NCBI GenBank assembly: GCA_965232845.1
Contig: OZ247428.1
Coordinates: forward strand, 897,511-961,510
DNA from: Dehalococcoidia bacterium
Lineage (GTDB): Bacteria; Chloroflexota; Dehalococcoidia; Lucifugimonadales; UBA3495
DNA: 64,000 bases
Direction of reading: 5' to 3'
Part shown: positions 1-64,000 of the stretch, one piece after another
Position numbering within the stretch: position 1 is the stretch's first letter
Layout of the letters: every line of letters begins with the position of its first letter
The notes under the pieces: generated by a model
What the model was told of the DNA's origin: nothing
Database searches by the model: none
The model's input: the letters and a program-made list of their open reading frames with translations, nothing else
Translations under genes and position numbers: made by a program

Positions 1-1099
1 GATACTGCGGCTCTCGGAGGCCGATGTCGTAGTAGGCAATGAGCCGCCGGGCCGCAGCTACGGCCTCCACAGGTGAAGAGCGGTCACCGGCTTCGGCCTC
101 CAAGAGAAAAGGCAGCAAGGCCTCCATAGTTGCTTTGGCATCGCCGTGCAGGGGTAACGTGTTGGCCTGGAGCCGAGTAAGTTCAGTATCGTCTATGTTT
201 ATGTTAACCAGGGTCGATGCTTCACCCGCGGGATTTCCAAGGGAGAAACGAGCGCCAACCCCGATGACGACATCAGAAGACTGCATCACCTCGAAAAGCT
301 GGTTCATCTCCTGCCGCTCGCCCCTGGCACTGAAGCAGGAACCGTAACACAGGGGGTGACGGTCAGGAATAGTGCCCTTGCCGCCACTCGAAGTAATTAC
401 TGGGATATTTGTTGCTTCGGCCAGCTTGACGAGAGCTTCTTCACCATCGGAGCGGGCCACACCGCCTCCGGCGAAGATAAGGGGCAGTCGGGATTGGGCG
501 ATAACACGGGCAGCCTCCCGGAGTTGGTCAGAGTTGGGCACAATGTTGGACACGGGAGCCGGGCTGCGAAGCTGAACATCCTCCTGTTCAACCGCCGCTT
601 CCGGGGGAAGCTCGATCAACACGGGCCTGGGTCGGCCGCTGCGCATTTGCCGGAATGCTTCGGAAACGGTGTAGGGAATCTCGCGGGGACGTAGCGCCCT
701 CCCTCTCCACTTGGTCAGATTCCGTACTATTTCCTGTTGATCCAGGACTTCGTGGACCGCTCCCAGATTTTTGCCTATCATGCCCCGGGGGACCTGTCCG
801 GCAATCAACAGCACCGGCGAGGAGCGCGCATAAGCGTTTGTCAAGCCAGACGTGGCGTTGAGCAAGCCGCAACCTGGAACTACCATGGCCACACCCGGCT
901 TGCCTGAAGCGCGAGAATAGCCGTCAGCCATAAAGGTGGTTGACTGCTCATGGCGAGTTGCGATCATTCTAATCCCGGGTTCATCGCGTAACGCCGCTAC
1001 CACCCCGTACATTTGAATGCCCGGGACTCCAAAAACGACCTCTACCCCTTCTCCGGCCAGCGACTTCGCTAGGGCTTGACCACCGCTCATTCTAGTCAT
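1..1099 (-). CDS. Thiamine-diphosphate-dependent enzyme, acetolactate-synthase-like (N-terminal ~366 aa; C-terminus lies beyond the left window edge)
   Basis: Manual reverse-strand translation from ATG (1099-1097) gives MTRMSGGQALAKSLAGEGVEVVFGVPGIQMY...TRHEQSTTFMADGYSRASGKPGVAMVVPGCGLLNATSGL...SSPVLLIAGQV. This is the typical ThDP Pyr domain with the catalytic Glu in HEQ. The frame stays open to position 1. Close paralogue of the 34879-36477 product. Confidence 0.8.
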   Translation of the reverse strand, partial: MTRMSGGQALAKSLAGEGVEVVFGVPGIQMYGVVAALRDEPGIRMIATRHEQSTTFMADGYSRASGKPGVAMVVPGCGLLNATSGLTNAYARSSPVLLIAGQVPRGMIGKNLGAVHEVLDQQEIVRNLTKWRGRALRPREIPYTVSEAFRQMRSGRPRPVLIELPPEAAVEQEDVQLRSPAPVSNIVPNSDQLREAARVIAQSRLPLIFAGGGVARSDGEEALVKLAEATNIPVITSSGGKGTIPDRHPLCYGSCFSARGERQEMNQLFEVMQSSDVVIGVGARFSLGNPAGEASTLVNINIDDTELTRLQANTLPLHGDAKATMEALLPFLLEAEAGDRSSPVEAVAAARRLIAYYDIGLREPQY

Positions 1100-1522
1100 T
1101 GATCATCAACTCCAGGTCCATTGCAAAATCTGCAACACAGAGGGCAGATCACTCACCCCTTGCATAAAGTCACTTTTATATAATTGACAAAAGCCTTATT
1201 GCTGTCTTGTCCACCTACTAACTACCGTTGAATTCAAGGATATGCACTCTGCTTCAGGCCAATTCTTTCGTCGGCAACTTCTTGGTACGCCGAACTTCCT
1301 GCTGAACTTTGACAGTCCGTCCGAACCTTCCATACTTTACCTAAGTATGCTAGGCAATATTCCTTGATTCTGCAACACGGAAACCTAATAGTAAAAGCTT
1401 CTGAACATCGCTACCGCCTTGCAATTAAATTATGCTATCCTTGTTGAAATTTTCACCTGACTGCTTATCGTTGCAGAGTCGGAACTCCGGTTAGAGGCTT
1501 TCCGACTGCCACAGGAATACAC

Positions 1523-3211
1523 TTGGCACAAAGAATTTTTATAGGTGTCGCCTGGCCTTACGCCAACGGCCCTCTCCATTTGGGCCACTTGGCGGGTTGC
1601 TACCTCGGCGCAGACATATTTGCCCGCTACCACCGGATGCGCGGCAATGAAGTTTTGATGGTGTCAGGCAGCGACACTCACGGGACCCCCATTACCATCA
1701 GGGCCGACCAGGAAGGAATTTCTCCTGCCGAAGTGGTTGAGCGGTATCATGCGGATTTCCTCGCTAGCTGGGAGCGATTGGGGATATCTTTTGACCTCTT
1801 TACCCACACCAACACGGAAAACCACGAAAAGGTTGTCCAGGACATATTCCTGTCCCTTTTGAATCAGGGATACATCTACACAGACAACATGCTTTTGGCA
1901 TTCTGCCCCGGCTGTGAGCGTTTCCTGCCTGACCGCTATGTTGAAGGAACTTGCCCCCATTGCAGTTACGAGCGAGCCCGAGGCGACCAGTGTGACCAAT
2001 GCGGCCGCACGCTGGACTCCCAGGAATTAGTGCAAGCCTTCTGCATCCTTTGCGGCGGGCCACCTGAGTTCACGGAGTCGGAGCACTTTTTCCTAAAGCT
2101 GTCGGCCTTTCAGGATAGCTTGCTGGAGTGGATCAAGGACCAGCCTCACTGGCGGGCGAATGTTTCAAACCAGACACGCAGTTTCCTGGAAGGCGGCCTT
2201 AAGGACCGGGCCATCACCCGCGATCTGACCTGGGGCGTTCCCATTCCCCTGGATGGATATGAGGGAAAGCGGATTTACGTGTGGTTCGAAGCGGTCATTG
2301 GTTACCTTTCGGCCGCGGTCGAGTGGGCTGCCAACTCGGGTCAAGCGGAGCGTTGGGAGGATTTTTGGAAGGACCCTTCCACTCGCAGCTACTACTTCAT
2401 CGGAAAAGACAACATCCCTTTCCACAGCATTATCTGGCCGGCGATGATCATGGGTTACGGCAACGGGCTCAATCTGCCCTACGATGTGCCGGCCAATGAG
2501 TTCTTAAGCCTCGAAAACAGGAAGTTCTCCACCAGCCAGAATTGGGCAGTGTGGGTCCCTGACTATTTGGACCGGTATGAACCCGACCCGCTGCGCTACC
2601 TGCTATCCATAAATATGCCTGAGACCGGAGACGCAGATTTCTCCTGGAGCGAATTCGTCCGGAGAAACAATGAGGAACTGGTCGCGACTTACGGAAACCT
2701 CGTTAACCGGGTTTTGTCGTTCACATATCGCAATTTCGAAGGGCTCGTACCTCAGGCCAGGCAGCTGGACGAGATAGACAAGCAAATGCTTGATGCGGCC
2801 AGGGCAGCGCTGGATGACGTGGGAAACAGCCTGGAACACACTCGGTTCAAGGCCGCCGTTGGACAGGCATTTGGTTTGGCGCAGGAAGCCAATCGATACC
2901 TGGACGCCAAGGCTCCGTGGCGGTCCATAAAGACCGACCGGGACGACGCTGCCAATACCTTGAATGTTTCGCTACAGGTGATCAATTGCTTGAAAGTCGT
3001 TCTCGCGCCCTTCCTGCCATTTAGTTCGCAGAAAGTTCACGAATACCTGGGCCTGGAAGGAACAGTGGAACAGGAGCGCTGGGACTTTGAACACCTGATT
3101 GGGGAAGTGCAGGGCGGAAGTGTCCTGCGGCAGCCCGCGCCGCTGTATATCAAGCTGGACCCCCAAGTTGTTGAAATGGAAACACAACGGCTTGGCAACG
3201 AGATTTCGTAG
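1523..3211 (+). CDS. metG: Methionyl-tRNA synthetase
   Basis: 562 aa. Class I HIGH motif (PLHLGHLAG), KMSKS-type motif (KFSTSQN) and Zn knuckles (CPGCERF...CPHCSYERARGDQCDQCG). TTG start. Confidence 0.95.
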   Translation: MAQRIFIGVAWPYANGPLHLGHLAGCYLGADIFARYHRMRGNEVLMVSGSDTHGTPITIRADQEGISPAEVVERYHADFLASWERLGISFDLFTHTNTENHEKVVQDIFLSLLNQGYIYTDNMLLAFCPGCERFLPDRYVEGTCPHCSYERARGDQCDQCGRTLDSQELVQAFCILCGGPPEFTESEHFFLKLSAFQDSLLEWIKDQPHWRANVSNQTRSFLEGGLKDRAITRDLTWGVPIPLDGYEGKRIYVWFEAVIGYLSAAVEWAANSGQAERWEDFWKDPSTRSYYFIGKDNIPFHSIIWPAMIMGYGNGLNLPYDVPANEFLSLENRKFSTSQNWAVWVPDYLDRYEPDPLRYLLSINMPETGDADFSWSEFVRRNNEELVATYGNLVNRVLSFTYRNFEGLVPQARQLDEIDKQMLDAARAALDDVGNSLEHTRFKAAVGQAFGLAQEANRYLDAKAPWRSIKTDRDDAANTLNVSLQVINCLKVVLAPFLPFSSQKVHEYLGLEGTVEQERWDFEHLIGEVQGGSVLRQPAPLYIKLDPQVVEMETQRLGNEIS

Positions 3212-3219
3212 AGGCTGTT

Positions 3220-4203
3220 TTGGCACAGGGACTGGACAGCCGCGCTGTCACCATATACTCCCCTATATTGAAAGAATTATCCCTCGTTGAGGAACGACTC
3301 CACGACCTGGCAAACACTTCTTTCCCCGAACTGGACCCCCTTCTGGACCACGCGCTTTCCCATGGCGGGAAAATGGTACGCCCCGCTTTGACCTTGCTTG
3401 CTTCTAATATCCTTCCGCTGGAACTCGAAAACCCGGTCCGAATGGCGACAGGAGTCGAGCTTCTTCATTTGGCGACTTTGATTCACGACGATACGGTTGA
3501 CGACGCGGATACCAGGCGCGGCCAGGCATCAGTCAGCGGCCGATGGGGGAAAGAGGTAGCCGTGCTGTTGGGCGACTACCTGTTTGCAACTTCGGCAACC
3601 TTGGTCTGCGATACGGGCAATCTGAGAGTGGTTCGGAGGTTTGCCGAAACCATAATGGAATTGGCCAGTGGCGAATTGATCGAGTATTTCAACACCTTTA
3701 ATCCCGACCAGGAATTGCACCGCTACTACGATAGGATTTACCGGAAGACGGCTTCACTTTTCCGAACGGCTTCGGAGACCGGCGCGGTGCTCAGCTCGGC
3801 AAATGAGGAGCAGATCAAATCCCTCAGTGAATACGGCTACAACATCGGTATGGCCTTCCAGGTGATGGACGACCTGCTGGATATCCTGGGAGAGGAAGCC
3901 GAGTTGGGGAAGCCCGTTGGTAACGACCTGAAACAAGGGGTTTTGACGCTCCCAAGTATTATGCTTATGCAGCGCTACCCGAATGACAACCCGATTCCTG
4001 AGCTCTTCCGGGATCCCGAGTTGGATGGCAATCTGGAACGGACCATCGACATGATTAATAATTCGTCAATAATTCCTGATTGCTTTGCCATCATCCATGA
4101 ATACTGTGATGAGGCCAACCGGGTCCTGGGTGAGCTACCCGAAGGGGAATCCCGTGAATCGCTGGAATCTTTGGCAGGCTACGTCAGAGAACGAAGCAGA
4201 TAA
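3220..4203 (+). CDS. Polyprenyl diphosphate synthase (trans-isoprenyl, hepta/octaprenyl type)
   Basis: 327 aa. First and second Asp-rich motifs present: LIHDDTVDD and FQVMDDLLD. Starts 9 nt after metG, so probably co-transcribed. Confidence 0.9.
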   Translation: MAQGLDSRAVTIYSPILKELSLVEERLHDLANTSFPELDPLLDHALSHGGKMVRPALTLLASNILPLELENPVRMATGVELLHLATLIHDDTVDDADTRRGQASVSGRWGKEVAVLLGDYLFATSATLVCDTGNLRVVRRFAETIMELASGELIEYFNTFNPDQELHRYYDRIYRKTASLFRTASETGAVLSSANEEQIKSLSEYGYNIGMAFQVMDDLLDILGEEAELGKPVGNDLKQGVLTLPSIMLMQRYPNDNPIPELFRDPELDGNLERTIDMINNSSIIPDCFAIIHEYCDEANRVLGELPEGESRESLESLAGYVRERSR

Positions 4204-4238
4204 GCCTCCACAGCCCGCGGCTTCGGCTGATTTCTTTT

Positions 4239-5861
4239 TCAGCCAAGTCCTTCGCCCGCCCACTTTATTTCCCCTCCAACAATGGTCATTTCAGCATGTG
4301 TGTGCTCTATTGTCTCGGGACTATCGTCGTCAAGAGCGGCGTCGAGCAATGCCAGGTCAGCCAGCATCCCTCGACGAATTATCCCCTTAAATGCTTCAGT
4401 GCCTTCAGCCTTGGCACCGCCAACAGAGTAGGTACTAAGAGCTTCACCGATTGTCATGGAATTGGGCCCTTGCCTGCCGTAATCGACATCGCCAGAGAGG
4501 CGCGGAAACCGTTTGCCGGTTTTAGTCAGAGAAGTAACTGCACTGTAGATTCCTTTCCATGGCGAGGGGTCAATGATCGGCGAATCCGAACCGAAGGCAA
4601 GGGGTACTCCTAACCGGTGCATAGCCGTGGAGTCATAAAGAAAGGGAAGCAGTTCCCGGTCAACGCGTTCCAAGTAATTGTCACCACGCCAGTAAATGAA
4701 TCCCGGCTGAGTGACTACAGTTAGTCTGGATCGGGCCAATTTACCCATCAACCCGGGCGGACACTCAGCACAATGCTCAAGGCGCTTCCGGGGCACGGGC
4801 ACGTGGTTTTCACGTCTTGAGTCGACGGAGTGAGCTGAACGAAATTCGGGAATCCCCAGCACAGCGTCCACCGCTTGCTGCTCAACAGCGTGAATAGCAA
4901 CAGGAAAGCCTGCTTTTGACGCCTTGGAGCACAACCAATGCAAGTCCTCCGGCGCTGGATACAACCTGCCAATGGTGGCTGTCAACATTATTTTTGCGTG
5001 TCCCAGTCTTAAGCTGTCACTGCCTGATCCCCAACCAAGTCCCTCTTCGACAAATTCCTCCAAGCAACCAGCACCGGCCATCATGGTCATACGGGGCGCG
5101 AATTTGGCATTGTCGTTAAGTGAGTTGAAAGTTCGCCACTGTTCCATTCCATTGTCGGGACCTGCATCCTGCACCGAAGTGATCCCATACTTGAGGAGCC
5201 TGGCACTTAGCCCGGCAACGCCTGATTCCAGCTCAACAATTGAACGTGTGTTGCCCAACCTTTGCCTCAAAAAGCCACCCATTTCGAACAGGACTCCGGT
5301 TGGTTCTCCCGTACCGGCTTCCCGTTCAATAACCCCATCTAGCGGATCCGGTGTCGAGTAATCTATCGCGGCCAGCTTAAGTGCAAGACTATTCAAGACT
5401 GCGGCGTGCCCGCTGAAGTGCTCCAGGCGGACCGGATGATCGGGGGTTGCTGAATCCAGTTCAAGTCGGGTGGGGTACCGGCATTCCCGAAGAGCTTTGG
5501 GGTCCAGGCCATAACCCCTTATCCATTGTCCGGGCGCCAGGCCACCGGCGTAAGCCCGCAAACTGGAAAGGAGGTTAGCGATCGAAGAAACTTCTCCATG
5601 GCCACAATCAAACCCGGACAGCGAGGCGGCGGTAGACAGCACATGGCAGTGGGCGTCGTTCAGTCCAGGGATTAACGGAAGCCCCCGGCAGTCGATGGCT
5701 TCTGTCTCAGTTGCCTTGAGTGAGAAAACATCGCTGTTGGAGCCTACCCCGATAATTCTATCTCCAGCAATACCAACAGCCTCCGCGTGGGGTTTCCTCG
5801 GGTCGAAAGTCCACACTTTGGCGTTGTACAAGATCAAGTCGGCGTGGATGGCCATGGACAC
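4239..5861 (-). CDS. Amidohydrolase-3 (YtcJ-like) metal-dependent hydrolase
   Basis: 540 aa. N-terminal LYNAKVWT...IAGDRIIGVG...LIPGLNDAHCHV metal-binding HxH region and C-terminal FGSDSP...GMLADLALLD, typical of the family. Paralogue at 26873-28561. Confidence 0.8.
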   Translation of the reverse strand: MSMAIHADLILYNAKVWTFDPRKPHAEAVGIAGDRIIGVGSNSDVFSLKATETEAIDCRGLPLIPGLNDAHCHVLSTAASLSGFDCGHGEVSSIANLLSSLRAYAGGLAPGQWIRGYGLDPKALRECRYPTRLELDSATPDHPVRLEHFSGHAAVLNSLALKLAAIDYSTPDPLDGVIEREAGTGEPTGVLFEMGGFLRQRLGNTRSIVELESGVAGLSARLLKYGITSVQDAGPDNGMEQWRTFNSLNDNAKFAPRMTMMAGAGCLEEFVEEGLGWGSGSDSLRLGHAKIMLTATIGRLYPAPEDLHWLCSKASKAGFPVAIHAVEQQAVDAVLGIPEFRSAHSVDSRRENHVPVPRKRLEHCAECPPGLMGKLARSRLTVVTQPGFIYWRGDNYLERVDRELLPFLYDSTAMHRLGVPLAFGSDSPIIDPSPWKGIYSAVTSLTKTGKRFPRLSGDVDYGRQGPNSMTIGEALSTYSVGGAKAEGTEAFKGIIRRGMLADLALLDAALDDDSPETIEHTHAEMTIVGGEIKWAGEGLG

Positions 5862-5942
5862 GCTACTCTAAAACCAATGTCAGCGGTTGCCTGGTTTTCT
5901 GCAGGAGGGAAAAAGATTGACAGCGTCTAGTACTGGGCAAGA

Positions 5943-6839
5943 CTAGAGGTTTAAGACCGCCGCATCGTGCTGCAAGTCAGCGTGGTAAGAACTACGCACC
6001 AGGGGCCCCGAGGCGACGTGCTTAAATCCCATCTCGGTGCCAATTCGCGCCAGTTCTGAGAACTCGGAGGGGTGATAGAAACGGTCAATAGCTATGTGCT
6101 TCGGAGAGGGCCGCAGATATTGGCCGATAGTTAAGAGGTCGCAGTCGACCTCGCGAAGGTCTTGCATGGTTTCAACGACTTCCGAGACTTTCTCGCCCAT
6201 GCCAACTATGATACCTGACTTGGTTACGGCGGCCGGATCAATTTCTTTGGCATTGGCCAACAGATCCAGCGAACGCCGGTAATCACCCTTGGGCCTGACC
6301 CGTGGGAATACCCTCTTGGAAGACTCTATATTGTGATTTAAAACATCGGGCCCGGCTTCCATCACCCTGGCCAGGGCATCCTTGGAACCCGCAAAGTCTG
6401 GAATCAGGACCTCAACCTTGCAGTCGGGAGATTCGGTGCGAATTCGCTTAATGCAAGACGCAAAAATGAATGCTCCACCGTCAGCCAGGTCATCCCGGTT
6501 GACGGACGTAATGACGCAATAGCTCAACCCCATCTTCCTGACCGTTTCCGCCAAGCGGCCAGGTTCCTGCAGGTCAATCCCCTGGGGCCGCCCGGTTGTT
6601 ACGGCACAATAGTGACAGCGCCTAGTGCAAATGTCCCCGAGAATCATGAACGTGGCGGTGCCGCGGCCCCAGCATTCCCCGATGTTAGGGCAGTGCGCCT
6701 CTTCGCAAACGGTGTGAAGTTGATGACCACGCATCAACTGCTTAAGTTCCAGGTAGCGAGGGCTGCCCGGCATAGCGACCTTGAGCCAGTGAGGAAGTTT
6801 GGGTCTAACAGCAGTATTTCCGATTGGTTCAGTGGTCAA
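5943..6839 (-). CDS. lipA: Lipoyl synthase
   Basis: 298 aa. Two Fe-S cysteine motifs: CEEAHCPNIGECW and the radical-SAM CTRRCHYCAV. Confidence 0.95.
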   Translation of the reverse strand: MTTEPIGNTAVRPKLPHWLKVAMPGSPRYLELKQLMRGHQLHTVCEEAHCPNIGECWGRGTATFMILGDICTRRCHYCAVTTGRPQGIDLQEPGRLAETVRKMGLSYCVITSVNRDDLADGGAFIFASCIKRIRTESPDCKVEVLIPDFAGSKDALARVMEAGPDVLNHNIESSKRVFPRVRPKGDYRRSLDLLANAKEIDPAAVTKSGIIVGMGEKVSEVVETMQDLREVDCDLLTIGQYLRPSPKHIAIDRFYHPSEFSELARIGTEMGFKHVASGPLVRSSYHADLQHDAAVLNL

Positions 6840-6902
6840 TGCAAACTTGCCTTCGGCTCATTTAGCCTTTCCGAGTATGCCAGGAAATTAGGATTGTAAT
6901 TC

Positions 6903-7547
6903 TTATGAAAACCGCACAATCCTGGGTCGCACGCGGCATTTTTCCGCGACGATGATGGCTTCAATTTCTGCCACCGTTTGCTCCAAGCAATTGTCGCGAT
7001 TGACCACGCGGTAATCGTATTGCCCGGCAAGGGCCAGTTCCTGGCGCGCAATTTGGAGGCGCCTTTCCAATTCTTCGGTGGTTTCTGTTTGTCGTCGGTT
7101 CAATCGGCCGGCCAGCTCTTCGATGGATCCGGGAGCAATAAATATAAAAAGTGCCTCCGGAGCAAGGTCACGAACTGTGTCGGCTCCCTGGACGTCGATT
7201 TTCAGAAATACATCTTTACCGGATTCCAGTGCTTCCGCTACCTGGCTCCGGGGCACTCCGTACCAACGACCGGCATACTCGGCACTTTCCAAAAGTTGGT
7301 CGTCTTCTCGAAGTTTGTTGAACTTGCCCTCGTCCAGAAAGATGTAGTCTACTCCATCTCTTTCGCCTGGTCTTGACGCGCGGGTGGTCGCAGTCACAAC
7401 GAAGTGCCAGGGTTTTTCTTTCTTCTTCAACTCAGCAATGGCTGCATCTTTCCCCACACCTGAGGGACCGCTGATAACAACCAGCAACGGCATCGGCTGC
7501 GTTACATCGTATGCTTCGTGCATTTCGCTGTTTGGATTTTGAGACAA
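6903..7547 (-). CDS. gmk: Guanylate kinase
   Basis: 214 aa. P-loop ISGPSGVGKD and TTRASRPGERDGVDYIF GMP-binding motif. Confidence 0.9.
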   Translation of the reverse strand: MSQNPNSEMHEAYDVTQPMPLLVVISGPSGVGKDAAIAELKKKEKPWHFVVTATTRASRPGERDGVDYIFLDEGKFNKLREDDQLLESAEYAGRWYGVPRSQVAEALESGKDVFLKIDVQGADTVRDLAPEALFIFIAPGSIEELAGRLNRRQTETTEELERRLQIARQELALAGQYDYRVVNRDNCLEQTVAEIEAIIVAEKCRVRPRIVRFS

Positions 7548-7574
7548 ACTACAAACCCCGGACCGCTCTATGGT

Positions 7575-8588
7575 CTATCGCCGGTCATCCCCGTCTCGGG
7601 AACCGCGAAAGAGCCGACGCTGAGCATCCAGCAATCTTCGACCTACGAACATGTCGCCCATGCTTTGAGCGAAAGTTGGCAATTCGCTGTGCGGATTGTA
7701 TTGCCTCGCCATTGGGCCATACTCTCCGGCCATCCACTGTGCCCGCCCCCTGCTTGCTTCGACAAAGATGTCCAGAATGGCTTGGGAATCCAGGTTGTCT
7801 GAATCGGTAAGCAACTGTCGAATTCCGTAGAGTTCCCTGATGAAAGTATCTATCCAGGACACTATGGGCTCCGGGTTTGTTATGCAGATGTCCCTGTGCA
7901 TGACGGTGTCGCCCGAGGCCAGGCGAGTCAAATCGTGGTACCCGCTGGACGCCACACGGGCAATATCGTCCCAGTTCGCACTGCCCGTGGTGCAACCCAC
8001 CAATGCCACCGACAAGAGGAATGGCAGGTGACTTACAGCGGCCACAAAGCTGTCGTGCTCCTCGCTGCTGATGTAATAGGGCGTGGCCTCAAGGGCTTCT
8101 ACCATGGTGCTTATTTCGGCAACCGCGCGCTCATTAGCTTTCGCGCTGGGAATAATGCAATATGTCTTGCCCTTCAACAGATTAGGGTCAGCGCTTTCCG
8201 GGCCGGTGGTCTCCTTGCCAGCCATGGGGTGGCCACCCACAAAATGGACACTGTCTGGCAGCAACTCGTCGGCCCACTGCAGGACAGCCTTCTTGGAACT
8301 GCCCACGTCCGTCACAACGCAGCCTTCAGGCAGATGTGGCCCCATGACTTCCATCAATTCCCTCATGGCCACGATGGGTGTCGCCAAAACGACAATGTCG
8401 GCCCCTTCCACGGCATTGAGCAGACGATTCTCCATGCGATGAAATGCACCGCTTTTCTGGGCGCCGCTTCTGGCGCTCCCACTGGAATCGGTACCCACCA
8501 GTTCAACGTTAAGCAACGATGAGTTGCGCAGGGCCATTCCCAGGGAAGTGCCCATTAAGCCAGTACCAACGATAACAATTCTAGGCAT
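7575..8588 (-). CDS. tyrA: Prephenate/arogenate dehydrogenase
   Basis: 337 aa. Rossmann IVIVGTGLMGTSLG, plus GGHPMAG and HD..VAAVSHLP motifs of the TyrA family. Confidence 0.85.
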   Translation of the reverse strand: MPRIVIVGTGLMGTSLGMALRNSSLLNVELVGTDSSGSARSGAQKSGAFHRMENRLLNAVEGADIVVLATPIVAMRELMEVMGPHLPEGCVVTDVGSSKKAVLQWADELLPDSVHFVGGHPMAGKETTGPESADPNLLKGKTYCIIPSAKANERAVAEISTMVEALEATPYYISSEEHDSFVAAVSHLPFLLSVALVGCTTGSANWDDIARVASSGYHDLTRLASGDTVMHRDICITNPEPIVSWIDTFIRELYGIRQLLTDSDNLDSQAILDIFVEASRGRAQWMAGEYGPMARQYNPHSELPTFAQSMGDMFVGRRLLDAQRRLFRGSRDGDDRR

Positions 8589-8766
8589 TTGTCCCCTCCC
8601 GGTTGCCCTGAACGCGCAACTGTGGTTCTTGTTTCAGGTTCTAATCTTACACTATTCGTTGATACGAGCAAACTGGGGTTCTTGATTTGCACTAGCCTCG
8701 ACTGTCCCCTCATAAAGCTCAAGTATGCCGAGCTAAAGAAGCTAGTGGGCAGAGGAAAAAGGGCAA

Positions 8767-8805
8767 GAGAGGCCTAGGAATCGAGAGAGGCCTAGGAATC
8801 GAGAG
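8767..8805. repeat. 18-bp direct tandem repeat, about 2.2 copies (GAGAGGCCTAGGAATCGA)
   Basis: Read directly: gagaggcctaggaatcga gagaggcctaggaatcga gag. Each unit contains the palindrome CCTAGG. Intergenic, upstream of the opuA operon. Confidence 0.9.
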
Positions 8806-8815
8806 TCGCCCAGGG

Positions 8816-8844
8816 TTGACAAATGTAACCATGAAACGTAGGGT
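8816..8844 (+). promoter_or_regulatory. Candidate sigma-70-type promoter for the opuA operon
   Basis: TTGACA (8816-8821), 17-nt spacer, TAGGGT (8839-8844). It would give a ~290 nt leader before the ATG at 9140. Sequence-only guess. Confidence 0.3.
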
Positions 8845-9139
8845 ATCCTTGGCGAAAGCGACAGGGAAGGGGTAATCCACCATGCCAGCCATGAGCCGCC
8901 TCTCTCAAAGGGAGATCCCCAATCGTCGCGGACCGCATTCAGGTCCCGTGATCCACCAATTCCCTCTTTCACAGGCTTTATGTAAACCCCCGGAATCCAC
9001 TGGGCCCTTTCGGGATTCGGCCTCCTGCCACCGGTTGCCATTGTACGAAAACGGCTACCGCGATGCCCTCAAGTCCAAGGGCGTGAATTGAGCCGTTCGC
9101 CTGACATTGGCGGCCCATACCTTCAAGGAGGATATCCAG

Positions 9140-10498
9140 ATGCAGAACCAAAGCAATCCAGGAGATGGATTGGAAAGTGTTGCGCTCCAGAACACTTCTG
9201 CGCCTGAATCTGAATCCGTAGGAAATGACGGCAGCCCATACATTTCGGTTGCTTCACTTTGGAAGGTCTTCGGTAGGAATCCGGAACGGGTGATGGGCAC
9301 CGAGCATGCCGACAAGGACAAGTCCTTCTTTCAGAGTGAATATGGGAATGTGGTGGGTTTACGGGATGTTAGTTTTGACGTCAGGAAGGGAGAAACCTTC
9401 GTGGTTATGGGTCTCTCCGGCAGCGGCAAATCGACGTTAGTCCGTTGCCTGCTCAGGCTGATAGAGCCCACCGCCGGTGACATCGTCATCGCTGGTGAGA
9501 ATGTCACCAGAATGTCGGACAAAGAGTTGGTGGACTTCCGGCGCGCCAAAATAGCAATGGTATTCCAGCATTACGGCCTGATGCCCCATCGAAACGTCCT
9601 GGACAACGCGGCTTGGGGCCTGGAAGTGCAGGGCGTGGAAAAGGGAAACCGGCAAGACCGGACCAGGAAGGTGCTGGACATGGTCGGGCTGGCCGGGTGG
9701 GAAGATGCTTATCCACGCCAGCTGTCCGGCGGCATGCAGCAGAGAGTTGGATTGGCCCGAGCCCTGGTGGTGGACACCGATATTTTGCTGATGGATGAGC
9801 CCTTCAGCGGACTCGATCCTTTGATCCGGCGCCAAATGCAGGACGAACTCTTGAATCTGCAAACCGAACTGCAGAAGACCATCGTATTCATTACGCACGA
9901 TCTCAACGAGGCACTAAAGTTGGGAGACCAAATTGCCATTATGCACGACGGCGCTGTGGCTCAGATTGGCTCCCCTGAAGATATTGTCCTGAGACCAGAG
10001 GACGAATACGTGGGAGATTTTACCCAGGATGTGCGCCTGGAAAGCGTGCTAACTGCCAGCAAGGTAATGGTCACGCCCAAGGCCACGGTTATGGGCCGCC
10101 AGGGCCCCCGAGCTGCCTTGCACACCATAGGAGAGAGCGACGGAGATGTGGCTTGGGTGGTAGACAGTCGTGAGAAATACGTGGGTCTCTTGTCAATTAG
10201 CAACGCAGAGCGGGCTCTGCGCGCCGGTGTGAAGCGTTTTGACGAGGCGTGGGACTATGTGGACCGAAGTTATCTGCCGGTATCTCCAGATACAACATTC
10301 GATTCCCTGATTCCAATTGCCATGTCCAGCGACTTCCCCATTCCGGTGGTGGGCGACGGCAATACTCTTGTGGGCGAGGTGCATCGAAGCGCCCTTGCAG
10401 AAGCGCTGGCCGAAACATCAACGGTTGACACCGATTATGTGGCTAACGCGGCCATGAATGCTGCCATAGCCGCGGAGAACGAGGCAACTAATAGCTAG
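9140..10498 (+). CDS. opuAA: Glycine betaine/proline-type ABC transporter, ATP-binding subunit with C-terminal tandem CBS domains
   Basis: Walker A GLSGSGKST, signature LSGGMQQRVGLARAL, Walker B ILLMDEPFSGLD. About 130 aa CBS-like tail. The ATG at 9140 is preceded by AAGGAGG (the track ORF begins at TTG 9107). Confidence 0.9.
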   Translation: MQNQSNPGDGLESVALQNTSAPESESVGNDGSPYISVASLWKVFGRNPERVMGTEHADKDKSFFQSEYGNVVGLRDVSFDVRKGETFVVMGLSGSGKSTLVRCLLRLIEPTAGDIVIAGENVTRMSDKELVDFRRAKIAMVFQHYGLMPHRNVLDNAAWGLEVQGVEKGNRQDRTRKVLDMVGLAGWEDAYPRQLSGGMQQRVGLARALVVDTDILLMDEPFSGLDPLIRRQMQDELLNLQTELQKTIVFITHDLNEALKLGDQIAIMHDGAVAQIGSPEDIVLRPEDEYVGDFTQDVRLESVLTASKVMVTPKATVMGRQGPRAALHTIGESDGDVAWVVDSREKYVGLLSISNAERALRAGVKRFDEAWDYVDRSYLPVSPDTTFDSLIPIAMSSDFPIPVVGDGNTLVGEVHRSALAEALAETSTVDTDYVANAAMNAAIAAENEATNS

Positions 10499-10600
10499 TT
10501 CGCAGTGACCGCTCGCCGGTAGATGGCTTACGCAAATTGTGGCGGTTGAATTAGAGCGAAGACCCTTCAGCAGCTTGTACCGCCCTTTCCGGAGGGAATT

Positions 10601-11716
10601 ATGGCTTCCTTAACACGAGATGACTCAGGACAAAGCAGTTCCGGTGACCCGAAAGGTACGCAAGAAATTGAAAGAGGTGGCAGTTCCGCTGCCTCCCTAA
10701 GTAACCTGGTTAATTCCGTACCAACACTATACAAGTGGGGGGCTGGTCTGGCCCTAATCGCCGCCGTCCTCGTTGTCAGCTTGGTCATCTGGGGCCCAGG
10801 TATGGAGTACCCCACTACTGTTTCAACTTCGCAGATTCCTACTACTGGTGGAGCAACAATTACCCTTGAAAAAACTATCCGACAACAAACCGGTGCAGGG
10901 ATAGATTCGGCTGTCGGTTGGATTACTGTAACGGGAGCTTGGCTTTTTGACAGCATCTCCACTGCCGTCACCTACGCTCTAAAATACATTGAGGACTTTC
11001 TGAAGTGGGTCCCTTGGCCAGCACTAGTGCTGGCATTGACCATGCTCGCTTTCGCGATGGGACGTTGGGCCTTGGCCACTTTTACGGCCATTGCCTTGCT
11101 CTATATTGGTTTTATGGACCTCTGGCAAAACACAATTGACACAATTGCTTTAATGGTTGTTGCCGTTGCTGTAGCCATGGCAATAGGATTGCCATTAGGG
11201 GTGTTGGGTGCGCGTAGCAGGATTGCAGACAATCTTATGCGTCCCATATTAGATGGTATGCAGACCATGCCCAGCTTCGTGTACCTGCTGCCGGGTATCC
11301 TCTTCTTCGGGCTGGGCAAACCCGCGGGTATTTTTGCTACCATTATTTATGCCGTTCCACCGGTTATCCGATTGACTAACCTGGGCATTCGCCAGGTATC
11401 TCCGGAGACGGTTGAAGCTGCCCGATCTTTTGGCGCGTCGCCAATGCAGGTGTTGACCAAGGTCCAAATTCCCATGGCGCTTCCAACCATAATGGCGGGG
11501 ATTAACCAGACAACCATGATGGCCCTCGCGATGGTCACCATTGCTAGTATGGTTGCCGCGGGTGGGTTGGGTGACAATGTTCTTCGGGCCCTACAAAAGA
11601 ACGAAACCGGTAACGGCGCCATCGCGGGGCTTGCCATCGTTTTCCTGGCCATTGTCATTGACCGGCTGACCCAATCCGCAGCGCGGAGCCGCCAGCAATC
11701 CATGGGAATCGGCTAA
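10601..11716 (+). CDS. opuAB: Glycine betaine/proline-type ABC transporter permease
   Basis: 371 aa, multi-TM. EAA-like loop (VSPETVEAARSFGASPMQVLTKVQIPMALP) typical of ProW/OpuAB. GGAGGG RBS. Confidence 0.9.
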   Translation: MASLTRDDSGQSSSGDPKGTQEIERGGSSAASLSNLVNSVPTLYKWGAGLALIAAVLVVSLVIWGPGMEYPTTVSTSQIPTTGGATITLEKTIRQQTGAGIDSAVGWITVTGAWLFDSISTAVTYALKYIEDFLKWVPWPALVLALTMLAFAMGRWALATFTAIALLYIGFMDLWQNTIDTIALMVVAVAVAMAIGLPLGVLGARSRIADNLMRPILDGMQTMPSFVYLLPGILFFGLGKPAGIFATIIYAVPPVIRLTNLGIRQVSPETVEAARSFGASPMQVLTKVQIPMALPTIMAGINQTTMMALAMVTIASMVAAGGLGDNVLRALQKNETGNGAIAGLAIVFLAIVIDRLTQSAARSRQQSMGIG

Positions 11717-11837
11717 TGAATTTATTGGTACCGGTTAAGAAGCTGGCTAATTGTTGTTTGACAGTGCAATGTGACACTGCTAACATTTTTTGGTTGGGTC
11801 AGATGCCAGTAGCTGGTAGGAATCATACACAAACTTA

Positions 11838-13133
11838 ATGGGGAGGTACGTTACCTTGTTTGCTAAGTATCGGTTAATTCTGCTGATGGCGGCCATGTTT
11901 GCTATTTTCGCCCTGGTTGCCTGTTCTTCGGCTGCGCCCGCACCTGAACCCCAGATTATCGAAAGGGAAGTCATCGTTGAGAAGGAAGTCCCTGTCGAAG
12001 TAATCCAGGAAAAGGTCGTCGAGGTCGAAAAGGAAGTCGTCGTCGAGGTCGAAAAGGAAGTCGTCGTTGAGAAAGAAGTTCCGGTCGAGGTAATTCAGGA
12101 AAGGGTTGTTGAAGTCGAGAGGGAAGTCGAAAAGATCGTTGAGGTCGAGAAGGAAGTCGAAAAGATCGTTGAGGTCCCCGTAATGGCTCCCGAAGGCCCA
12201 AAGGAGCCAATAATCTTCAGCGACCTTAACTGGACCAGCGCTCAGATCCAAAACCGAGTCGCACAATACTTGGTTGAAAAAGGTTATGGTTATCCAACAG
12301 ACGTAGTGTTCGGTGCCACCTTGCCCCTTTTCCAGGGATTGAGAAAAGGTGACACACACGTGACGCTTGAGATTTGGCTTCCAAACCAAATCGAATCTTG
12401 GACTGAAGCAATCAACAATGGTGAGGTAGTATCTGTCGGTGCCAGCTTGGGCAACGACTGGCAGTCCTCATTTGTAATCCCCGCTTACCTGCAAGAACAG
12501 TATCCTGACCTGGACAATGTAGAGGATTTGAAAGACCAGCAATACAAGGATCTGTTCAAGTCGGCGGAGACGGGAGACAAGGCGCGCATCGTCGCCTGCG
12601 TCATTGGATGGGCCTGCGAAGAAGTGGGTGCCCAGCAACTGGTGGGGTATGGACTAACCGACCATGTGGAAGTGATTAACGCTGGTGATAGTGCAGCACT
12701 TAACGCTGACTTGTATGGCGCCTACGAGCGGCAGGAGCCCTGGTTGGGATATCAATGGGGCACAAACGAGCCCGCCTTGGTATTGGACTTGGTCCGTTTG
12801 GAAGAACCAGCCTACAGCGATACGTGCTGGCTTACTAACAAGGCCTGCGCATACAAGGACGCCGACGTGCTCATTGCTGTGCATCCTGATCTGCCTGCGG
12901 TAGCCCCGGATGTGGTTGCAATGCTTCGCAAGTGGGACTTTAATATAGATCTTTATAAACAGGTGGCGGCTTGGCAGACGGCCAATCCTGATGTGGACAA
13001 TAATGCTACAGCACTCTGGTGGCTGAATAGCTTTCCCGATGTTTGGGGCGAGTGGGTATCTGACGAGGCAAAATCAGCTATTCAAACTGCCTTAGCTGCA
13101 GGGGAAACACCTGATGGCTGGCCAGAAAGCTAA
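11838..13133 (+). CDS. opuAC: Lipoprotein substrate-binding protein of the OpuA/ProX type with a long repetitive tether
   Basis: 431 aa. Signal peptide with lipobox (FALVAC SS), a 74-aa Val/Glu repeat, then a ProX-like domain (IIFSDLNWTSAQIQNRVAQYLVEKGYGY...LEIW). Third gene of the ABC operon. Confidence 0.85.
   Translation: MGRYVTLFAKYRLILLMAAMFAIFALVACSSAAPAPEPQIIEREVIVEKEVPVEVIQEKVVEVEKEVVVEVEKEVVVEKEVPVEVIQERVVEVEREVEKIVEVEKEVEKIVEVPVMAPEGPKEPIIFSDLNWTSAQIQNRVAQYLVEKGYGYPTDVVFGATLPLFQGLRKGDTHVTLEIWLPNQIESWTEAINNGEVVSVGASLGNDWQSSFVIPAYLQEQYPDLDNVEDLKDQQYKDLFKSAETGDKARIVACVIGWACEEVGAQQLVGYGLTDHVEVINAGDSAALNADLYGAYERQEPWLGYQWGTNEPALVLDLVRLEEPAYSDTCWLTNKACAYKDADVLIAVHPDLPAVAPDVVAMLRKWDFNIDLYKQVAAWQTANPDVDNNATALWWLNSFPDVWGEWVSDEAKSAIQTALAAGETPDGWPES
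11961..12182 (+). repeat. In-frame coding tandem repeats encoding an (E/K)(K/R)EV-V-VEV low-complexity tether
   Basis: Protein: EREVIVEKEVPVEVIQEKVVEVEKEVVVEVEKEVVVEKEVPVEVIQERVVEVEREVEKIVEVEKEVEKIVEVPV. The DNA shows near-identical 24-30 nt units (gtcgaggtcgaaaaggaagtcgtc x2; gaagtcgaaaagatcgttgaggtc x2). Confidence 0.9.
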
Positions 13134-13164
13134 GCGCACCTCTCGACACTAAGGGTTAATGACT

Positions 13165-13198
13165 AGGGGCGGCCAAATTGGCTGCCCCTTCTATTTGG
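13165..13198 (+). terminator. Intrinsic terminator after opuAC
   Basis: AGGGGCGGCCA-aat-TGGCTGCCCCT hairpin followed by a T-rich tail (tctatttgg). Confidence 0.7.
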
Positions 13199-13263
13199 CC
13201 TGTTATAATGGCCCAGGGCGAGAATTGAAGTGCAATTTCCGTACTTGGTACTGAGGGTGATAA

Positions 13264-13998
13264 ATGACGACCCGAGACCCTATATCCGATGCAACTCTGG
13301 ATGTCCTGAAAAGCATTCCCACCCAGACCCTGATTGACGGACTGTGGGTAATGGGCTGGCCGATGAGCTACATCGAAGGCGCCCGTCCTTTACAGCGTGG
13401 GCAGAAAATGGCTGGCCGCGCCGTTACGCTGCGGTTCGTGCCCCACCGGCCGGACCTGGTCCAGGACAAGCCGAAGGGCGACCAGTCGGCCGAATATGTG
13501 GCCTATGAATTGTGCGGCCCCGGCGAGGTCATAGTCATTGACGCCATGGGGTGGACTTACAGTTCCATCGGCGGGGACATCAAATTTATGCGCTTGCATC
13601 AACGCGAAGTAGGCGGCCTCGTTACTGATGGTTCAGTTCGGGACAGCAACTCCCTCATCGAATACGGTTTTCCTGTCTACTCGGCGTCAACTACCGCCAA
13701 ACAGGGCCCGGCCGAGTTCTGGCCGTGGCAGGTCAATGATGCCATCCAGTGCGGCGGCGTCTTGGTGCGCCCCGGTGACGCCATCGTTGGTGACGACGAC
13801 GGCGCTGTCGTAGTACCTCACTCCGTTGTCGACCAGGTTATTTCCATAGCCCACGAACGGGAAGAAGTGGAAGAGGTAATCAAGGCCCAACTTGAGGTGG
13901 AGCGCTGCTCCCCCGGTAAGTATTACCCGTTCAACGACCTGACGTGGAAGCTCTTCGAAGAGAAAACGGGCAAGACCCGAGAGCAACAAGCCCGTTAA
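13264..13998 (+). CDS. RraA-family protein (RraA / 4-hydroxy-4-methyl-2-oxoglutarate aldolase-like)
   Basis: 244 aa. GGDIKFMRLHQREVGGLVTDGSVRD...FPVYS...GGVLVRPGDAIVGDDDGAVVVP matches the RraA/HMG-aldolase core pattern. Confidence 0.75.
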   Translation: MTTRDPISDATLDVLKSIPTQTLIDGLWVMGWPMSYIEGARPLQRGQKMAGRAVTLRFVPHRPDLVQDKPKGDQSAEYVAYELCGPGEVIVIDAMGWTYSSIGGDIKFMRLHQREVGGLVTDGSVRDSNSLIEYGFPVYSASTTAKQGPAEFWPWQVNDAIQCGGVLVRPGDAIVGDDDGAVVVPHSVVDQVISIAHEREEVEEVIKAQLEVERCSPGKYYPFNDLTWKLFEEKTGKTREQQAR

Positions 13999-14071
13999 TC
14001 AATTGTTTGCCGACATTAAACCCTAAGTGACCCAGGCCTGACCAAGAATTCAACAAACCGGAGGAGAGAAA

Positions 14072-14626
14072 ATGCCCAGACTCCCAGTGGCAACCAGAGA
14101 AAGCGTACCCGAAAACCAACGTGAGATCTTCGACGAAGTCGTAGGCGGCGGAGAAGTACCCAACCGGGGTCCAGGCTCGGTTACCATCCACGCACCTGGA
14201 GCAGCCAAAGTCGCCACCGCCCTGAACCAGTATTTGCGACGCGATTCCAGCCTGTCGCCGAAGATTCTGGAATTGGCCATGCTGGTGACGGCCCGCGAAA
14301 TGGATTGCCAGCATATTTGGAACGCCCACGCAGCCTCGGCGAGGGATGCCGGTGTTCCCGACGAACTGGTGGACGCCTTGAGGGAAGGGGAAGAGTTGCT
14401 GGACCTGGCGCCCGACGAAGAAGCGGTTGTCAACTACGGTCAGGAGTATTTCCGGACCCATCGGGTCAGCCGGGGTTCCTGGCAGTCGGCATTCGAGCAG
14501 TTTGGCACCGCGGGCCTAGTGGAATTGACCTTGGTAATGGGCAACTACGCCATGTTCGCATTTTGTATTGACGCCTTCGATACCGAATTGCCCCCCAGTC
14601 GAAACGAGAAGCTGCTGCCAATTTAA
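14072..14626 (+). CDS. Carboxymuconolactone decarboxylase (AhpD-like) family protein
   Basis: 184 aa. ILELAMLVTAREMDCQHIWNAHAASARDAGV...VELTLVMGNYAM resembles the CMD-family helical core. GGAGGAG RBS. Confidence 0.6.
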   Translation: MPRLPVATRESVPENQREIFDEVVGGGEVPNRGPGSVTIHAPGAAKVATALNQYLRRDSSLSPKILELAMLVTAREMDCQHIWNAHAASARDAGVPDELVDALREGEELLDLAPDEEAVVNYGQEYFRTHRVSRGSWQSAFEQFGTAGLVELTLVMGNYAMFAFCIDAFDTELPPSRNEKLLPI

Positions 14627-14673
14627 GGTCGTACAAGCGCCTTGGATTCGGTGGCATGGATTTCTGAAAGCAG

Positions 14674-14701
14674 AGATGGGCAGTCTTGAAGACTGCCCAT
14701 C
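14674..14701 (+). terminator. Hairpin terminator after the CMD-family gene
   Basis: Perfect palindrome GATGGGCAGTCTT-ga-AAGACTGCCCATC. Weak T tail. Confidence 0.55.
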
Positions 14702-14801
14702 ATTAGTTCTCGGGATTCCTAGTAGACTGACACAGATGCATTGATGGGGGATAGGGTAGAATGGTTCAGTAGAGAGAAGGTGGAGGAGTGAGGTGAGAGT
14801 G

Positions 14802-15260
14802 ATGGTAAAGAAGTACCGGGTGGAGTTGGGGGAGGAGGAGCGGCAGGGACTAAAGGGTCTGGTATCGAGGGGGAGGGCGGCAGCCTACCGACAGACCCAT
14901 GCTCGGATTCTGCTGTTAAGCGATGAGAACCAGGCTGAAGGGGCGATGAAGGACGAGGAGATAGCCCGGTCCCTGAAGGTGGGGAGGGCGACGGTGGAGC
15001 GGGTGCGGCGGCGTTGCGTGGAAGAGGGTCTGGAGCGTGCCTTGGGGCGCAAGGAGCAACTGAACCGGCCGCAGAAACGACTGGATGGTCAGGGGGAGGC
15101 CTGTCTGGTGGCGCTGGCCTGCAGCGAACCACCGGAGGGCCGGACCAGTTGGACGCTTAAGCTGCTGGCGGACCGGATGGTTGCGTGCGAGATAGTGGAG
15201 AGGGTCAGTTCCGAGACGGTGCGGCGGACCTTGAAAAAAACGAACTCAAGCCCTGGCTGA
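14802..15260 (+). CDS. IS630 transposase, N-terminal HTH part (orfA)
   Basis: MVKKYRVELGEEERQGLKGLVSRGRAAAYRQTHARILLL...GRATVERVRRRCVEEGLE is typical of the IS630/Tc1 paired HTH region. Ends ...TLKKTNSSPG* just after the A7 run. Confidence 0.8.
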   Translation: MVKKYRVELGEEERQGLKGLVSRGRAAAYRQTHARILLLSDENQAEGAMKDEEIARSLKVGRATVERVRRRCVEEGLERALGRKEQLNRPQKRLDGQGEACLVALACSEPPEGRTSWTLKLLADRMVACEIVERVSSETVRRTLKKTNSSPG

Positions 15261-15940
15261 AGGAATGCTGGTGCATCCCGCCCCGGGAGAGCGCCCAGTT
15301 CGTGTGCGCCATGGAGGACGTGCTGGAGGTCTATCATCGCCGATATGAGGACAACGAAGTGCTGGTCTGCCTGGACGAGACCAGCAAGCAGCAGGTGCGC
15401 GAGACCCGCCCGCCTCGGCCGCCGCGTCCCGGGGCGGTCCAAGCCTATGACCACGAATACCAGCGCAACGGGGTGAGCAACCTGTTCATGGTGTTCGCGC
15501 CCCTGGAGGGGTGGCGGAGGGTGGAGGTGACCGAGCGCCGGACTAAAGTCGATTGGGCGCGCCAGGTCCAGCAACTGGTGGACCAGGACTATCCCGACAA
15601 GGACCGGATCGTGCTGGTGATGGACAATCTGAACACTCATCACCCCAGTTCATTATATGAGGCCTTTGAACCCGCCGAGGCCCAGCGCATCGCCCAGCGG
15701 CTGGAGATTCACTATACCCCCAAGCACGGCAGTTGGCTGAACATGGCCGAAATAGAATTGGGGGTGCTGGGACGCCAATGCCTGGACCGCCGCATTCCCG
15801 ACCGGGAAACCCTGAGGGCAGAGACCGCAGCCTGGCAAAGAGGGCGGAACCAAGACGCAATCCAAGTCAAATGGCGCTTCACCACTGAGGATGCACGCAT
15901 CAAGCTAAAATCCCTTTACCCATCGCTACATCTGTGTTGA
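15185..15940 (+). CDS. IS630 transposase, DDE catalytic part (orfB, -1 frame; productive entry at about 15239)
   Basis: After a -1 slip the product reads ...TLKK|NELKPWLKECWCIPP..., the conserved junction of single-ORF IS630 transposases. Followed by LVCLDETS...VLVMDNLNTH...YTPKHGSWLNMAEIE (DDE motif). Confidence 0.8.
   Translation: MRDSGEGQFRDGAADLEKNELKPWLKECWCIPPRESAQFVCAMEDVLEVYHRRYEDNEVLVCLDETSKQQVRETRPPRPPRPGAVQAYDHEYQRNGVSNLFMVFAPLEGWRRVEVTERRTKVDWARQVQQLVDQDYPDKDRIVLVMDNLNTHHPSSLYEAFEPAEAQRIAQRLEIHYTPKHGSWLNMAEIELGVLGRQCLDRRIPDRETLRAETAAWQRGRNQDAIQVKWRFTTEDARIKLKSLYPSLHLC
15234..15240 (+). promoter_or_regulatory. A7 slippery run: candidate programmed -1 frameshift site (or an inactivating +1 A indel)
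   Basis: ttgAAAAAAAcg. orfA reads aaa-aaa-acg. orfB is in the -1 frame reading gaa-aaa-aac. Confidence 0.6.
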
Positions 15941-15965
15941 TCTACTAGTTCGCCTCGGGTGGGGC

Positions 15966-17045
15966 TCAACTTGCCGAACTATATATCTGAACTCGGTGTC
16001 GGAGGCTGTCCACGATATAGACTAGCCCGTCGGCCCCGATTTTCACCGACGTGGGTCCCCAGAATAGTTTCTCCACGTTGGCCGAACGCTCCCATTCGAA
16101 TCCCCTGTGGGAGTCATACTCCGGCCTTGGTTCAAGCTCAGGTTCCAGGTCCGCTTCATGTCGAGCAGTCGCCTCATCCGGGTTCGCTGAGAAATAGTCC
16201 TTTGCCCATATAGAATCCTTGGATTCCCCTCGGTAAGCAGCCAAAAACTTTCCGTCGCCGTCCAACACCTGGACTCTCTCATTGCCCCAATCAGAAACAA
16301 TCATGTTTCCTGCACTATCTACGGCCAGTCCGGACGGCCGGTTAAACTGCCCCTTCCCGTCCCCGGGTTCGCCGTACGTGACAATGAACTCCCCGGCGGC
16401 GGAGAATTTGTGAATCCGGTCGTTTCGCCAGTCCGAAACATAGACGTTGCCGTCGCGGTCAATAGCAAGCCCCCAGGGCATATTGAACAAGCCGGGGTCA
16501 ATACCAAACCCGCCCCATTGGGCCAGAAATGCTCCATCCCTGGAATACTTCTGTATTCTGTGGTTCAGGCTGTCAGCAACCAGCAAATTCTGGTCTAGGT
16601 CGAAAGCGATAAAAGAAGGTCTATTGAATTGCCCTTCGCCCGAGCCTGCAACACCCCACTTGGTCAGAAATGTCCCATCATGGTCGTAAATGGAAATCCG
16701 ATTCAGGGCTTCGTCGGCAACGTAAAGTCGGTCTTCTGCGTCAAAGGCCAGGGAACTGGGCCACCAAAGATCTCCGTCGCCGGTTCCGCCGGTGGCGAAC
16801 TCCCCCAGGTATTCCTCATCTGCCGCACACATGGTGATTCGCTTGTAGGCGAGCCTCACACCAACTTCCGGCCCGGCACGATTGAGAACGTAGAGAGTGC
16901 CTTGAGAATTCAATGCCAAGTCGACGGGATTGTTGAAACCCCGGCCTTGATTAGCCATGAACCCTAGAGTGTGGCTGTATTGAAGCGATGCGACCATCGT
17001 CATGGCCATTACCTCTTCCTCAGTTGATCCCCGTATCGGGGGCAT
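15966..17045 (-). CDS. NHL-repeat beta-propeller protein
   Basis: 359 aa with about six repeats of the NHL pattern: LYVADEALNRISIYDHDGTFLTKWG, LLVADSLNHRIQKYSRDGAFLAQWG, VYVSDWRNDRIHKFSAAGEF, MIVSDWGNERVQVLDGDGKF, VYIVDSLRHRVQIY. Confidence 0.85.
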   Translation of the reverse strand: MPPIRGSTEEEVMAMTMVASLQYSHTLGFMANQGRGFNNPVDLALNSQGTLYVLNRAGPEVGVRLAYKRITMCAADEEYLGEFATGGTGDGDLWWPSSLAFDAEDRLYVADEALNRISIYDHDGTFLTKWGVAGSGEGQFNRPSFIAFDLDQNLLVADSLNHRIQKYSRDGAFLAQWGGFGIDPGLFNMPWGLAIDRDGNVYVSDWRNDRIHKFSAAGEFIVTYGEPGDGKGQFNRPSGLAVDSAGNMIVSDWGNERVQVLDGDGKFLAAYRGESKDSIWAKDYFSANPDEATARHEADLEPELEPRPEYDSHRGFEWERSANVEKLFWGPTSVKIGADGLVYIVDSLRHRVQIYSSAS

Positions 17046-17055
17046 CCAAACGAAC

Positions 17056-18462
17056 TTAAGCGAGTTGGTACTCCCGGGTCGCCACTATGAGTTGAAGCAT
17101 TTCGGCAACGCGAGACTCAGCGCAACTCTCTGCTCCCCTTCCTGAAAGCTCGATCATTCCTTCCCGCCGAGCGTGGTTTACCAGGCTTTCCCGCGTGGAG
17201 TCGGCTACCTCAAACTGGCCGACAGCATCCAGGCAGGCGTCAACAAAGTCTTCCGGTGGGAGCGATTCGCCTTTAGACCTGATTCTATGTAGCGCCGCCT
17301 GCACGCCCGGCCTGCCCACATCCCCCATTTCCAGGGCTGCCGAGTTCACCCTCTCCACGAGGTTGCCGGTGTCTATCCATTCGCGGCCCGTATGCCAACC
17401 CTCAACCGTAGGAGGATTCAGGATTTCCTGGCCCATGAAGCTGACGTCCAGCGCCAAATTCACAATGCCCCACTCCGGAAACTGGTAACTTCCTGCCAGC
17501 CGCGCCGTGCCGGCTACCAGTTCGGTAGGACTCTTGACCTTGGCCAGCCGTGCTTCATCACCACGGAAAAAGTCGGACGTAAACAACGAGCGCATGACCT
17601 CCCGGATATTCCCCTTGGACTCAACAAACTTGTCTGCCAGGTATTGAATAGAGTCCTCACGAGGTGTGTCCGAGACGAAATACCCGTAAAGCTTGGATGC
17701 CACGAACCAGGCGGTTGCCGGTTGTTCACATATAATGTCAATTACATCCTCGCCATTAAATGGCCCGGTCTGGCCCAGAAATGTCTTGGTGGTTTCATCG
17801 TGGTCTTCGGGCAGATATTGAAACTGCCAGTCCAGCCGGCCGTGGGGCCAAATAGAATCCCGGGAGGCCCTGATGCTCATATATTCGGCGTTAGCGATAG
17901 TCCAGCCGGTAAAGGCCCGCGCGCAAGCCTTAACGTCGCCCTCGGTGTAGTTGCCGATCCCCATGGAAAAGAGCTCCAGCAGCTCTCGCCCGTAATTCTC
18001 GTTAGGCGCATCCTTGTGATTGTCCTTGTTGTCCAGCCAGAAAATCATGGCCGGGTCGCGGGAAAGTTCCAGCAGGAGGGTGCGAAAATCCCCAAGTCCG
18101 CAGCGTCGAAAGGTATTGGTCTGGTCTACCACTGCCTTGGCATGGTTCAGCTTTCCATAGGCAGTGGCAAACAGGCTGTGCCAAAACAAGGCCATCTTTT
18201 CTTCCAGAGGACGCTGGGTGTTGATTATGCGATACAGCCAGTAGGCCTGGGAGCTTTCAATCAACATGAGGCTGTTTTGGTCAATATGGTAACGGCGCAG
18301 GACGTCCTCATCTATTACTGGCGCCCGCTCGGGGTGTAGCAATTGCTCGACTGCGGCTTCGTATCCCTGGGCCACGTATTCATCGAGCTCATCCCTGGTG
18401 GCGCCAAACCCGGCGCGACGGAAGAGGTGGGCCATTAATGCCAGTTCGCTATTTGCCATCAC
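17056..18462 (-). CDS. DUF1800-family protein
   Basis: 468 aa. LFRRAGFGAT...MALFWHSLFAT...NENYGRELLELFSMGIGNYTEGDVKACARAFTGW matches the hallmark DUF1800 segments as I remember them. Confidence 0.7.
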   Translation of the reverse strand: MMANSELALMAHLFRRAGFGATRDELDEYVAQGYEAAVEQLLHPERAPVIDEDVLRRYHIDQNSLMLIESSQAYWLYRIINTQRPLEEKMALFWHSLFATAYGKLNHAKAVVDQTNTFRRCGLGDFRTLLLELSRDPAMIFWLDNKDNHKDAPNENYGRELLELFSMGIGNYTEGDVKACARAFTGWTIANAEYMSIRASRDSIWPHGRLDWQFQYLPEDHDETTKTFLGQTGPFNGEDVIDIICEQPATAWFVASKLYGYFVSDTPREDSIQYLADKFVESKGNIREVMRSLFTSDFFRGDEARLAKVKSPTELVAGTARLAGSYQFPEWGIVNLALDVSFMGQEILNPPTVEGWHTGREWIDTGNLVERVNSAALEMGDVGRPGVQAALHRIRSKGESLPPEDFVDACLDAVGQFEVADSTRESLVNHARREGMIELSGRGAESCAESRVAEMLQLIVATREYQLA

Positions 18463-18633
18463 TTGTTCTCCAAGGATAGATAAGTAGGGCTGTTGTTTTT
18501 TTCGAGCTCGGGGTTTCTACAGACTTTGGGTAAAGTGAAGAAATCTGCCCACCACTGTGAGAAGTATAGCACCAGCCGCTAGTTAGCGGCTGGCGTACCC
18601 TCAAGGAGAGATGTGGTCCTATGAGAAAGAATG

Positions 18634-20010
18634 CTATTCCTCTCTACTCTTGAAATCTGGCACATATCCCGCGATCCAGCCCAGCTCTTCCTGGCGAGAC
18701 AGTGGCACTACGTTTGGAGACCCCGCAGGAGCAAGTTGTTGTCCGATTATCTCAGCCTTGGTTAAACTTCCAATCTCGCCAGCAGAAAACCCCAACAGTT
18801 CTTGTAAGATTTCGCTGTTGTCTCTTCCCAGTTCCGGAGCCGGACCCTGCACCCTGGGTTTGGCCCCGGTTAGCCGCCAGCCTCTTCCAAGGTATTCCCT
18901 GCTGCCCAACCCCGAAGTTGGCGGGTGTTCCGCCTTCTCAAAGAAGCCCCTCTGCCGCAGATGTTGGTCCGCCAATAATTGTCCAGCATCCAGCACGGGT
19001 GCTGCTGGCACTCCTGCAGAAGTTAGCCTCCGCACTGCCTCACTCTGTTCCAACCCTCGTGACCATTCTTCTACCAGGGAATCCAATGCGTCCTGATTCC
19101 CCTGACGCACTATTGGGTCTGTAAAGCGGGGGTCGGCGGCCAATTCTGGCTGACCTGTGGCCTGGCAGAATGCGCCCCAGTCCTGTTCATCACGCACCGC
19201 CAGCGTAATCCACCGATCATGGCCCAGGCAGGGATAGCAGCCGTGGGGTGACATGCTTTCGTGCCGATTACCCATGCGCCGGGTACGGCGGCCGTTGAAG
19301 GCGAAGTCCAGGAGGCCCTCGCTGAAAAAAGAAACTCCGGTCTGGTACATCGCCAGATCGATCCACACGCCTTCTCCGGTCTGGGCGCGCCGGATGAGTG
19401 CTGCCAGGATCGCCAATTGGGCCGACCAGCAGGCCAGGAAATCAGTGTAAGAATTTCCTATCTTGTTGGGCGTCGAGCTAGAGCCCAAGTTACTTTCGGT
19501 ATTTGGGTCGAGATAACCCATGAAGGCTCCGGAGGAGTGGGTCGGTTCCAGTGCCGAAGCCATTGCCCCGAAATCGCTCCAAGGGCCACTATGGCCGTAG
19601 CCCGTGTTTGACACCAGGATCAGATCCGGTTTGACGGCCCTCAGGTTGTAATAGTCCAGCCCAAATCGGCGCGTAACCCTCGGCGTGAAATTCTCGAGGA
19701 CTACGTCGCTGATGCCAATAAGGTCAAGCAGAATTTCCATCCCTCGCTCCGAACGCAGGTCGAGGGTCAGGCTGCGTTTGCCGCGGTTCAGGGTCTGGAA
19801 GGTTCCCGCCCGGTTCCAGTATTCAAGGCCCGGTTCGTTTTCGGGGTATGGACCGGTCAGGGTGCGAGTGGTGTCCACGAAGGCGGCGTGGTGGGTGTCT
19901 ATCTTAATAACGTCCGCGCCCAGGTCAGCCAGGTGCGCCCCAACGTAGGGCATGGCAAATACCCGGCTGAGGTCTACCACCCTGATTCCTGCCAATGGTA
20001 AGTCGCTCAA
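18634..20010 (-). CDS. Family III (CaiB/BaiF) CoA-transferase
   Basis: 458 aa. N-terminal LAGIRVVDLSRVFAMPYVGAHLADLGADVIKID and NFTPRVTRRFGLDY motifs. Confidence 0.85.
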   Translation of the reverse strand: MSDLPLAGIRVVDLSRVFAMPYVGAHLADLGADVIKIDTHHAAFVDTTRTLTGPYPENEPGLEYWNRAGTFQTLNRGKRSLTLDLRSERGMEILLDLIGISDVVLENFTPRVTRRFGLDYYNLRAVKPDLILVSNTGYGHSGPWSDFGAMASALEPTHSSGAFMGYLDPNTESNLGSSSTPNKIGNSYTDFLACWSAQLAILAALIRRAQTGEGVWIDLAMYQTGVSFFSEGLLDFAFNGRRTRRMGNRHESMSPHGCYPCLGHDRWITLAVRDEQDWGAFCQATGQPELAADPRFTDPIVRQGNQDALDSLVEEWSRGLEQSEAVRRLTSAGVPAAPVLDAGQLLADQHLRQRGFFEKAEHPPTSGLGSREYLGRGWRLTGAKPRVQGPAPELGRDNSEILQELLGFSAGEIGSLTKAEIIGQQLAPAGSPNVVPLSRQEELGWIAGYVPDFKSREE

Positions 20011-20127
20011 GCTCCGATCCTAAAAGGAGAATTGACCCAAGTAGCCTGTGGGTTCAAATTTGGATTGCCTCTTGGCTGCAGGGCCAGGAAACCCGTCTAC
20101 CAGTTGTCCTGGGCAAAATTTCCTGCA

Positions 20128-21318
20128 TCAGACAATGCCGTTAGACCTTAAGTAGACCAAATCTGCCTTACTGAGGCCAAAACGGTTGCAAAAGACTTCC
20201 CGATTGTGCTGGCCCAGGAGGGGTGCGGGGCTGGTAATTTCTCGCGTCCCCGACGATAGACGGGGCCCCAAACCGGGATACAAAGCCCCGCCCGCTTCAG
20301 GATGGTCAACTTCGATGAAGAAATCTCTTGCCTCCAAATGGGGGCAATCGTAAATGTCACCGGCATCCTGCGCCATACCAAAGACCAACCGACGCTCTCC
20401 GGAGGCTTCGAACAGAGGTTTCCTGTCCCAGTTGGCCAGGCCTTTGACCAAAAGTTGCTTCAACTCTTCACCGTGTTCAATACGTCCCGATCCGCTGGAA
20501 AATTTTCCGTCTTTGAGACCTTCCAAGCCGATCAGGTCTGCGACAACCGACCATGGCTGGGAGCCCTGCACTGAAGGGACCACGTAACCGTCTCGGGCAG
20601 GCATAAGCTCCTCAAAGCCTGAGCCCCTTACCGGCCGACGTCCCTTGATTGCGCCCATGTAGTTGAAATAGGGCACTGCCTGCACCATGTGGGTTGCCAG
20701 GCATTCCATGGCACTGACTTCGACCTGTTGGCCCTTTCCCGTCGTCAATCGCTGAAAGAGAGCGGCCGTTGCTGCCGTGGCGGCGTTTACTCCTGCCACG
20801 TACCAGGACTGGTCCAGGGCGTTTCGCAGTGGCTCTCGGTCAGAGTCGCCGGAGTGGTACATATGGCCGCTGTAGGCAAAGGTTACAATGTCGGTTGCCG
20901 GGTAATCGCGGTATGGTCCGCTGAGCCCGAAGGGGGTGATGGACACCGCAATTAACGCAGGGTCGATCGCTGAAAGGGCAGGATAGTCCAGGCCAAGGGC
21001 CAAAGACGTGGCGGGCGCAAAGTTCTCGACCACGATGTCAGCCCTGGCAAGCAAACGATTGAGAATGGCTCGCCCAGTACAACTGGAAATGTCGAGAGTG
21101 ACGCCCAACTTGCCGGCGTTCAGGTAGAGATACGGCAGGCTCTTCTCAGGATGTGGGTCATCACCGCCAAAGGGACCCTTGCGGCGGGTTGCTTCTCCGG
21201 TCCCGGGAGGCTCAACCTTGATAACTTCCGCACCGTATTGAGCAAGCAGTTTCCCGCAAAAGGGAGCGGAGGTGTCTCCGCCCAACTCCAAAACCCGTAC
21301 CCCCGATAGCAGTTCCAT
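20128..21318 (-). CDS. Family III (CaiB/BaiF) CoA-transferase, second paralogue
   Basis: LSGVRVLELGGDTSAPFCGKLLAQYGAEVIKVEPPG...ENFAPATSLALGLDY. The ATG at 21318 lies 2 nt after the stop of the upstream MaoC gene (the track ORF starts at 21342). Confidence 0.85.
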   Translation of the reverse strand: MELLSGVRVLELGGDTSAPFCGKLLAQYGAEVIKVEPPGTGEATRRKGPFGGDDPHPEKSLPYLYLNAGKLGVTLDISSCTGRAILNRLLARADIVVENFAPATSLALGLDYPALSAIDPALIAVSITPFGLSGPYRDYPATDIVTFAYSGHMYHSGDSDREPLRNALDQSWYVAGVNAATAATAALFQRLTTGKGQQVEVSAMECLATHMVQAVPYFNYMGAIKGRRPVRGSGFEELMPARDGYVVPSVQGSQPWSVVADLIGLEGLKDGKFSSGSGRIEHGEELKQLLVKGLANWDRKPLFEASGERRLVFGMAQDAGDIYDCPHLEARDFFIEVDHPEAGGALYPGLGPRLSSGTREITSPAPLLGQHNREVFCNRFGLSKADLVYLRSNGIV

Positions 21319-21320
21319 TG

Positions 21321-22415
21321 CTACCAGGCTTCCTCTTCCCAAATCAGGGGAAGGGATTGGCCTCGCTTGGGCAGAATTATAGTCGCTTGTCCGGCGGCAG
21401 TCTGATTACCTCGGCTGTTGTTCAGTTCCACAGTACAGTCCACTAACCCGAAGCCGTCAACTTCTCTCTTATCTGTAACAACACCCGACGCAGTCAAAAC
21501 ATCTCCCGGAAAATCCATTCCCCGGTGTTGCACAGAGAAGCGCTTGAACCACCCTTCTTCGCCTGCAAAGTCAATCATAAGTTGTCCCAGGTACTGGTTC
21601 TTCAATGAACCGTTGACAACGACGTTGGCCAAACCTTGCTCCAGTTGGGCGAAAGGAAGGTCCCAGTGAATGCGAGCGTAGTTGCCGTTTGCAGCAGCCC
21701 AGCGTACCAGGTGAGCAGTAGTCATGGGCCCTTTGGTTACGGGTGGCAGAACGTCACCAACCGAAACGTCCTCGGAGTACCGCTGGCCCATGGAAACGGG
21801 TGAAGGCTTGGGCAGAATCGTGTCTGCTCCGGGTGGGGCAACCGGTACAGTCTGCAACTGGGGCGCGTCCCCTTGTTTCTCTGTATCAACCCCTGCCTGC
21901 TCTGGAAGACTGCGGTGGATGCTGACTCGCTTGGCGAGGCTAATGACCTGTCCCAGTTGGTTGGTCTGGGTTTCCAGCCTAACAACGAAGACCAGCATCC
22001 CTGACCGACCTTGTTTCTCGAATATATCCAGGATCTTGAATTGGCGGGCAATCCAGTTGCCGGCGTAAGCGGGCCTAAGGAATTGCCAGTCGCTGCCCCC
22101 ATTAAGGCCGTAACTGTTAAATGGCAGCGGAACTTGAAAATGGGATTCCTGGCCCGCACCAAAGTAACCGATTGGGGGACCGATGTCCTTCCATGTTGCC
22201 AGGGGAGGGCACAGGATTCCGGCAAACCGAGACTTGCTGGCGTACTCGGAATCCTGATACAAAGGATTGGCATCCTCTATGGCATCGGCCACGTCGAAAG
22301 CCATTTCCTCGCTGATCGGAAACCGGTTCCGCTCGGGTTCGGTCTCCGTGCCGATAAGGGCACGGACTTCGTCGGTTATCAGTGTCTCGGGCATCGGGGC
22401 ACTCTCCTGAATCAC
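21321..22415 (-). CDS. Double hot-dog MaoC-like (R)-hydratase/dehydratase family protein
   Basis: 364 aa. The N-terminal half resembles the FAS1-like/MaoC N-terminal hot-dog (ITDEVRALIG...). The C-terminal half has NYARIHWDLPFAQLEQGLANVVVNGSL, the MaoC dehydratase pattern. Confidence 0.7.
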   Translation of the reverse strand: MIQESAPMPETLITDEVRALIGTETEPERNRFPISEEMAFDVADAIEDANPLYQDSEYASKSRFAGILCPPLATWKDIGPPIGYFGAGQESHFQVPLPFNSYGLNGGSDWQFLRPAYAGNWIARQFKILDIFEKQGRSGMLVFVVRLETQTNQLGQVISLAKRVSIHRSLPEQAGVDTEKQGDAPQLQTVPVAPPGADTILPKPSPVSMGQRYSEDVSVGDVLPPVTKGPMTTAHLVRWAAANGNYARIHWDLPFAQLEQGLANVVVNGSLKNQYLGQLMIDFAGEEGWFKRFSVQHRGMDFPGDVLTASGVVTDKREVDGFGLVDCTVELNNSRGNQTAAGQATIILPKRGQSLPLIWEEEAW

Positions 22416-22440
22416 CTTTCAAAGAGGTTTGAACAGGTCC

Positions 22441-24117
22441 CTATTCTACCCAGGCGCGAGGTGCTATGCCTTCAATGTCGGTTACAACGTCAACGACGGA
22501 AGGCTTGTTGGATGCTGCCGCCTCTTTCATTGCATCTTGCAGGTCTTCGGGACGCTCCACTCGAATACCGAACCCACCCATGTCCTCGGCAAGCTTGGCA
22601 AAGTCGGTGTCCGGGAATACCCAAAGTTCGTCCACGTTGCCCGTCACGCCAACACTCTCGTAGGCCCGCTCGTTGCCCCGCTTTTCCTGGTTCAAGGAGT
22701 GGTTATTGTTGATGACGGTTACTGTGTTGATGCCGTATCGGACGGCGGTTTCCATCTCGCTGAGGTGGTACCAGAATCCTCCGTCTCCGGTGAAACAGAC
22801 CACAGGTCGGTCGGGGACTGCACACTTGGCCCCCAAAGCTGCGGGGAAGGCCCAGCCCAGGGAGCCGGCGCAACGGAGAAAGGTCTGGGTCGGTTTGAAC
22901 AGGTCAATCATCGTACCGGTCCAAATTCCGGAATGGCCGGTGTCTGAGAGAAGCACGGCATCCTCCGGAAGGAAATCAGTAATTTCCTTGCAGAGCCGTT
23001 CGGGGCGCATTGGTGAAGCGTCGGAATTGGCCAACGGCGCCACTTCTGCCCGCCACTCCTGGACCAGTTTCTGGGCGCGCCCGACCCATTCGGCGCGACC
23101 CCCCAGCGGTTCCAGGTGCTCTATCAACTTGCGGAGTGATGCCTTGGCATCGCCCTGCAACCCGACCTGGATGGGGTAGCTGCGACCCAATTCCCCGGGG
23201 TCTATGTCCAGTTGAATTACCGGGGTGCCGGACCGGGGAATCTGCCATTCCGTCGTCACTTGGCTCCCGGTGTGGCTTCCAATGAAGAACACCAGGTCGG
23301 CTTCGGAAACCACCCGGTTGGCGCACCAGCGGGAGTAGGTGCCGCAGACACCTACTGACAGAGGGTGGTCATCAGGAATGGTTCCCTTGGCGTTCAGAGA
23401 AGTGGCTACGGGAATTGACAGCATCTCAGCCAGTTCCACGACCTCGGCCTGGGCGCCCGAAGACGTCACGCCGCCGCCCGCCACGATAACGGGACGGCGG
23501 GCCCCGGTAAGAGCCCTGGCAGCATCCCTTACCATTTCAGTTTCCGGCTCGCCCCGGAATGGCGGTACGTGGGTAAAAGGGGCCTCCACTACAACCTCCA
23601 CGTCCGCTTCCACGTCCATTATCAATGCCCCCGTAGACCCCTGAAGGTCCAGGTGTGTCGGGCCGGGAGCGCCGGAAGTTGCTTCGCGGAAGGCCTGCCG
23701 CAACATTCTGGGAAGCTCTTCCGGGCTGTCCACCAAGGCATTGAACTTGGTAACCGCGTTGAAGGGCTGAACGTGGTCCACTTCCTGGTAATAATTGCGA
23801 TTTTGCTGAGTGGGCGCCCCTCTGCCGGTCAGCGCTACCACTGGAGAGCCGCCCAGGAAAGGGTCCTGCAAGCCAGCGGCGAGGTTTGCCGCCCCAACGT
23901 TCTGGGCCATACACACTGCCGGCCGCCTGGCAGCACGGGCATACCCATCGGCCATGTAGGCCGCCGCCTTTTCGCTGTGGGCCATTATCCGTGCTATTCC
24001 CACTTGTTCCATTTCCACCAGAGCGCGAGTTACGATCATCGGCATATAAAATGCGTGAGTTACTCCGTAAGCCCTCATGGTTTCTACGAGGAATCGAGCG
24101 CCGGTCATTCTTGGCAT
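22441..24117 (-). CDS. Thiamine-diphosphate-dependent enzyme (acetolactate synthase / 2-hydroxyacyl-CoA lyase superfamily)
   Basis: 558 aa. Pyr domain with catalytic Glu (AHSEKAAAYMADGYARA) and PP domain GDGGFWYHLSEMETAVRYGINTVTVINNN (GDG-x24-NN ThDP/Mg motif). Confidence 0.85.
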   Translation of the reverse strand: MPRMTGARFLVETMRAYGVTHAFYMPMIVTRALVEMEQVGIARIMAHSEKAAAYMADGYARAARRPAVCMAQNVGAANLAAGLQDPFLGGSPVVALTGRGAPTQQNRNYYQEVDHVQPFNAVTKFNALVDSPEELPRMLRQAFREATSGAPGPTHLDLQGSTGALIMDVEADVEVVVEAPFTHVPPFRGEPETEMVRDAARALTGARRPVIVAGGGVTSSGAQAEVVELAEMLSIPVATSLNAKGTIPDDHPLSVGVCGTYSRWCANRVVSEADLVFFIGSHTGSQVTTEWQIPRSGTPVIQLDIDPGELGRSYPIQVGLQGDAKASLRKLIEHLEPLGGRAEWVGRAQKLVQEWRAEVAPLANSDASPMRPERLCKEITDFLPEDAVLLSDTGHSGIWTGTMIDLFKPTQTFLRCAGSLGWAFPAALGAKCAVPDRPVVCFTGDGGFWYHLSEMETAVRYGINTVTVINNNHSLNQEKRGNERAYESVGVTGNVDELWVFPDTDFAKLAEDMGGFGIRVERPEDLQDAMKEAAASNKPSVVDVVTDIEGIAPRAWVE

Positions 24118-24419
24118 GGCTGAACCTCTCTTCTATGCTTGGGTTCGCTACTCTGTCGGATAATAACGTTAGCTTCAGTAGCTGGCAAGGGGTATGCCGG
24201 GTCTCTTCTCTGTCCCCTTCGGTTGATGGGTGAGTCCTCCGATGAAGTTCACAGCAGGCCAAATCTCGCGAGCGAGTTGGGTTCACAATAGGTGTTTCCG
24301 GCTCCGATAATTCACAAGAATTTTCCAGCCAGGCCAGGGAGCAGGCTACACAATCTAACCTCGAAGGGGTATAGTTAGCCAAACCAAAGGCATTTATTTC
24401 ATTCGTTGGAGGCGGCGAT

Positions 24420-25469
24420 ATGGCAGAAATCCTGGGTCTTGGGCTTACGCATTCCCCTTCACTGATTAAGCCCGACGAAGAAAAGGACTATTCCATCGCA
24501 AGGAGCTTGCGAAATCCCAACCTGCCACCGGAGCTAAAGATTCCCACCAACTGGCCTGAACCGATGCGCATTGAGTACGGCGAAGACGAAGGATTGGAAT
24601 CTGCCAAGAAGGCGCGGGCGCGGTTGGTCAATGGCTTTCGCAGGCTGAGAGAAGAGTTGGATGCGTTTAACCCCGACTTCGTCGTGATTTGGGGCGACGA
24701 TCAGTACGAGAATTTCAAAGAAGACATTATTCCCCCCTTCTGTGTGATGGCATACGACGAAATGGAGTGCCAGCCCTTCGCGACCCAGGATGGCGGCACA
24801 CGGCTCAATGTTTGGGACGAACCCGGAGATACCACTTTTAAGTATACCGGCCATCGGACTGCCGCCCGAGCCATGGTCCGTGGCATGATTGAGCAGGGCA
24901 TCGACATGTCCTACGCCTACAAGCCTCTGCACGAAAAGGGCGGACTGGGCCATGCCATTCTGAACACCCTTCTTTACCTGGACTATGACCGCAAGGGGTT
25001 TGACTATCCCGTGGTGCCCTTCCTTGTGAATTGCTACGGCAGTCGGGTAGTGCGCAACCGGGGCGGCGCCGTCCAATATGAGGAGGAGTTTGATCCCCCT
25101 GGTCCTTCACCCAAGCGCTGCATGGAAGTGGGCGCCGCGGTGGCACGAGCATTGAAAGAGAGCCCCTACCGCGTGGCGCTGATCGCATCTTCCAGTTGGT
25201 CTCACGCTTTCCTAACCGACAAGAATCACTGTCTCTATCCCGACGTACCCTCGGACCGGGCTCGATTCGAGGAACTGCGCGACGGTGATTACGAAGCTTG
25301 GAGCCGGCTCTCAACGGACCAAATTGAAGACGCCGGACAGCAGGAATTGCTGAACTGGATGTGTATCGCCGGGGCCATGCAGGAGCTGGACTATAAACCG
25401 GAGATTATCGATTACGTAGAAACGTACATCTTCAACTCCAACAAGTGCGTAGCCCTTTTCAAGCCTTAA
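24420..25469 (+). CDS. Class III extradiol ring-cleavage dioxygenase (LigB-family subunit B-like)
   Basis: 349 aa. MAEILGLGLTHSP..., DFVVIWGDDQYENF and ALIASSSWSHAFL resemble LigB/gallate-dioxygenase-type enzymes. GGAGG RBS. Confidence 0.7.
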   Translation: MAEILGLGLTHSPSLIKPDEEKDYSIARSLRNPNLPPELKIPTNWPEPMRIEYGEDEGLESAKKARARLVNGFRRLREELDAFNPDFVVIWGDDQYENFKEDIIPPFCVMAYDEMECQPFATQDGGTRLNVWDEPGDTTFKYTGHRTAARAMVRGMIEQGIDMSYAYKPLHEKGGLGHAILNTLLYLDYDRKGFDYPVVPFLVNCYGSRVVRNRGGAVQYEEEFDPPGPSPKRCMEVGAAVARALKESPYRVALIASSSWSHAFLTDKNHCLYPDVPSDRARFEELRDGDYEAWSRLSTDQIEDAGQQELLNWMCIAGAMQELDYKPEIIDYVETYIFNSNKCVALFKP

Positions 25470-25497
25470 CCGGCCGAGAGTTCATCTGGTAACTTGA

Positions 25498-25528
25498 GGG
25501 GCAGGTTTAGCGACCTGCCCCATTTCAA
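25498..25528 (+). terminator. Intrinsic terminator after the LigB-like gene
   Basis: GGGGCAGGT-ttagcg-ACCTGCCCC followed by ATTTCAATTT. Confidence 0.7.
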
Positions 25529-25552
25529 TTTCCTGGCAGAACTGGCAATAGA

Positions 25553-25578
25553 AAGGGCGGGCCCTAAAACCCGCCCCG
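25553..25578 (-). terminator. Intrinsic terminator after the gentisate dioxygenase gene
   Basis: On the minus strand: GGGGCGGG-ttttaggg-CCCGCCC followed by TTTC. Confidence 0.6.
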
Positions 25579-25610
25579 CTTACGCTGAATGTATCCCGAC
25601 CTGTTCCAGG

Positions 25611-26687
25611 CTATCCCTCAAAGACTGACTCTATCGGTTGGTGCCCGGCATTTTCCGCATAGGGCTCTTCCCGGTACAGGGACAGTGCTTTCATTACTGG
25701 AATGTCCTGGATCGAGAAGAGTATGGCCTCTTCGTCGGTGTCGTTGGCGTGCTCGTGCCAGGACCAGGAGGGCACTACCAGGAAATCGCCTTCACCCCAA
25801 TCAAAGCGCTGGCCGTTAATGACGCTATGTCCCTTTCCCTTGAAAACCTGGTACACCGCGCTGGTCGTGTGGCGGTGGGCCTTGGTGTTCACCCCAGGCC
25901 TGATCATTTGAATCCAGCAGGCCATTGTTCGCAAGACCGGGCCGCCGGTTGCCGGGTCCGAGAACTCCATAGCCACATCGTCAAAGGGGCTGCAATCAAT
26001 TTCTGCCAGGCTGTGCAACGCGGCGTGGCTTCGCTCCCACTTGTAGTGCCAGAGAGGGGAATACGGCGTGTTGCTGTCTTCCCACGCGGGACGCAGGGCG
26101 CCGGAAGCATATTTGCGTTCCGACTCGCCGACGCCAACTATTGGCTGCTGGTCTTCGGGAAACTGTTCGTAGAAAGTTGCTTCAAGATTGTTGACCAGGG
26201 GAGTGTCCAAGCCATCCAGCCAGATCATGGGCTCAGTGCCTTCGTTGTTGTGGTCGTGCCAGGTCCAGGAAGGTGTTAACACCAAGTCGCCGGGTTCCAT
26301 GTAGCACTTGTCGCCCTCCACCGTGGTATATGCGCCGGTGCCTTGCAGCACCCAGCGAATTGCGGTAGGAGTATGGCGGTGGGCCGGAGCGTTCTCCCCA
26401 GGCAGCAGCAACTGCAGGGCAGCTGAGATAGTGTGCGTGGTCCCATGGTCCAGGCCGGGATTGGCCAGGCGCAGGACCCGGCGTTCAACGTCGCGGTCGG
26501 GGGTTACTATGTCGCCACTGCGCAGAACCAACGGCTGTGCGTTGGACCAGCGCCAGGCAAAAGGCACTACCTGGGGCTTTCGCTCCAGCCTTCGCCCCAT
26601 CCAGGCAGCGCGCAGGCCGGCGGCTTCAGTTCCTTCGTAGAACTGGTTTTCCTCCTCAGGGCTGACTCTTCCCAGTAGTTGAGTCAT
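25611..26687 (-). CDS. Gentisate 1,2-dioxygenase (bicupin)
   Basis: 358 aa. GENAPAHRHTPTAIRWVLQGTGAYTTVEGDKCYMEPGDLVLTPSWTWHDH plus a second cupin KAHRHTTSAVYQVFKGKGHSVING...GDFLVVPSWSWHEH. Confidence 0.85.
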   Translation of the reverse strand: MTQLLGRVSPEEENQFYEGTEAAGLRAAWMGRRLERKPQVVPFAWRWSNAQPLVLRSGDIVTPDRDVERRVLRLANPGLDHGTTHTISAALQLLLPGENAPAHRHTPTAIRWVLQGTGAYTTVEGDKCYMEPGDLVLTPSWTWHDHNNEGTEPMIWLDGLDTPLVNNLEATFYEQFPEDQQPIVGVGESERKYASGALRPAWEDSNTPYSPLWHYKWERSHAALHSLAEIDCSPFDDVAMEFSDPATGGPVLRTMACWIQMIRPGVNTKAHRHTTSAVYQVFKGKGHSVINGQRFDWGEGDFLVVPSWSWHEHANDTDEEAILFSIQDIPVMKALSLYREEPYAENAGHQPIESVFEG

Positions 26688-26872
26688 GGCATTCCTCCAA
26701 CGTAATTGAGGCTAGCTATTGCGGCAAATTCTAAATCGGTGATGTCCGGGTGTCAATTGAAGGGTTGGTGTATATTCTTGTTGTCACTGGGGGTTGATGC
26801 CTACGGATTAGCGACTAACTTCGGAAGGAATACTAGAGAATTCAACCACAGATTTGTTTGAGAGGACACAGG

Positions 26873-28561
26873 ATGATCAGAGAGTTGTCAGGCAACGCAG
26901 ATACGATCCTTCACAATGGCAAAGTAATAACCGTTGATCGGCATGATTCTTTGCAACAAGCAATCGCCATCAGGGGCGATCGTATTTTGGGCGTTGGAAG
27001 CGATTCGGACGTAATGGCATTGACGGGGCCCAATACCAGGCAAATCGACTTGCGCGGGCATAGCGTGATTCCAGGAATAGTGGATATCCACGCACACCTG
27101 GACAGGGAGGGATTGAAATCTATCTATCCTACCCTCCAGGGGCTAAGGTCTATAGAAGATATTCTCAAACGGGTCGAAAAGTTGGCTAGCGAGGCAAAAC
27201 CGGGAGAATGGGTCGTCACGATGCCCATCGGTGACCCGCCAAACTACGCAGATATGCCGCAGTCTTTGACCGAGGGGAGGTTTCCCGACCGCTGGGACCT
27301 GGACAAAGCATCGCCTGACAACCCGGTCTATATTAAAGGAATCTGGACACCCTGGAATGTACCCCCTTCCGTATCGATAGCCAACAGCGCCGCACTGCAA
27401 CGGGCCGGGATTGACCGGGATACGATTTCTCCAGATTCCAGCGTCACCATCGAAAAAGACCAAAACGGGGACCCCACCGGTGTTTTCATAGACACCGGCC
27501 GCTATCCTTCGGTGGAATTTACACTAATGAAGGCAGTCCCCCGGTTCACGCCAACCCAGCGGTTCGCCGCATTGAAGGAGTCCATGAGCCTCTACAACTC
27601 GGTGGGCACTACCGGTTCCTACGAGGGTCACGGCGTGGCGCCGGAAGTAATGCAGGCATACAAAACGGCGTGGGACGCAGGGGAGATGACGGTAAGGGCG
27701 AACCTGACCGTAAGCCCGAACTGGCAATCGGTGGAGCAGGCAGCAAAAGAAATGGAGAGCTGGGGACATTCATTTTCGGGGCCCGGTTTTGGCGACGACT
27801 TCTTGCGCGTTAGTGGCTATTTTATTCAATACGGTGGCAATCGTTACACCGCGGAAGCTAGGTCCGCGCTCTTGCCATTCACCGGCTGGGCTGGATTTAT
27901 TCAGAGCTACCACTCCCCCGACTTCTTCACCCAGACGGTTAAGCTGGCGGCACAGTATAACTTGAGGGTAAACACCCTGGTAAGGGAGACCCTGGAAGAA
28001 GTTCTCAACGTTTTCGAAGAAATCAACCGAGAAATGCCTCTCAACGGACGTCGCTGGACTCTGGCCCACGTCCTGCAAACTACGGACGAACAATTGGAAC
28101 GAATTAAGAACCTCGGGCTATTGGTGGAGACTATTCCCTTGACAGAGTTGTGGCTTAGAGGCGCTCCATACCTGGGCGATCCCGACCTGGCAAGCGGGGC
28201 CGTGGCACACCGGCGTTACCTGGAACAGGGAGTAGACTTCAGCTTTGGTACCGACAACAAGCCCTACAATCCGTTTGCCACCCTTTGGGCTACTGTGGCT
28301 CGCCAGGAGAGAGTTACCGGCCAGACCCTGGGACCGGACCAGTGCCTGACCCGGCTGGAGGCTCTGCGTGCATTCACCGTAGGCGGCTCCCGCTTCTCTT
28401 TTGACGAGAGCAAGCGCGGCTCCCTGGAACCTGGGAAACTCGCAGACCTGGCAGTTCTTACTAACGATCTCTTGTGTATGGCAGAGGAAGATATCCCTGA
28501 ACTAGGCTCGAAATTGACCATGGTCGGAGGCAATATCGTGCACCAGTCAGAAGACTTCTAA
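26873..28561 (+). CDS. Amidohydrolase-3 (YtcJ-like) metal-dependent hydrolase, second paralogue
   Basis: LHNGKVITVD...IRGDRILGVG...VIPGIVDIHAHLD, C-terminal FGTDNKP...GKLADLAVL. The ATG at 26873 follows a GAGAGGA RBS (the track ORF starts at 26858). Confidence 0.8.
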   Translation: MIRELSGNADTILHNGKVITVDRHDSLQQAIAIRGDRILGVGSDSDVMALTGPNTRQIDLRGHSVIPGIVDIHAHLDREGLKSIYPTLQGLRSIEDILKRVEKLASEAKPGEWVVTMPIGDPPNYADMPQSLTEGRFPDRWDLDKASPDNPVYIKGIWTPWNVPPSVSIANSAALQRAGIDRDTISPDSSVTIEKDQNGDPTGVFIDTGRYPSVEFTLMKAVPRFTPTQRFAALKESMSLYNSVGTTGSYEGHGVAPEVMQAYKTAWDAGEMTVRANLTVSPNWQSVEQAAKEMESWGHSFSGPGFGDDFLRVSGYFIQYGGNRYTAEARSALLPFTGWAGFIQSYHSPDFFTQTVKLAAQYNLRVNTLVRETLEEVLNVFEEINREMPLNGRRWTLAHVLQTTDEQLERIKNLGLLVETIPLTELWLRGAPYLGDPDLASGAVAHRRYLEQGVDFSFGTDNKPYNPFATLWATVARQERVTGQTLGPDQCLTRLEALRAFTVGGSRFSFDESKRGSLEPGKLADLAVLTNDLLCMAEEDIPELGSKLTMVGGNIVHQSEDF

Positions 28562-28679
28562 CCTGGGTAGAAGGCCGGAGTTGGCACAGACATTCTTAAT
28601 TGGATGCTGTCCCTGCCTCCTCCTACTCTGCAGCGGCGGAAATTCCCGGGTCAGACCCGTTGAACAGATTAGGGCATGC

Positions 28680-29108
28680 CTAGTCCACTACTGCAATGGC
28701 TGCCAATTCAACCTTCAGCTTGTCGTGGGTGGCCAGACGGGTGACGCCGATGGTGGCGGTACCGGGCCGGTGGTCGCCAAAGTATTCCCACCACACCTCA
28801 TTCATCTGGTCCTGTTCGTCCACGTCGGTCAGATACCTCGTAACTTGCACCACGTCGCTGAAGGTGGCTCCACAGGCTTCGAGACCCTTCTTCACGTTTT
28901 CCAGTGCCATCCGGGTCTGGCCCGCCATGTCCATAGGAATGTCGTCGAATTCGGATTCGATATGTGGGTGGCTGTGATAAACCTTGGCGGCGTTAACGCC
29001 AGCCAGGAACAACAGAGAGCCGCCGGTTACCTTGACGGCTGGGGCATAGGGCAGGTTCACCGAAGGGTCCCTTTCGGCGGTGTGAATAACCTCAATTCTG
29101 CTGGGCAA
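28680..29108 (-). CDS. RidA/YjgF/L-PSP family protein
   Basis: 142 aa. GSLLFLAG...GQTRMALENVKKGLEACGATFSDVVQVTRYLTD...TIGVTRLATHDKLKVELAAIAV is the RidA-fold pattern. Confidence 0.8.
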   Translation of the reverse strand: MPSRIEVIHTAERDPSVNLPYAPAVKVTGGSLLFLAGVNAAKVYHSHPHIESEFDDIPMDMAGQTRMALENVKKGLEACGATFSDVVQVTRYLTDVDEQDQMNEVWWEYFGDHRPGTATIGVTRLATHDKLKVELAAIAVVD

Positions 29109-29311
29109 GATTGGCTCCTCCTGTCTTACATTGGCTTGGGGGTTTGATATGGGTTAGTGGGCCCTGTGGCTTCACCGCGTCGTATTATAGTTGACCAGGC
29201 TACCCCCCGTTCAATTCCGGTTGACAGTGTGCCATCGCCCAACTAAACTTCCGCAAGCTCACGGGCAGCGGGGAATCCAATGACTGCAGGCGGCTTCAAA
29301 AAAAGGGATAG

Positions 29312-30640
29312 GTGACAACCGTGACTCAGATCAAGAGCTTTGGAACGATGAATGTGGACTGGGAGGAGCGCGTAGATTTTGAACGGCTGCGCACCCAACG
29401 TCTCAACCGGATCAAGGGGCTGCTCAAGAACTCGGAGTTGGGCGCCATCCTTTCTTTCGACATGAACAACATCAGGTATCTCACGGCAACCATCATTGGT
29501 ACGTGGGCACTGGACAAACTGGTGCGCTACTGCCTGCTGCCCCAGGACGACGAGCCGATTCTGTGGGACTTTGGGTCGGCTGCCCGGCACCACCAGCTCT
29601 ACTGTCCGTGGCTAGGCGAGCGGTCCCGCGCAGGCATTTCCACGTTGAGGGGCGCTACGCCGCCTTCGGCTAACCTGGCGGAAGACGTGGCAAAGAAAAT
29701 TCGCGCCGAGTTGGAACTGCGGGGCCTTCAGAATGAGCCCATCGGGGTCGACGTGGTCGAGCCTGTAGTGCTGTTTGCATTACAGAAAGAAGGATTGAAC
29801 ATAGTGGATGGGCAGCAGTTGATGCTGGAAGCCCGTCGCATAAAGACTCAGGACGAGATAACACTCCTCAACACCGCCTGCGCCATGGTGGACGCGGCTT
29901 ATGATGTTCTATACCAGGAATTAAGGGCCGGAATACGGGAAAACGATGGCGTTGCCCTGGTCAACAAGGTCCTCTATGAACTTGGATCGGAATTCGTTGA
30001 GGGGGTGAATGCCATTGGTGGCGAGCGAACCAGTCCCCATCCTCACCTTTTCGCTGACCGGATTCTGCGCCCTGGTGACCAGGTCTACTTTGACATTCTT
30101 CACAGTTACATGGGGTACCGCACCTGCTATTACCGGACTCTTGCTATCGGAAGCGCTTCCCAGTCCCAGATAGATGCCTATAAGAAGTGCCGCGAGATTC
30201 TCGATGTTTCCATAGACGCCGTTAAGCCCGGCATTACTACAGCCGATATCGTCCAGCATTGGCCCAAAGCTGAGGAATTTGGGTTCGCCAATGAAGAGGC
30301 AGCATTTGCCTTGCAGTACGGCCACGGCGTCGGACTGAACATCTGGGAAGCGCCCATTTTCAGCCGTCTGTTCTCCCTTGAACACCCGCAACCTATTGAG
30401 GAAGGGATGGTATTTGCCCTGGAGGCCTTTTGGCCGGCCTCCGACGGTTGGTCGGCGGCTAGAATTGAGGAAGAGGTTGTGGTGACTGCTGATGGGCCGC
30501 AGGTAATAACCCGGTTCCCGGCCGAGGATTTAATGGTCGCCGGGGTGAAATATTACACCGCAACGGGTCCACTGCCCAGCACCAGGGATGCCCAGTCCCA
30601 CCGAAACCGGCCAGCAATGCCCGCAGCCCACGCCCAATAG
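29312..30640 (+). CDS. M24-fold (creatinase/prolidase-like) hydrolase with a non-canonical metal site
   Basis: 442 aa. Creatinase_N-like N-domain, then a pita-bread domain: GDQVYFDILHSYMGYRTCYYRT...YGHGVGLNIWEAP...MVFALEAF...ARIEEEVVVT. GTG start. Confidence 0.7.
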   Translation: MTTVTQIKSFGTMNVDWEERVDFERLRTQRLNRIKGLLKNSELGAILSFDMNNIRYLTATIIGTWALDKLVRYCLLPQDDEPILWDFGSAARHHQLYCPWLGERSRAGISTLRGATPPSANLAEDVAKKIRAELELRGLQNEPIGVDVVEPVVLFALQKEGLNIVDGQQLMLEARRIKTQDEITLLNTACAMVDAAYDVLYQELRAGIRENDGVALVNKVLYELGSEFVEGVNAIGGERTSPHPHLFADRILRPGDQVYFDILHSYMGYRTCYYRTLAIGSASQSQIDAYKKCREILDVSIDAVKPGITTADIVQHWPKAEEFGFANEEAAFALQYGHGVGLNIWEAPIFSRLFSLEHPQPIEEGMVFALEAFWPASDGWSAARIEEEVVVTADGPQVITRFPAEDLMVAGVKYYTATGPLPSTRDAQSHRNRPAMPAAHAQ

Positions 30641-30677
30641 GCCCACGTCAGCCAGAGACAACCTGCGGCCAAAAGTT

Positions 30678-30703
30678 CAGGGCGGGTTCTCTAACCCGCC
30701 CTG
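30678..30703. terminator. Bidirectional hairpin terminator between convergent genes
   Basis: CAGGGCGGGTT-ctct-AACCCGCCCTG. A-run before it and T-containing tail after it. Confidence 0.6.
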
Positions 30704-30735
30704 ATCATATTGCTCGCTGCCCTGTGTCCTGTTAA

Positions 30736-31686
30736 CTATTGCCCTTCAGGCGGGTCCGACATACCCATGAGAATGTCCTCCAGGGTACGGTCCAAGGCGG
30801 GATCCAGGTTCACCGGTTCCACGTAAGGCGTTACGTTATAGTCCGAACGCACTTGCTCGATTATGCGCTTCGCCTCGGCGTTGTTCTCCGCGATCCTGTC
30901 CAGGTTTGACTGCAATTCCCTCGATTCTGTTTCTCCCAGCGCCAGTAGTTCGCTTAGGTCAATGTCCAGCTTGAACATGGACTTCAATCTGCGCATGATG
31001 TCGTAGAAAGAGCGGTGGTCGCGGAAAATACCCATCTGTTCGTTGTTGGAAACCACGAACGGGTACATGGGGGCCATAGCCCCCAAGCGGAACATTTGAA
31101 CCTCCGGGTATTCGAAGTGAGCCAGCGACACCATGGCCATTCCGATAGTTGGCCCCCTGCGCCCTTCGGTACCGCGGCTGGACATTATTACGCTGTACCG
31201 CTCCAAGTCTTCCTTCATGTCAGCTCGGCTGTACACGCAGTTAATGCGGCGCTCCAGTTCCGGCGGCGCCGGGCCGTTCACGCCTTCCACTGCCACAGTC
31301 TGTTCAATTCCCAAGTCTTGGACGGCCTGGAAAAAACCTTCACCGTAAATGTCAATTCTGCTCCAGGGTTCCTCGCCAAGGAAAATGATGAGCCCGTTTC
31401 CGGCATCGTAGAAGTCGTTTTCCCGGGCCATTGGACTTGAGGGAAGTCCTTCCTGAAACGCCGCAGCCGGACGAAAGGTATCATGGGTACCAGCAACCTG
31501 GAAGGGGAAGCACATTTCGGAGACTCTGTCGCCCAGTCGCCCAATGCGACGGGCGCCCAATTTTTCGATCAGGTATCGGGGCAGTCCACTGGAAATCCTG
31601 CCGCCGTTGGACCACTGGCGGCGCCAACCGGCGATCAAGTATTTTGCTTCGGGTCTTTCGTGGAGGACTAACAACTCGTCTGCCAT
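30736..31686 (-). CDS. PAC2 (proteasome-assembly-chaperone-2-like) family protein
   Basis: 316 aa. YLIAGWRRQWSNGGRISSGLPRYLIEKLG...LIIFLGEEPW...VAVEGVNGPAPP resembles bacterial/archaeal PAC2-family layouts. Assigned from memory of the family only. Confidence 0.45.
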   Translation of the reverse strand: MADELLVLHERPEAKYLIAGWRRQWSNGGRISSGLPRYLIEKLGARRIGRLGDRVSEMCFPFQVAGTHDTFRPAAAFQEGLPSSPMARENDFYDAGNGLIIFLGEEPWSRIDIYGEGFFQAVQDLGIEQTVAVEGVNGPAPPELERRINCVYSRADMKEDLERYSVIMSSRGTEGRRGPTIGMAMVSLAHFEYPEVQMFRLGAMAPMYPFVVSNNEQMGIFRDHRSFYDIMRRLKSMFKLDIDLSELLALGETESRELQSNLDRIAENNAEAKRIIEQVRSDYNVTPYVEPVNLDPALDRTLEDILMGMSDPPEGQ

Positions 31687-31813
31687 ACAGAGTTCCTCCC
31701 TAAATTTCGTGCCCTATTCGGGCGTGCCTTGCATTGAAGGCAGCTGCCTGTCGCAACAATTATAGCAGGATGAGAGCACAACTATCGTACGCAAGTCTGA
31801 CCAAAGGCAGGCA

Positions 31814-33415
31814 CTAGCGGCCCAGCTTTATGTCGTCCGAAATCTTTTCGGCCAACATTATGACTGCCGGATTGATTGGCGCTCGAACCAGGTCCGGCAT
31901 TATTGAAGCGTCGACTACCCTCAAGCCTTCCAGCCCGTAGACCCTCCCGAACTGGTCTACGACTGCCATGGGATCGTCAGGCGGGCCCATGCGGCAAGTG
32001 CAGGAAATGTGAGAATAGGTGGTGGCTTCCTTGAGAAGCCAGTTGTCAAATCCGTCTTCCGTTGACAGGTCTTCATCAGAAGGAGCCAGGCGCTCCCCAA
32101 TGAACCCGGCCAATTCGGGACGGTCGGCCAACTCCAGGGCCTGCCTGACTCCTGCCCGCATCCTCTCCCGGTCAAATGGTTCCGCAAAATAGTTGTAGTG
32201 CATTGCTGGCTGCACCCGGTAGTCGGGAGAAGTGAGTTTCAACTCTCCCTGGCTGGTGGGCAAGAGCAGGGTTATCATCATCTCGGTTACTCGCTCAACG
32301 TCATCAGCATTTTGGGGATGTTCTTCGATGACGTGCCCTCTTGGCGGCACAAAGCACGACAGGCTTATGCCCAGGTCATTTCTCAGGTCGGAACCGGGGG
32401 CGGTAATCCGCAGGGCCGCCCCACCAGGCGCGGACCGACTTTGGACTGGGTAACCCTCGGGAAGGCTCCACGTTACGTAAATCTTGGGGTGGTCTTTCAG
32501 ATTTCGGCCCACTCCCGGTGCATCAAGTACCATTGAAATACCCTGGTCGCCAAGCTGGTCCGCTGGTCCCACGCCTGACAGCAGCAACAAATGGGGAGAA
32601 CCCACGGCGCCGGCGCTCAGGATTATCTCCTCCCCTTCAACGGCAAACGCCTCACCGCCGGACTCGACAATCAGGCCCTTGGCCCGGTTCCCTTCAAAGA
32701 TGATCCGTTTCACGTGGCAATGAGGCTTGATTGTTAGGTTGAGCCTATGCCGGGCCAATTCGAGGTAACCAAGAGCAGTGCTGAACCTTATACCCTGATG
32801 GTTATTAGTAATGCCAGGCCCTACGCCTCCCGAGTCCGGGTTATTGTGGTCTTCAGTTTCTTGAAAGCCGCTGGCAACGCAGGCATCCCGAAAGGCCCGT
32901 TGGGATTCATGCCATGAGCCCGGGTCAGAGTGGTGCACGAAAATCGGGCCCTCGGTCCCGTGAAAGTCGTCGTGATGGTCGGCATCGGTCTCCTGGCGCC
33001 GGAAGAAAGGCAATACCTGCTCGTAGCTCAAGGAATCGTTTCCGCAGGCTGCCCAGGCATCAAAATCTTCAGCCGTTCCCCGGTAAAAGGCCGAGGAGTT
33101 TATGGCACTGGAACCGCCGGTTACCTTGCCTCTTGGAACCTGCATTGGTGGCGCCAGGTCGGTGGCAGTGGCCGTGAACTGCCAATTATGTGGATTGGTT
33201 GGAAGCCAGGATGGGTGACCGCTGGCAGTCCGGGACCTGGGCGGCACGGGGGCCGCGCTGAAGCCATACTTAAGTTCGTCAGGTAGTCTCTCGAAGTCGG
33301 GGTAGTCGGGTCCTGCCTCCAACAGCAGTACCGAACAGTCAGGGTCTTCCGAAAGCCGACAGGCAAGTACCGAACCTGCGGAACCTGCTCCAACTATAAC
33401 GTAGTCGTACTTCAT
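31814..33415 (-). CDS. GMC-family FAD oxidoreductase (choline-dehydrogenase-like)
   Basis: 533 aa. YDYVIVGAGSAGSVLACRLSEDPDCSVLLLEAGP, GGSSAINS, and C-terminal HISCTCRMG...VVDASIMP active-site region. Confidence 0.9.
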   Translation of the reverse strand: MKYDYVIVGAGSAGSVLACRLSEDPDCSVLLLEAGPDYPDFERLPDELKYGFSAAPVPPRSRTASGHPSWLPTNPHNWQFTATATDLAPPMQVPRGKVTGGSSAINSSAFYRGTAEDFDAWAACGNDSLSYEQVLPFFRRQETDADHHDDFHGTEGPIFVHHSDPGSWHESQRAFRDACVASGFQETEDHNNPDSGGVGPGITNNHQGIRFSTALGYLELARHRLNLTIKPHCHVKRIIFEGNRAKGLIVESGGEAFAVEGEEIILSAGAVGSPHLLLLSGVGPADQLGDQGISMVLDAPGVGRNLKDHPKIYVTWSLPEGYPVQSRSAPGGAALRITAPGSDLRNDLGISLSCFVPPRGHVIEEHPQNADDVERVTEMMITLLLPTSQGELKLTSPDYRVQPAMHYNYFAEPFDRERMRAGVRQALELADRPELAGFIGERLAPSDEDLSTEDGFDNWLLKEATTYSHISCTCRMGPPDDPMAVVDQFGRVYGLEGLRVVDASIMPDLVRAPINPAVIMLAEKISDDIKLGR

Positions 33416-33588
33416 AACTTCCTGCCAAGACCCTCAACAAGAAAGTCAACTTCAGGGCTACTCTTTTGGCGCCTGCCAGGTGAAGCCAGCGGCGATGCTC
33501 AAACTGTTACTGGACTCAAATGCTAATCGACGCCGACCAAAGGACTTCCTGGCCGGCGTCGGTTCATGAATCAAGTCAGCTACTCTGG

Positions 33589-34509
33589 CTAATCATCTGC
33601 GGGAGCAGGCTCCGCAATTCGATTGTCCACCAGTTCGGCGCTGCAAGCCGCACCATCAAGCAGGCCCCATTTGACCATCCAGTGGTAGGTGTCCTCAACT
33701 ATTTCATCGTTATAGGGAGTGTTATACGAGTAGCGAATCCTGGAAAGGTGGAAATCCTCCGGAGTGATGCTGCCATACTTGATTGCCACAGAGGCAAACC
33801 TGGGCTCGTCGATGAGGTAATGGAGGTACTTCCGCTTGTCCTCGTTAATCATGTCGACTGCCTTCACCACCGCCCGGTTAATGGCGGTAAAGGTTTCCTC
33901 GTCCATGTTGTCGCTGGCGTTTTCGGCTCCCAGATAGTGTCCCTCGCATACTGGGCGGCAACCAAGTTTCTCCGCCAGGGTTATCCAGGGTTCCATCAAC
34001 GTGGCGGCGGCTACTTCCCCGTTCATCAACGCTTCAAACCGGTACTGAGGAGAACCATAGTGAACGAGCTTCAACTTTTCTTCCGGCAGATAACCGGACA
34101 ATAGCCGCAGCGCGACGTAATGTGAACCGGCGTGGAACTGCACCGCCACAGGCTGATTGCCCAATGTGCCGGGATAGTAGTGTGGGGAATCCCCGCGAAC
34201 CAAAATGGCCTGGCTGGCTACCGCGGAGCGAAGAGCGATTATCTTGGCCCCCTGTTTGCTTTCATAGGCCCGACGGACCTGACCCTCTTCTCAAGCGCGG
34301 TATATGGATACTTTGGCATCCTCGAAGGCAACGTGACCCAGTACTGGGTTAACTTCTTCAGGGTTTTCCGTGTGGGCTACCTGGCCGCTGCTGATGGCGG
34401 TAACAAACTCCATGTCAATGCCTTCCGCCTCAAACAGCCCCTCGTCCTTGGCAACGAGCCAGGGCAAGCTGAAAATGGCTCCGTTTATTTCGCTGACCAC
34501 CTTCTTCAT
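33589..34509 (-). pseudogene. NMT1/THI5-like periplasmic-binding-fold protein (no signal peptide) interrupted by one in-frame TGA at 34293-34291: pseudogene, or a Sec/read-through candidate
   Basis: Track ORFs 34291-34509 and 33589-34203 are in the same frame (921 nt = 307 codons). Manual translation across the gap: ...AKVSIYRA-TGA-EEGQVRRAYESKQGAKIIALRSAVASQAILVRGDSPHYYPG... with no other stop. Confidence 0.6.
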
Positions 34510-34878
34510 TGGCGCGCCTCTCCGTCAAACGCTTTAATTCTTGCTGATATTGAGATTGTCGATAAGTTTAGCAAAGGTGAGCTAGTCCGTCTATCGAATC
34601 CCACCAAGTGCAAGAAAAGACTTACCAATTCAGTGCATAACTGCTCAAGACTTGGCGCCTCCTGTTGACACCGTCCTGGCCCGAGCAAATCCAGCACCGC
34701 ACCTCCCTTTCCGCACCTGGCTTGGAGTGGTTAAGGTTGCTCTTCCGGCTTTGTTCAGCTTGACGCTTCCGGGTGGCACAACTACAATCCGGTACACCAA
34801 AAGATAAAGCTATTTGCCAGGTGTGGAGTACGGACAGAGTGCCCGACACTACGCTGGCAGCAAGAAAGGGTGGTAAAT

Positions 34879-36477
34879 ATGCCTGAAATGACCGGAGGCC
34901 AGGCGCTGGCCAAGTCCTTGTACCTTGAAGGAGTAAGGGTTATCTTCGGCCTGCCGGGCGTTCAGTTGTACCATGCCCTCGACGGTCTGCAGGGCGAGCC
35001 TGGCATCCGTTTCATAACCACCCGCCATGAGCAGGCAACCACCTACATGGCTGATGGATATGCTCGCGCCGGTGGTGGCATTGGCACGGCGATGATGGTA
35101 CCGGGACCCGGCCTGCAGAACGCCTCGGCTGGCATTGGCACCGCCTTCGCTGCCTCCTCTCCCGTCCTGGTCGTCTCCGGCCAGATTGAACGTGACCTGA
35201 TAGGTTCTGACCGGGGTATCCTCCACGAGGTTAATGACCAGTTGGATACCATCCGTCCGGTAACCAAGTGGGCAAAGCGCATTTTGGATCCGGCTGAGAT
35301 TCCCGACGCGGTCCACGAGGCCTTCTATTACCTCAAGACCGGGCGGCCCCGGCCTGTCGAGATTGAGATCCCGCCAGAAACTTTGGCAGAAGTCGCCGAC
35401 GTAGACTTGCGCGAACCCGAAGAATATCCCAAACCAGTCGCAGAAGCGGAGAGAATACGTGCCGGGGCACAGACGTTGAGTGAGGCGGCCAATCCGCTCA
35501 TTTGGGCGGGCGGCGGGATAATCTCCTCCGGCGCCCAGGAAGCGCTCCTTCGTGTGGCCGAACACCTGCAGGCCCCCATCATTACCACCCCCGAAGGTAA
35601 AGGGGCGATTTCCGAACGCCATCCCCTGGCCTTGGGCGCTCACCGGTTGCGTAACGATCCTGTGGCAAGGGAAGAACCGAACTTTGACGCCATACTGGCC
35701 GTGGGCACCAGGATGGCCAACCCGATGTGGTTAGGTGGGCAGAAAGTCGTACAGATTGATATTGATGAGGCTGAGCTGGGCCGAAACTACGAAAACACTT
35801 TTGGCATTCACGGTGACGCCCGTCTGACCCTGGAAAGCTTTTACGAAAACCTTGTGCAGCTAAGCCCAGCCCGGGAAAGCCGCGAGGAAGAGTTCAATGC
35901 CCTGCGCCAGCGCCGGTCTGAAACTGCAATACGCGTGGAACCCCAGGACTCCATTGTGGAAACTATTAGAAACGTAATGCCGGAAGACGGAATTCTCATC
36001 TCCGGCATGACTCAGATCGGGTACTACAGCCGAGCCTTCTTTCCTGTATATGAGCCGCGCACCTTCCTCACTTCGTCCTACGCTGGTAACTTGGGTTACG
36101 CCTTCCCGGTGGCCTTGGGAGCCAAGGTTGCTCAGCCCGACAAGGCAGTGGTCGCAGTTTCTGGCGACGGCGGCTTCCTTTTCAACTCCCAGGAGTTGGC
36201 GACGGCAGTGCAGTACGGGATAAATGCCGTTGTGATAGTTTTCAACGACAACGCTTACGGAAATGTCCTGCGGGACCAGGTCAATCGTTTTGAGGGAAGG
36301 GTTTATGGGGCGGCCTTGCACAACCCTGACTTTGTGAAGCTGGCGGAAGCCTACGGCGCACGGGGAGTAAGAACTGAGATAGGCCAGTTGGGAGGTGCGC
36401 TGGCGGAGGCTCTGGCAGTCGACGCTCCGACATTGATTGAAGTTCCGGTACAGGCTATGCCCACTCCCTTCGAATAG
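34879..36477 (+). CDS. Thiamine-diphosphate-dependent enzyme, acetolactate-synthase-like
   Basis: MPEMTGGQALAKSLYLEGVRVIFGLPGVQLY...TRHEQATTYMADGYARA... and GDGGFLFNSQELATAVQYGINAVVIVFNDN. The ATG at 34879 is used (the track ORF starts at GTG 34870). Confidence 0.85.
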   Translation: MPEMTGGQALAKSLYLEGVRVIFGLPGVQLYHALDGLQGEPGIRFITTRHEQATTYMADGYARAGGGIGTAMMVPGPGLQNASAGIGTAFAASSPVLVVSGQIERDLIGSDRGILHEVNDQLDTIRPVTKWAKRILDPAEIPDAVHEAFYYLKTGRPRPVEIEIPPETLAEVADVDLREPEEYPKPVAEAERIRAGAQTLSEAANPLIWAGGGIISSGAQEALLRVAEHLQAPIITTPEGKGAISERHPLALGAHRLRNDPVAREEPNFDAILAVGTRMANPMWLGGQKVVQIDIDEAELGRNYENTFGIHGDARLTLESFYENLVQLSPARESREEEFNALRQRRSETAIRVEPQDSIVETIRNVMPEDGILISGMTQIGYYSRAFFPVYEPRTFLTSSYAGNLGYAFPVALGAKVAQPDKAVVAVSGDGGFLFNSQELATAVQYGINAVVIVFNDNAYGNVLRDQVNRFEGRVYGAALHNPDFVKLAEAYGARGVRTEIGQLGGALAEALAVDAPTLIEVPVQAMPTPFE

Positions 36478-36519
36478 CGTAGAGGTTAATGCGAAAGACG
36501 GTCCTGAAGGAAGGCAGCA

Positions 36520-37599
36520 GTGCAAGACAGTGTGCCAGCCAATTCCGCCAACGGCCCTGTGCGTTTTGGCATTTTCGACTGGATAGACGCCAACGGTAGC
36601 TCAATTGCTGATCTTTACGAGCAGCGGCTCAAGTTCATCGAGTACGCGGACTCGGCTGGCTTCTATTGTTACCATATGGCCGAACACCAGGGCACGCCAT
36701 TGGGCATGGCTCCTTCTCCCAGCGTTTTCCTCTCTGCCATTGCTCAGCGCACGAAGAACATCAGGTTTGGCCCTCTCGTTTATCCGCTGCCTTTTTACAA
36801 TCCACTTAGGCTCGTGGAAGAAATCTGCATGTTGGACCAGCTAAGCAGAGGCAGGCTCGAAGTGGGCGTGGGAAGGGGTATCTCCGCTTATGAGCTGGAC
36901 TTCTTTGATATCAACGTGGACGAGTCACGGGACATGTTCCGGGAGGCCCTGGACGTCGTAATAATGGGGCTTAAAGAAGGGAAAGTTTCCTATGAAGGCG
37001 AACACTATACCTTCAGGGACGTTACCTTGCCCATTCAACCCTGGCAGCGGCCCTATCCTCCTCTTTGGTATCCGACGGCCAACCCGGACTCGATCAGATG
37101 GATTGCCAGCGAGGGAATTAGTACGGTGACTCACTATCCTCCCATGGAAACCATGCGAGAGCATATCGACCTGTACAAATCGGTTTGGGCCGAAAACCTG
37201 GGCCGTTCTGATCGCTTGAACGCCCACGAACCCGAGCCCAAATACGGAGTCACCCGCCACATCTACGTGGCAGAGACTGACGACCAAGCGCTTAAGGATG
37301 CCAAAGAAGCCTTCGCGGACTTCATTGCCAACTTCAATCATTTGCGTATCTTGAACGGCGATGACACTGGCCGCACCAATTTCCTGGCCGACTTCGAGGG
37401 GCGCATGGCTGACGGATTGCATATCGTAGGGTCGCCAGAGACGGTGGCAAGTACCCTTAAAGAGCATTTGGGAATTACCGGATCCAATTACTTTGTGGGG
37501 TCCTTTTTCTTTGGCACCCTTTCCACCGAACAGACGCTTAACTCCCTGAGGCTCTTCGCGGAGCAGGTAATGCCCAACTTTGACTGGGTAGCTCCCTAG
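36520..37599 (+). CDS. LLM-class (luciferase-like) flavin-dependent oxidoreductase
   Basis: 359 aa. FGIFDWID...YHMAEHQGTPLGMAPSPSVFLSAIAQRTKNIRFGPLVYPLPFYNPLRLVEEICMLDQLSRGRLEVGVGRG. GTG start after GAAGGAAGG. Confidence 0.85.
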   Translation: MQDSVPANSANGPVRFGIFDWIDANGSSIADLYEQRLKFIEYADSAGFYCYHMAEHQGTPLGMAPSPSVFLSAIAQRTKNIRFGPLVYPLPFYNPLRLVEEICMLDQLSRGRLEVGVGRGISAYELDFFDINVDESRDMFREALDVVIMGLKEGKVSYEGEHYTFRDVTLPIQPWQRPYPPLWYPTANPDSIRWIASEGISTVTHYPPMETMREHIDLYKSVWAENLGRSDRLNAHEPEPKYGVTRHIYVAETDDQALKDAKEAFADFIANFNHLRILNGDDTGRTNFLADFEGRMADGLHIVGSPETVASTLKEHLGITGSNYFVGSFFFGTLSTEQTLNSLRLFAEQVMPNFDWVAP

Positions 37600-37649
37600 T
37601 CCTGCCTGCGGCTGTTTAGCTTCCAGCCTTTTTGGACCGTTGCTGCCAA

Positions 37650-38360
37650 ATGAATGGCATAAACACCCTCTCCCTACTCCACGACCGCATCGTAGGTTGT
37701 TTCCACTGCCCCCGGCTGGTAGCCCACCGGGAACGCATTGCTCGCGACAAGGTTGCCAGGCACCGTGAGGAGGATTACTGGGGTAAGCCGGTGCCCCCTT
37801 TTGGCGACCCCGATGCCAGAATCCTGATATTGGGCCTGGCGCCGGCAGCCCACGGCGGGAATCGCACGGGGCGGTCTTTCACTGGAGACCCCAGCGGCGA
37901 TTGGTTGTTTGGGGCTCTCCATCGGGCCGGGTTTGCCAGTCAGCCGACGTCCTCATCTTCCAATGACGGCCTAACCTTGAATGATGTGTACATCACTAAT
38001 GCAGTGCGATGTGCCCCGCCGGACAACAAGCCCAACCCGGCAGAAAAATTGGCCTGCCGTCCCTTCCTGGTCAAGGAATTGGAACTGATGCAGCAGGTGC
38101 GGGTCGTAATAGCTCTGGGCAAGTTCGCTTTCGACGCTTACCTGCAAACTCGATCGGCGGCAGGCCTGACCAACCCGAAGCCACTGCCAACCTTTGGACA
38201 CGGAAACACCTGCCTCCTGGACGGAGGAGTAACTCTGTTGAGTTCCTACCATCCAAGCCGGCAAAACACTCAGACCGGGAAACTCACCCCGCAGATGATT
38301 GATGACATCTTCCTGGCGGCCAGAGAGCTAATCGCCGACGAAAACCCAGGCAAGCAATGA
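37650..38360 (+). CDS. Uracil-DNA glycosylase, family 4/5 (UdgB-like)
   Basis: CFHCPRLV...YWGKPVPPFGDPDARILILGLAPAAHGGNRTGRSFTGDPSGDWLF...HPSRQNTQTGKL. The ATG at 37650 is preferred over TTG 37632. Confidence 0.8.
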   Translation: MNGINTLSLLHDRIVGCFHCPRLVAHRERIARDKVARHREEDYWGKPVPPFGDPDARILILGLAPAAHGGNRTGRSFTGDPSGDWLFGALHRAGFASQPTSSSSNDGLTLNDVYITNAVRCAPPDNKPNPAEKLACRPFLVKELELMQQVRVVIALGKFAFDAYLQTRSAAGLTNPKPLPTFGHGNTCLLDGGVTLLSSYHPSRQNTQTGKLTPQMIDDIFLAARELIADENPGKQ

Positions 38361-39818
38361 TCAATCCCGTTCCAGGAACCGCCTGACCGCTTCCATCATG
38401 GGCGACCTGTCGTAGGTGGCGTACATTATTTGGGCGTTACGCACCAAATCGCCGGCGAAGAAACGTTCGTAATGAAGGCTACGAGAGCCGAAAGCGCTGC
38501 AGGATATGTCCCAGGCCAGGTGGAACAGTTTGGTCCGGTCGGCAGCCGAGGCCGAGTCGGTGGCAAGGTAATGCTCCAGGTCCGGAGCAATCTCGGAATC
38601 AAAGTCGGCCTGGCTGGGCAGTGCCATCAGGCTGCTGGACCCCAAGAGCTGCATGATCTCCACCATCCGCGGGTAGAAACTGCGGGCGTACATGTTTTCT
38701 GCCACCGTTAGCGGGAATCGGGCCGGGGTAAACAGCCCCCACTCGTCCGGGGCGGCATCGACCTCGGCAGTTCGAAGCAGCGCCTTGATGATTTCCAGGT
38801 TCATGATCATTTCAGCGATGCGCTCCTGTACGTGGGGCTGTTCGCCGGAACCCAGGGTTTCCACCATCAAGGACGCCGTGCCCAGCAGGAACTCCGTCTT
38901 GGCGACGATCCGCGTCACTACCTGGTGGAAGCTGTGCACTATCCAGCCGGTGCGGGCGGTCATGTTGTTGCAGGATTCCACGTTGCCAAGCAGGAACACC
39001 CGTTCCCAGGGCACCAGGACATTGTCGAAAATTGCGACCGCGTCCATCTCCTCAAAACGCGCTCCCAGGGGGTGGTCGAAGGGAGAGCGGCCGTAATCGA
39101 AACTCTCCCGGCAAATGTAACGCAGACCAGGTGTGTTGCTGGGAATGGAAAAAGAAACCGCGTACTGGTCAGCGTTATCCGCGGTATGGTGTGACCGGGA
39201 AGGGTATACGGCTATCTCATCGGATAGCGGCCCCAGCGTCGCAAGGACACGGGCGCCGCGCACCAGGATGCCCGCGTCGGTCTCCTTGATAACCTTGAGA
39301 GCCACGTCTTCGGCTAGGGAGTCGGTAATATAGCGCTGGGGAGAGCGAGAACGCTGAGGGTTGACCAGGGTATGGGTCAGGCAGAGGTCCTCCTCCCGAA
39401 CGTGTTCGTAATAGCGCCGCACGTTTTCTCCGAACCCCTCCCGGTCCTGTTCAAAGTAGGGAGCGGCGGAGGCCATTGCCACGAATGCCGCGTTCATATA
39501 ATCGGGAGTTCGGCCCATCATACCGCCATGGAAGGAAGCCCAACGATAGAACATCCGCCGGCGACGTTCCAAGTCTTCCAGGCCCTGGGGCATCAGGAAG
39601 GACATACCCACTCGGTCGCCCGAAGTAGGAGACCCGTAGGTCATTTCATCGACCAAGTCACTCTGATGCTGCATGTCGTACAGGTCCGCAACTGAACGAG
39701 CCCCGTTGGCAAAGCCGGGATGAGTCGTCACATCCTTGACGCGTTCCCCGCCAACCCAGACTTCGGGTGGCCGCTCTCTCAACCCTTGCAAGTATTGCTT
39801 CCCAGTACGAGCCGGCAT
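38361..39818 (-). CDS. 4-hydroxyphenylacetate 3-monooxygenase oxygenase-component (HpaB) family protein
   Basis: 485 aa. TGKQYLQGLRERPPEVWVGGERVKDVTTHP... and overall HpaB/acyl-CoA-dehydrogenase-fold pattern. No HpaC-type reductase nearby. Confidence 0.8.
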   Translation of the reverse strand: MPARTGKQYLQGLRERPPEVWVGGERVKDVTTHPGFANGARSVADLYDMQHQSDLVDEMTYGSPTSGDRVGMSFLMPQGLEDLERRRRMFYRWASFHGGMMGRTPDYMNAAFVAMASAAPYFEQDREGFGENVRRYYEHVREEDLCLTHTLVNPQRSRSPQRYITDSLAEDVALKVIKETDAGILVRGARVLATLGPLSDEIAVYPSRSHHTADNADQYAVSFSIPSNTPGLRYICRESFDYGRSPFDHPLGARFEEMDAVAIFDNVLVPWERVFLLGNVESCNNMTARTGWIVHSFHQVVTRIVAKTEFLLGTASLMVETLGSGEQPHVQERIAEMIMNLEIIKALLRTAEVDAAPDEWGLFTPARFPLTVAENMYARSFYPRMVEIMQLLGSSSLMALPSQADFDSEIAPDLEHYLATDSASAADRTKLFHLAWDISCSAFGSRSLHYERFFAGDLVRNAQIMYATYDRSPMMEAVRRFLERD

Positions 39819-40059
39819 AGTGCTGGACCTCCAATCGCCTTTTTTCCAGTATAGCAGGGAAGGAATCCTGGTATCTGACTGTCATTGATTGCCCGCCAAC
39901 AGAAATGTGCTTACTATAAATTCCAGTCCCATAGCGACCTGGCTGCTCATACTTATGCTCCTGAATTAGGTCAAATTGTCGCATCCCCTCTAACTAGAGG
40001 TGGAAGCCCTTGCAAGTGCCTATCTTTTTTTGAGCAGCCACACAGGCCGGAGGCAAAGA

Positions 40060-40860
40060 ATGCCAAATTACTCAATCAGCATTGGGAACGTGGAACTGAT
40101 TTCTCTCAGTGACGGTGAGCCGATCTGGTCGCCCTTTGATCCATTTCCCCACATTCCTATAGAACTGTGGCGTGAGTTTCCCGAATTACTGGACAGCGAC
40201 GAACAGATTCACAGTCGTTACGGCGTTACGGCCATTCGCTCGCGAGGCAAACTCATCATTGTGGACACAGGTTTGCATGAACCGGATGGGACACTGCTGC
40301 AGGACATGGAGAGCAAGGGCGTGGACCGGAACGCCGTAGATATGGTCGTATTTACTCATTTGCACCTCGACCACGTTGGCTGGAACCTGATCGAGGGCCA
40401 ACCCACCTTTCCCAACGCTCGCTACCTGATTCCCCAAGAAGACTGGAACCATTGGACCCAGGAGTCTGTATTGGCTAATGAGCCGCACATAGCCGAACAG
40501 GTCATTCCGTTGGAGGAATTGAGGGTAATGGACCTGATTGGGAACGAGCACAACATTACCGACGAAGTCACTACGGTTGCCACCCCGGGGCATACGCCAG
40601 GTCACGTCTCCATCGTCATTGCATCCCAGGGCGAACGGGGTTATATTCTTGGAGACGTAGCCCACACGCCAGCCCAAGCCCATTACACCGACTGGAGCCC
40701 TAGTTTCGACGATCAGCCGGACTTGGCACGCACTACCCGCCACGCCGTGCTTGATATGCTGGAATCGGAAGGGATCGTGGTGTCAGCGGGACACTTCCCC
40801 GCTCCGGGATTCGGCCACTTTGTGAGGGTGAGCGGCCGGCGACAATGGAGGGGTTTATAG
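40060..40860 (+). CDS. MBL-fold metallo-hydrolase
   Basis: VVFTHLHLDHVGWN (HxHxDH), TPGHTPGH, and GDVAH. The ATG at 40060 follows a GGAGG RBS (the track ORF starts at 40000). Confidence 0.85.
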   Translation: MPNYSISIGNVELISLSDGEPIWSPFDPFPHIPIELWREFPELLDSDEQIHSRYGVTAIRSRGKLIIVDTGLHEPDGTLLQDMESKGVDRNAVDMVVFTHLHLDHVGWNLIEGQPTFPNARYLIPQEDWNHWTQESVLANEPHIAEQVIPLEELRVMDLIGNEHNITDEVTTVATPGHTPGHVSIVIASQGERGYILGDVAHTPAQAHYTDWSPSFDDQPDLARTTRHAVLDMLESEGIVVSAGHFPAPGFGHFVRVSGRRQWRGL

Positions 40861-40957
40861 CCGGTTAACCGGAATTGCTTAACCCCAGTGGGCACGGCGG
40901 ATACCGGCAATTCAACTAATCGCCATTGCGCCAAATTTCTTGCTTTGAGGAGCAACT

Positions 40958-41572
40958 ATGATCTACGAAGTCAGAACCTACACTCTGGAGCCCGGAACAG
41001 TTCCCCAGTTTGAAGAGAGTTTTGCCGAGGCATTGCCACACCGTGAAAAGTATTCACCGCTGGCTGCTTTCTGGCACTCCGACATCGGTGTCCTAAATCA
41101 GGTAGTCCACGTTTGGGGATATGAGGACTTGCTGGATAGGGAAAAAATTCGAGCAGAGGCCGCCAAGGACCCCAACTGGCCACCCCGGGATACCAGCATG
41201 ATAATGAATATGGAGTCGGAAATCTGGAATCCTGCGCCCTTCATGCGACCTTTGGGCGGCGGTCAGGAACTGGGCGATGTTTACGAGATGCGGATTTACA
41301 CGTACAAGCCCGGCTCTATCCCCGAACTTCTGAGTCGGTGGGAAAAGGCTCTTCCGTGGCGCGAACAGTTCTCGCCCTGCGTCGCGGCTATGCATACGGA
41401 ACTGGGCGCGTTGAACCGCTGGATGCACATCTGGCCTTACAAGGACTTGAACCACCGGAACGAGATCCGCAAGGCCTCCAGCGGGACTCCCAATTGGCCC
41501 TCAGGAGCCCCGGGCCGAATCCGGCAGGAAAACAAGATACTGATCCCCGCTTCCTTCTCTCCCATGCGCTAG
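40958..41572 (+). CDS. NIPSNAP-family protein (two NIPSNAP repeats)
   Basis: 204 aa. MIYEVRTYTLEPGTVPQFEE...VVHVWGYEDL and YEMRIYTYKPGSIPELLSRWEKAL...WMHIWPYKDL. Confidence 0.8.
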   Translation: MIYEVRTYTLEPGTVPQFEESFAEALPHREKYSPLAAFWHSDIGVLNQVVHVWGYEDLLDREKIRAEAAKDPNWPPRDTSMIMNMESEIWNPAPFMRPLGGGQELGDVYEMRIYTYKPGSIPELLSRWEKALPWREQFSPCVAAMHTELGALNRWMHIWPYKDLNHRNEIRKASSGTPNWPSGAPGRIRQENKILIPASFSPMR

Positions 41573-41650
41573 CCTTTGCCAAGTCTGGCCCCCGCTTCCC
41601 ACACTGCGCGAGTTGTGCTTGGGTGGCGGGGTTCGCCAAACCTGTGACCG

Positions 41651-42823
41651 ATGTCATTTACCAGCTTTTTTGACTCTGTAGAAACGCCTTCCTTCGTGTA
41701 TGATGAGACGGAAGTCGGCAGAGTGCTGGATATCGCCGAATCACTGCGCCGTACGTCAGGTTGTCGCGTCCTATACTCCATTAAGCCTCTATGCTTTCCT
41801 CCATTGCTGGAATTGATGGCGGCGAAACTGGACGGTTTTGCCGTCAGTTCCCTATTCGAGGCGCGATTGGCCCGCTCCATCTTGGGTGACCGGGGGCAAT
41901 TACACTTCACTAGTCCTGGCATCCGCCCGGGGGAGCCTGAAGAACTGGCCTCACTCTGTGACTACGTTGCCTTCAACAGCTTGACCCAATGGGAAAGGCA
42001 CAGTGGGAAGTTTGTTGGGCGGGCAAGTTGTGGTTTGCGAGTTAATCCCGGCCTGTCCTTTCTTGATGATGAGAGATATGACCCCTGCCGAGAAGGTTCC
42101 AAGCTAGGAATATCCCTGGAATCCTTGTCAGAAAATTTGGGGAACCACAAGGCTTTCTTGAATGGGATAGACGGCACGCTGATTCACTCCAATTGCGAAT
42201 CTATTGACTTCAGAGAACTCGAAGAAACCGTGGCCTTGCTTGAAGAAGAGATTCCCCAATTCCTGGGACGCCTAAAGTGGATCAATTTGGGTGGGGGCTA
42301 TCTCTTCAACAAGGATGTGGATATCGGGCCGCTGCAGAGAGTCATTCGGGTGCTTCAATCTAACTGGGGACTGGACGTATACCTGGAACCGGGAGCGGCC
42401 TTTGTCCGTTCGGCTGGGTATCTTGTGGCTTCCGTGCTGGATATTTTTCCCAGCGGGCGCACGAACATTGCAGTGCTGGATACAACGGTGAACCACATGC
42501 CCGAGTTGTTGGAGTTCGATTTTGAGCCGGACATCGAGGGGCATATGAACGACGGCCAATGGGAATATACTCTCGCGGGATGCACTTGCCTGGCCGGAGA
42601 CTTGTTCGGTGAATACCGTTTCAACAAACCGCTTTCAATTGGAGACCGGATCATATTCAGAAACGTGGGTTCGTACACCCTGACTAAAGCGCACATGTTC
42701 AACGGAGTGAACCTGCCCAGCATTTATTCCCTGGGGGACCGAGGGGAGTTGAACCTGTTGAAGACTTTTGGATACGAAGACTTCTCATCTCGTTGGAATA
42801 CGCATGCCGGCAGTTCTGTTTGA
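41651..42823 (+). CDS. nspC: Carboxynorspermidine/carboxyspermidine decarboxylase (PLP, alanine-racemase fold)
   Basis: 390 aa. ETPSFVYDETEV..., PLP-Lys context VLYSIKPLCF, LDGFAVSSLFEARLA, CDYVAFNSLTQW, INLGGGY, and CLAGDLFGEY. These align by eye with Vibrio NspC blocks. Confidence 0.8.
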   Translation: MSFTSFFDSVETPSFVYDETEVGRVLDIAESLRRTSGCRVLYSIKPLCFPPLLELMAAKLDGFAVSSLFEARLARSILGDRGQLHFTSPGIRPGEPEELASLCDYVAFNSLTQWERHSGKFVGRASCGLRVNPGLSFLDDERYDPCREGSKLGISLESLSENLGNHKAFLNGIDGTLIHSNCESIDFRELEETVALLEEEIPQFLGRLKWINLGGGYLFNKDVDIGPLQRVIRVLQSNWGLDVYLEPGAAFVRSAGYLVASVLDIFPSGRTNIAVLDTTVNHMPELLEFDFEPDIEGHMNDGQWEYTLAGCTCLAGDLFGEYRFNKPLSIGDRIIFRNVGSYTLTKAHMFNGVNLPSIYSLGDRGELNLLKTFGYEDFSSRWNTHAGSSV

Positions 42824-44117
42824 AAGAGAATTAATCGTCCCCCGCAATTACCAGAAAAGGAACCCACTGTTTCACCTGGAAGGCGCTCTCCTTTCTCAGT
42901 CGGAAGGGGGAGACGTTCCAATCCGATTGGCCGTTACATCTTCCTCAGAAGAAGGCTATCACTGCGAAGTAGGTCTGCTTTCTGGCTGGGAGGGCTCAGA
43001 ATTGCCTTCCCTCTTTCGTTGTCATCGCCGGTCCCTTGAAAACAATAACCAATTCACTTGCGTGCTCCTGGTCCCCACCGGCATTGGCGCAGAGATAGGA
43101 GGCCATGCCGGGGACGCCACGCCGGTCTCGGCGCTGCTGGCGGCCGCCTGCGACACACTGATCACCCACCCTAACGTCGTTAATGCCTCGGACATAATAG
43201 ACATACCCTCAAATGCTCTCTATGTAGAGGGCAGCGTTATTAGCCGCCTTCTCTTGGGTGTTATAGGACTGCAGCCGGTGCGCAGAAACCGGGTCCTGGT
43301 GGTTTTGGGACACCATGACGACGACTTATTCATCCATGCGGCTATTAACTCTGTCAATGCGGCCAGGGCCAGTTACGGTTTGACAGTGCCCAGTATCGTA
43401 AGGTTAGGCCCGGAATTTGAAATGGAGGCCAATTACGTCGAATCTGGCAGGGCCGCGGGAAAGGTCGGGGGGCTGAACGTTCTGTTTAGCGCCTTACAGG
43501 AACGAGACCACTCCTTTGATGCGGTGGCGATAACTTCACAAATCCTTGTCCCTGCCGGTTACCACGCGGACTATTTCGAGAGCAACGGCGAGATGGTAAA
43601 TCCGTGGGGCGGAGTAGAAGCCATGCTGACTCATGCCGTTTCCACCATTTTCAATGTGCCTTCTGCTCATGCGCCTATGCTGGAAACCCAGGAAATTGCT
43701 AATGCTGACCCGGGCATCATCGACCCGCGGATGGCGGCTGAGGGCGTATCCCTTGCCCTGATACAGTCCGTATTGAAGGGCTTGCAACGGAGCCCGAGGA
43801 TAGTATCCGAACTGGAAGGGATGAATCATCCCAGCGTGATAACGGCCGCCGAAGTTTCTTGCCTGGTAATCCCGGACGGATGCGTGGGGCTACCGGTGTT
43901 GGCAGCTTTGGAGCAGGGAATACCTGTAATTGCGGTCAAGGAAAACCGCAACCTCATGAGGAACGACCTGGCTGACCTGCCCTGGGCTGAGGGACAACTT
44001 ATCCCCGTAGACAACTATTGGGAAGCAGCCGGAGTGATTTCAGCTCTCAGGGCGGGTATTGACCCTGCGGCAGTGCGTCGCCCGATTCCTCTTGCACCCG
44101 TAAATTGGCACCTGTAA
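42804..44117 (+). CDS. DUF3326-like protein of unknown function
   Basis: About 437 aa from ATG 42804 (track ORF from TTG 42768). Overlaps the nspC 3' end by at least 20 nt. Contains VLLVPTGIGAEIGGHAGDATPVSALLAAACDTLITHPNVVNASD, which I recall as the DUF3326 signature. Confidence 0.55.
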   Translation: MPAVLFERELIVPRNYQKRNPLFHLEGALLSQSEGGDVPIRLAVTSSSEEGYHCEVGLLSGWEGSELPSLFRCHRRSLENNNQFTCVLLVPTGIGAEIGGHAGDATPVSALLAAACDTLITHPNVVNASDIIDIPSNALYVEGSVISRLLLGVIGLQPVRRNRVLVVLGHHDDDLFIHAAINSVNAARASYGLTVPSIVRLGPEFEMEANYVESGRAAGKVGGLNVLFSALQERDHSFDAVAITSQILVPAGYHADYFESNGEMVNPWGGVEAMLTHAVSTIFNVPSAHAPMLETQEIANADPGIIDPRMAAEGVSLALIQSVLKGLQRSPRIVSELEGMNHPSVITAAEVSCLVIPDGCVGLPVLAALEQGIPVIAVKENRNLMRNDLADLPWAEGQLIPVDNYWEAAGVISALRAGIDPAAVRRPIPLAPVNWHL

Positions 44118-44162
44118 ACGGTCATATTCCGAAGTTTCTGGCACGGGATATCTAGAAAAGAA

Positions 44163-44188
44163 AAGCGGAACGCCATCGCGTTCCGCTT
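44163..44188. terminator. Bidirectional intrinsic terminator between the DUF3326-like gene and the psp operon
   Basis: AAGCGGAACGC-catc-GCGTTCCGCTT (11-bp stem). An A-run lies upstream on the plus strand, giving a U-tract (tttcttttct) for the minus-strand psp transcript. Confidence 0.75.
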
Positions 44189-44217
44189 GAGTTTCAAGCC
44201 CACTGCTGGGTCACTAC

Positions 44218-44496
44218 CTAGCCCGGAAGCAAGCCATCTCCGATGAAGATATGCTCGGCCTCTTCCAGCGTCAAATCGATTTCCGGTAGTATGAAGTCTG
44301 ACTCAACCAACTCATCCAACGGCAACGGCGATCCCTTTTCCCTGACCAAAGAAATCATTTCCAGAAGCAGGGAACGAAAACTCTCTTCATTCTCGGTTTC
44401 CACAGCCTCAACCATGCGGTTGTCAATGTCATTCAGGTCGTCTATTACCGCGCCCGGCAAATTGAACTGACCTTCACCTAATATTCTAACGATCAT
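44218..44496 (-). CDS. PspA-associated protein PspAA
   Basis: 92 aa, acidic. MIVRILGEGQF...DDLNDIDNRMVEAV...SFRSLLLEMISLVREKG...GLLPG. Sits 26 nt downstream of pspA with a GGGTGG RBS. Confidence 0.7.
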   Translation of the reverse strand: MIVRILGEGQFNLPGAVIDDLNDIDNRMVEAVETENEESFRSLLLEMISLVREKGSPLPLDELVESDFILPEIDLTLEEAEHIFIGDGLLPG

Positions 44497-44522
44497 CGTT
44501 CGACCACCCAGTCCTGTTGATA

Positions 44523-45302
44523 CTAGCTAGATCCCTGGTTCCTCAAGGCGTCCAATTCGGCATCTACGGCAGAACCGCTCGACGATGGCAGCGCCCTGGT
44601 CTGGCTTGCGGGGCTAATGCCCTTAAGGGCCGCCAATTCATCCTCGACGCTTTGCGAGATGGAAATCTGCGAAAGCTCCCTTTCGATATCATCCTGGGGG
44701 CCGTTAACATCATCGAGAACACCGGTGGCCACCAACTCGTCAATGGCGCCGGCCTTCGCCCGCATCTGGTCCGTTTTGTTCTCTGCACGTTGCACCGCCA
44801 GCGAGACGTCCCCCATTTCTTCCGAAATCCCGCCTAGAGCCGCCCCGATTCTTACCTGGGCCTGGGCCGCGGTGTACTGAGCCTTGATAATTTCCTTCTT
44901 GTTGCGGAAGGCGTCGACCTTAGTTTGCAGGCGCTGCTCCGCGATGGTGAGCTTCTGTTGCTCCTGCTCCATCCCCTCTATCTGTTCGTCCAACCCCTGC
45001 AATTCGATTACCGCATTTTGCTTTCGTTGGAGAGCCAGACGGGCCAGGTCCTCGCGGTCAGCATCCAGGGCTTGCTTGGCCTGACGTTCCAGCCTCGTTA
45101 TGTTTTCTTTAACCTTGGTAGCCTGCTGCTGGATGCGTCGCTTGGCCGTAACCATTTCGACGACTCCTCGCTTGACGTTCTGCAACATTTCGAGTTGCTT
45201 TTCGTAGGAATAGTCAAGAGTCTCCCGCGGGTCTTCCGCGGAATCCAATATGCGGTTCATTTTCGACTTTACGATGGTCGACATCCTTGAAAACATTCCC
45301 AT
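44523..45302 (-). CDS. pspA: PspA/IM30/Vipp1-family membrane-stress protein
   Basis: 259 aa. MGMFSRMSTIVKSKMNRILDSAEDPRETLDYSYEKQLEMLQNVKRGVVEMVTAKRRIQ, then long coiled-coil heptads and an S/A-rich tail. Confidence 0.9.
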   Translation of the reverse strand: MGMFSRMSTIVKSKMNRILDSAEDPRETLDYSYEKQLEMLQNVKRGVVEMVTAKRRIQQQATKVKENITRLERQAKQALDADREDLARLALQRKQNAVIELQGLDEQIEGMEQEQQKLTIAEQRLQTKVDAFRNKKEIIKAQYTAAQAQVRIGAALGGISEEMGDVSLAVQRAENKTDQMRAKAGAIDELVATGVLDDVNGPQDDIERELSQISISQSVEDELAALKGISPASQTRALPSSSGSAVDAELDALRNQGSS

Positions 45303-45405
45303 GGGAACAACCTCCAGCTAAAAGAAACTTCCCGGCCCTTTCCGGCAGCTCAACTTGCAGCTTCTCGATTGGTTCTAGATTTACTGTCCTTGTCCCAACT
45401 CAGTC

Positions 45406-45582
45406 TCAGTATCTATCCTTCTTCCCGAAGATAGCCATGGCGCCAACTATAACTCCGAGGACAATGCAGATTGCCCCAAGAATCCAGAGCAAGAAGTTGA
45501 GGATGCCGCTGACTAACAGTATCCCCAGGACCAACAAGAATATTGCGACACCAATTCCACCAAAAGACCCAGATATCGACAT
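45406..45582 (-). CDS. Small (58 aa) two-TM membrane protein, first gene of the psp operon (below the ORF-track size cutoff)
   Basis: Manual translation: MSISGSFGGIGVAIFLLVLGILLVSGILNFLLWILGAICIVLGVIVGAMAIFGKKDRY*. GAGGA RBS 7 nt upstream of the ATG. Stops 103 nt upstream of pspA. Confidence 0.6.
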   Translation of the reverse strand: MSISGSFGGIGVAIFLLVLGILLVSGILNFLLWILGAICIVLGVIVGAMAIFGKKDRY

Positions 45583-46172
45583 GAACTATTCCTCGCCTGA
45601 TTAAGGGGGTTTCGGACCGGTAGGGTCAAATTGCCAAGTTTTGTTCAACCGCAAGAATATTACGGACACAGAAATGGATTGCATCGGCAACAGTCGGTAC
45701 GAAGATTCACACACCCGTACTTTCCACAACCATATTCCTTCAAGTCAACAATACCTTCCCTTCCCCCTAGGGTCAAGGGAAACCAAATTACGTTGCAGGG
45801 CAATCATCATCAAGAGGACGGGATTTGCCAAGAAGGACTTGATCGATGCCAATGTGGGAGCAGGATCAACAAATCCCCCCCGTTTCCGCTAAATTCTGCC
45901 CGTTCTTAGTCTTGGCAGTGTAACAGTGAGTAGCCGAAGGACGGGAGGTATCGCAAAGACTATAGCGGTAGAGGGTAACAGGGCCTGCCCAGTGACGGTT
46001 GCTATCGATCTCGGATCACGTTCGTCCAAAAGAACAATGGTAGAAGAGTTGAACACGAAAAACCAATAACGGTCAGCAATGCGTGCAGAATTGCGACAAC
46101 CCGGAATTCTGCCGCAATCAGGTTCGGCCCAGCAAGAACTGATTGACTGCTTTATAGGAGCCTGCTAACCCG

Positions 46173-46181
46173 TGCTATTAT
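46173..46181 (+). promoter_or_regulatory. Candidate extended -10 promoter (TGcTATTAT) for the DUF4178/DUF350 operon
   Basis: cgTGcTATTATgtag, about 115 nt upstream of the ATG at 46298. No good -35. Confidence 0.35.
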
Positions 46182-46297
46182 GTAGTGAGTTTAGAATAAT
46201 ACGCCGTGGTTCGGGTTCAGTAGTTCGGAATCTTAGTCCTGATTCAGATTACCTGGACAGCATTGAGTAGAAGGTAAGTGAGGATTGGGGGTCAGCA

Positions 46298-46900
46298 ATG
46301 TTACGGTCTCTTTTCGGCAAAGGTAAGAAAAAACGAGAACCAACGAATGCGCGCCTGGAAACGAGCATTCGAGATGCCAGGGTCGGGGACGTCGTAGTCA
46401 TCCAAGGGTTGGCCCTGGAGTACGAAGACTGTTACTTCGTAGTGGAGAATATTCATCGGTATGGGGGCAGCGGCATCGTCTGGTTTGAACTGGTGGTCGC
46501 CGACTCCGACAATCGCATTTGGCTGGAATGGTCCGAGGACGATTCCGGGCTATTTGTTACCGCAACTGACAATCGCCGCCCCGTTGGTCTGGAATCCATC
46601 GGCTTGACGGAGTCTGACCTTATGTCGATCGATGAACAACGATCGATAGACCGCTCTCTAGTTGTAGATGGATTGCGCTATATCTATCGCAATAGTTTTG
46701 AAGCCTTCTATTTTCGTGACAATAGGCCAACCAACGGCGAAGGCTTTTACATGTGGGAGTTTCTTGCGGAGGACGAGAGTCGGACCCTGGCAATAACCAA
46801 GTTTGAAGATGTCCCATTCGAAGCCCACTTCAGCGAAATAATGGACCCGGACAACGTTCACCTCTATCCCGGCGAAAGGCCGGAACACAGGAGCCGGTGA
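46298..46900 (+). CDS. DUF4178-like protein
   Basis: 200 aa. VGDVVVIQGLALEYEDCYFVVENIHRYGGSGIVWFELVVADSDNRIWLEWSEDD, then a second beta-rich repeat (YMWEFLAEDESRTLAITKFED). GGATTGGGGG RBS. Confidence 0.55.
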   Translation: MLRSLFGKGKKKREPTNARLETSIRDARVGDVVVIQGLALEYEDCYFVVENIHRYGGSGIVWFELVVADSDNRIWLEWSEDDSGLFVTATDNRRPVGLESIGLTESDLMSIDEQRSIDRSLVVDGLRYIYRNSFEAFYFRDNRPTNGEGFYMWEFLAEDESRTLAITKFEDVPFEAHFSEIMDPDNVHLYPGERPEHRSR

Positions 46901-47811
46901 GTGAGATGCTGGAAGCCCTTAACGATTCGTTAGTATTTTTCCCGAGGGGACTGATCTACGTCGCTCTTGGCGTTGTGGTGATGGTACTGGCCAAGTTTGC
47001 CAGGGATCTCACTACGAGACACAGACTGGACGAGGAAGTAGTCCAAAAGAAGAACCTCTCCGAGGCATTGCGGATATCTGGCTACTTTTTTGGAGTAGTG
47101 CTGGTATTCGTTGGCGCTGTTTACCAACCTACCTACCTGGCGCAGGTCGACATCGGTCTGGGATTCAATGCAGACTTTGGCATTGACGTTCTTCGGGTTT
47201 TCCTTTATTCACTAGCCGGCATTGTTGCGCTGAATCTGGTGCGTGTTGTGATGGACCGGCTGGTGCTCTACAAGTTAGATGTTGAAAAGCAAGTAATACA
47301 GGACCAGAACTCGGCAACAGGTGCGGCCGAGTTCGGACTATTCGTGGCCACGGGACTGGTTATCGCGGGCGTCCTTTCCGGTTCGGGAGGGGAGAGCGAA
47401 CTGTCAGAGGCCCTTATTTCCCTGGCTTTCTTTGTATTGGGGCAAATAGTGCTGGTCTTGTTCGCACTTTCTTACGAGTTTACAACCTCATTTGACATTC
47501 ACGAGGAGATCGAAAAGGACAACCTTGCAGTTGGAGTCGCCTTTGGTGGGAACCTTGTCGCCATTGGCCTGGTTATGCTCAAGGCCTTGTCCGGAGATTT
47601 TCAGGGTTGGCTGCAGGGCATAACCGAGTTCGTTATCTTTGCCTTAGTTGGATTTGTTCTGCTCTATGTGCTGAGGCTGCTGGTGGACTTGCTTGTGCTG
47701 CCAAGAGTCCGAGTTTCTGAGGAGATGTCTTCGGGCCAGAATGTGGGAGTTGCCTTTCTCGAAAGCGCCGTGGTGATCAGCTCTTCCCTGATTCTCTTCT
47801 TCGCAATTTAG
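46897..47811 (+). CDS. Integral membrane protein with duplicated DUF350-like modules
   Basis: 304 aa, about 8 predicted TM helices in two similar halves (each with ...D/EEI/V..KNL/NLA.AL/GV...). GTG 46897 overlaps the upstream TGA (GTGA); alternative ATG at 46906. Confidence 0.6.
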   Translation: MSEMLEALNDSLVFFPRGLIYVALGVVVMVLAKFARDLTTRHRLDEEVVQKKNLSEALRISGYFFGVVLVFVGAVYQPTYLAQVDIGLGFNADFGIDVLRVFLYSLAGIVALNLVRVVMDRLVLYKLDVEKQVIQDQNSATGAAEFGLFVATGLVIAGVLSGSGGESELSEALISLAFFVLGQIVLVLFALSYEFTTSFDIHEEIEKDNLAVGVAFGGNLVAIGLVMLKALSGDFQGWLQGITEFVIFALVGFVLLYVLRLLVDLLVLPRVRVSEEMSSGQNVGVAFLESAVVISSSLILFFAI

Positions 47812-47914
47812 GAGGAAGCTGGATAGTTGAGGATAATGTTCCGCGCGAATTGGTGGGGTAGTTTTGCCGTTTGTTGAGCAACTCCTGGCCCAACAGATCC
47901 ATTTGGGTTTCGTT

Positions 47915-48952
47915 CTAAGAAGGAGTAGCATTAATACTATTTCCTATTCGCGCGATTAATCGGCCTTTTCTGCCTGCTTCTTCAGCCGCTTCCAGAAGTG
48001 AAAGGCCCTGGTCCAAGATCTCTTCCAAAGGCTCGTCGGCCAGGACGCTCCGGTTCACGACAGGCTCCAACAAAGAGTTGAAGAATTCGTCCTTCCCGAT
48101 TAGCTCCGTCCAGGAATCCGCAAACTCATCAAGCGTTCCGTCGTAGAGCCTCAGCAAGAAGATGGTTCGAACCGGGTCGAGGCCGTCTAGACAATAAATG
48201 GCAGGCCGCAGATCTTCTCCATGCCCGGTACCGAACAGGGCACAGTCCGTATCGTCGTCCCATACCACGTCTCCAAAAATATCGTACTTATCGATGTACG
48301 ATTCGGTCTCCCTCAACAGGTTGCCTATGTATTGCCGGCCCTGTGACGTAATTTCTAACCTGCCACCGCCTTCAGAAAATGTGACGAGGCCCTTCAGGCA
48401 CAACTGCTGAATGGCGGCCGTATCCGGACTTCCTTCTTGAGAGTCCTTCAACCCCGGCGGTTGGTGTTCATGCTTGTCCAGGAAATAAATGGCGCTGCAG
48501 GTTTGTAGCCAGTTCAGCAAGTCGGTTTCGCCAGCCGTGTATCCATTCACTAACGCATACTCAAGCGCCTGATATTCGGGGCGCAACATCAGCGATAGTA
48601 AATTGCACTTGCCCCCGTCCTTGTCAGTGATGGGAGAAAAATACCCTTCAACGTGGCCCTCCATAGCGAGAGGGGCGCCCCTTGTATCACTCATATGCAG
48701 GGTACACAGTCCACTCCGGAATTGCTCCACCACCCCCAGGAAGTAGTCGTAAATCTCGGGCAGGTCAGGGTTCTCTTCCAAGTCGAAGGAATCCTGTATG
48801 GCCAGTTGGGACTCTTCCTCCGCTGGGAAAATCATGTCAAACAGGTAGCCAATGTCAATGGCGGCAGTTTCCCCTGGGAAATCCATTTCCAGGAAGGCGT
48901 CTTCTGGCAAACCCGCCATGGTCAGCTTTACTGTCAATCCAACAATGTTCAT
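47915..48952 (-). CDS. Hypothetical acidic cytoplasmic protein
   Basis: 345 aa, no TM or signal peptide, D/E-rich. Possible winged-helix-like stretch (LCLKGLVTFSEGGGRLEITSQGRQYIGNLL). No family recognised. Confidence 0.5.
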   Translation of the reverse strand: MNIVGLTVKLTMAGLPEDAFLEMDFPGETAAIDIGYLFDMIFPAEEESQLAIQDSFDLEENPDLPEIYDYFLGVVEQFRSGLCTLHMSDTRGAPLAMEGHVEGYFSPITDKDGGKCNLLSLMLRPEYQALEYALVNGYTAGETDLLNWLQTCSAIYFLDKHEHQPPGLKDSQEGSPDTAAIQQLCLKGLVTFSEGGGRLEITSQGRQYIGNLLRETESYIDKYDIFGDVVWDDDTDCALFGTGHGEDLRPAIYCLDGLDPVRTIFLLRLYDGTLDEFADSWTELIGKDEFFNSLLEPVVNRSVLADEPLEEILDQGLSLLEAAEEAGRKGRLIARIGNSINATPS

Positions 48953-49088
48953 AGATTCCTGTACGCCAGGTCAGTTGCCGATCAGTTTCTGGAAACAGAC
49001 CATTTCCGTCTGTTAATGGCTTTGTGAGGTCCGGAAAAGAACTCCAAAACCTCTTATGCCTTCAACCCCTTAGCCCAGACCAATGTGG

Positions 49089-49892
49089 TTACCCGCCCTT
49101 TCCCCTTAGATTCAAGTGACCGCCACCGCCAGTGAAGCTGCCGCTACGGGCGCGGCCGGACGACGAGCCGAAACTGGAACGCGAGGACCTTGAGACGGCG
49201 CTGCTGGACCTGAAGGCTCCCGAAGTCCTCTGCGTCTGCTGGTAGCTTTGCCGATTTGAACTGAGGTTACGGCTGGAGTCCTGGTAACGGGAACCGGCGA
49301 AACCCTGCTGCCTGGTGGAATACCTGCTATTTCGCGCGACCTGGCTGGCATACCGGCTGGAGCCACGGTAATTTGCCCTACTGCGCCGAATTGAAGAGCC
49401 CCGGCTGACCGGGGTGGAATAGAAATAGGGGCCCGGATAGAACGCGGTGGCCAACATATAACCGAACAGGAAGCTTCCTCCCCCAAAGCTGCTGTGGTAG
49501 TAGCCGTTGGCGTTGTGACCGCGCATTTCGTGCTGATCGTTGTTCTGTACGATGGAAAAGAGCTGGTCATCCCCAGAATCTTCGATTTCGTTGTTTCCGT
49601 TCAGGTCCTCCCAACCCTCCAGGGTCAGGTTGTCTCCGTTCTGCTGGGCGCGGATCAATATGATTCCGTCGCCTTCATAGATTTCATTTACCCGTTCTTC
49701 GAATTCGGTGGCGCTCTCGGACTCCTTAAATGCCTGCTGAACGTCGTCCAGATTTATGCGGCCGGCGGCACCGTCGGTGGCGGCCCAGGTATCATAGGAT
49801 GGACCACTGCTGCAAGCGGCTATCAGCGGGGAACCGGCCACCATGCTTCCGGCAAAAATTGCCGCGCTTAATCTCCTCAGTCTCGGTGCCAT
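49089..49892 (-). CDS. Lipoprotein with acidic N-domain, hydrophobic Gly/aromatic segment and about 100-aa Ser/Arg/Gly/Gln-rich tail
   Basis: The ATG at 49892 has a GGAG RBS 5 nt upstream. MAPRLRRLSAAIFAGSMVAGSPLIAAC-SS lipobox. ...DLNGNNEIEDSGDD...GGGSFLFGYMLATAFYPGPYFY...RGSSIRRSRANYRGSSRYASQVARNSRYS...SRSSRSSFGSSSGRARSGSFTGGGG. Confidence 0.65.
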   Translation of the reverse strand: MAPRLRRLSAAIFAGSMVAGSPLIAACSSGPSYDTWAATDGAAGRINLDDVQQAFKESESATEFEERVNEIYEGDGIILIRAQQNGDNLTLEGWEDLNGNNEIEDSGDDQLFSIVQNNDQHEMRGHNANGYYHSSFGGGSFLFGYMLATAFYPGPYFYSTPVSRGSSIRRSRANYRGSSRYASQVARNSRYSTRQQGFAGSRYQDSSRNLSSNRQSYQQTQRTSGAFRSSSAVSRSSRSSFGSSSGRARSGSFTGGGGHLNLRGKGG

Positions 49893-49985
49893 CTCAACTC
49901 CTTTAATTGGGCCCAACCACGTTGTTGGAAGATAATGCCTGGGAGTCCTCTCCCTTCGATGCGGGAGGAAAAGCAATCCGATAGT

Positions 49986-52900
49986 TCATGCTACAAGTTG
50001 ACCAATTTCCCGGCTTAACTCAGAATCTTCGGCTTTTTCGTCGGACACCCGGGTAACGGTCTGCAGGGGAAACGTCAATATGCTCGAAAGAAATAGATCA
50101 CTTAGAGTTTCCTGGAACCGGTCCCACTGCTCCGCCGCATGAATTATGTAGTCTGCAACCGCCGACTTGTGCCCGATGCTGGCAGCCACAGAACTGAAAA
50201 CTGACCGTCTCAGGATCTTCCTATGCTGCAACCAGGCCTCGTCGCCGCATTCCAGGAGCAATTGCCGTGCCAGTTCATTGAATCCCTCGATTCCGATATG
50301 GGCCCGACGGACTTCCAACATTTCCATCAGTTGATCCGCCAACCTGTGGGGAACTTCGTCCAAAGCAACCCCCCGGAGGCTGGAAAGGTCGACTTCAAAC
50401 ATATGGCGGGCATCTTCGGACAAATTAGCAAACTGTTTTGCATAGTCGATTGAGTCCATCCCTGGGAAGTGCGACTCAACCAAACGCCGGGCAGTGTCAG
50501 CAACGAAGATCGGCAGGTTCTCTGCCGGGTTGGCCTTGTTCAATAATTGGCCGCGCATTTCGTAATAGGCAGCGCTGTGCTCATCAACCACTGCAGAGTA
50601 GTCGCCAAGAACGCTGCGGCGATGGGCCGCCTCGGTCTCCGCTTCAATTTGACGACTCCTGATAAAACGCTCAACCTCTTTGCCTTCAAAGTACGTTCGA
50701 CCGCCGTTATCAACTTTGCGACACCGGTCCAGGTTAGGACCTCTCTTTCCCAATGAGAACAAAGACTGGTCGTCCCACGACAGCAGCGCCCGGGAGGAAC
50801 CAAAATTTCCCTGCCGGCCGCTTCTTCCTTTCAATTGAAGCGCAACCCGAGGGAACTGATTAAATTCAGAACTTACGACGTGCAGTCCCAAGCCAAATTC
50901 CAGAGTTGGAATGAATCCAATACCTTTGTCTGGATTGCTGGGGGCATTTTCAAGAGAGACTACCAGGGAATAACACCCTTGTTGGTCTTCTGCCGCAACC
51001 ACCAATCCGGGTAGGGCCAACAGAGATTCCCGAAGCAGTTGCCCCTCCGTCTTGGAATTGCACCGAATCCTGACATGGGGACAATCGCCGGCCATTCGAC
51101 TACGGACCCGGGCGACGCATTGACGGAGGACGTCCCGGTCCAAGTCAGCAGCCAGGACTATGTCTGTTCCGCGTCCAGCCATATTGGTAGCCACGGTAAC
51201 GGCGCCGAAATTTCCTGCAGTGCGGACTATCTCAGCCTCTTTGAAACTATTGACGGCATTTAGCACCTGGTGTCCGATGCCGGCGCTCTGCAGCGCCTGG
51301 CTGAGCTTCCAGGATTGCTCGACTGTCTGTACACCCGCCAACACCGGTCGCCCAAGCAGGTTGCATGACACAACTTCAGCTACGATGGCGGCGGTCCTAT
51401 TTTCCTCAGTCAAATATATGCGGGTAGCCAGATCGGAACGTTTTGGAGGATATGTGGTTGGTACGGACGCTACCTTTAAGGAATACCGCCGCCAAAACTC
51501 TTCGGAGGCATCGGATGCTGTTCCAGTTGTTCCGGCCAACGATGGGTAGCGGCAAACAAAACCTTGCACCGAAATCTGGGCCAGGCTCTCGTGATCCGGC
51601 TCTACCGCGACCCCCACTTTTGCCTGAAGCGCGGGCTGCAGTCCGTCCTGGTAGGAATTGTCCGGCTTAAGTCTGCCGGTGTATTTATCCAGGAGAAACA
51701 CCGAGCCGTCAGCAACCATATAGTCCACGTCTTGCACCAGGATCAAGTGCGCACGAAGGGATTGATACACCTGGTTAGCCAAGTCAAGCCGGCGCATTGC
51801 TCTGCGGGAGAGCTGACCCTCCAGACTGGCATCGACCTCATTCCTGGAAGTGGCAACGTTGAAGTCCCCCAATTGACCTTCCAGGAATGCCATACCTTTT
51901 TCGGTCAGGGTTACCAGATTCTCCTGCGGGTCTGCTATGTAATACAGGCCACCAGTCAAGGACTCATCGGGAGAGTCGTTACCATTGGGGTACAAGCCCG
52001 CCATACCCCGTCGATAGGAACGCGGGTAAATGAGGGCCAACCTTCGCAGTTGCTCGTTACGAGGACTGGCCAGCAGACCCAGGCAGACTAGAGTCGCAAA
52101 ACTGGCGTGCGATGGGTCTGTATCTCTTAATGTGGTCAGGTATTCGCTGGCTAGATCTTCCTGACGGGCCACCATTCCAGCTACCGCCCGATTGACCCGG
52201 TGCAATGGCTGGGAATTACCTACGGGAGCTCCCGCTATGATAAGCGGGGTGTCAGCTTCATCAATTAAAGCTTGGTCGACTTCATCGACTATGGCCACCT
52301 GAAGGAGCGGTTGGATTACTTCTTGCCTCCCACGAGCCAGATTGTCCCGTAGATAGTCGAAACCAAACTGGCGCAAGGTACCATACACAATGTCACACTT
52401 ATAGGCCGCTTTCCTTTCAACGTCGTCCATGGCATCAAGGATGGCGTCCACCGAGAAACCCAAAGAGTGGTAAACCTCAGCCAAGAGCCGGCAATCACGC
52501 TCGGCCAGGTAGTCGTTGGCAGTCAGGATATGAACTGAACGTCCCAGCACAGCGTGCATAACTGCGGCAAAGGCAATGGCCACCGTCTTGCCTTCCCCAG
52601 CCTGCATTTCCACGACCTTGCCTTCCAGGAGTAGAACGCCGGCAAGGAGTTGCTCATCCGTAGGGTCGTAACGGAAATTCCTTTCGGCGTCTTTGCCTTC
52701 CATCGCTTGATAGAAAGAGGCGGGAAACTGTAAGTCCAACCCGTAGCGCCCCGGGGAGGCCGATCGCGCCAACTTGATGGCGTGGACTATGTTGATTTCC
52801 TCTGAGTCCAGCTTTGCGGCGTTTGGTTCGCCGTTCGCGACTTTGAAGCAGTCACCGAAGTCGGCCTGCCTGCGAGGGTTGTTAAACAAACGCCAGGCGC

Positions 52901-53240
52901 CAAGCTTTCGCCGGATACACTCGTCGACTATGGCAAATACTGAGGGCACATAGTCAGCCGCTCCAGGGCGGCCGGAAGAGCTCTCGACTTCGGTCTTGAT
53001 GCTCTGCAGGGCTTCCTTGAGTCGAAAGTCGGAAAGGTCCTGGACCTGTAACCTGCTTCGGGAGCGACGTATTTCTTGAACCACTTCCTGCTTGCGCTGT
53101 CTCCCAGAGGCTGGCCAGGCACGCCCAAACTTGGAAGCACCATCAAACAGGGTTCGCGCAACCCTCTCCAGTCCCGCCAACCGACGGTTCGTGGCAACGG
53201 ACTCGAAAATGCCAATTGACTTTGGATTGATTGCAGCCAT
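49986..53240 (-). CDS. Divergent SecA-family ATPase (SecA paralogue)
   Basis: 1084 aa. Walker A MQAGEGKT, TANDYLAERD, FGFDYLRDNL, DEAD-box VDEVDQALIDEADTPLIIAG, PPXD-like YYIADPQENLVTLTEKG, LAGTTGTA, GRPVLAG, ATNMAGRGTDI, LKGRSGRQGNFGSS, and a helical scaffold (YSAVVDEHSAAYYEMRGQLL). GAGGG RBS. Confidence 0.8.
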   Translation of the reverse strand: MAAINPKSIGIFESVATNRRLAGLERVARTLFDGASKFGRAWPASGRQRKQEVVQEIRRSRSRLQVQDLSDFRLKEALQSIKTEVESSSGRPGAADYVPSVFAIVDECIRRKLGAWRLFNNPRRQADFGDCFKVANGEPNAAKLDSEEINIVHAIKLARSASPGRYGLDLQFPASFYQAMEGKDAERNFRYDPTDEQLLAGVLLLEGKVVEMQAGEGKTVAIAFAAVMHAVLGRSVHILTANDYLAERDCRLLAEVYHSLGFSVDAILDAMDDVERKAAYKCDIVYGTLRQFGFDYLRDNLARGRQEVIQPLLQVAIVDEVDQALIDEADTPLIIAGAPVGNSQPLHRVNRAVAGMVARQEDLASEYLTTLRDTDPSHASFATLVCLGLLASPRNEQLRRLALIYPRSYRRGMAGLYPNGNDSPDESLTGGLYYIADPQENLVTLTEKGMAFLEGQLGDFNVATSRNEVDASLEGQLSRRAMRRLDLANQVYQSLRAHLILVQDVDYMVADGSVFLLDKYTGRLKPDNSYQDGLQPALQAKVGVAVEPDHESLAQISVQGFVCRYPSLAGTTGTASDASEEFWRRYSLKVASVPTTYPPKRSDLATRIYLTEENRTAAIVAEVVSCNLLGRPVLAGVQTVEQSWKLSQALQSAGIGHQVLNAVNSFKEAEIVRTAGNFGAVTVATNMAGRGTDIVLAADLDRDVLRQCVARVRSRMAGDCPHVRIRCNSKTEGQLLRESLLALPGLVVAAEDQQGCYSLVVSLENAPSNPDKGIGFIPTLEFGLGLHVVSSEFNQFPRVALQLKGRSGRQGNFGSSRALLSWDDQSLFSLGKRGPNLDRCRKVDNGGRTYFEGKEVERFIRSRQIEAETEAAHRRSVLGDYSAVVDEHSAAYYEMRGQLLNKANPAENLPIFVADTARRLVESHFPGMDSIDYAKQFANLSEDARHMFEVDLSSLRGVALDEVPHRLADQLMEMLEVRRAHIGIEGFNELARQLLLECGDEAWLQHRKILRRSVFSSVAASIGHKSAVADYIIHAAEQWDRFQETLSDLFLSSILTFPLQTVTRVSDEKAEDSELSREIGQLVA

Positions 53241-53272
53241 TGTCCCTTGCCCTCATACCAGAGAGGAACAAA

Positions 53273-54676
53273 TCAGGATAAGCGAAATACTACAAGCCCG
53301 GCATCATGGTCGGGGAGGTCCCATTCATTATAACGGAGTAGCAGGTAGTCTTTTGCCGCCAGTATATTCCCGGCTGTCGTGGGATATGAAGTTACAAACT
53401 CGCGACCCACTTCAGATTCAAAGTCCCAACAGGGGCCAATTTGCCAGCGAAATCCTGCTCGACGCGCTATAGCCCGGTAATCAGCAGCTAGTCGTTCATA
53501 GTCCTTATCGTTTCTGAAAGGCAATGGAGCAATGTAATAGTCGCCGGACAAATAAAGACCAAGCTCGTTTTCGAAAACCTGGACCATATCCGTGTCGGTT
53601 AGCCAGCCTTCCATCGCAAAGAACAGGTTTTCCGGAATGTCCTGAGGAACCCGATGGTAATAATAGTCTTCCTCGGACTCTACCATTCTCACCTTGATCG
53701 AAGGTTTGTCCTCGTAACCCAACAGGTTCTCGGCTGATTGACCGGTGAGGAATAGAAAAGGGATGTTGCCATTGGTGGCATCAACGAGGAGGGGCACATC
53801 GTCAACTTGATAAAGCAATGCGGAATGCTGCCAGTACCGCATGTACCTCCGGGCGAATCTGAAATCGAAGGTATTCAACAGATTCCTCAGCCTGGCTTCA
53901 GGGACCTGATCACGGGCGCCATCGCCGCCTATCAGATATTCTGACTCAAACCCGAAGTGGTCCGTCAGGAATTTCAACGCTTGAACTTTTTCGGTGCAAA
54001 TGCCGCCCGCCCCGGTTGCAATGTTTCGGACGGTTTCATCTCCGGTTTTGAACATCAGCTTGTCACCCACAAACCGGGAATAATTCTCGAACTCGCTGTC
54101 CCAGATGCGGCGCGCCAATACCTTGACGAGTTCCAGCCTGCTCTGATGTGAGTCAAGAAGCAATGCTTCCTCGGCAGCAGCAGGCCCGAGGTAGTGCTCC
54201 AGGGTCTCGGTTACAAATCTATTGAAGAAGTCTGGCTCATTGGCCCACCGCCGCCGGTGGAAGCCACTCCAATTTCGTGCGTATCCAACATTGGTACGGT
54301 CAATGGTCAGGTCAATTAAAGAGGTCCAAACATCGCCGACCTTGACCTCAGTCTCTTGGGGCCTGTCTACCAAATCAATCGCGCTGTTGTTCTGGGTGAC
54401 GGCAATTCCGGAGTACATGGCTATCAACCGACCCTGATCGTCGCAGGAATAAATTAGGTCCTGCAGGGCCTTCAAGGAGGTAAGAGAACCGGGGGTGATT
54501 CCCTGACGATGGAGCAACTCCTCCTCTGGGAGTCGCAAAAGGTACTTGTCCAGCAACTCTCCCACTGAACAGTCCGAGTCAGCCTGGTCCAAACGGAGAG
54601 TTACTGAACGTCCGGTATATGAATCGAGAATGCGGAGAATTCTTGGCTCTTGTACTAATTTTGGATCAACAGGCAT
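53273..54676 (-). CDS. Hypothetical protein with transglutaminase-like (papain-fold) Cys-His-Asp core
   Basis: 467 aa. GAGGIC(227)TEKVQALKFLTDHFGFESEYLIG ... YWQH(284)SALLYQVDDVPLLVD(299)ATNG. Spacings of C-57-H-15-D and the surrounding pattern fit transglutaminase-core enzymes. Flanking about 200-aa N- and 150-aa C-regions are unrecognised. Confidence 0.5.
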   Translation of the reverse strand: MPVDPKLVQEPRILRILDSYTGRSVTLRLDQADSDCSVGELLDKYLLRLPEEELLHRQGITPGSLTSLKALQDLIYSCDDQGRLIAMYSGIAVTQNNSAIDLVDRPQETEVKVGDVWTSLIDLTIDRTNVGYARNWSGFHRRRWANEPDFFNRFVTETLEHYLGPAAAEEALLLDSHQSRLELVKVLARRIWDSEFENYSRFVGDKLMFKTGDETVRNIATGAGGICTEKVQALKFLTDHFGFESEYLIGGDGARDQVPEARLRNLLNTFDFRFARRYMRYWQHSALLYQVDDVPLLVDATNGNIPFLFLTGQSAENLLGYEDKPSIKVRMVESEEDYYYHRVPQDIPENLFFAMEGWLTDTDMVQVFENELGLYLSGDYYIAPLPFRNDKDYERLAADYRAIARRAGFRWQIGPCWDFESEVGREFVTSYPTTAGNILAAKDYLLLRYNEWDLPDHDAGLVVFRLS

Positions 54677-54859
54677 AAATTTCTCAGGGAAGCAGGCAAG
54701 CGTCCTGCGACACGATCATAGGTGCATTATAACGGTAGCGGGGCAACCCTAAGAGAACTGGGATTACAGCCCGCGATAGCCCTTCAGAAGCCCGAAAGAG
54801 GAAGTCGGAGAATCACTTCACCGACCCAACTTGCAATGAAGAAATGAGGCCAAGAATTG

Positions 54860-54937
<78 letters not shown>

Positions 54938-55160
54938 AATACTGCCGCCGTACCCGAACTGCCAAATTACCAAGGGCCCCACGGCTGTTACGCAAGCCAC
55001 CCCGCACTGGAAGTGAAGGCAGCACTTAACTGGTCAATTATACTACAAGCGTTCCCCACAAATACAGGAATGGAAGGAAACGCCCCCAAGGGAACGACAT
55101 AAACAAGCGGATTCAGCACTTTAACCGAAGAGCCCGTAAAACTGTTCTTCTTTCGCTACT

Positions 55161-55751
55161 CTACCCGCCCGCCTCAGCCAACATTTCTTCTGCAATTTCG
55201 CTCAGTTTGTCCTTGTTTAGCACCCCGTCCCATTTCTTATGCAGATCGCCGTCTGCGGTGACAAAGATGGTGGTGGGAAGGCCAAACACCCGGTGCGCCT
55301 CTACAATCGCGCCATCATCCGTGAAACCTGCCGGATAGGTTACTCCCAATTCGGCCAGCAATTCCTGGGCATTTTCCCTGGAGCCGAGTCCCAGGTATTG
55401 CCCGAGGTCAACACCAATCAGCGTAACTTTTCCCTCGTATTCATCACCGAATTCCTGAAACTCCGGCATCTCCGCACGGCAAGGAGGACATAGGCCGGCC
55501 CAGTAATTCAGCACTACCGGCTTGCCCTGGAGGTCAGACAAAGAAATTTCAGCAGAGCCCAACTGTTCTTGTCCCTGGTAAAGGCCAATCCTGAAATCCT
55601 CAACCTTGTCCCTGGATTCCGCCTCGCTTGGGGATCCCGGGTCGGTCGCACCATTATTGCACCCAGCAACCAGCAGCAAAGCAGCCACAAGGAGCGGCAA
55701 TATTGGTAGCCGGCGCGACGGAAAATTGACCTGCATCCTTCCTGTGTTCAT
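55161..55751 (-). CDS. TlpA/ResA-like thiol-disulfide oxidoreductase lipoprotein
   Basis: Signal/lipobox LLLVAGC-NNG. Thioredoxin motif LNYWAGLCPPCRAEMPEF. Start uncertain (55799, 55751 or 55736). Confidence 0.8.
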   Translation of the reverse strand: MNTGRMQVNFPSRRLPILPLLVAALLLVAGCNNGATDPGSPSEAESRDKVEDFRIGLYQGQEQLGSAEISLSDLQGKPVVLNYWAGLCPPCRAEMPEFQEFGDEYEGKVTLIGVDLGQYLGLGSRENAQELLAELGVTYPAGFTDDGAIVEAHRVFGLPTTIFVTADGDLHKKWDGVLNKDKLSEIAEEMLAEAGG

Positions 55752-55909
55752 AGTAGCCCAAGATCGTCGAGAATCATTCCTGGAGGCATCTCCCGCCAAT
55801 TAGCAACATCTGTGGCATTACTTGTTAAATTGTATTACGAGGCTTGAAGACAAGAGGATTCAAGCGGCGCCGCAGCTCCCTTATTTCACCCGGTTCAGGG
55901 TCTGGAGGT

Positions 55910-58900
55910 TCAGTTAACCAGGTTGCGCAGCCGTTCCTGAAAAATACTCAGGCGTTCCAGCGTCTGGGTGAGCCTGCGCATCCATTGGTCTCCCAGGGAG
56001 CGGGAGGAAAGCCTTATTTGCCTGTTGCCCACACTCGCCGCCGAACCAAGGGCACGTTGGAGCGGAACTTTGGCGCTCCCAACGTCTTGCCGGAGACCGA
56101 GGGTAATTCCTCCAGTGGATTGCAGCACAGATTCAACCCCGGCCGTAGCGGCCAGAACTCGCAAATCGACCAAGGTTAACAGATTCTCTACATCATCAGG
56201 CAGTAGACCAAACCGGTCCCGCATTTCATCTCGAAATGCGGGCACCTCTTCCCGGCTCTTGGCACGCGCCAAGCGCTGATAAAGTGCAAGCCTTGTCGGA
56301 GTGTGCGGGACATAACTCTCCGGAATATTGGCTGCAATTGACAGTTCTATCCTGGGTAATTCGATGGGGCCCTCAGCAGGCTGGGAATTGCCATCGCTGC
56401 CTTCGCCGGCCATAAGTTCAGACACCGCCTCTTCGAGCAATTGACCGTACAGTTCCAGGCCCACCGCATGAATCTGCCCGCTCTGGGCCGCTCCCAGCAA
56501 GTTGCCCGCGCCCCTTATTTCGAGGTCCCGCATCGCAATTCTGAAGCCAGATCCCAGATCCGATGCTTCAAGGATAGCTTGCACTCGCTTTTCGGCTGCT
56601 TCCGTTATCTGCCTGCCCCGGGGCAAGAGCAGGTACGCGTACGCTCGGTGCTCTCCCCTGCCAACCCGGCCTCGCAACTGGTATAGCTGGGAAAGCCCAA
56701 ACCGGTCGGCCCGGTCCAGAATAAGTGTGTTGACGTTGGGCATATCCAGGCCGGATTCAATGATGGTGGTGCAAACCAGGACGTCCGCTTCGCCATCCGC
56801 GAAAGCCTCCATTGCTTCTTCCAGTTCAAGCTCTGGCATTTGACCGTGCCCGATCATAAAGCGGGCTTCCGGTACAAGCTCCGCCAAATCAGCCGCTGTC
56901 TGTTCGATCGTCCGAACACGGTTGTGCAGAAAGAAGACTTGCCCGTCCCGCTCGATTTCCCGAAGGATGGCCTCTCGAACAGTTTCCTCATTGTATTCTG
57001 AGACGAAGGTTTTGACCGGCAGGCGGGCTTCTGGAGGTGTGTTCATTACGCTCATGTCCCGGATTCCCGTTAAGGCCATGTGCAGTGTTCTTGGTATGGG
57101 GGTGGCGCTTAGCGTCAGCACATCCACCTGGCTTCGCAAACGTTTCAGAGTTTCTTTATGGCCCACTCCAAACCGCTGTTCTTCATCCACTACTACTAAC
57201 CCCAGATTCTTGAAGCGGACATCCTTTTGAAGCAACCGATGGGTGCCGATAACTATGTCTACAGTTCCCTGTTCGAGGCCTTCGATTACGTCCTGCTGTT
57301 CTCTTGGGGTGCGGAAACGGCTCAACACCTCCACTTGTAGCGGAAAGGGGCTGAGGCGCTCGCTGAACGTGGCATAGTGCTGCTGGGCCAGTACGGTTGT
57401 GGGAACCAAAAGTCCCACCTGCATACCGTCTGACACGGTCTTGAAGGCGGCTCGCAAAGCCACCTCCGTTTTGCCGTACCCCACGTCTCCACAAATCAGC
57501 CGGTCCATCGGCTTGATCTGCTCCATATCAGCCTTGACTTCGTCAATGGCGCGAACCTGGTCCGGCGTCTCCTGGAAAGGAAAGGAATCTTCCAGTTCCC
57601 GTTGCCAAATGGTATCCATGCTAAATTCATGCCCTTCCGCGGCCTTCCGGGCGGCATAAAGCCTTAAGAGTTCCTCCGCCATTTCACGGGTCGATCCCTT
57701 TACTCGTTCCTTTATTCGCGCCCATTCCGCCGTCCCCAGGCGGGTCAATGTTGGCGGTTGATCCTGCGCTCCCACATAGGCTCCCACCCGGTCCAAATGG
57801 TCTGTGGGAACGTAAAGCTTGTCATTCTCAGCATATTCCAGGACCAGGAACTCCTTCTCCTCTCCGTTATCCTCCATATGAGTGGTTCCGGCAAACCTGG
57901 CAATACCGTGATCCACGTGCACCACATAGCTTCCTGGAACCAATTCTGAGAGGATAATATCCTCACCCAATTGCTCCCGGCTGCGAACCGGCCGGTAACG
58001 CCGCTCCTTGACCGTGCCGAACAATTCTGAGTCAGAGAGCAGGGTTATGCCAGGATGGTGATCATTACCTTCAGTTTCCCATCCCTCGTTAAGGAAACCT
58101 TGCACCAGGTGAACCTGCCCTGGAATTGGCGGTGCGTCCAGAGACTCTCCAATGGAGGTAGCCACGTTTGCCTCAGCGAGAACTTCGGCGAGACGGAGAG
58201 TGTGCTGGGTTATGGCGACAACTATCCGCTTTCTCTGCAAGTCGGCCGCCACTTCATCGGTAAATTGGCCAAGCTGACCGAAGTACGATTTGGGAGCGCG
58301 AAAAGAAGCATCAGCGTCGTCTGCCAACCAACTTTCGAGGTGAGCCTTGCGTGGGTGTTCCCAAATACGAGCAGAAAGCTGGTCCCATTCCAAATAGGGT
58401 GACGGGAAATTCCTGGGAAGATCGCCCCTGGTTTCCCTGCTCTCGCGCATTCGGAAGAACTTTTCCTCGAGGTCCCGTGCTTCAGTCTCCACCTGGGTCT
58501 TTCGATCCAGTACCAGGAGTCCATCGCCCGGCAGATAGTCCAGCAAATTGTGGCGATTGAGGATTCCGTTGTAGAAGGACAGCGTTTCTATGTTGGGGGT
58601 CGCAAACAACTCTACGAGTTCTTCGTCAAACCGCTCCCGCATCCAGGAGTTACAGTCCGAAAAATCCAACTCCCCTATTCGCTTTTCTATCGCGGCCCGG
58701 TCGGCCAGTTCGGGAAGCTGTTCGCGGGCGGGCATTATTTCTACGCATCCGGGGTTCGGGTTGTCTTCAGAGAGGGGGAGTGAGCGCTGAGTGTATGGAT
58801 CAAATCTGCGGATGGTATCGACCTCATCGTCCCACATTTCGATTCGGTACGGATTTTCTGCATGAGGAGGAAAGACGTCAATGATGCCGCCGCGCAAACT

Positions 58901-59530
58901 GAAGCATCCCGGGCTTTCCACCACCGGTTCGTGGCGATAGCCAAGTTTCACCCAGTCGGCCAGAAGCTGGTCGGTGCTTCGAATTCGTTGACCACGGCCA
59001 AGCCGGCGGGACGACCAATTGCCAGGTTCCAGAGCTTCAAAAACCCCGGGGGACAAGGTATATCTCAATACTGCGGCCACCGAAGCCACCACCAAGGGTG
59101 GATTCTTGCAGCCAGTTTCCCAGGAAGCCAGCGCGGACAATGCGACCAACCTCTGGTTCACGGTTCGAGAGTCTACCGCCAGGCGCTCAAATGGCAGGAC
59201 CTCGGGTTCCGGCAGCAGGTAAACGGGAGCCGTTTCGCCCAGATACGTCATCAACTGGTCATACAACGTACGGGAGTCGTCCGCACGAGGAGAAAGAACC
59301 AACGTTGGCGCTTGAGTCTTGGTCCACAGACTGGCTACGAACAGGGGCCTTACACCTCTGCGGGCAGCAAAACCCTGCCCTGACGCCTCTGGTCGCGTAT
59401 GCTTATCGTCGGTCCCAAGTGGAAAGTCATTGGCAAGTAGAGACAGAAGGCCTGGAAGCGACATCCAGAAATAAACTCCAAACTTATTACCGGCCTCACA
59501 AGGCTGGCAGTCAATAATTTGCTGCAACAA
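55910..59530 (-). CDS. mfd: Transcription-repair coupling factor
   Basis: UvrB-homology N-domain, CarD-like region (YVVHVDHGIARF), helicase motifs (CGDVGYGKTEVALRAAF, VVDEEQRFGV, TLSATPIPRTL, QLYQLRGRVGR) and TRG region. The true start is possibly the Met at 59464 (MSLPGLLSLL, GGAG RBS). Confidence 0.93.
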   Translation of the reverse strand: MLQQIIDCQPCEAGNKFGVYFWMSLPGLLSLLANDFPLGTDDKHTRPEASGQGFAARRGVRPLFVASLWTKTQAPTLVLSPRADDSRTLYDQLMTYLGETAPVYLLPEPEVLPFERLAVDSRTVNQRLVALSALASWETGCKNPPLVVASVAAVLRYTLSPGVFEALEPGNWSSRRLGRGQRIRSTDQLLADWVKLGYRHEPVVESPGCFSLRGGIIDVFPPHAENPYRIEMWDDEVDTIRRFDPYTQRSLPLSEDNPNPGCVEIMPAREQLPELADRAAIEKRIGELDFSDCNSWMRERFDEELVELFATPNIETLSFYNGILNRHNLLDYLPGDGLLVLDRKTQVETEARDLEEKFFRMRESRETRGDLPRNFPSPYLEWDQLSARIWEHPRKAHLESWLADDADASFRAPKSYFGQLGQFTDEVAADLQRKRIVVAITQHTLRLAEVLAEANVATSIGESLDAPPIPGQVHLVQGFLNEGWETEGNDHHPGITLLSDSELFGTVKERRYRPVRSREQLGEDIILSELVPGSYVVHVDHGIARFAGTTHMEDNGEEKEFLVLEYAENDKLYVPTDHLDRVGAYVGAQDQPPTLTRLGTAEWARIKERVKGSTREMAEELLRLYAARKAAEGHEFSMDTIWQRELEDSFPFQETPDQVRAIDEVKADMEQIKPMDRLICGDVGYGKTEVALRAAFKTVSDGMQVGLLVPTTVLAQQHYATFSERLSPFPLQVEVLSRFRTPREQQDVIEGLEQGTVDIVIGTHRLLQKDVRFKNLGLVVVDEEQRFGVGHKETLKRLRSQVDVLTLSATPIPRTLHMALTGIRDMSVMNTPPEARLPVKTFVSEYNEETVREAILREIERDGQVFFLHNRVRTIEQTAADLAELVPEARFMIGHGQMPELELEEAMEAFADGEADVLVCTTIIESGLDMPNVNTLILDRADRFGLSQLYQLRGRVGRGEHRAYAYLLLPRGRQITEAAEKRVQAILEASDLGSGFRIAMRDLEIRGAGNLLGAAQSGQIHAVGLELYGQLLEEAVSELMAGEGSDGNSQPAEGPIELPRIELSIAANIPESYVPHTPTRLALYQRLARAKSREEVPAFRDEMRDRFGLLPDDVENLLTLVDLRVLAATAGVESVLQSTGGITLGLRQDVGSAKVPLQRALGSAASVGNRQIRLSSRSLGDQWMRRLTQTLERLSIFQERLRNLVN

Positions 59531-59536
59531 TCAAAA

Positions 59537-59559
59537 GGGCTAACGGCCAGCGTTAGCCC
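59537..59559 (-). terminator. Orphan intrinsic terminator on the minus strand, upstream of mfd
   Basis: Minus strand: GGGCTAACG-ctggc-CGTTAGCCC followed by TTTTGATTG. No annotated minus-strand gene ends here. Confidence 0.55.
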
Positions 59560-59789
59560 CGATCGTCATCCATTCTATTCCTTCAAGGGGTGATTAACAA
59601 GAATCGATGATGCGGATCCCGACTCATCGTTTCGTCAAAGATTTCATCTGACTGTCCAGTTTAATCGCCAACCCCAATGGCCATGAAGACCGGTGGCCGA
59701 ACTGCAACTTCGCCTCCTTGCATGAGTTGAAAACGCGGGAGATATGACTCCAATCATGCATTGAACTCGCCAGAGCACACTGAGCTTCG

Positions 59790-59798
59790 TGCTATAAT
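59790..59798 (+). promoter_or_regulatory. Candidate extended -10 promoter (TGcTATAAT) for proBA
   Basis: cgTGcTATAATtat, 75-115 nt upstream of the possible proB starts. Confidence 0.45.
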
Positions 59799-59872
59799 TA
59801 TCCAACTCGCTTAAAGGTTCCCGGATTGCCATCGAATGCTGCATTCCCAATCCGCACATCTACCGGACCGTA

Positions 59873-61066
59873 ATGTCCAGACCGTACTCTCCCCAACAGA
59901 TCTCTGAGTCCAAAATGGCAGCCGCCGAAGAACTGCGCTACCGAAGGATCGTGGTGAAGGTTGGGACCAGCGTCCTTACTGACACCCGAAACAATGGTGG
60001 GCTGAACCAGGCCGTGATGGCAAACTTGGCGGAACAGATCAGCCGGCTGCGACGTGAAAAGGGCGCAGAAATGATCTTGGTAACTTCTGGGGCCATCGCT
60101 GCCGGGCGGCAGGGCCTGTGGCAGGCAGGTCTGGAGTTGGCCGAACGGGATATTCCCTCCAGACAGGCCCTGGCAGCCATTGGGCAAGGCCGGCTCATTC
60201 ATGCCTATGAGCAGTTGTTTGAAGCTCACAATGTGCATGTGGCACAGGCGCTACTGACCATCAATGACCTGGCAGAGCGACAGCCGTACCTGAATGTCAG
60301 GAATACCCTCACCGCACTTCTGGATATTGGGGTTGTACCCATACTCAACGAAAACGACGTAGTAGCAGTTGACGAAATAGGCGCGGTGTTTGGTGACAAC
60401 GACCGGCTATCGGCCCTGGTGACCAATCTCGTGGACGCTGACCTTCTCGTTATTCTGACCGACACCGAAGGACTGTACACTGCCGACCCTTACCGGAATC
60501 CCGATGCTACTTTAATCCCGGAAGTGCATCAGATTGACAACACTGTCAAGGCAGCTGTAGGGCAGCACCGGAACCGCTGGGCAAGAGGCGGCATGCCAAC
60601 CAAGATCGACGCGGCAAGACTGGTTACATCAGCGGGCATTTCGATGATCATGTGCAGCGGAAGAGCAGAAAATGCGATAGTTCGTGCGGCCCGCGGCGAC
60701 AGCATCGGCACTCTGTTTCATCCTCTGGGAGGCAAGCTTGAAGCCCGCAAGCGCTGGATGCTCAGCAGAGTGGAAGATTCCCAGTGGGGAGAGATAGAAG
60801 TGGACGGGGGGGCGGCCGATGCCCTCCTTAACAGGCACGTCAGCCTGTTGCCCGCGGGCGTCAGAGGCGTACGAGGAGAGTTCAGCCGGGGAGATATCGT
60901 CTACATAGTGGACGAACCTGGAAGGCAAATCGCCTGCGGTATCGCAAATTATTCCGCAGCGGACATAGCCCGAATCCGAGGCTTTCAGTCCGACGGCATT
61001 GCGGCAATTCTGGGTTATCATTATGGTCAGGAAGTCGTACACCGCAATAACCTGGTCCTCATTTAG
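59873..61066 (+). CDS. proB: Glutamate 5-kinase with C-terminal PUA domain
   Basis: RIVVKVGTSVLT, ILVTSGAIAAGR, NENDVVAVDE..FGDNDRLSALV, and PUA (GDIVYIVDEPGRQIACGIANYS). The start may be the Met at 59915. Confidence 0.92.
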   Translation: MSRPYSPQQISESKMAAAEELRYRRIVVKVGTSVLTDTRNNGGLNQAVMANLAEQISRLRREKGAEMILVTSGAIAAGRQGLWQAGLELAERDIPSRQALAAIGQGRLIHAYEQLFEAHNVHVAQALLTINDLAERQPYLNVRNTLTALLDIGVVPILNENDVVAVDEIGAVFGDNDRLSALVTNLVDADLLVILTDTEGLYTADPYRNPDATLIPEVHQIDNTVKAAVGQHRNRWARGGMPTKIDAARLVTSAGISMIMCSGRAENAIVRAARGDSIGTLFHPLGGKLEARKRWMLSRVEDSQWGEIEVDGGAADALLNRHVSLLPAGVRGVRGEFSRGDIVYIVDEPGRQIACGIANYSAADIARIRGFQSDGIAAILGYHYGQEVVHRNNLVLI

Positions 61067-61124
61067 ACTCTTTCCAGGGCAAAGACTCCCAAATCAAATC
61101 TGTACAAGAGAACGAGGAAAACCC

Positions 61125-62405
61125 ATGGCCACCAACACCCACGTGGACTCGTTACAAACCCTGGGAAAGACTGCAAAGCTCGCGGCCAAGGAGCTTTCGC
61201 GCCTGTCTGCAGACATTAAGAACCAGGCCCTTCTGAATGTGGCCGATGCGCTGGAATCGGAGCAAGGGCCGGTTTTGGAAGCAAACAAGCACGATTACGA
61301 GTCCGCCCTAGCCGATGGCATGAACGAGGCAATGCTGGACCGTCTTCTGCTAAACCCGGAAAGGCTGAAGGCCATGGCCAGCGATGTCCGCACCATCGCG
61401 GCTCTTCCGGACCCGGTCAACGAGGTGATAGAAGCCAAGACCCTACCCAACGGCCTGGAAGTGGAAAGGCGGCGGGTGCCCCTGGGCGTAATTGGCAGCA
61501 TTTACGAGAGCCGCCCCAATGTGACCGTGGATATTGCCGCCCTCACTCTGAAGTCAGGAAATGCCTGCATCTTGCGTGGAGGCAGTGAGAGCATTCGTTC
61601 AAACCTGGCGCTGGCCGCGTTGCTGCGCCGCGCTATTGGCGAGGCAGGGATCAACCCCGATACCATTCAATATATCGACAATCCAGACCGGGCCCTGGTC
61701 GATGCCATGCTGCAGATGAAGGAGCACATTGATCTGCTCGTACCCAGAGGCGGCCCCAACCTTATTAACTTTGTGGCCAGCAACGCCGCCATGCCAGTGG
61801 TGGCCGGTGGCGTGGGAGTTTGCCACACTTATGTTGATCGCACTGCCGACCTGGAAAAAGCGTCTGACATCATTTTTAACGCCAAGGTGCAGCGGCCTAC
61901 GGTTTGCAACGCCCTGGACACGGTGCTGCTCCATGCCGAAGCCGCGCCGGCCTGCCTTCCGGATATTGCCCACAATCTCTGTGAGGCGGGCGTGGAGTTG
62001 CATTGCGACCACAGGGCCCTAAGCATCCTGGGACCGGAATCTGGGCTAAATGCACTCCCAGCTACCGAAGAAGACTGGGGCAAAGAATTCCTCTCCCTTA
62101 CAGCCGCAATAAAAATTGTTGATTCTTTGGACGAGGCACTGGAACACATCGACACTTACGGGTCCGGGCACACGGAGGCCATCATCACGCGCGACTCTGA
62201 GGCCTCTCAGCGCTTTCAGCGGGATGTGGATGCCGCTGCCGTGATTGTCAACGCCAGTTCCAGGTTCACTGATGGGGGGCAACTTGGGCTGGGCGCGGAA
62301 GTGGGCATAAGCACCCAGAAATTCCATGCCCGCGGCCCCCTGGGTCTTCGGGAACTGACATCTTACAAATGGGTCATAATCGGTGATGGTCAAGTAAGGG
62401 AATAG
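61125..62405 (+). CDS. proA: Gamma-glutamyl phosphate reductase
   Basis: MATNTHVDSLQTLGKTAKLAAKELS...PLGVIGSIYESRPNVT...CNALDTVLLH...GSGHTEAI...NASSRFTDG. The ATG at 61125 follows GAGGAAAA (the track ORF starts earlier, at 60999). Confidence 0.92.
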   Translation: MATNTHVDSLQTLGKTAKLAAKELSRLSADIKNQALLNVADALESEQGPVLEANKHDYESALADGMNEAMLDRLLLNPERLKAMASDVRTIAALPDPVNEVIEAKTLPNGLEVERRRVPLGVIGSIYESRPNVTVDIAALTLKSGNACILRGGSESIRSNLALAALLRRAIGEAGINPDTIQYIDNPDRALVDAMLQMKEHIDLLVPRGGPNLINFVASNAAMPVVAGGVGVCHTYVDRTADLEKASDIIFNAKVQRPTVCNALDTVLLHAEAAPACLPDIAHNLCEAGVELHCDHRALSILGPESGLNALPATEEDWGKEFLSLTAAIKIVDSLDEALEHIDTYGSGHTEAIITRDSEASQRFQRDVDAAAVIVNASSRFTDGGQLGLGAEVGISTQKFHARGPLGLRELTSYKWVIIGDGQVRE

Positions 62406-62431
62406 CGAACACATTAAGTGTGCAATGAAAA

Positions 62432-62465
62432 CTGGGCAGGTAGTCGACCTGCCCAGTCTGCTTTT
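62432..62465 (+). terminator. Intrinsic terminator after proA
   Basis: CTGGGCAGGT-agtcg-ACCTGCCCAG followed by TCTGCTTTT. Confidence 0.75.
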
Positions 62466-62496
62466 CAGGATTGGCGTGTTCAGGGGGCTAATGTGG

Positions 62497-63444
62497 CTAC
62501 TTCTTTCGGCCAATGGCCCTGAGGGCCGCCTCCTTGACCTTGTCAGGCGTCAGGCCGCACTTTACCATCAGTTCCTCTGCCTTGGCGGATTCGCTGTATC
62601 CCTGTAGAGCAACCATCTCCACCGGCACAGGGTAATTCTGTCCGATGGCCTGGGCAACTATGCTGCCCAGCCCGCCATGGAAATAATGCTCTTCTGCGGA
62701 CACCACCGCCCCCGTATCGCGGGCAGCGGCTACAATGGCCGCTTCGTCCACCGGCTTCAAAGTGTGAACATTGAGCACCCTGGCTTCCACCCCCTCGGCG
62801 GCGAGCATATCTGCCGCGTCGAGGCTCACTGACACCATAACGCCAGTGGCAACAATGGCTACGTCAGTGCCGGCCCGGATCTCTTCCGCCTTGCCCAGTT
62901 CAAACTTGTAGCTGTCATCGTGGACCACAGGCGTGGCTGCGCGTGAGAGACGAATATAGAATGGGCCCTTGGTGTCGGCGGCCGTCTTTATTGCTTGCAC
63001 GGTCTCAACAGTGTCGGCTGGTGATACTACCGTGAAACTGGGTAATGAACATATCAGCGACAGGTCTTCAATTCCATGGGCAGACATTCCGTCTTCTCCG
63101 GTCAATATGCCGGCATGGGTGCAGACCAGTTTGAGATTCAAGTTGGCCTGGGAAACCAAAACACGAAGCTGATCAAAGGGCCGGCCTACGCCAAATACAC
63201 TAAAGGTGCTCACGAAAGGAGTCTTACCACTGGCAGCAAACCCGGCGCCCACTCCAATAAGGTTCTGTTCCGCGGGCCCGAAATCAAAGAAACGCTCGGG
63301 ATACTTGTCTCGCCACAGGTGGGTAAAAACGGAGACATTCAGGTCACCGCCCAAAACCACTATGTCCGGGTAGGAATCGGCCATTTCCAAGAGCGTTTCT
63401 CCATAAGTTTGCCTTGTCGAGGCCATTTTCCTTTGCGCCACCAT
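62497..63444 (-). CDS. Transketolase, C-terminal (pyrimidine-binding + C-domain) subunit of a split enzyme
   Basis: 315 aa. TRQTYGETLLEMADSYPDIVVLGGDL...FFDFGPAEQNLIGVGAGFA... Confidence 0.88.
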   Translation of the reverse strand: MVAQRKMASTRQTYGETLLEMADSYPDIVVLGGDLNVSVFTHLWRDKYPERFFDFGPAEQNLIGVGAGFAASGKTPFVSTFSVFGVGRPFDQLRVLVSQANLNLKLVCTHAGILTGEDGMSAHGIEDLSLICSLPSFTVVSPADTVETVQAIKTAADTKGPFYIRLSRAATPVVHDDSYKFELGKAEEIRAGTDVAIVATGVMVSVSLDAADMLAAEGVEARVLNVHTLKPVDEAAIVAAARDTGAVVSAEEHYFHGGLGSIVAQAIGQNYPVPVEMVALQGYSESAKAEELMVKCGLTPDKVKEAALRAIGRKK

Positions 63445-64000
63445 TAGGCCAGTTCCTCCATAGCTTTCTCAAACTCGTCGGCGTTGGGAGCCCGGCCATG
63501 GAAGCCGGGGTTATTCTCCATGAAACTAACACCCTTGCCCTTGACCGTATGGGCGATGATCGCCGTAGGCTTGTTCCGCCGCCGGCGCGCCTTATCCAAT
63601 GTGGCAAGTAGCTGTTCCATGTCGTGACCGTCGGTCTCAAACACCCGCCAACCGAAATCCCGCCACTTGCGAGCAAGGGGTTCCAAACCCATAACCTGGT
63701 CCGTGAACCGGTCATTCTGGATGCGGTTCCGGTCCACTATGGCTACGAGATTGGTTGCCTGGTGATGGGAGGCAGACATGGCCGCTTCCCAGATTTCTCC
63801 CTCGTCGCATTCCCCGTCGCCCAGCAACGCGTAAACCATGTAATCCTTGCGGTCCAGGCGTGCTGCTAGTGCACAACCCAGCGCGAAGGAAAGCCCCATT
63901 CCCAGGGAGCCGGAGTTCATTTCGACACCCGGGGTCATAGGGTGAGCGTGACCCTGAATTCGGCTATTCAGTTGCCTGAAGGTTGCCAATTCCTCCCTAG
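63444..64000 (-). CDS. Transketolase, N-terminal (ThDP-binding) subunit; 5' end beyond the right window edge
   Basis: GHAHPMTPGVEMNSGSLGMGLSFALG...ALLGDGECDEGEIWEAAMSASHHQATNLVAIVDRNRIQ. Its stop overlaps the downstream start (ATGA at 63444). The frame stays open to 64000. Confidence 0.85.
   Translation of the reverse strand, partial: REELATFRQLNSRIQGHAHPMTPGVEMNSGSLGMGLSFALGCALAARLDRKDYMVYALLGDGECDEGEIWEAAMSASHHQATNLVAIVDRNRIQNDRFTDQVMGLEPLARKWRDFGWRVFETDGHDMEQLLATLDKARRRRNKPTAIIAHTVKGKGVSFMENNPGFHGRAPNADEFEKAMEELA

Follow-up and report, generated by a model that had tools for sequence, protein, structure and literature searches.

We read positions 41651–54676 of the window (the whole stretch of 64,000 nucleotides analysed here) as one functionally linked island of 11 genes in SAR202-type Dehalococcoidia (Chloroflexota), a membrane system that makes and probably N-acylates an amine, and we give this reading about an even chance. 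The island takes in the whole SecA-like operon and is about twice the size of the neighbourhood originally predicted (41651–47811). The genes named in that prediction are present, and all of them pass Pfam gathering scores, including the PspA_IM30, PspAA, DUF4178 and DUF350 domains checked by HMM. Features are listed in Table 1. Four transcription units are proposed: nspC-like and DUF3326 (a); U467, SecA-like, lipoprotein and U345 (b); DUF4178 and the tandem-DUF350 gene, DUF350x2 (c); and sTM, PspA and PspAA (d).

Table 1. Features of the island, with positions in the window
Feature	Size	Position	Strand	Basis
nspC-like PLP decarboxylase, carboxy(nor)spermidine decarboxylase family	390 aa	41651–42823	+	Pfam Orn_DAP_Arg_deC, 41.8 bits
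DUF3326 protein	437 aa	42804–44117	+	Pfam PF11805, 301 bits
Terminator-like hairpin, 11-bp stem and T-run		44163–44188	-	Consensus scan, pattern match only
PspAA (PspA-associated protein A)	92 aa	44218–44496	-	Pfam PF22743, 110.8 bits, full length
PspA/IM30, ESCRT-III-like membrane-remodelling protein	259 aa	44523–45302	-	Pfam PF04012, 94.1 bits
Small two-TM membrane protein (sTM)	58 aa	45406–45582	-	First gene of sTM-pspA-pspAA operon
DUF4178 protein	200 aa	46298–46900	+	Pfam PF13785, 29.7 bits
Tandem-DUF350 (YjfL-family) membrane protein	301 aa	46906–47811	+	Pfam PF03994, 165.6 bits, two stretches
U345, acidic (pI 4.1) cytoplasmic protein, no assigned family	345 aa	47915–48952	-	AF2 model, pLDDT 88
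Lipoprotein	267 aa	49089–49892	-	Lipobox LIAAC27; alignment and composition
SecA-like ATPase paralogue	1084 aa	49986–53240	-	All four SecA Pfam domains
U467, NAT/transglutaminase-like fold	467 aa	53273–54676	-	AF2 model, pLDDT 90.8; triad Cys227-His284-Asp299

The island was compared with 86 related Dehalococcoidia/SAR202 loci from species-level genomes, all of one class. Its genes are kept in 74–86 of these loci: DUF350x2, the anchor of the island, in all 86, U345 and the lipoprotein in 84 each, SecA-like in 82, DUF4178 in 81, nspC, DUF3326, PspA and PspAA in 75 each, and U467 in 74. The relatives also keep nspC-like/DUF3326, psp and DUF4178/DUF350 next to one another, the conservation on which the original prediction hinged. 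The same gene set is held together through at least four different arrangements. The nspC-like/DUF3326 pair varies in position and strand. Three sites occur: one to the left of psp, one leading the U467-SecA operon with the two genes in either order, and one from which the pair is transcribed divergently from DUF350. At least three moves have taken place, and the pair stayed inside the island in each. No further conserved family was found within the 10 kb flanks on either side, and the flanking NIPSNAP, HpaB, Trx, MBL, UDG and Mfd genes are shared by only 11–27 of the 86 loci. Within one clade, the island is near-universal and not patchy across 167 species-level genomes.

A co-linear core comprised of DUF350x2, lipoprotein, U345, U467 and a K+ channel recurs in distant marine lineages, where it is accompanied by nspC-like/DUF3326 or else by an acyl-CoA-ligase-like gene. 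A single operon in L093 (GC 37%) contains DUF350x2, lipoprotein, U345, U467, an nspC-like gene, a 211-aa protein, the K channel, a PRMT-type methyltransferase and DUF3326, the last with 48% identity to that of the island. Operons of the L090, L095 and L099 types comprise DUF350x2, lipoprotein, U345, U467, a 258-aa protein, a PaaK/F390-like acyl-CoA ligase and the K channel. Of the distant-branch contigs of sufficient length, 18/18 have U345, always directly upstream of U467, 12/12 the lipoprotein, 10/10 DUF350x2 and 9/9 the K channel. Homologues of DUF350x2 that head the L090 and L093 operons share 26–32% identity, and the lipoprotein homologues 30–33%, with the motif WAAxxGxAGxINLDDV kept. 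PspA, PspAA, DUF4178 and SecA-like are all absent from the distant operons. In marine SAR202 contigs L161–L166 and L177, U467, nspC, DUF3326, an acyl-CoA-ligase-like gene and SecA-like occur together; no acyl-CoA-ligase gene is present in the window.

These patterns also bear on inherited synteny in a sample of one class, according to which nspC-like/DUF3326 would be a housekeeping polyamine pathway, PspA/PspAA a general envelope-stress module and the SecA-like operon unrelated to either. The 80 genome loci all belong to Dehalococcoidia, SAR202 or Chloroflexota, PspA or nspC is missing within 10 kb in about 10 of the 86 loci, and the distant core does without PspA/PspAA, DUF4178 and SecA-like, all of which would fit. 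We nevertheless consider this explanation quite unlikely, given that island genes hold while their flanks decay and that nspC/DUF3326 moved without leaving the island. Furthermore, the unrelated L093 organism combines nspC-like and DUF3326 with DUF350x2, lipoprotein, U345 and U467 in one operon, and one U467 relative (P0369) is a natural agmatinase-U467 fusion, which ties U467 to polyamine metabolism. For the linkage of PspA, DUF4178 and SecA-like, a part could be inherited synteny, since the 86 close loci represent one class.

Returning to a functionally linked island, its nspC-like enzyme scores 305 bits against TIGR01047 nspC, under the equivalog cut-off of 409, and aligns full-length with the solved CANSDC structures 9eaf, 3n29 and 3mt1 (E 3e-86 to 1e-58, the best with 9eaf_A). 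Sequence comparison places it in the CANSDC family, with a sub-equivalog score that does not fix the substrate. The originally predicted use of a decarboxylase instead of a GspS-like enzyme agrees with this family, but the likely amine-conjugating enzyme is the NAT-like U467, located outside the neighbourhood then considered. In all 75 loci with nspC-like, DUF3326 adjoins it. The most likely DUF3326 start is ATG 42804 (437 aa, matching calls in relatives), which gives an overlap of 20 nt with nspC. A Gly-rich loop, PTGIGAEIGGHAGDA, is invariant in DUF3326, and no sequence relative was found in PDB. The same pairing is known from pavAB (CANSDC-like domain and DUF3326): in pavettamine synthesis, the PavA decarboxylase domain and the PavB DUF3326 are required for the triamine intermediate, a requirement that is genetic only (bioRxiv 10.64898/2026.06.12.731819). 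By analogy, DUF3326 is proposed as the amine-aldehyde condensing partner of the decarboxylase. In unit (a), it would join an amino-acid semialdehyde to an amine by condensation, and the CANSDC-family PLP enzyme would next strip the carboxyl group to yield a polyamine.

U467 models confidently as an arylamine N-acetyltransferase (NAT)-like fold. It matches no Pfam family above threshold, and no more than 174 clusters of it occur among 1.84 billion representatives. The top 37 Foldseek matches are NAT, N-malonyl/acyl-transferases and the GdmF amide synthase, with probability up to 1.0; TM-scores are low (0.29 and 0.44), and sequence scores stay under threshold. Near and distant homologues alike retain the Cys-His-Asp triad without change. 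In profile alignment, H284 and D299 correspond to the segment HLLLQV...IVDAGSG of human NAT2 and NAT1 (chain residues 103–131), which we take, by textbook NAT numbering, to hold the catalytic His107 and Asp122. The modelled fold predicts U467 to be a new family of N-acyltransferase or amide synthase, which probably attaches something to the polyamine. In unit (b), it would form an amide on the polyamine, N-acylating it from an acyl-thioester, or possibly transfer to or from protein. It would take the role played in the E. coli yjf operon by the non-homologous ATP-grasp enzyme YjfC, annotated as peptide--spermidine ligase (Pederick 2023, as cited in PMC10948618).

The likeness of U467 to GdmF-type amide synthases and N-malonyl/acyl-transferases, the pavAB precedent and the PaaK/F390-like acyl-CoA ligase genes in sister operons are also consistent with a small-molecule cluster, similar to pavABC or to siderophore/ansamycin amide synthases, in which an N-acyl-polyamine natural product would be exported by DUF350x2. 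Near-universal presence in one clade argues against it, as does the lack of carrier proteins and tailoring enzymes in the conserved set. In addition, the constant company of the lipoprotein and PspA module, and often of an RCK-gated K+ channel, points to envelope physiology, and we regard such a cluster as very unlikely.

Between U467 and the lipoprotein, the island encodes a putative active accessory motor. This SecA-like protein keeps the motifs Walker A, DEAD, motif VI and GRSGRQG without variation, and it falls under every SecA/SecA2 equivalog cut-off (513 vs 814). It shares 30% identity with E. coli SecA, has a ~135-aa N-terminal extension and two inserts, and finds its best PDB match in C. 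difficile SecA2. The two-helix finger drives polypeptide movement in canonical SecA; here, its motif is replaced by HKSAVAxY. The protein evolves much faster than Mfd of the same genomes (44–49% vs 76–89% identity). The adjacent lipoprotein consists of an acidic ectodomain (pI 4.05), an aromatic hydrophobic stretch and a conserved basic Arg/Ser/Tyr/Gln-rich tail (pI 12). The hydrophobic stretch is missing in L093. A possible DUF1190-like lipoprotein had been suggested, but this identity was rejected: no Pfam match exists even at E ≤ 10, and profile comparison with E. coli YjfM gives a probability of 0.2%. U345 has no Pfam family either; in the model, a ubiquitin-like beta-grasp at the N-terminus is followed by a winged-helix part and, at the C-terminus, by a long helix, and Foldseek finds weak matches only, all at E > 0.01 (EccD Ubl domain, bacterial Ubl 8tyx, DtxR/MntR wHTH). 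We infer that the SecA paralogue would drive export or insertion of the lipoprotein, whose long, strongly basic tail should resist passage through an energised membrane, and U345 would be an acidic cytoplasmic partner or regulator.

The same features could make accessory SecA2-type export the organiser of the island, with the paralogue exporting the basic-tailed lipoprotein, U345 as its chaperone, PspA buffering secretion stress and the polyamine genes peripheral. The lipoprotein adjoins SecA-like in 82–84 of the 86 loci, and SecA-like follows U467 in 23/23 marine SAR202 contigs that reach at least 6 kb downstream of U467. The SecA2 match, the invariant ATPase motifs, the tail, the resemblance of the Ubl domain of acidic U345 to the cytosolic domain of EccD (type VII secretion), and induction of Psp by Sec/Tat defects (PMC10948618) fit as well. 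However, distant operons keep lipoprotein, U345, U467 and DUF350x2 without SecA-like, the two-helix finger is replaced, and SecY2/Asp-type partners are missing from the conserved set. We judge this organiser unlikely.

A related question concerns the RCK-domain K+ channel, which is present in 9/9 distant operons and in 21/33 marine SAR202 contigs, and also in the polyamine/DUF350 operons described by Ravi et al. (PMC11237479). It would fit cation/osmotic homeostasis without conjugation: polyamine synthesis and the channel would balance intracellular cations, U467 would acetylate excess polyamine and so inactivate it like SpeG, for which the NAT fold is suitable, and DUF350x2 and the lipoprotein would together serve as envelope sensor. 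This is unlikely, as the channel gene is absent from the island in the window and in most of the 86 genome loci, and as the SecA paralogue, U345 and the conserved basic tail are left unexplained. The acyl-CoA-ligase genes in sister operons point to a particular acyl group and away from acetyl.

In the preferred reading, an amine-making and probably N-acylating system, DUF4178 and the double-DUF350 protein would form the membrane part, handling or sensing what the system produces. The internal duplication of the DUF350 protein, predicted originally, is evident as two PF03994 stretches; hydropathy segments fit ~8 TM, the most likely start is ATG 46906, and word search retrieves 764 relatives. 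The DUF4178 protein is cytoplasmic by hydropathy, its match is marginal (cut-off 25 bits), and its gene is invariably directly upstream of DUF350x2. Ravi et al. 2024 (PMC11237479) had already reported a doubled (8-TM) DUF350 that neighbours DUF4178 and a lipoprotein. That work and the annotation of E. coli yjfIJKLMC also document the precedent invoked for polyamine, DUF350 and the PspA superfamily.

The island can be seen as a new variant of this documented PspA/DUF350/polyamine theme. Its domains and folds, the invariance of the catalytic residues and the conserved linkage are observed, and from them we infer its function, including chemistry, substrates, transport direction and connection to stress. 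The theme holds as predicted, but the unit is larger, PspA is not its organiser, and homology with the yjf operon is limited to DUF350 and the generic PspA_IM30 fold. Neither a YjfI/CesT relative (hhalign probability 0.1%) nor a DUF2491 relative (0.3%) was found in the island, an ATP-grasp ligase is absent from the conserved set, the fold of U467 differs from that of GspS, and island PspA has no BLAST similarity to E. coli YjfJ.

PspA is the slowest-evolving island member (median identity 81%) and scores 78 against the proteobacterial PspA equivalog, below its cut-off of 243. As distant lineages keep DUF350x2, lipoprotein, U345 and U467 co-linear without PspA, it is not the organising element; PspA/PspAA appear to be a lineage-specific addition. 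Unit (d) would be an ESCRT-III-type module, taken on by this lineage to protect its membrane during operation of the system. Without exception, PspAA is directly 3' of pspA. No Pfam family was found for sTM; an upstream two-TM ORF of 55–65 aa that shares its sequence pattern and has a basic C-terminus accompanies pspA in 68/74 loci. The terminator-like hairpin is located 3' of pspAA, in the gap where this gene and DUF3326 converge.

The gene map of the island (41651-54676) was drawn from six-frame ORFs combined with Pfam and NCBIfam scans. The original prediction had been limited to 41651-47811, and every domain named there, PspA, PspAA, DUF4178 and DUF350 among them, is present and passes its Pfam gathering score. 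Its gene coordinates describe real genes, although two of the starts need small corrections. PspA matches its family over residues 2-228 (gathering score 33.9 bits), while it falls short of the equivalog level of the proteobacterial PspA (TIGR02977, 78.4 bits vs the cut-off of 243). The DUF4178 match is marginal against a cut-off of 25 bits, and precomputed matches in relatives range from weak to clear. Two DUF350 stretches make up the DUF350x2 protein, for which hydropathy supports about eight transmembrane (TM) segments.

Relatives were found by scanning one genome per species with an alignment of DUF350x2, and 167 genomes carry one. The best 80 of these 167 are Dehalococcoidia, SAR202-cluster or Chloroflexota MAGs, plus one "uncultured bacterium", and the closest among them is 94% identical. 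All window proteins were compared by tblastn with 86 loci of ±10 kb. Genes of the island recur in 74-86 of these loci and flanking genes in 11-27, so that the adjacency of nspC, psp and DUF4178/DUF350 is not unique to this genome. The feature is conserved well beyond its source, and nearly all SAR202-type Dehalococcoidia carry the island. Upstream of pspA, 68 of 74 loci have a two-TM ORF of 55-65 aa. All-vs-all clustering of ORFs from the loci gave no additional conserved family, the extra clusters being antisense shadow ORFs. These ORFs (120-230 aa, in L007-L086, in DNA of 55% GC) lie opposite known genes and owe their conservation across loci solely to this overlap with conserved genes; a naive count of gene families would come out too high if they were included.

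Features of the island and its flanks in the window, with occurrence among the 86 loci of close relatives
Feature	Coordinates	Strand	Match or remark	Loci
UDG (flank)				13/86
HpaB (flank)				19/86
MBL (flank)				15/86
NIPSNAP (flank)				27/86
nspC-like decarboxylase	41651-42823	+		75/86
DUF3326	42804-44117	+	20-nt overlap with nspC	75/86
PspAA	44218-44496	-	PF22743, 110.8 bits	75/86
PspA	44523-45302	-	PF04012, 94.1 bits	75/86
Two-TM protein	45406-45582	-	58 aa
Divergent gap	45583-46297		715 nt
DUF4178	46298-46900	+	PF13785, 29.7 bits	81/86
Double DUF350 (DUF350x2)	46906-47811	+	PF03994, 165.6 bits; anchor	86/86
U345	47915-48952	-	345 aa	84/86
Lipoprotein	49089-49892	-		84/86
SecA-like	49986-53240	-	1084 aa	82/86
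U467	53273-54676	-	467 aa	74/86
tRNA-Pro(CGG)	54862-54937	-	between U467 and the thioredoxin-like gene
Thioredoxin-like (flank)				19/86
Mfd (flank)				11/86

Gene order is variable among the loci. In the window type, the nspC-like and DUF3326 genes stand left of the psp genes. Many loci have them at the start of the U467-SecA operon, with either gene first, and in L077 and L083 they are directly divergent from DUF350x2. The psp pair is inverted in L023, and insertions are present in several loci. Linkage outlives rearrangement while the flanks decay, which argues for a functional unit. The upstream block (37632-41572), comprised of a UDG, an HpaB-like flavin monooxygenase, an MBL-fold hydrolase and a NIPSNAP protein, lies outside the island and is kept only in closer relatives; among its genes, NIPSNAP stays longest beside nspC. 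On the other side, the tRNA gene marks the upstream edge of the U467-SecA-like operon. In two relatives a gene is called as two ORFs, the nspC-like gene at L003:5026-6227 (217 + 178 aa) and the MBL-fold gene at L001:3152-3951 (92 + 188 aa), and these splits may be frameshifts, pseudogenes or long-read assembly errors.

In the psp operon, pspAA follows immediately downstream of pspA with a spacer of 26 nt in the window, and this dyad is found in 75 of the 86 loci. A strong hairpin with a T-run is located directly after pspAA. One locus suggests a local duplication: a second PspA-like stretch (L027:7744-8082, -), partial and with 54% identity to residues 4-118, separates pspA from pspAA. An Rfam scan of 40000-56000 at E ≤ 1 returned the tRNA alone, with no riboswitch or leader in the divergent region, which holds no long ORF. 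In relatives, the starts of pspA and DUF4178 are separated by ~380 to >2200 nt, compared with about 1 kb in the window. One relative of 77% identity has an IS-type integrase gene (HTH + rve; L004:8015-9103, -) inserted in the equivalent region, with both flanking operons left undisrupted. PADLOC gave no defence-system match; a coiled-coil match of PspA to JetC (E 5e-4) was judged spurious.

Outside the close relatives, contigs with distant U467 homologues disclose the core of the assemblage. On contig L090 (GC 59%), DUF350x2 (32% identical), a lipoprotein homologue (30%, with the same motif), U345 and U467 homologues are followed by a gene for 258 aa, a PaaK/F390-like acyl-CoA ligase, an SNase and an RCK K+ channel; L095 and L096 have the same order. 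In L093 (GC 37%), a single operon comprises DUF350x2, lipoprotein, U345, U467 and an nspC-like homologue (39%; 248.8 bits on TIGR01047), continued by a gene for 211 aa, a K+ channel, a PRMT-type arginine methyltransferase and DUF3326 (48%). A metagenome scan with an alignment of the distant U467 branch added 80 contigs. In that branch, U345 is upstream of U467 in 18/18 contigs with enough sequence, accompanied by the lipoprotein (12/12), DUF350x2 (10/10), the K+ channel (9/9) and an acyl-CoA-ligase-like gene (6/12). Among 33 marine SAR202 contigs, a K+ channel gene comes after U467 in 21 and the nspC-like gene in 13; the SecA-like gene comes after it in 23 of 23 contigs with enough downstream sequence. 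Several of the marine contigs combine nspC, DUF3326 and an acyl-CoA-ligase-like gene. PspA, PspAA, DUF4178 and the SecA-like gene occur in none of the distant operons, and the window holds no homologue of the K+ channel, acyl-CoA ligase, PRMT or 258-aa protein. These gene orders delimit an evolutionary core of DUF350x2, lipoprotein, U345 and U467, in most cases joined by a K+ channel. The core is accompanied by the amine-making pair, an acyl-activating enzyme, or both; Dehalococcoidia have added the psp operon, DUF4178 and the SecA paralogue. Of the PspA-centred membrane-stress theme proposed originally, the combination of polyamine enzyme, DUF350 and PspA stands, but the feature is larger and DUF350 is its centre.

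U467 belongs to no Pfam family (PF00797, NAT, 12.4 bits vs the cut-off of 22.8), and a single-sequence search of the PDB returned nothing. Its AlphaFold model, built from 33 homologues, is confident (pLDDT 90.8, pTM 0.90). In a Foldseek search of the PDB, its top 37 matches are arylamine N-acetyl-, N-malonyl- and N-acyltransferases and the GdmF amide synthase (probability up to 1.0, E 2.5e-4 to 1e-2), followed by transglutaminase-like proteases and transglutaminases. The low TM-scores (0.29 and 0.44) reflect the much greater size of U467 compared with NATs. Cys227, His284 and Asp299 are invariant in near homologues, and also in a set that includes distant ones of 21-42% identity. Weak profile matches (E 0.16-0.7) align His284 and Asp299 with HLLLQV...IVDAGSG of human NAT2/NAT1 (chain residues 103-131), a segment which we take, from textbook NAT numbering, to hold the catalytic His107 and Asp122; GdmF is matched around the Cys in the same weak range, and one distant homologue has a weak Transglut_core match at the Cys region. 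The predicted fold and the Cys-His-Asp triad place U467 in the NAT superfamily, below the Pfam gathering score. The triad shows the His-to-Asp spacing of NATs, a superfamily that includes the RifF/GdmF amide synthases, whereas U467 has extra N- and C-terminal domains and stands apart as a small family, with 174 clusters at E ≤ 1e-3 in 1.84 billion representatives.

A natural agmatinase-U467 fusion of 771 aa (P0369, L089:1597-3912, +) ties the U467 family to polyamine metabolism independently of gene neighbourhood. Its U467 domain is 37% identical to the window protein, and its agmatinase part scores 228 bits on TIGR01230 (cut-off 174). The contig is just 4.7 kb long, and the next gene (L089:4053-4739, +) encodes an HTH_3 and SocA/Panacea antitoxin-like protein.

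The nspC-like protein, a PLP decarboxylase, can be aligned over its whole length with carboxynorspermidine decarboxylases of solved structure (9eaf_A, E 3e-86, residues 7-381). Since it remains below the TIGR01047 equivalog cut-off (305.4 bits vs 409), the CANSDC family is certain and the substrate is not. Among the conserved ORF clusters and Pfam hits there is no ATP-grasp polyamine ligase of the GspS/YjfC kind. In 75 of 75 loci, the gene adjoining and overlapping the decarboxylase encodes DUF3326 (PF11805, 301 bits vs the cut-off of 25), and no CANSDH partner of the saccharopine-dehydrogenase type was detected beside the decarboxylase or among the conserved island families in 86 loci. DUF3326 has an invariant Gly-rich loop. 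Neither single-sequence nor profile searches of PDB sequences returned anything meaningful for it, and tblastn detected no counterpart on PLSDB plasmids. The one functional source found for DUF3326 is a 2026 preprint on pavettamine (bioRxiv 10.64898/2026.06.12.731819), in which PavA holds a CANSDC-like decarboxylase domain, PavB is a DUF3326 protein, and both together are required for a triamine intermediate. This result and the logic of CANSDH/CANSDC pathways lead us to infer that DUF3326 is a putative amine-aldehyde condensing partner of the decarboxylase.

In the lipoprotein, a conserved lipobox is followed by an acidic ectodomain (pI 4.05) bearing the invariant motif WAATDGAAGRINLDDVQ...NEIYEGDG, then by an aromatic hydrophobic stretch and a basic tail (pI 12) with conserved Arg, Tyr, Gln and Ser positions. 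The protein had been proposed as possibly DUF1190-like, which did not hold: there is no Pfam match at E ≤ 10, hhalign gives a probability of 0.2%, and only the general architecture of a lipoprotein plus tail is shared with DUF1190/YjfM. The neighbouring U345 is very acidic (pI 4.1). In its model (pLDDT 88), weak Foldseek matches suggest a ubiquitin-like beta-grasp at the N-terminus (EccD cytosolic domain, bacterial Ubl, LC3) and a DtxR/MntR-like winged helix in the middle part, followed by a long C-terminal helix. A relation to the CesT/Tir-like YjfI (DUF2170) was rejected (hhalign probability 0.1%, no CesT structures among Foldseek matches).

The SecA-like protein carries four SecA Pfam domains (DEAD motor, PPXD, wing/scaffold) and is thereby a SecA superfamily ATPase. 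By equivalog score it is neither a housekeeping SecA (513 bits vs 814 for NF009538, 494 vs 800 for TIGR00963) nor a recognised accessory SecA2, remaining below the cut-offs of TIGR03714, TIGR04221, TIGR04397 and NF012136, and no SecY2 or Asp partners are found in the conserved set of island loci. The best PDB match is the C. difficile SecA2. Compared to E. coli SecA, to which it is 30% identical, it has an N-terminal extension of ~135 aa and two inserts, and lacks the C-terminal zinc-finger tail. In an alignment of 23 sequences (E. coli SecA and 22 family members), Walker A, the DEAD box, motif VI and the arginine finger GRSGRQG show no variation, while in place of the two-helix-finger motif LRGYAQKDPKQEY the family has its own HKSAVAxY. 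The SecA-like proteins share 44-49% identity in genome pairs whose Mfd proteins share 76-89%. With its intact ATPase motifs, altered two-helix finger, sub-threshold scores and fast evolution, the protein appears, judging from sequence, to behave as an active but neofunctionalised accessory paralogue. It resembles Gram-positive and mycobacterial SecA2 in being a divergent SecA with intact ATPase motifs beside a candidate dedicated substrate with a Ser-rich tail, but differs from those systems in the altered finger, in the polyamine/DUF350 setting and in having no SecY2, Asp or glycosyltransferase partner.

The E. coli yjfIJKLMC operon comprises CesT-like YjfI, PspA-like YjfJ, YjfK (DUF2491), YjfL (DUF350), the DUF1190 lipoprotein YjfM and YjfC, now annotated in databases as a peptide--spermidine ligase (Pederick 2023, cited in PMC10948618). 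It has in common with the island a PspA-superfamily protein, DUF350, a lipoprotein and an amide-forming polyamine enzyme (in the island a candidate), and an RCK K+ channel occurs both in yjf-related operons and in sister versions of the island. DUF350 alone is detectably homologous between the two. U467 gave a negative homology test with YjfK, and BLASTP of PspA against YjfJ gave E = 1.6; with the negative results for YjfM and YjfI, the E. coli operon is an analogue and not a homologue. The island further differs in its doubled DUF350, in the NAT-like fold instead of ATP-grasp in the candidate for amide formation, and in the addition of PspAA, DUF4178, the SecA paralogue and the polyamine-synthesis pair.

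PspA-like proteins, DUF350 and polyamine enzymes have been found associated several times before (Ravi et al. 2024, PMC11237479; Li et al. 2019, as cited there). Ravi et al. describe PspA(YjfJ)-CesT operons with 8-TM DUF350, DUF4178, a lipoprotein and a membrane spermine-synthase-like enzyme. Their Shewanella-type "second group" consists of CesT/Tir-PspA, a 7TM-spermine/spermidine-synthase-like protein, 8-TM YjfL, the Ctha_1186 lipoprotein and DUF4178; other contexts include a GspS-like ATP-grasp ligase, a K+ channel, 4-TM DUF350, DUF1190 and DUF2491, and the PspA-PspAA dyad is placed in contexts apart from these. The "second group" and the island both unite 8-TM DUF350, DUF4178, a lipoprotein, a PspA homologue and an aminopropyl-type polyamine enzyme in one neighbourhood. 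In the island, however, the aminopropyltransferase is replaced by the DUF3326 and CANSDC-family semialdehyde route, there is no CesT/Tir partner, and PspA is of the PspAA-associated kind. Ravi et al. make no mention of U345, U467, SecA, or N-acetyltransferase- or transglutaminase-like enzymes. DUF350, DUF4178 and PspA/PspAA are the families common to the island and the known theme; the theme is ordinary, and the novelty of the island lies in its parts.

With pavABC of Paraburkholderia/Caballeronia (bioRxiv 10.64898/2026.06.12.731819), the island shares the pairing of a CANSDC-like decarboxylase with DUF3326. The pavABC decarboxylase is fused to Rieske and racemase-like domains and makes a toxin together with a JmjC hydroxylase, with no membrane, PspA or SecA components. 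The decarboxylase family is also common to the CANSDH/CANSDC and CAPADH/CAPADC/APAUH pathways (PMC10599626), where the place taken by DUF3326 in the island belongs to CANSDH or CAPADH; the agmatinase-U467 fusion recalls the ureohydrolase step of the latter, agmatine route.

Combining these observations, we propose that DUF3326 and the CANSDC paralogue would make a polyamine on which U467 would form an amide, the donor being an acyl-thioester that a dedicated ligase would supply in sister operons. A less likely alternative is a U467 reaction that would involve the Gln/Arg-rich tail of the lipoprotein. Following formation of the amide, the 8-TM DUF350 protein and the lipoprotein would act on or sense the product at the membrane, the SecA paralogue would deal with the basic-tailed lipoprotein, and the 58-aa two-TM protein, PspA and PspAA would protect the membrane. 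We consider this general picture about evenly balanced between right and wrong. That all parts form one undescribed envelope system of abundant marine bacteria is a rather improbable reading. A dedicated polyamine would there arise by a non-canonical route, with DUF3326 as a non-homologous replacement of carboxyspermidine dehydrogenase working with the CANSDC paralogue, and U467, as a new enzyme of NAT/transglutaminase fold, would covalently couple the polyamine to an acyl group or to the conserved Arg/Ser/Gln/Tyr-rich tail of a dedicated lipoprotein. The neofunctionalised SecA paralogue, and likewise the 8-TM DUF350 protein, would then handle the lipoprotein, with PspA recruited as a guard. 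If true, this would provide the first biochemical context for DUF350, DUF3326 and DUF4178.

To our knowledge, the association of PspA-like proteins, DUF350 and polyamine enzymes has no known function in any organism, and literature searches on DUF350 and on SAR202 with polyamine found nothing functional. In the island, nature has "re-implemented" the theme from non-homologous parts: SpeE/SpeD give way to an amine pair of the semialdehyde route, and the ATP-grasp ligase to the NAT-fold enzyme. This argues that the common denominator is an amine made and an amide formed on it at the membrane. The island thus gives unusually concrete handles on an old open question, namely assayable soluble enzymes (DUF3326, the nspC paralogue and U467), the Rosetta-stone agmatinase fusion, and the four-gene core of DUF350x2, lipoprotein, U345 and U467 common to distant lineages. 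A further curiosity is the fast-evolving SecA paralogue with its altered two-helix finger. SAR202-type Dehalococcoidia are among the most abundant deep-ocean bacteria, and we know of no genetically tractable representative.

In addition, two minor features were observed in the distant operons. An SNase-like gene lies between the enzyme genes and the K+ channel in L090 (13635-14315, +), L099, L107-L109 and L113. The arginine methyltransferase of L093 (14371-15297, +; PRMT_C 56 bits), located beside the K+ channel and DUF3326, is of interest in view of the many Arg-Gly and Arg-Ser pairs in the lipoprotein tail.

Follow-up and report, generated by a model that had tools for sequence, protein, structure and literature searches.

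In the 64,000-nucleotide stretch of a Dehalococcoidia genome analysed here (the window), a gene of the carboxynorspermidine decarboxylase (CANSDC) family runs into a gene for a DUF3326 protein, and the dehydrogenase (CANSDH) that completes the known two-gene pathways is missing. The locus raises the question of what DUF3326 does beside such a decarboxylase. An earlier note on this DNA suggested that DUF3326 supplies the decarboxylase substrate or consumes the decarboxylase product, and, with the direction left either way, this is the best reading of the evidence below. To our knowledge, no DUF3326 protein has been biochemically characterised.

The gene pair and the missing dehydrogenase

The pair comprises the following features:

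41651..42823, forward strand: nspC-like PLP-dependent (fold-type III) decarboxylase, 390 aa (TIGR01047, PF00278)
42804..44117, forward strand (or 42768..44117): DUF3326 protein, 437 aa from ATG 42804 or 449 aa from TTG 42768 (PF11805)
42804..42823, forward strand: 20-nt overlap between the 3' end of the decarboxylase gene and the start of the DUF3326 gene, read from the sequence; predicted translational coupling

Both open reading frames lie where the earlier note had placed them. It had given their overlap as 20–56 nt; the overlap exists, but only the lower value is likely. ATG 42804 is favoured over the alternative start TTG 42768 because close homologues are 437–438 aa long and the same −20 ATG junction is found in 28 related loci. 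Junctions elsewhere are −14, −4 or +8 nt; of 64 related loci, 59 have a distance from −23 to +8 nt. The overlap and these distances show the two genes to be arranged as one unit with predicted translational coupling.

A decarboxylase gene lies within 400 bp of DUF3326 in all 80 related loci, an adjacency far beyond chance. The co-occurrence of nspC and DUF3326 that the earlier note proposed to test is borne out across genomes, with an nspC-like gene as the immediate DUF3326 neighbour in 65 of the 80 loci, and likewise in the pair-carrying genomes from unbiased samples of Chloroflexota and Pseudomonadota; in the other 15 loci the partner has the AdoMetDC fold. The decarboxylase gene is upstream in nearly all loci, and the order is inverted in L074 and L075 with adjacency retained. 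P0123 is a natural AdoMet_dc–DUF3326 fusion, the only clean one. P0255 and P0259, candidate nspC–DUF3326 fusions, look like frame-shifted read-throughs of adjacent genes, and P0015 was set aside as an internal duplication or assembly artefact.

DUF3326 is sporadic in broad samples (2/400 other Chloroflexota, 1/400 other Pseudomonadota and 0/250 other genomes of the same class). Since these hold too few carriers for statistics, a class-level contingency table was replaced by a census of 41 close relatives. Both genes are present and adjacent in 21 of them, neither is present in 19, and one has only an nspC-like fragment at a contig end. Within the genus, 15 of 16 species retain the pair. Matrices of pairwise identity for the one protein and for the other are correlated (r = 0.94), and none of 999 permutations reached this value. 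The pair is gained and lost as a unit.

The genome is a closed 3.75-Mb single contig, 96% complete, and a search of all of it with the CANSDH-type profile PF16653 gave no match, so that the absence remarked on by the earlier note holds well beyond the window. The sole PF03435 match in the genome (26.6 bits) was considered as a CANSDH candidate and rejected as shikimate dehydrogenase (AroE). PF16653 is likewise absent from 27 other genomes, namely all five other pair-carrying Dehalococcoidia and all 22 close relatives with an nspC-like gene, and the pair-carrying genomes examined have no CANSDC homologue other than the nspC-like gene. PF01916 was not found in the genome either.

The two proteins

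The earlier note called the decarboxylase gene nspC; the family stands, the canonical name does not. The 390-aa protein contains decarboxylase domains only, and its TIGR01047 (nspC) match of 305 bits (E 4e-91) falls short of the 409 bits required for an equivalog; PF00278 is also matched. The 22 full-length DUF3326-linked copies tested score 270–305 bits, and two copies cut by contig ends score lower. The best solved relative is the Clostridium leptum carboxyspermidine decarboxylase 9EAF (293 bits), with 3N29 at 224 bits, compared with at most 45 bits for any Orn, Lys or DAP decarboxylase. The protein is a member of a DUF3326-linked subclade of the CANSDC/CASDC/CAPADC family.

The catalytic site is intact and the enzyme looks active. 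K45, H179, E246, G248, C313, D317, Y342, F350 and N351 are invariant in 65 of 65 homologues, and K45, H179, C313, D317 and Y342 align with K43, H170, C306, D310 and Y335 of 9EAF. The features of fold-type III are thereby kept: the Schiff-base Lys, the stacking His, the catalytic Cys in CLAGD and the phosphate-binding Tyr.

The substrate pocket, by contrast, is remodelled. Four substrate contacts, E183, D287, Y293 and D342 (Sll0873 numbering), are reported to be completely conserved in CANSDC, CASDC and CAPADC (PMC10599626), and three of them are altered here, so that the window enzyme has E, F and N where the characterised enzymes have D287, Y293 and D342. The specificity-helix Asp D287 is Glu285 and is replaced in 65 of 65 homologues; Y293 is Phe291 (F in 39 homologues, Y in 23); and D342 is Asn338 (N in 55 of 65). 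Asp is found at D287 and D342 alike in each of the four solved enzymes. At the E183 position the acid is retained (E183 here, Asp or Glu in 65 of 65). With the specificity-helix acid kept as Glu in 65 of 65, the substrate looks to be still cationic at its far end; given the pocket changes, it may even lie outside the carboxyaminopropyl amines.

The assignment of the downstream protein to DUF3326 is secure. It matches PF11805 with 301 bits (Pfam gathering score 25) over profile positions 1–336 of 337; 62 of 62 diverse homologues match the family too. It contains the motifs PTGIGAEIGGHAGDATPV...ITHPNVVNASD quoted by the earlier note. That note had named three ways in which its reading could fail: a canonical CANSDH elsewhere, no adjacency of the two genes in other genomes, or a wrong DUF3326 assignment. 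We examined all three and found none of them.

The DUF3326 protein is predicted to comprise an N-terminal beta-alpha-beta-beta domain of ~85 aa followed by two alpha/beta lobes with glycine-rich loops. Its AF2 model (pLDDT 82.5, pTM 0.87) has low confidence only in the conserved loops 94–102 and 125–131, and the invariant polar residues T92, D104, N124, E272, H289, E313 and Y405 are found among glycine-rich loops at strand ends. A Foldseek search of the PDB gave nothing at E<1e-3, with weak partial flavodoxin-like and LacI-like matches only, and PDB sequences searched with a profile yielded nothing above noise (E>0.1). In Pfam at E≤5, PF11805 is the sole family, and NCBIfam, PADLOC and PHROGs hold no informative relative. 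The glycine-rich loop does not follow the classical GxGxxG pattern of Rossmann folds, and no cofactor site could be assigned. Of the two proteins, DUF3326 is the better conserved, at a mean pairwise identity of 66% against 57% for the decarboxylase. The family comprises 1162 clusters at 50% identity and ranges over marine bacteria, phages and cyanobacteria; a distant member is located behind an NRPS T-C-A-T module with no decarboxylase.

Proposed order of the two reactions

We infer that DUF3326 is an enzyme, and we give a probability of about one half to the reading in which the pair encodes a coupled two-enzyme module: DUF3326 would make the CANSDH-type C–N link and the decarboxylase would finish a specialised polyamine-type amine. 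DUF3326 would form this C–N (secondary-amine) bond in place of the missing CANSDH/CASDH/CAPADH-type dehydrogenase, linking an amine with a unit derived from an amino acid, probably through imine chemistry that depends on a nucleotide cofactor and takes place at the glycine-rich loops. This would yield an alpha-amino acid carrying a cationic group at its distal end, from which the nspC-like PLP enzyme would then strip the alpha-carboxylate. A DUF3326 that makes an amino acid would fit its known company, since an amino-acid carboxylate is the target of the NRPS A-domain and of both unrelated decarboxylase folds. The genome has its own speH–speE (C1:1350309-1351412, ~410 kb from the pair) and an AdoMetDC-like plus agmatinase-like pair for arginine to putrescine (C1:781744-783036); the decarboxylase–DUF3326 pair is therefore unlikely to be a bulk spermidine route, and its product is probably a specialised amine.

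The only experimental precedent is the pavettamine cluster pavABC of Burkholderia sensu lato (bioRxiv 10.64898/2026.06.12.731819, June 2026). Formation of N-(5-aminopentyl)pentane-1,5-diamine there depends on PavA, which combines a Rieske domain with a CANSDC-like decarboxylase, as well as on the DUF3326 protein PavB, and a strain lacking pavA (pavBC only) made no triamine despite the presence of cadaverine. By description, the two systems are alike in encoding a CANSDC-like PLP decarboxylase beside DUF3326. PavA, however, has 1119 aa with an N-terminal Rieske [2Fe-2S] oxygenase domain, whereas the window decarboxylase is a stand-alone protein. The Pav cluster has a JmjC-like PavC, whereas the window pair is flanked by NIPSNAP and PspAA, with no PavC-like JmjC gene beside it. 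The Pav cluster is also plasmid- and IS-borne in plant endophytes, whereas the window pair lies in a PspA/DUF4178/DUF350 context in uncultured marine Chloroflexota.

The aspartate-semialdehyde-dependent CANSDH/CANSDC, CASDH/CASDC and CAPADH/CAPADC pathways (PMC10599626, PMC11866407, PMC13683441) share with the pair a homologous decarboxylase, the same catalytic residues and the same two-gene logic. Unlike in those pathways, no saccharopine-dehydrogenase-family partner is encoded in the genome, and DUF3326 is unrelated to that partner in sequence and fold. Slr0049, the dehydrogenase of the CAPA pathway, was considered as a possible DUF3326 protein and rejected, as it is published as a member of the saccharopine dehydrogenase family. 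If DUF3326 is the bond-former, polyamines would be reached by one more route, unrelated to the others; the "orphan" nspC and AdoMetDC-like genes of many genomes would be accounted for, and the missing chemistry of the pavettamine backbone would be supplied. The pair is small and self-contained, which makes the hypothesis directly testable.

The main rival reverses the order. The decarboxylase would first convert a simple amino acid into a diamine or an agmatine-like amine, and DUF3326 would then couple or modify this amine, for example in a homospermidine-synthase-like NAD+-dependent condensation of two amines to a symmetric triamine. We consider this order possible but on balance unlikely. 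The D→E, D→N and Y→F changes at contacts reported as conserved fit a change of substrate class (PMC10599626), the decarboxylase gene comes first in nearly all loci, and two cadaverines would be expected to give a symmetric C5-N-C5 triamine, which the Pav product is. AdoMetDC homologues turned Orn/Arg decarboxylases (SpeDC/SpeDA) are known, clustered with HSS or SpeY (PMC10407285). The AdoMetDC-fold partners of DUF3326 resemble these neofunctionalised enzymes beside homospermidine synthases, which could put the decarboxylase first. As in the SpeDC/SpeDA systems, the 15 AdoMetDC-like/DUF3326 loci and 44 viral loci place a small pyruvoyl decarboxylase beside a presumed amine-coupling enzyme. The partner there is HSS or DHS, whereas here it is DUF3326, and in the window the decarboxylase is a PLP enzyme. 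The DUF3326-linked AdoMetDC-like proteins have Thr-Ser at the canonical SpeH Glu-Ser processing site. Against decarboxylation as the first step, P. caledonica strains without pavA made no triamine although cadaverine was present in all strains. Carboxy-polyamine decarboxylases (293 bits) are also much nearer relatives of the window enzyme than any Orn, Lys or DAP decarboxylase (≤45 bits), and the characterised CAPADC is inactive on Orn, Arg, Lys and DAP. The NRPS-paired DUF3326, too, is not readily accounted for by the reverse order.

A different proposal concerns biological role and is compatible with the enzymology of a DUF3326-first module: the amine might be made or depleted for phage defence or counter-defence, rather than for envelope physiology. 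Closely related pairs in other phyla, with DUF3326 proteins 56–62% identical, lie directly behind Septu PtuA (AAA_15)/PtuB (L057, L060, L062, L064, L070, L071, L080, L081 and L088). In IMG/VR, 66 viral contigs encode DUF3326, with an AdoMetDC-like gene directly upstream in 44 of the 66 loci, and the family is sporadic in the broad samples given above. The window pair, in contrast to the Septu-linked operons, has no PtuA/PtuB upstream; no PtuA-like sequence was found in the window, nor any PtuB or other defence match beside the pair. GenBank phage records gave no match, and 15 of 16 species of the genus keep the pair in a stable envelope-gene neighbourhood, which looks vertical. A role in virus–host conflict is accordingly improbable for this locus.

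More doubtful still is a DUF3326 that is no pathway enzyme but a subunit which regulates, scaffolds or activates the decarboxylase, like antizyme or a proenzyme-processing helper. The strict partnership with two unrelated decarboxylase folds, the natural fusion and the lack of a recognisable cofactor motif would suit such a subunit. A protein of 437 aa with two predicted alpha/beta lobes and invariant polar residues at strand-end glycine-rich loops would, however, be more typical of a catalytic or ligand site; DUF3326 is the more conserved partner; it is found beside an NRPS, too, where no decarboxylase is present; and PavB is needed for C–N bond formation, which is beyond a decarboxylase's chemistry. 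Ordinary CANSDH/CANSDC synthesis of norspermidine or spermidine, with the dehydrogenase elsewhere and DUF3326 an unrelated neighbour, agrees with the family of the decarboxylase but is hardly tenable: it is already contradicted by the genome searches, and also faces the adjacency in 80 of 80 loci, the joint presence and absence of the two genes, the sub-equivalog score and the changed contacts.

Neighbouring genes and possible use of the product

Downstream of the pair, the window carries the following features:

44163..44188, no strand assigned: GC-rich hairpin with an 11-bp stem between the convergent DUF3326 and pspAA genes; terminator-like site, T-run on the minus strand
44218..44496, reverse strand: PspAA (PspA-associated protein; PF22743, 110.8 bits), syntenic in most SAR202-type loci
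44523..45302, reverse strand: PspA/IM30 membrane-stress protein (PF04012, 94 bits), adjoining the pair in ~45 loci
46298..46900, forward strand: DUF4178 protein (PF13785, 29.7 bits)
46897..47811, forward strand: DUF350 (YjfL-family) multi-pass membrane protein (PF03994, 165.6 bits)
47915..48952, reverse strand: conserved 345-aa protein, no Pfam match; accompanies the DUF350/SecA-like block in related loci
49089..49976, reverse strand: Ser/Arg-rich 295-aa protein, no Pfam match; position conserved
49986..53240, reverse strand: divergent SecA-like ATPase; SecA domains recorded for the syntenic gene in L006
53273..54676, reverse strand: Cys-His-Asp enzyme-like protein, 467 aa; weak arylamine-N-acetyltransferase/transglutaminase-like fold

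The hairpin is likely a terminator that closes both transcription units. The linkage of DUF4178 and DUF350 to the pair survives rearrangement, with at least four gene orders observed, and elsewhere the SecA-like gene and the pair lie in one same-strand gene string and are apparently co-transcribed. The 467-aa protein has a C227, H284 and D299 that never vary across 25 homologues. Its AF2 model has a low-confidence core (pLDDT 73), and the best Foldseek matches are NAT and amide synthases at E ~2e-3, so that the NAT-like assignment is tentative. The gene lies directly beside the pair in L053, L055, L058, L061, L067–L069, L072, L074 and L075, and its product is a candidate amine consumer.

This neighbourhood resembles the PspA-linked DUF350/DUF4178 polyamine operons, and those of the yjfIJKLMC type from E. 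coli, described by Ravi et al. 2024 (PMC11237479), with which the window shares PspA, DUF4178 and DUF350 (44523–47811) beside polyamine-type enzymes. Those operons contain a 7TM-fused spermidine-synthase-like protein, or AdoMetDC with an ATP-grasp ligase, whereas the window has the decarboxylase–DUF3326 pair in that slot and no AdoMetDC-like or GSP_synth-like gene. It further adds PspAA, the SecA-like ATPase and the NAT-like Cys-His-Asp protein.

Judging from the conserved neighbourhood, the product of the pair would probably be used by the linked envelope genes. In the DUF3326-first module, the final amine would be used, perhaps through N-acylation or conjugation, by PspA/PspAA, DUF4178, DUF350, the SecA-like ATPase and the Cys-His-Asp NAT-like enzyme. 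Taken to its furthest extent, the proposal would make DUF3326 a new class of C–N bond-making polyamine enzyme, non-homologous to CANSDH/CASDH, HSS/DHS and aminopropyltransferases and served by interchangeable PLP and pyruvoyl decarboxylases. The NAT/transglutaminase-like Cys-His-Asp enzyme would couple the SAR202-type product, a specialised amine, to a target in the envelope, as part of a membrane-maintenance system of the PspA/DUF350/SecA-like kind. This extended version is speculative, and we think it unlikely to hold in all its parts. SAR202 is an abundant deep-ocean bacterial group, and in it the proposal, if true, would connect the PspA membrane-stress theme with a dedicated amine; we know of no test of what polyamine enzymes contribute to this theme. 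In marine alphaproteobacteria, a DUF3326 pair stands directly behind PspA and a glutathionylspermidine-synthase-like ligase.

Gene pair and its inheritance

The genes under study and their surroundings in the window are listed here.

Features of the gene pair and its neighbourhood in the window
41651–42823, + strand: nspC-like PLP decarboxylase, 390 aa (TIGR01047 nspC, 305 bits; PF00278 match)
42804–44117, likely start ATG 42804: DUF3326 protein (PF11805, 301 bits across the whole profile)
44163–44188: GC-rich hairpin with a perfect 11-bp stem, between the convergent DUF3326 and pspAA genes
After the pair: PspAA and PspA; DUF4178 and DUF350; a 345-aa unknown protein; a Ser/Arg-rich protein; a SecA-like ATPase; a 467-aa protein
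53273–54676, − strand: the 467-aa protein, no Pfam family

The decarboxylase falls well under the TIGR01047 equivalog cut-off of 409 bits. The glycine-rich and ITHPNVVNASD-type motifs quoted in the earlier note are present in the second of the two ORFs, and its assignment to DUF3326 stands. Close DUF3326 homologues are 437–438 aa long, making ATG 42804 the likely start and the overlap 20 nt, the lower end of the earlier range of 20–56 nt. The hairpin, which parts the pair from the pspAA–pspA operon, is probably a shared terminator.

A one-genome-per-species scan with a diverse DUF3326 profile returned at least 578 encoding stretches, the closest 80 of which were analysed. Adjacency, which had been raised earlier as a matter of co-occurrence with nspC, proved general among these best 80: in every one, no more than 400 bp separate DUF3326 from a decarboxylase gene, the partner being nspC-like in 65 and a small AdoMetDC-fold protein (PF02675, 47–56 bits) in 15. 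The nspC/DUF3326 junction measures −20, −14, −4 or +8 nt in nearly every locus of this set, and in two loci (L074 and L075) the gene order is inverted with the genes still adjoining. Unbiased samples yielded the nspC-like/DUF3326 pair in one further genome each of Chloroflexota (G310) and Pseudomonadota (G420), the latter with a 29-nt overlap. Among the 41 closest relatives, both genes are present and adjacent in 21 and absent together in 19, and one has only an nspC-like fragment ended by a contig edge; PF16653, the marker sought for CANSDH, is absent from all 22 nspC-like carriers in this group. Within the genus, 15 of 16 species carry the pair. The pairwise identities of the one protein track those of the other (matrix correlation r = 0.94), and a natural AdoMet_dc–DUF3326 fusion exists (P0123).

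DUF3326 relatives are also encoded by 66 viral contigs in IMG/VR, many in a short form lacking the N-terminal domain. An AdoMetDC-like gene lies directly upstream in 44 of the 66, and none of these contigs carries an nspC-like gene. DUF3326 was not found in GenBank phage records.

Decarboxylase active site and the proposed order of steps

The genome is a single contig of 3.75 Mb, 96% complete, with the window at C1:897511–961510; the names of its closest relatives point to an uncultured marine Chloroflexota of the Dehalococcoidia/SAR202 type. The earlier note had remarked that the window has no CANSDH gene, and this holds genome-wide: a profile search of the whole genome gave no PF16653 match, and the sole PF03435 match is an AroE-type shikimate dehydrogenase. 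No deoxyhypusine/homospermidine-synthase homologue was found in the genome, and the nspC-like gene is its only CANSDC homologue. Other polyamine genes lie outside the window.

Polyamine genes elsewhere in the genome
C1:1350309–1351412: canonical speH–speE pair
C1:781744–783036: second AdoMet_dc homologue (85 bits, 156-aa frame), directly adjoined by an arginase/agmatinase-family gene (197 bits) (loci L093 and L095)

An AdoMetDC-derived arginine decarboxylase beside an agmatinase is a reported arginine-to-putrescine arrangement (PMC10407285). With this AdoMetDC-fold/agmatinase-family pair and speH–speE in the genome, the DUF3326 pair is not needed for ordinary spermidine synthesis.

Among solved structures, the window decarboxylase matches the four carboxy(nor)spermidine decarboxylases best (9EAF, 293 bits; 3N29, 224; 36GY and 3MT1, 202); diaminopimelate and ornithine decarboxylases score at most 45 bits. 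We mapped the residues of ClCASDC (PMC11866407) through HMMER alignments onto 65 DUF3326-linked homologues, down to 47% identity. All 65 have the same Schiff-base Lys, stacking His, CLAGD-motif Cys and Asp, phosphate-binding Tyr and FN loop. The paper on the Synechocystis CAPA pathway (PMC10599626) reports four substrate contacts, E183, D287, Y293 and D342, to be completely conserved in CAPADC, CANSDC and CASDC, and the window decarboxylase keeps only E183. The specificity-helix Asp, D287, is replaced by Glu in 65/65 homologues and in G420, D342 by Asn in 55/65, and the Y293 position is Phe or Tyr; all four solved enzymes have Asp at both the D287 and D342 positions. Invariant catalytic residues together with altered substrate contacts suggest that the decarboxylase looks active, with an acid still offered to a distal cationic group, and that its substrate is probably other than the known carboxyaminopropyl amines.

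Forming a C–N bond is beyond a decarboxylase. Given this, the absence of the usual substrate-making enzyme and the position of DUF3326 as the sole invariant partner, DUF3326 is the candidate bond-forming enzyme: it would form the C–N bond, and the decarboxylase would act on the coupled product. We infer product, cofactor and step order alike, and put the probability that coupling by DUF3326 precedes decarboxylation at about 0.5. In the pavABC preprint (bioRxiv 10.64898/2026.06.12.731819), formation of N-(5-aminopentyl)pentane-1,5-diamine depends on PavA, a Rieske plus CANSDC-like protein, as well as on PavB, the DUF3326 protein; cadaverine is found in all strains, and strains lacking pavA make no triamine, which favours decarboxylation after coupling. 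The same order is favoured by the three kinds of DUF3326 neighbour, PLP decarboxylase, pyruvoyl decarboxylase and NRPS, all of which act on an amino-acid carboxylate. The NRPS case is a distant DUF3326 (locus L100, G223:C1:2243000–2251000; 35% identical, 441 aa) whose gene follows that of a 1203-aa NRPS with a T-C-A-T module at a distance of 36 nt; no decarboxylase gene is nearby. The reverse order, decarboxylation first and DUF3326 second, is supported by the remodelled substrate pocket of the decarboxylase and by the known occurrence of AdoMetDC-derived Orn/Arg decarboxylases beside homospermidine synthases (PMC10407285); we consider it the main rival, less likely than the favoured order.

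Fold of the DUF3326 protein

An AlphaFold2 model built with 52 homologues (pLDDT 82.5, pTM 0.87) begins with a beta-alpha-beta-beta domain of about 85 aa, after which come two alpha/beta lobes. Low confidence is confined to loops 94–102 and 125–131. These loops are the two glycine-rich motifs with the strongest conservation, and the pattern is what would be expected if they become ordered when a ligand binds. Across 62 diverse members T92, D104, N124, E272, H289, E313 and Y405 are the invariant polar residues. Searches of the PDB gave no relative by sequence and no convincing one by fold, the partial matches being lumazine-synthase-like and LacI-like (E about 1e-3 or weaker, TM 0.2 on the query), and a Pfam search returned no family besides PF11805. 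One metagenomic DUF3326 protein of 739 aa (P0124) is extended at its C terminus by about 310 aa, a stretch with no Pfam match.

Envelope-gene and other contexts of the pair

Other SAR202-type genomes have the neighbouring genes of the window near the pair too, and at least four gene orders are seen. In several of these genomes the genes for the 467-aa protein and the SecA-like ATPase lie on the same strand and directly adjoin the pair, apparently forming one operon. In 25 homologues of the 467-aa protein Cys227, His284 and Asp299 never vary. A model of the protein, with a low-confidence core, weakly matches the fold of arylamine N-acetyltransferases and of amide synthases (E about 2e-3), and acylation or conjugation of the amine would fit. 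Ravi et al. (PMC11237479) described PspA/DUF350/DUF4178 neighbourhoods that include polyamine enzymes, and the arrangement here is a variant of these.

In the literature that we found on DUF3326, only the pavABC preprint assigns it a role. Unlike PavA, the window decarboxylase stands alone (PavA and PavB being compared by name only), and the window pair differs from pavABC in having no oxygenases beside it, in its lineage and in its envelope-stress context. Next to the published record, the window pair is a previously undescribed form of a little-known type of module.

In marine Alphaproteobacteria (L059, L065 and L076) the PspA gene is followed by genes for a glutathionylspermidine-synthase-like ligase (PF03738, 439 bits), an AdoMetDC-like protein and a DUF3326 60% identical to that of the window; this string is a yjf-type membrane-stress cluster with the pair. 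Elsewhere Septu PtuA/PtuB genes lie directly upstream of the pair, in its AdoMetDC-like form (L057, L060, L064, L070, L080, L081 and L088) or its nspC-like form (L062 and L071), in Phycisphaerae, Marinimicrobia, Actinomycetes, Binatia, Terriglobia and others, often with an MfnB-like gene (4-HFC-P synthase, PF04476) in front. The window contains no PtuA/PtuB, MfnB-like, AdoMetDC-like or glutathionylspermidine-synthase-like gene.

Canonical SpeH has a Glu-Ser self-processing site (AESHISIHTWPE). The DUF3326-linked AdoMetDC-like proteins (L057–L088) have Thr-Ser (ILTSTIVIHTLD) at this position and share a conserved insertion, HFWDDVGVPxEEQQT; the His and the Cys downstream are retained.

Follow-up and report, generated by a model that had tools for sequence, protein, structure and literature searches.

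So far, second SecA proteins have been recorded solely in mycobacteria and some Gram-positive bacteria (PMC6333443), and SecA2 proteins are characterized by the lack of a C-terminal tail (PMC7503281). In the SecA2-only systems, which include those of Mycobacterium (TIGR04221), Listeria (NF012136), the Bacillus anthracis type (TIGR04397) and Clostridioides difficile (PDB 6sxh/6t4h), a second SecA that has lost the tail is accompanied by a single SecY; the mycobacterial SecA2 works through the housekeeping SecYEG, and there the cargo gene sapM is followed by the chaperone gene satS (PMC6333443). In the aSec system (SecA2-SecY2) of streptococci and staphylococci, the dedicated motor is encoded in an operon with its low-complexity Ser-rich cargo, cytoplasmic modifying enzymes and accessory proteins (PMC5578698, PMC5076819). 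The helix-ending proline of the two-helix finger is lost in those SecA2s that use their own SecY2 and not the housekeeping SecY (PMC7503281). E. coli yjfIJKLMC-type envelope-stress operons bring together PspA/PspAA, DUF350, DUF4178, a lipoprotein, polyamine enzymes, an RCK K+ channel and an amide-forming enzyme; a survey of these operons contains no mention of SecA (Ravi et al., 2024, PMC11237479).

The window analysed here is a stretch of 64,000 nucleotides from a Dehalococcoidia bacterium (contig OZ247428.1, positions 897,511–961,510), and it encodes a SecA-like protein designated P0001. The reading frame is uninterrupted, with an ATG start and a GAGGG sequence approximately 10 nt 5' of it. 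The bit scores of the four Pfam domains, given with their gathering cut-offs, were 259/24.6 for SecA_DEAD, 62.9/23.5 for SecA_PP_bind, 145/27 for P-loop_SecA and 49.7/26.7 for SecA_SW; these domains, the predicted three-dimensional architecture and the motif residues identify P0001 as a member of the SecA superfamily. Like housekeeping SecA (e.g., E. coli SecA; B. subtilis PDB 6itc and 1tf5), it possesses NBD1, PPXD (the preprotein cross-linking domain), NBD2, a scaffold helix, a wing domain, a two-helix finger and the ATPase motifs; unlike housekeeping SecA, it contains three insertions and has neither a C-terminal tail with a zinc finger nor a conserved N-terminal helix. The features of the gene are as follows:

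49986..53240, minus strand: SecA-like paralogue P0001, 1084 aa (SecA_DEAD, SecA_PP_bind, P-loop_SecA, SecA_SW)
53046..53240, minus strand: N-terminal residues 1–65, basic (+9), in place of the canonical MLxxLLxKxFG; not in short paralogues
52887..52949, minus strand: first half of the NBD1 block, VPSVFAIVDECIRRKLG, residues 98–118, from the alignment with insert-less paralogues and canonical SecAs
52662..52886, minus strand: NBD1 insertion, 75 residues (119–193), with helices 122–135, 146–160 and 174–183 plus a hairpin
52584..52661, minus strand: second half of the NBD1 block, PTDEQLLAG, and Walker A MQAGEGKT (212–219); residues 194–219
52230..52289, minus strand: DEAD/Walker B block VDEVDQALIDEADTPLIIAG, residues 318–337
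51948..52208, minus strand: PPXD, canonical stem helix from ~345, then a helical insertion at ~362–431, from alignment and model
51159..51191, minus strand: motif V, ATNMAGRGTDI, residues 684–694
50889..51152, minus strand: NBD2 VAR-site insertion, ~85 residues, alpha/beta, residues 697–784
50808..50873, minus strand: altered block SSEFNQFPRVALQLKGR and motif VI RSGRQG (806–811), residues 790–811; R798 (E. coli R566) retained
50142..50195, minus strand: two-helix-finger tip SSVAASIGHKSAVADYII, residues 1016–1033
49989..50075, minus strand: acidic C-terminal helix with a conserved ELxxEhxxLhA end; no zinc finger, no CTL

P0001 matched eight NCBIfam SecA/SecA2 models and missed the curated cut-off of every one, with top scores of 492–513 bits. 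The values were 494 against a cut-off of 800 (TIGR00963) and 513 against 814 (NF009538) for the housekeeping models, 377 against 725 (TIGR04221), 331 against 1100 (NF012136) and 432 against 1085 (TIGR04397) for the SecA2-only models, and 381 against 930 for the aSec model TIGR03714. A canonical secA is located elsewhere in the same closed 3.75-Mb genome (C1:3510615-3512927; 1020 bits against the TIGR00963 cut-off of 800), and its 873-aa product, to which P0001 is approximately 35% identical, displays the usual N-terminus, a zinc-finger tail ending CPCNSGKKYKRCCG and none of the insertions. Searches with TIGR00967, PF00344 and TIGR02920 revealed a single secY and no SecY2 in the genome, even at E ≤ 1. 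P0001 accompanies SecA1 and a single SecY and has no C-terminal tail, which fits the functional definition of a SecA2. The original prediction, made from the sequence alone, had read the gene as a specialised paralogue and not as a translocon-coupled housekeeping SecA; the presence of a canonical copy free of these oddities in the same genome supports the paralogue reading, and we have hardly any doubt that P0001 is a specialised and functional SecA paralogue.

The ATPase motifs had been claimed to be complete, and all of them were found, including TGT at residues 572–574. Among 117 family members, residues G215, G217, K218, T219, D319, E320 and D322, T574, G689, R690, G691 and D693, as well as R806, R809 and G811, are invariant or nearly so, and the D327/R798 pair, which corresponds to D217/R566 of E. 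coli, is invariant. Judged by these residues, catalytic competence of P0001 is plausible.

The near-invariant NBD1 block had been described as split by an insertion of roughly 70 residues, with VFAIVDECIRRKLGAWRLF at 101–119 and YDPTDEQLLAGVLLLEG at 191–207. HMMER, BLASTP and the first MAFFT alignment had offered a different assignment, in which residues 172–197 (FPASFYQAME...) represent the canonical helix and residues 1–135 an N-terminal extension; this was dropped once short paralogues had been aligned. The latter, which come from another family within the same order (G529, 870 aa; G470, 875 aa), contain TTFCLVYEAIRRKLS-FRATEEQVLAG unbroken. The alignment of P0001 with the short paralogues and canonical SecAs matched residues 98–118 with canonical PEAFAVVREASKRVFG and set the insertion at 75 residues, 119–193. 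Since these early-branching short members are without both NBD insertions, the block is truly split in P0001. Residues F102, A103, E107, R111, R112, L113 and G114 of its first half are nearly invariant among the 117 members, and mapping of the insertion onto an AlphaFold2 model, a check put forward with the original prediction, displayed a helical bundle and a hairpin. Two further insertions were not part of that prediction. The alpha/beta insertion of ~85 residues at the VAR site occurs neither in canonical SecAs nor in the short paralogues, and the helical PPXD insertion of ~70 residues is family-specific and shared by all paralogues, long and short. From short to long forms, the paralogues make up a natural series that illustrates how a SecA motor can be rebuilt.

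The predicted alteration in NBD2 was found at residues 790–806, where SSEFNQFPRVALQLKGR replaces the HESRRIDNQLRGR block; the consensus is likewise changed throughout the family (ISAEFNxxPRVALQLKGRSGRQG), while the short paralogues retain RRIDDQLRGR at this position. The two-helix finger, whose inspection had also been proposed, is among the best-conserved C-terminal segments of the 117 members; its tip residue varies (Ile in P0001, Tyr in 64/117 and His in 35/117), and the helix-ending proline has become Ala in 109 of the 117; Q796 is changed to His. The scaffold helix retains only three of 16 canonical-invariant positions, and overall, 130 of 243 canonical-invariant SecA positions are kept, 91 are relaxed and 18 are switched. 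The absence of a C-terminal Cys-rich tail was confirmed: P0001 ends in ...ELSREIGQLVA with no Cys cluster, and the zinc-finger tail, present in the canonical copy, was found neither in P0001 nor in any other paralogue. At the opposite end, which the original prediction had not listed, the N-terminus is basic (+9) and non-conserved, residues 1–45 being gapped and variable in the family, modelled with a pLDDT of <50 and missing in the short forms; the canonical amphipathic lipid-binding start, MLxxLLxKxFG, is not conserved in the paralogue family.

The AlphaFold2 model of P0001 (pLDDT 83.4, pTM 0.83) keeps the PPXD clamp and the HWD. Foldseek comparison with B. subtilis SecA chains yielded E values of 1e-44 to 1e-47 and TM scores of 0.79–0.86, and the best structural match was the SecY-engaged B. 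subtilis SecA 6itc_A (TM 0.86, rmsd 5.4).

SAR202-type Chloroflexota are among the most abundant deep-ocean bacteria. Unlike the universal, single-copy housekeeping SecA, the paralogue is a second copy found in less than one third of the genomes of one Dehalococcoidia order (42/151), and it was absent from all remaining genomes of a 400-genome sample of the phylum. The phylogeny called for by the original prediction, inferred from a set without SecA2 sequences, united the paralogues in one clade (SH-aLRT 100) on a long stem of 1.96 substitutions per site, nested among Chloroflexota SecAs; a tree placing this clade beside the order's own canonical SecA scored better (lnL +17.9) and was not rejected (p-AU 0.84). 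Across the same genome pairs, the identity was 34–44% for the paralogue versus 58–70% for the canonical copy, demonstrating that the paralogue evolves faster. Unlike the SecA2s of SecA2-only systems, the paralogue probably arose independently inside Chloroflexota; P0001 also exceeds SecA1 in size and retains the wing domain. A second SecA of probably independent origin in SAR202-type Chloroflexota extends the occurrence of such proteins beyond mycobacteria and some Gram-positive bacteria (PMC6333443), and its build is different, being larger than SecA1 with three insertions and a rebuilt two-helix finger. No description of the family was found in the literature searched.

The genes surrounding P0001 in the window are as follows:

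53273..54676, minus strand: NAT-fold enzyme P0002, 467 aa, upstream; arylamine-N-acetyltransferase/transglutaminase-type fold with invariant C227, H284 and D299
49089..49892, minus strand: lipoprotein, 267 aa, downstream; lipobox LIAAC; candidate cargo
47915..48952, minus strand: acidic orphan protein P0124, 345 aa, net charge -41; candidate chaperone/adaptor
46897..47811, plus strand: double-DUF350 membrane protein, ~8 TM; partner in paralogue genomes
46298..46900, plus strand: DUF4178 protein
44218..45302, minus strand: PspA/IM30 (44523–45302) and PspAA (44218–44496)
41651..44117, plus strand: polyamine genes, an Orn/DAP/Arg-family PLP decarboxylase and DUF3326

Several of these genes are co-inherited with the paralogue. 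Among the 151 genomes of the order, the lipoprotein and the NAT-fold enzyme each occur in 41, 40 of which are shared with the 42 paralogue genomes; the acidic protein occurs in 37, all inside the paralogue set; and the DUF350 protein occurs in 43, 42 of which contain the paralogue, even at a separation of ~200 kb. In 66 of 67 loci, the lipoprotein is encoded immediately after the SecA-like gene, also where other partners sit elsewhere (e.g., G529, G470, G503 and G474). PspA/PspAA are found in 50/67 paralogue loci, an RCK K+ channel in many, a universal stress protein and a K+ channel in the same operon in some lineages, and thiol peroxidase is among the surrounding stress genes. P0001 and its partners belong to a PspA/polyamine/DUF350/K+-channel envelope-stress island, which resembles the yjfIJKLMC-type operons in its PspA/PspAA, DUF350, DUF4178, lipoprotein, polyamine and, in many loci, RCK K+-channel genes; the amide-forming enzyme has a NAT fold here versus ATP-grasp in those operons (Ravi et al., 2024, PMC11237479). 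The lipoprotein consists of an acidic domain (-18), a Gly/aromatic segment and an Arg/Ser/Gln-rich tail (+18, pI 12). No relatives of the lipoprotein or of the acidic protein were detectable: Pfam produced no match (the best being DUF1190 at E 0.41, in one of 21 members), and hhalign probabilities against E. coli YjfM (DUF1190) and YjfI (CesT/Tir-like, DUF2170) were below 1%, so that homology to either was not detectable. The succession of the P0001 gene, a likely cargo gene and a possible chaperone gene is reminiscent of sapM-satS (PMC6333443), though unlike in SecA2-only systems, the partners are a NAT-fold enzyme, an acidic orphan protein and DUF350. The aSec theme of a motor beside cargo, modifying enzyme and accessory protein recurs here, as does a two-helix finger without the helix-ending proline; unlike in aSec, there is no SecY2, Pfam revealed no Asp/Gtf families among the neighbours, and the candidate cargo, instead of being a giant glycosylated adhesin, is a small lipoprotein whose tail is rich in Arg.

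The paralogue probably serves a not yet described cell-envelope system as its dedicated motor. One mechanism, modelled on SecA2, is dedicated export, and we consider it evenly balanced whether this mechanism holds as stated. The housekeeping secA of one SAR202-type Dehalococcoidia order would have been duplicated, and one copy, an accessory SecA that uses ATP to translocate polypeptides, would then have diverged fast, losing the zinc-finger tail and the canonical N-terminus and gaining the helical PPXD insertion; the NBD1 and VAR-site insertions would have been acquired later, in most lineages, and probably retune ATP turnover, given that the VAR site sits over the nucleotide cleft. It would serve as a second motor for a few difficult substrates, as in the SecA2-only systems of Gram-positive bacteria. 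The most likely substrate would be the lipoprotein encoded directly downstream, the mature part of which joins its acidic domain to the strongly basic Arg/Ser-rich tail. The acidic 345-aa protein would keep hold of this tail in the cytoplasm or hand it on, the NAT-fold enzyme may act on the cargo or on a polyamine as a modifying enzyme, and passage would be through the cell's single SecYEG. The roles given to the acidic protein and the lipoprotein are guesses, as neither has detectable relatives. It is worth noting that this partner set, with a charge-dipolar lipoprotein among its members, is new, and that a translocation motor tied to the poorly understood PspA/polyamine/DUF350 stress operons provides a testable mechanical component for them.

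Several observations argue against dedicated export. The signal peptide of the lipoprotein is an ordinary one with a lipobox, which the housekeeping SecA could serve, and roles other than export would explain the co-occurrence with DUF350, PspA and polyamine genes just as well. The scaffold helix contacts SecY in canonical SecA, and it is here that so few invariant positions survive; the canonical lipid-binding N-terminus is not conserved; and the finger proline is lost as in SecY2-using SecA2s, yet there is no second SecY. These departures, together with the change of Q796 to His, the missing C-terminal tail and the near-complete co-occurrence with DUF350 even at ~200 kb, are also what would be expected if the motor had left SecY, proline loss being reported for SecA2s that work without the housekeeping SecY (PMC7503281). 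A SecA-derived motor would then have been recruited from SecYEG into the PspA/polyamine stress system, docking on a different membrane protein encoded in the island, most obviously the 8-TM double-DUF350 protein, or on the basic tail of the lipoprotein with the acidic protein as adaptor, and would use ATP to thread, move or extract a polypeptide such as that tail. If true, this would represent a new class of SecA-based membrane machine and not another branch of secretion. We regard it as unlikely, however: DUF350 is common in bacteria without a second SecA (e.g., E. coli YjfL) and gives no hint of a protein channel, most members still have the PPXD clamp, the HWD and Tyr or a bulky residue at the tip of the finger, and the model of P0001 best matches the SecY-bound state.

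The frequent presence of PspA/PspAA, and of universal stress protein and K+-channel genes in the same operon in some lineages, would also suit a cytoplasmic remodelling or unfolding ATPase of a membrane-stress module, which might disassemble PspA (ESCRT-III-type) polymers, as Vps4 does for ESCRT-III, or act as a regulator of the K+ channel or of the polyamine enzymes. Bacterial PspA systems are not known to possess a disassembly ATPase of their own. Nevertheless, this role is rather improbable, as the paralogue is kept where no PspA is nearby (17/67 loci, e.g., L006), its tightest link is to the lipoprotein and not to PspA, and the export-specific PPXD and two-helix finger stay conserved. A general back-up SecA with no private cargo, switched on under envelope or energy stress such as low proton-motive force, would explain the stress-gene setting (PspA, Usp, K+ channel and thiol peroxidase), with the insertions and the missing tail altering regulation only; in E. 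coli SecA, the VAR site tunes ADP release. This proposal is very doubtful, since strict co-inheritance with the lipoprotein, the acidic orphan protein and the NAT-fold enzyme would not be needed, and the number of relaxed and switched positions is more than re-regulation requires. Lastly, a decaying, functionless duplicate would account for the very long branch and fast evolution, but is scarcely credible, and the pattern of conservation already contradicts it: more than 100 members, down to ~40% identity, have intact frames, the catalytic residues do not vary, synteny and co-occurrence have been maintained, and the fold is predicted with confidence.

The open reading frame at 49986-53240 on the minus strand encodes 1084 residues, and its product (P0001) is a SecA by fold and domains, all four SecA domains having been matched in a Pfam search. 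Its scores fall far under the curated cut-offs of all eight matching NCBIfam SecA/SecA2 models, the best being 513 bits against a cut-off of 814, and it stands outside the housekeeping SecA equivalog and outside every curated SecA2 family. The original prediction of a specialised paralogue, rather than a housekeeping SecA, was supported by the presence of a canonical secA at 3.51 Mb of the same closed 3.75-Mb genome, encoding an 873-aa protein that scored 1020 bits and possesses the zinc finger CPCNSGKKYKRCC. A search of this genome for a second secY using three different models, even at E <= 1, returned one secY only. The GC content of the P0001 gene is that of the surrounding genome, and a promoter/terminator scan gave counts at chance level.

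The motor motifs described as intact from the sequence were found at the same positions and are invariant across 117 family members; the reported absence of a zinc-finger C-terminal tail and the alteration of the NBD2 block (residues 790-806 of P0001) were likewise seen. With regard to the further claim that an insertion splits the NBD1 block, HMMER, BLASTP and a first MAFFT run placed residues 172-197 on the canonical helix, leaving residues 1-135 as an apparent extension, and both candidate NBD1 segments are conserved in the paralogue family. A 135-residue N-terminal extension, as drawn from the pairwise and HMM alignments, was ruled out once two short paralogues that lack the insert and come from a different family within the order (870 aa in genome G529 and 875 aa in genome G470) were aligned. 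Since these read TTFCLVYEAIRRKLS-FRATEEQVLAG across the site without a break, the split was settled as an insertion: residues 98-118 correspond to the canonical PEAFAVVREASKRVFG, and residues 119-193 make up a 75-residue insertion.

The short paralogues also retain RRIDDQLRGR and are without the NBD2 insertion, an alpha/beta element of about 85 residues at the NBD2 VAR site (697-784), so that the block alteration and both NBD insertions are later changes inside the paralogue clade. A helical insertion of about 70 residues in the preprotein cross-linking domain is common to all paralogues. In the 1136-aa paralogue of genome G507 (L014), simple tandem peptide repeats lie within both variable sites, the VAR insertion of NBD2 containing (PVEPG)n and the PPXD region (FNDG)n; these sites evidently tolerate insertions. 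The N-terminus of P0001 is basic and poorly conserved, and an acidic ELxxEhxxLhA motif is conserved at the extreme C-terminus of the paralogues.

The AlphaFold2 model of P0001 was confident (pLDDT 83.4, pTM 0.83) and predicted a complete SecA. B. subtilis SecA ranked first in a Foldseek search with this model, and the best superposition was on the substrate-engaged SecA-SecY structure 6itc (TM 0.86, rmsd 5.4). When 243 canonical-invariant positions, each showing 90% or higher conservation across 34 canonical SecAs, were followed into the paralogue family, 130 were kept, 18 switched, 91 relaxed and 4 deleted. Both nucleotide-binding domains were the most retained regions, while the first scaffold helix kept 3 of its 16 positions; the pair equivalent to E. 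coli D217/R566 is invariant. Conservation of the two-helix finger is strong inside the paralogue family, yet the finger is rebuilt relative to canonical SecA: of the 117 members, 64 carry Tyr at the tip, 35 His and 3 Ile (Ile in P0001), Q796 is changed to His, and the helix-ending proline is Ala in 109 of 117. Loss of that proline has been reported for SecA2s that have their own SecY2 (PMC7503281).

In a quick maximum-likelihood search with E. coli as the sole outgroup, a very long branch and no known SecA2 sequences included, the paralogues formed one clade (SH-aLRT 100) with a stem of 1.96 substitutions per site, the short forms branching first. A topology uniting them with the order's own canonical SecAs was not rejected and had the better score (lnL +17.9, p-AU 0.84), in keeping with a duplication within the order. 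Identity, compared over one set of genome pairs, is 58-70% for the canonical SecAs and 34-44% for the paralogues. Apart from the window's own genome, a 400-genome sample of the phylum yielded no orthologue of P0001. Proteins of about 1170 aa in family f42 (match 478-1055, 32%) had been considered as a second paralogue family and proved to be the canonical SecA of f42: their N-terminus is normal, and the score on TIGR00963 is 1091 bits. Several Chloroflexota canonical SecAs, in f42 (L105, L013) and in other genomes of the phylum, are unusually long (about 1000-1180 aa) by virtue of insertions; they retain the canonical N-terminus and score over the TIGR00963 cut-off.

A profile search of 1.84 billion representatives set about 50 paralogue-type clusters, none with the zinc tail, apart from thousands of canonical SecAs, with very few representatives intermediate. 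Six tail-less SecA-like representatives (P0279, P0312, P0332, P0357, P0361 and P0385) scored much the same on the canonical profile as on the paralogue profile, and P0279 begins as the paralogues do (…DFSMLDDSE); such intermediates may be other accessory SecA lineages.

Loci were gathered via the family of the upstream gene, resulting in 80, all from Dehalococcoidia/Chloroflexota MAGs and one labelled SAR202; 73 had enough downstream DNA. The paralogue was present in 67 of the 73, directly after the upstream gene in 51 and with extra genes between in the other 16 (15 of them with a gene for an RCK K+ channel, 7 with one for an AMP-binding enzyme). Among the 67 paralogue loci, the lipoprotein gene followed the paralogue in 66, and the acidic protein was encoded in 66, a DUF350 protein in 59 and PspA in 50. 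Five genes were present or absent together in the order sample, the paralogue being patchy by family and found chiefly in larger genomes.

Genes of the system, with positions in the window and occurrence in the order, and a longer operon
46897-47811, plus strand: DUF350 protein, 43 of 151 genomes
49986-53240, minus strand: SecA paralogue, 42 of 151 genomes
53273-54676, minus strand: NAT-fold enzyme (upstream gene), 41 of 151 genomes
49089-49892, minus strand: lipoprotein, 41 of 151 genomes
47915-48952, minus strand: acidic protein, 37 of 151 genomes
L130 (G529:C1:113000-132000), 8458-18145, minus strand: longer operon of the early-branching lineage

In genomes whose chromosome carries the set dispersed, the paralogue and lipoprotein genes nearly always still adjoin (G529, G470, G503 and G474), G507 being the exception. 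The operon at L130 encodes, in order, a 460-aa protein, a 272-aa protein, an RCK K+ channel, an AMP-binding enzyme, a 229-aa protein, a tandem universal stress protein, the short paralogue and the lipoprotein; elsewhere in the G529 genome lie the genes for the NAT-fold enzyme, the acidic protein and DUF350. An hhalign probability of 0.6% ruled out that the 460-aa first gene of the f99 operon is related to the NAT-fold enzyme. An AhpC/thioredoxin-fold protein (55161-55799, minus strand) and Mfd (55910-59530, minus strand) precede the operon solely in the closest relatives, and they are not part of the system because more distant loci hold other genes there.

The NAT-fold enzyme (467 aa) is more conserved than the SecA paralogue, at 50-89% identity, with C227, H284 and D299 invariant. 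Profile searches of Pfam, NCBIfam and PDB sequences gave no significant match, and the fold search alone placed it: its model (pLDDT 90.9) has an arylamine N-acetyltransferase/transglutaminase-type fold (Foldseek E 7e-5 and weaker, TM about 0.4). For the acidic protein (net charge -41) and the lipoprotein, profile searches of PDB sequences and Pfam gave no significant match, and no relatives were detectable, E. coli YjfI and YjfM included. The lipoprotein possesses a lipobox, an acidic domain (-18) and an Arg/Ser/Gln/Tyr-rich tail (+18, pI 12), and is thus a charge dipole; many tail positions are invariant (R169, R172, Y175, R176, Y181, Q184, Y203 and Q221). The two halves are joined by a Gly/aromatic segment whose hydrophobicity is too weak for a clear TM helix, for which reason the tail may have to cross the membrane. 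A same-genus lipoprotein gene (G476:C1:233256-234050) carries one in-frame TGA in the match, for which an error in sequencing, a pseudogene or recoding could account.

A SecA2-like dedicated motor is the best-supported and most likely reading, because selection has retained the parts of the motor that push polypeptides, the protein resembles known SecA2s in having lost the C-terminal tail (PMC7503281), and the paralogue gene adjoins that of a peculiar secreted protein, followed by a possible chaperone gene. The strongly basic lipoprotein tail would be a plausible reason why a motor of its own, with an acidic escort, might be needed. Action of the motor on a membrane partner other than SecY is improbable, and is given the weight it has because simple SecY coupling is opposed by the remodelling of the finger, the relaxation of the scaffold helix, the loss of the canonical N-terminus and the almost perfect co-inheritance with the 8-TM DUF350 protein. 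A PspA-remodelling role, a general back-up SecA and a decaying duplicate, in a family with invariant motor motifs, are each less likely.

As a dedicated motor, the paralogue would, by analogy, come closest in working mode to SecA2-only systems. The lipoprotein gene and then the possible chaperone gene echo sapM-satS, a cargo gene and then a chaperone gene (PMC6333443), and the locus resembles the cargo and modifying-enzyme logic of SecA2-SecY2 systems (PMC5578698, PMC5076819). No account of a SecA paralogue from Chloroflexota or SAR202 turned up in the literature searched. New in this analysis are the occurrence of the paralogue with a canonical secA and a single secY in one closed genome, the proof of the insertion from early-branching forms without it, the counts of co-occurrence, the tree with its AU test, and the finger analysis. 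The neighbourhood is a variant of the PspA/polyamine/DUF350 operons (Ravi et al., 2024, PMC11237479), a study in which SecA is never mentioned. Within the E. coli K-12 yjfIJKLMC PspA/DUF350 operon (L133, 4410133-4414191), RefSeq names yjfC 'peptide--spermidine ligase'; the NAT-fold enzyme might be comparable to the yjfC product, if the latter makes a polyamine-modified peptide or protein.
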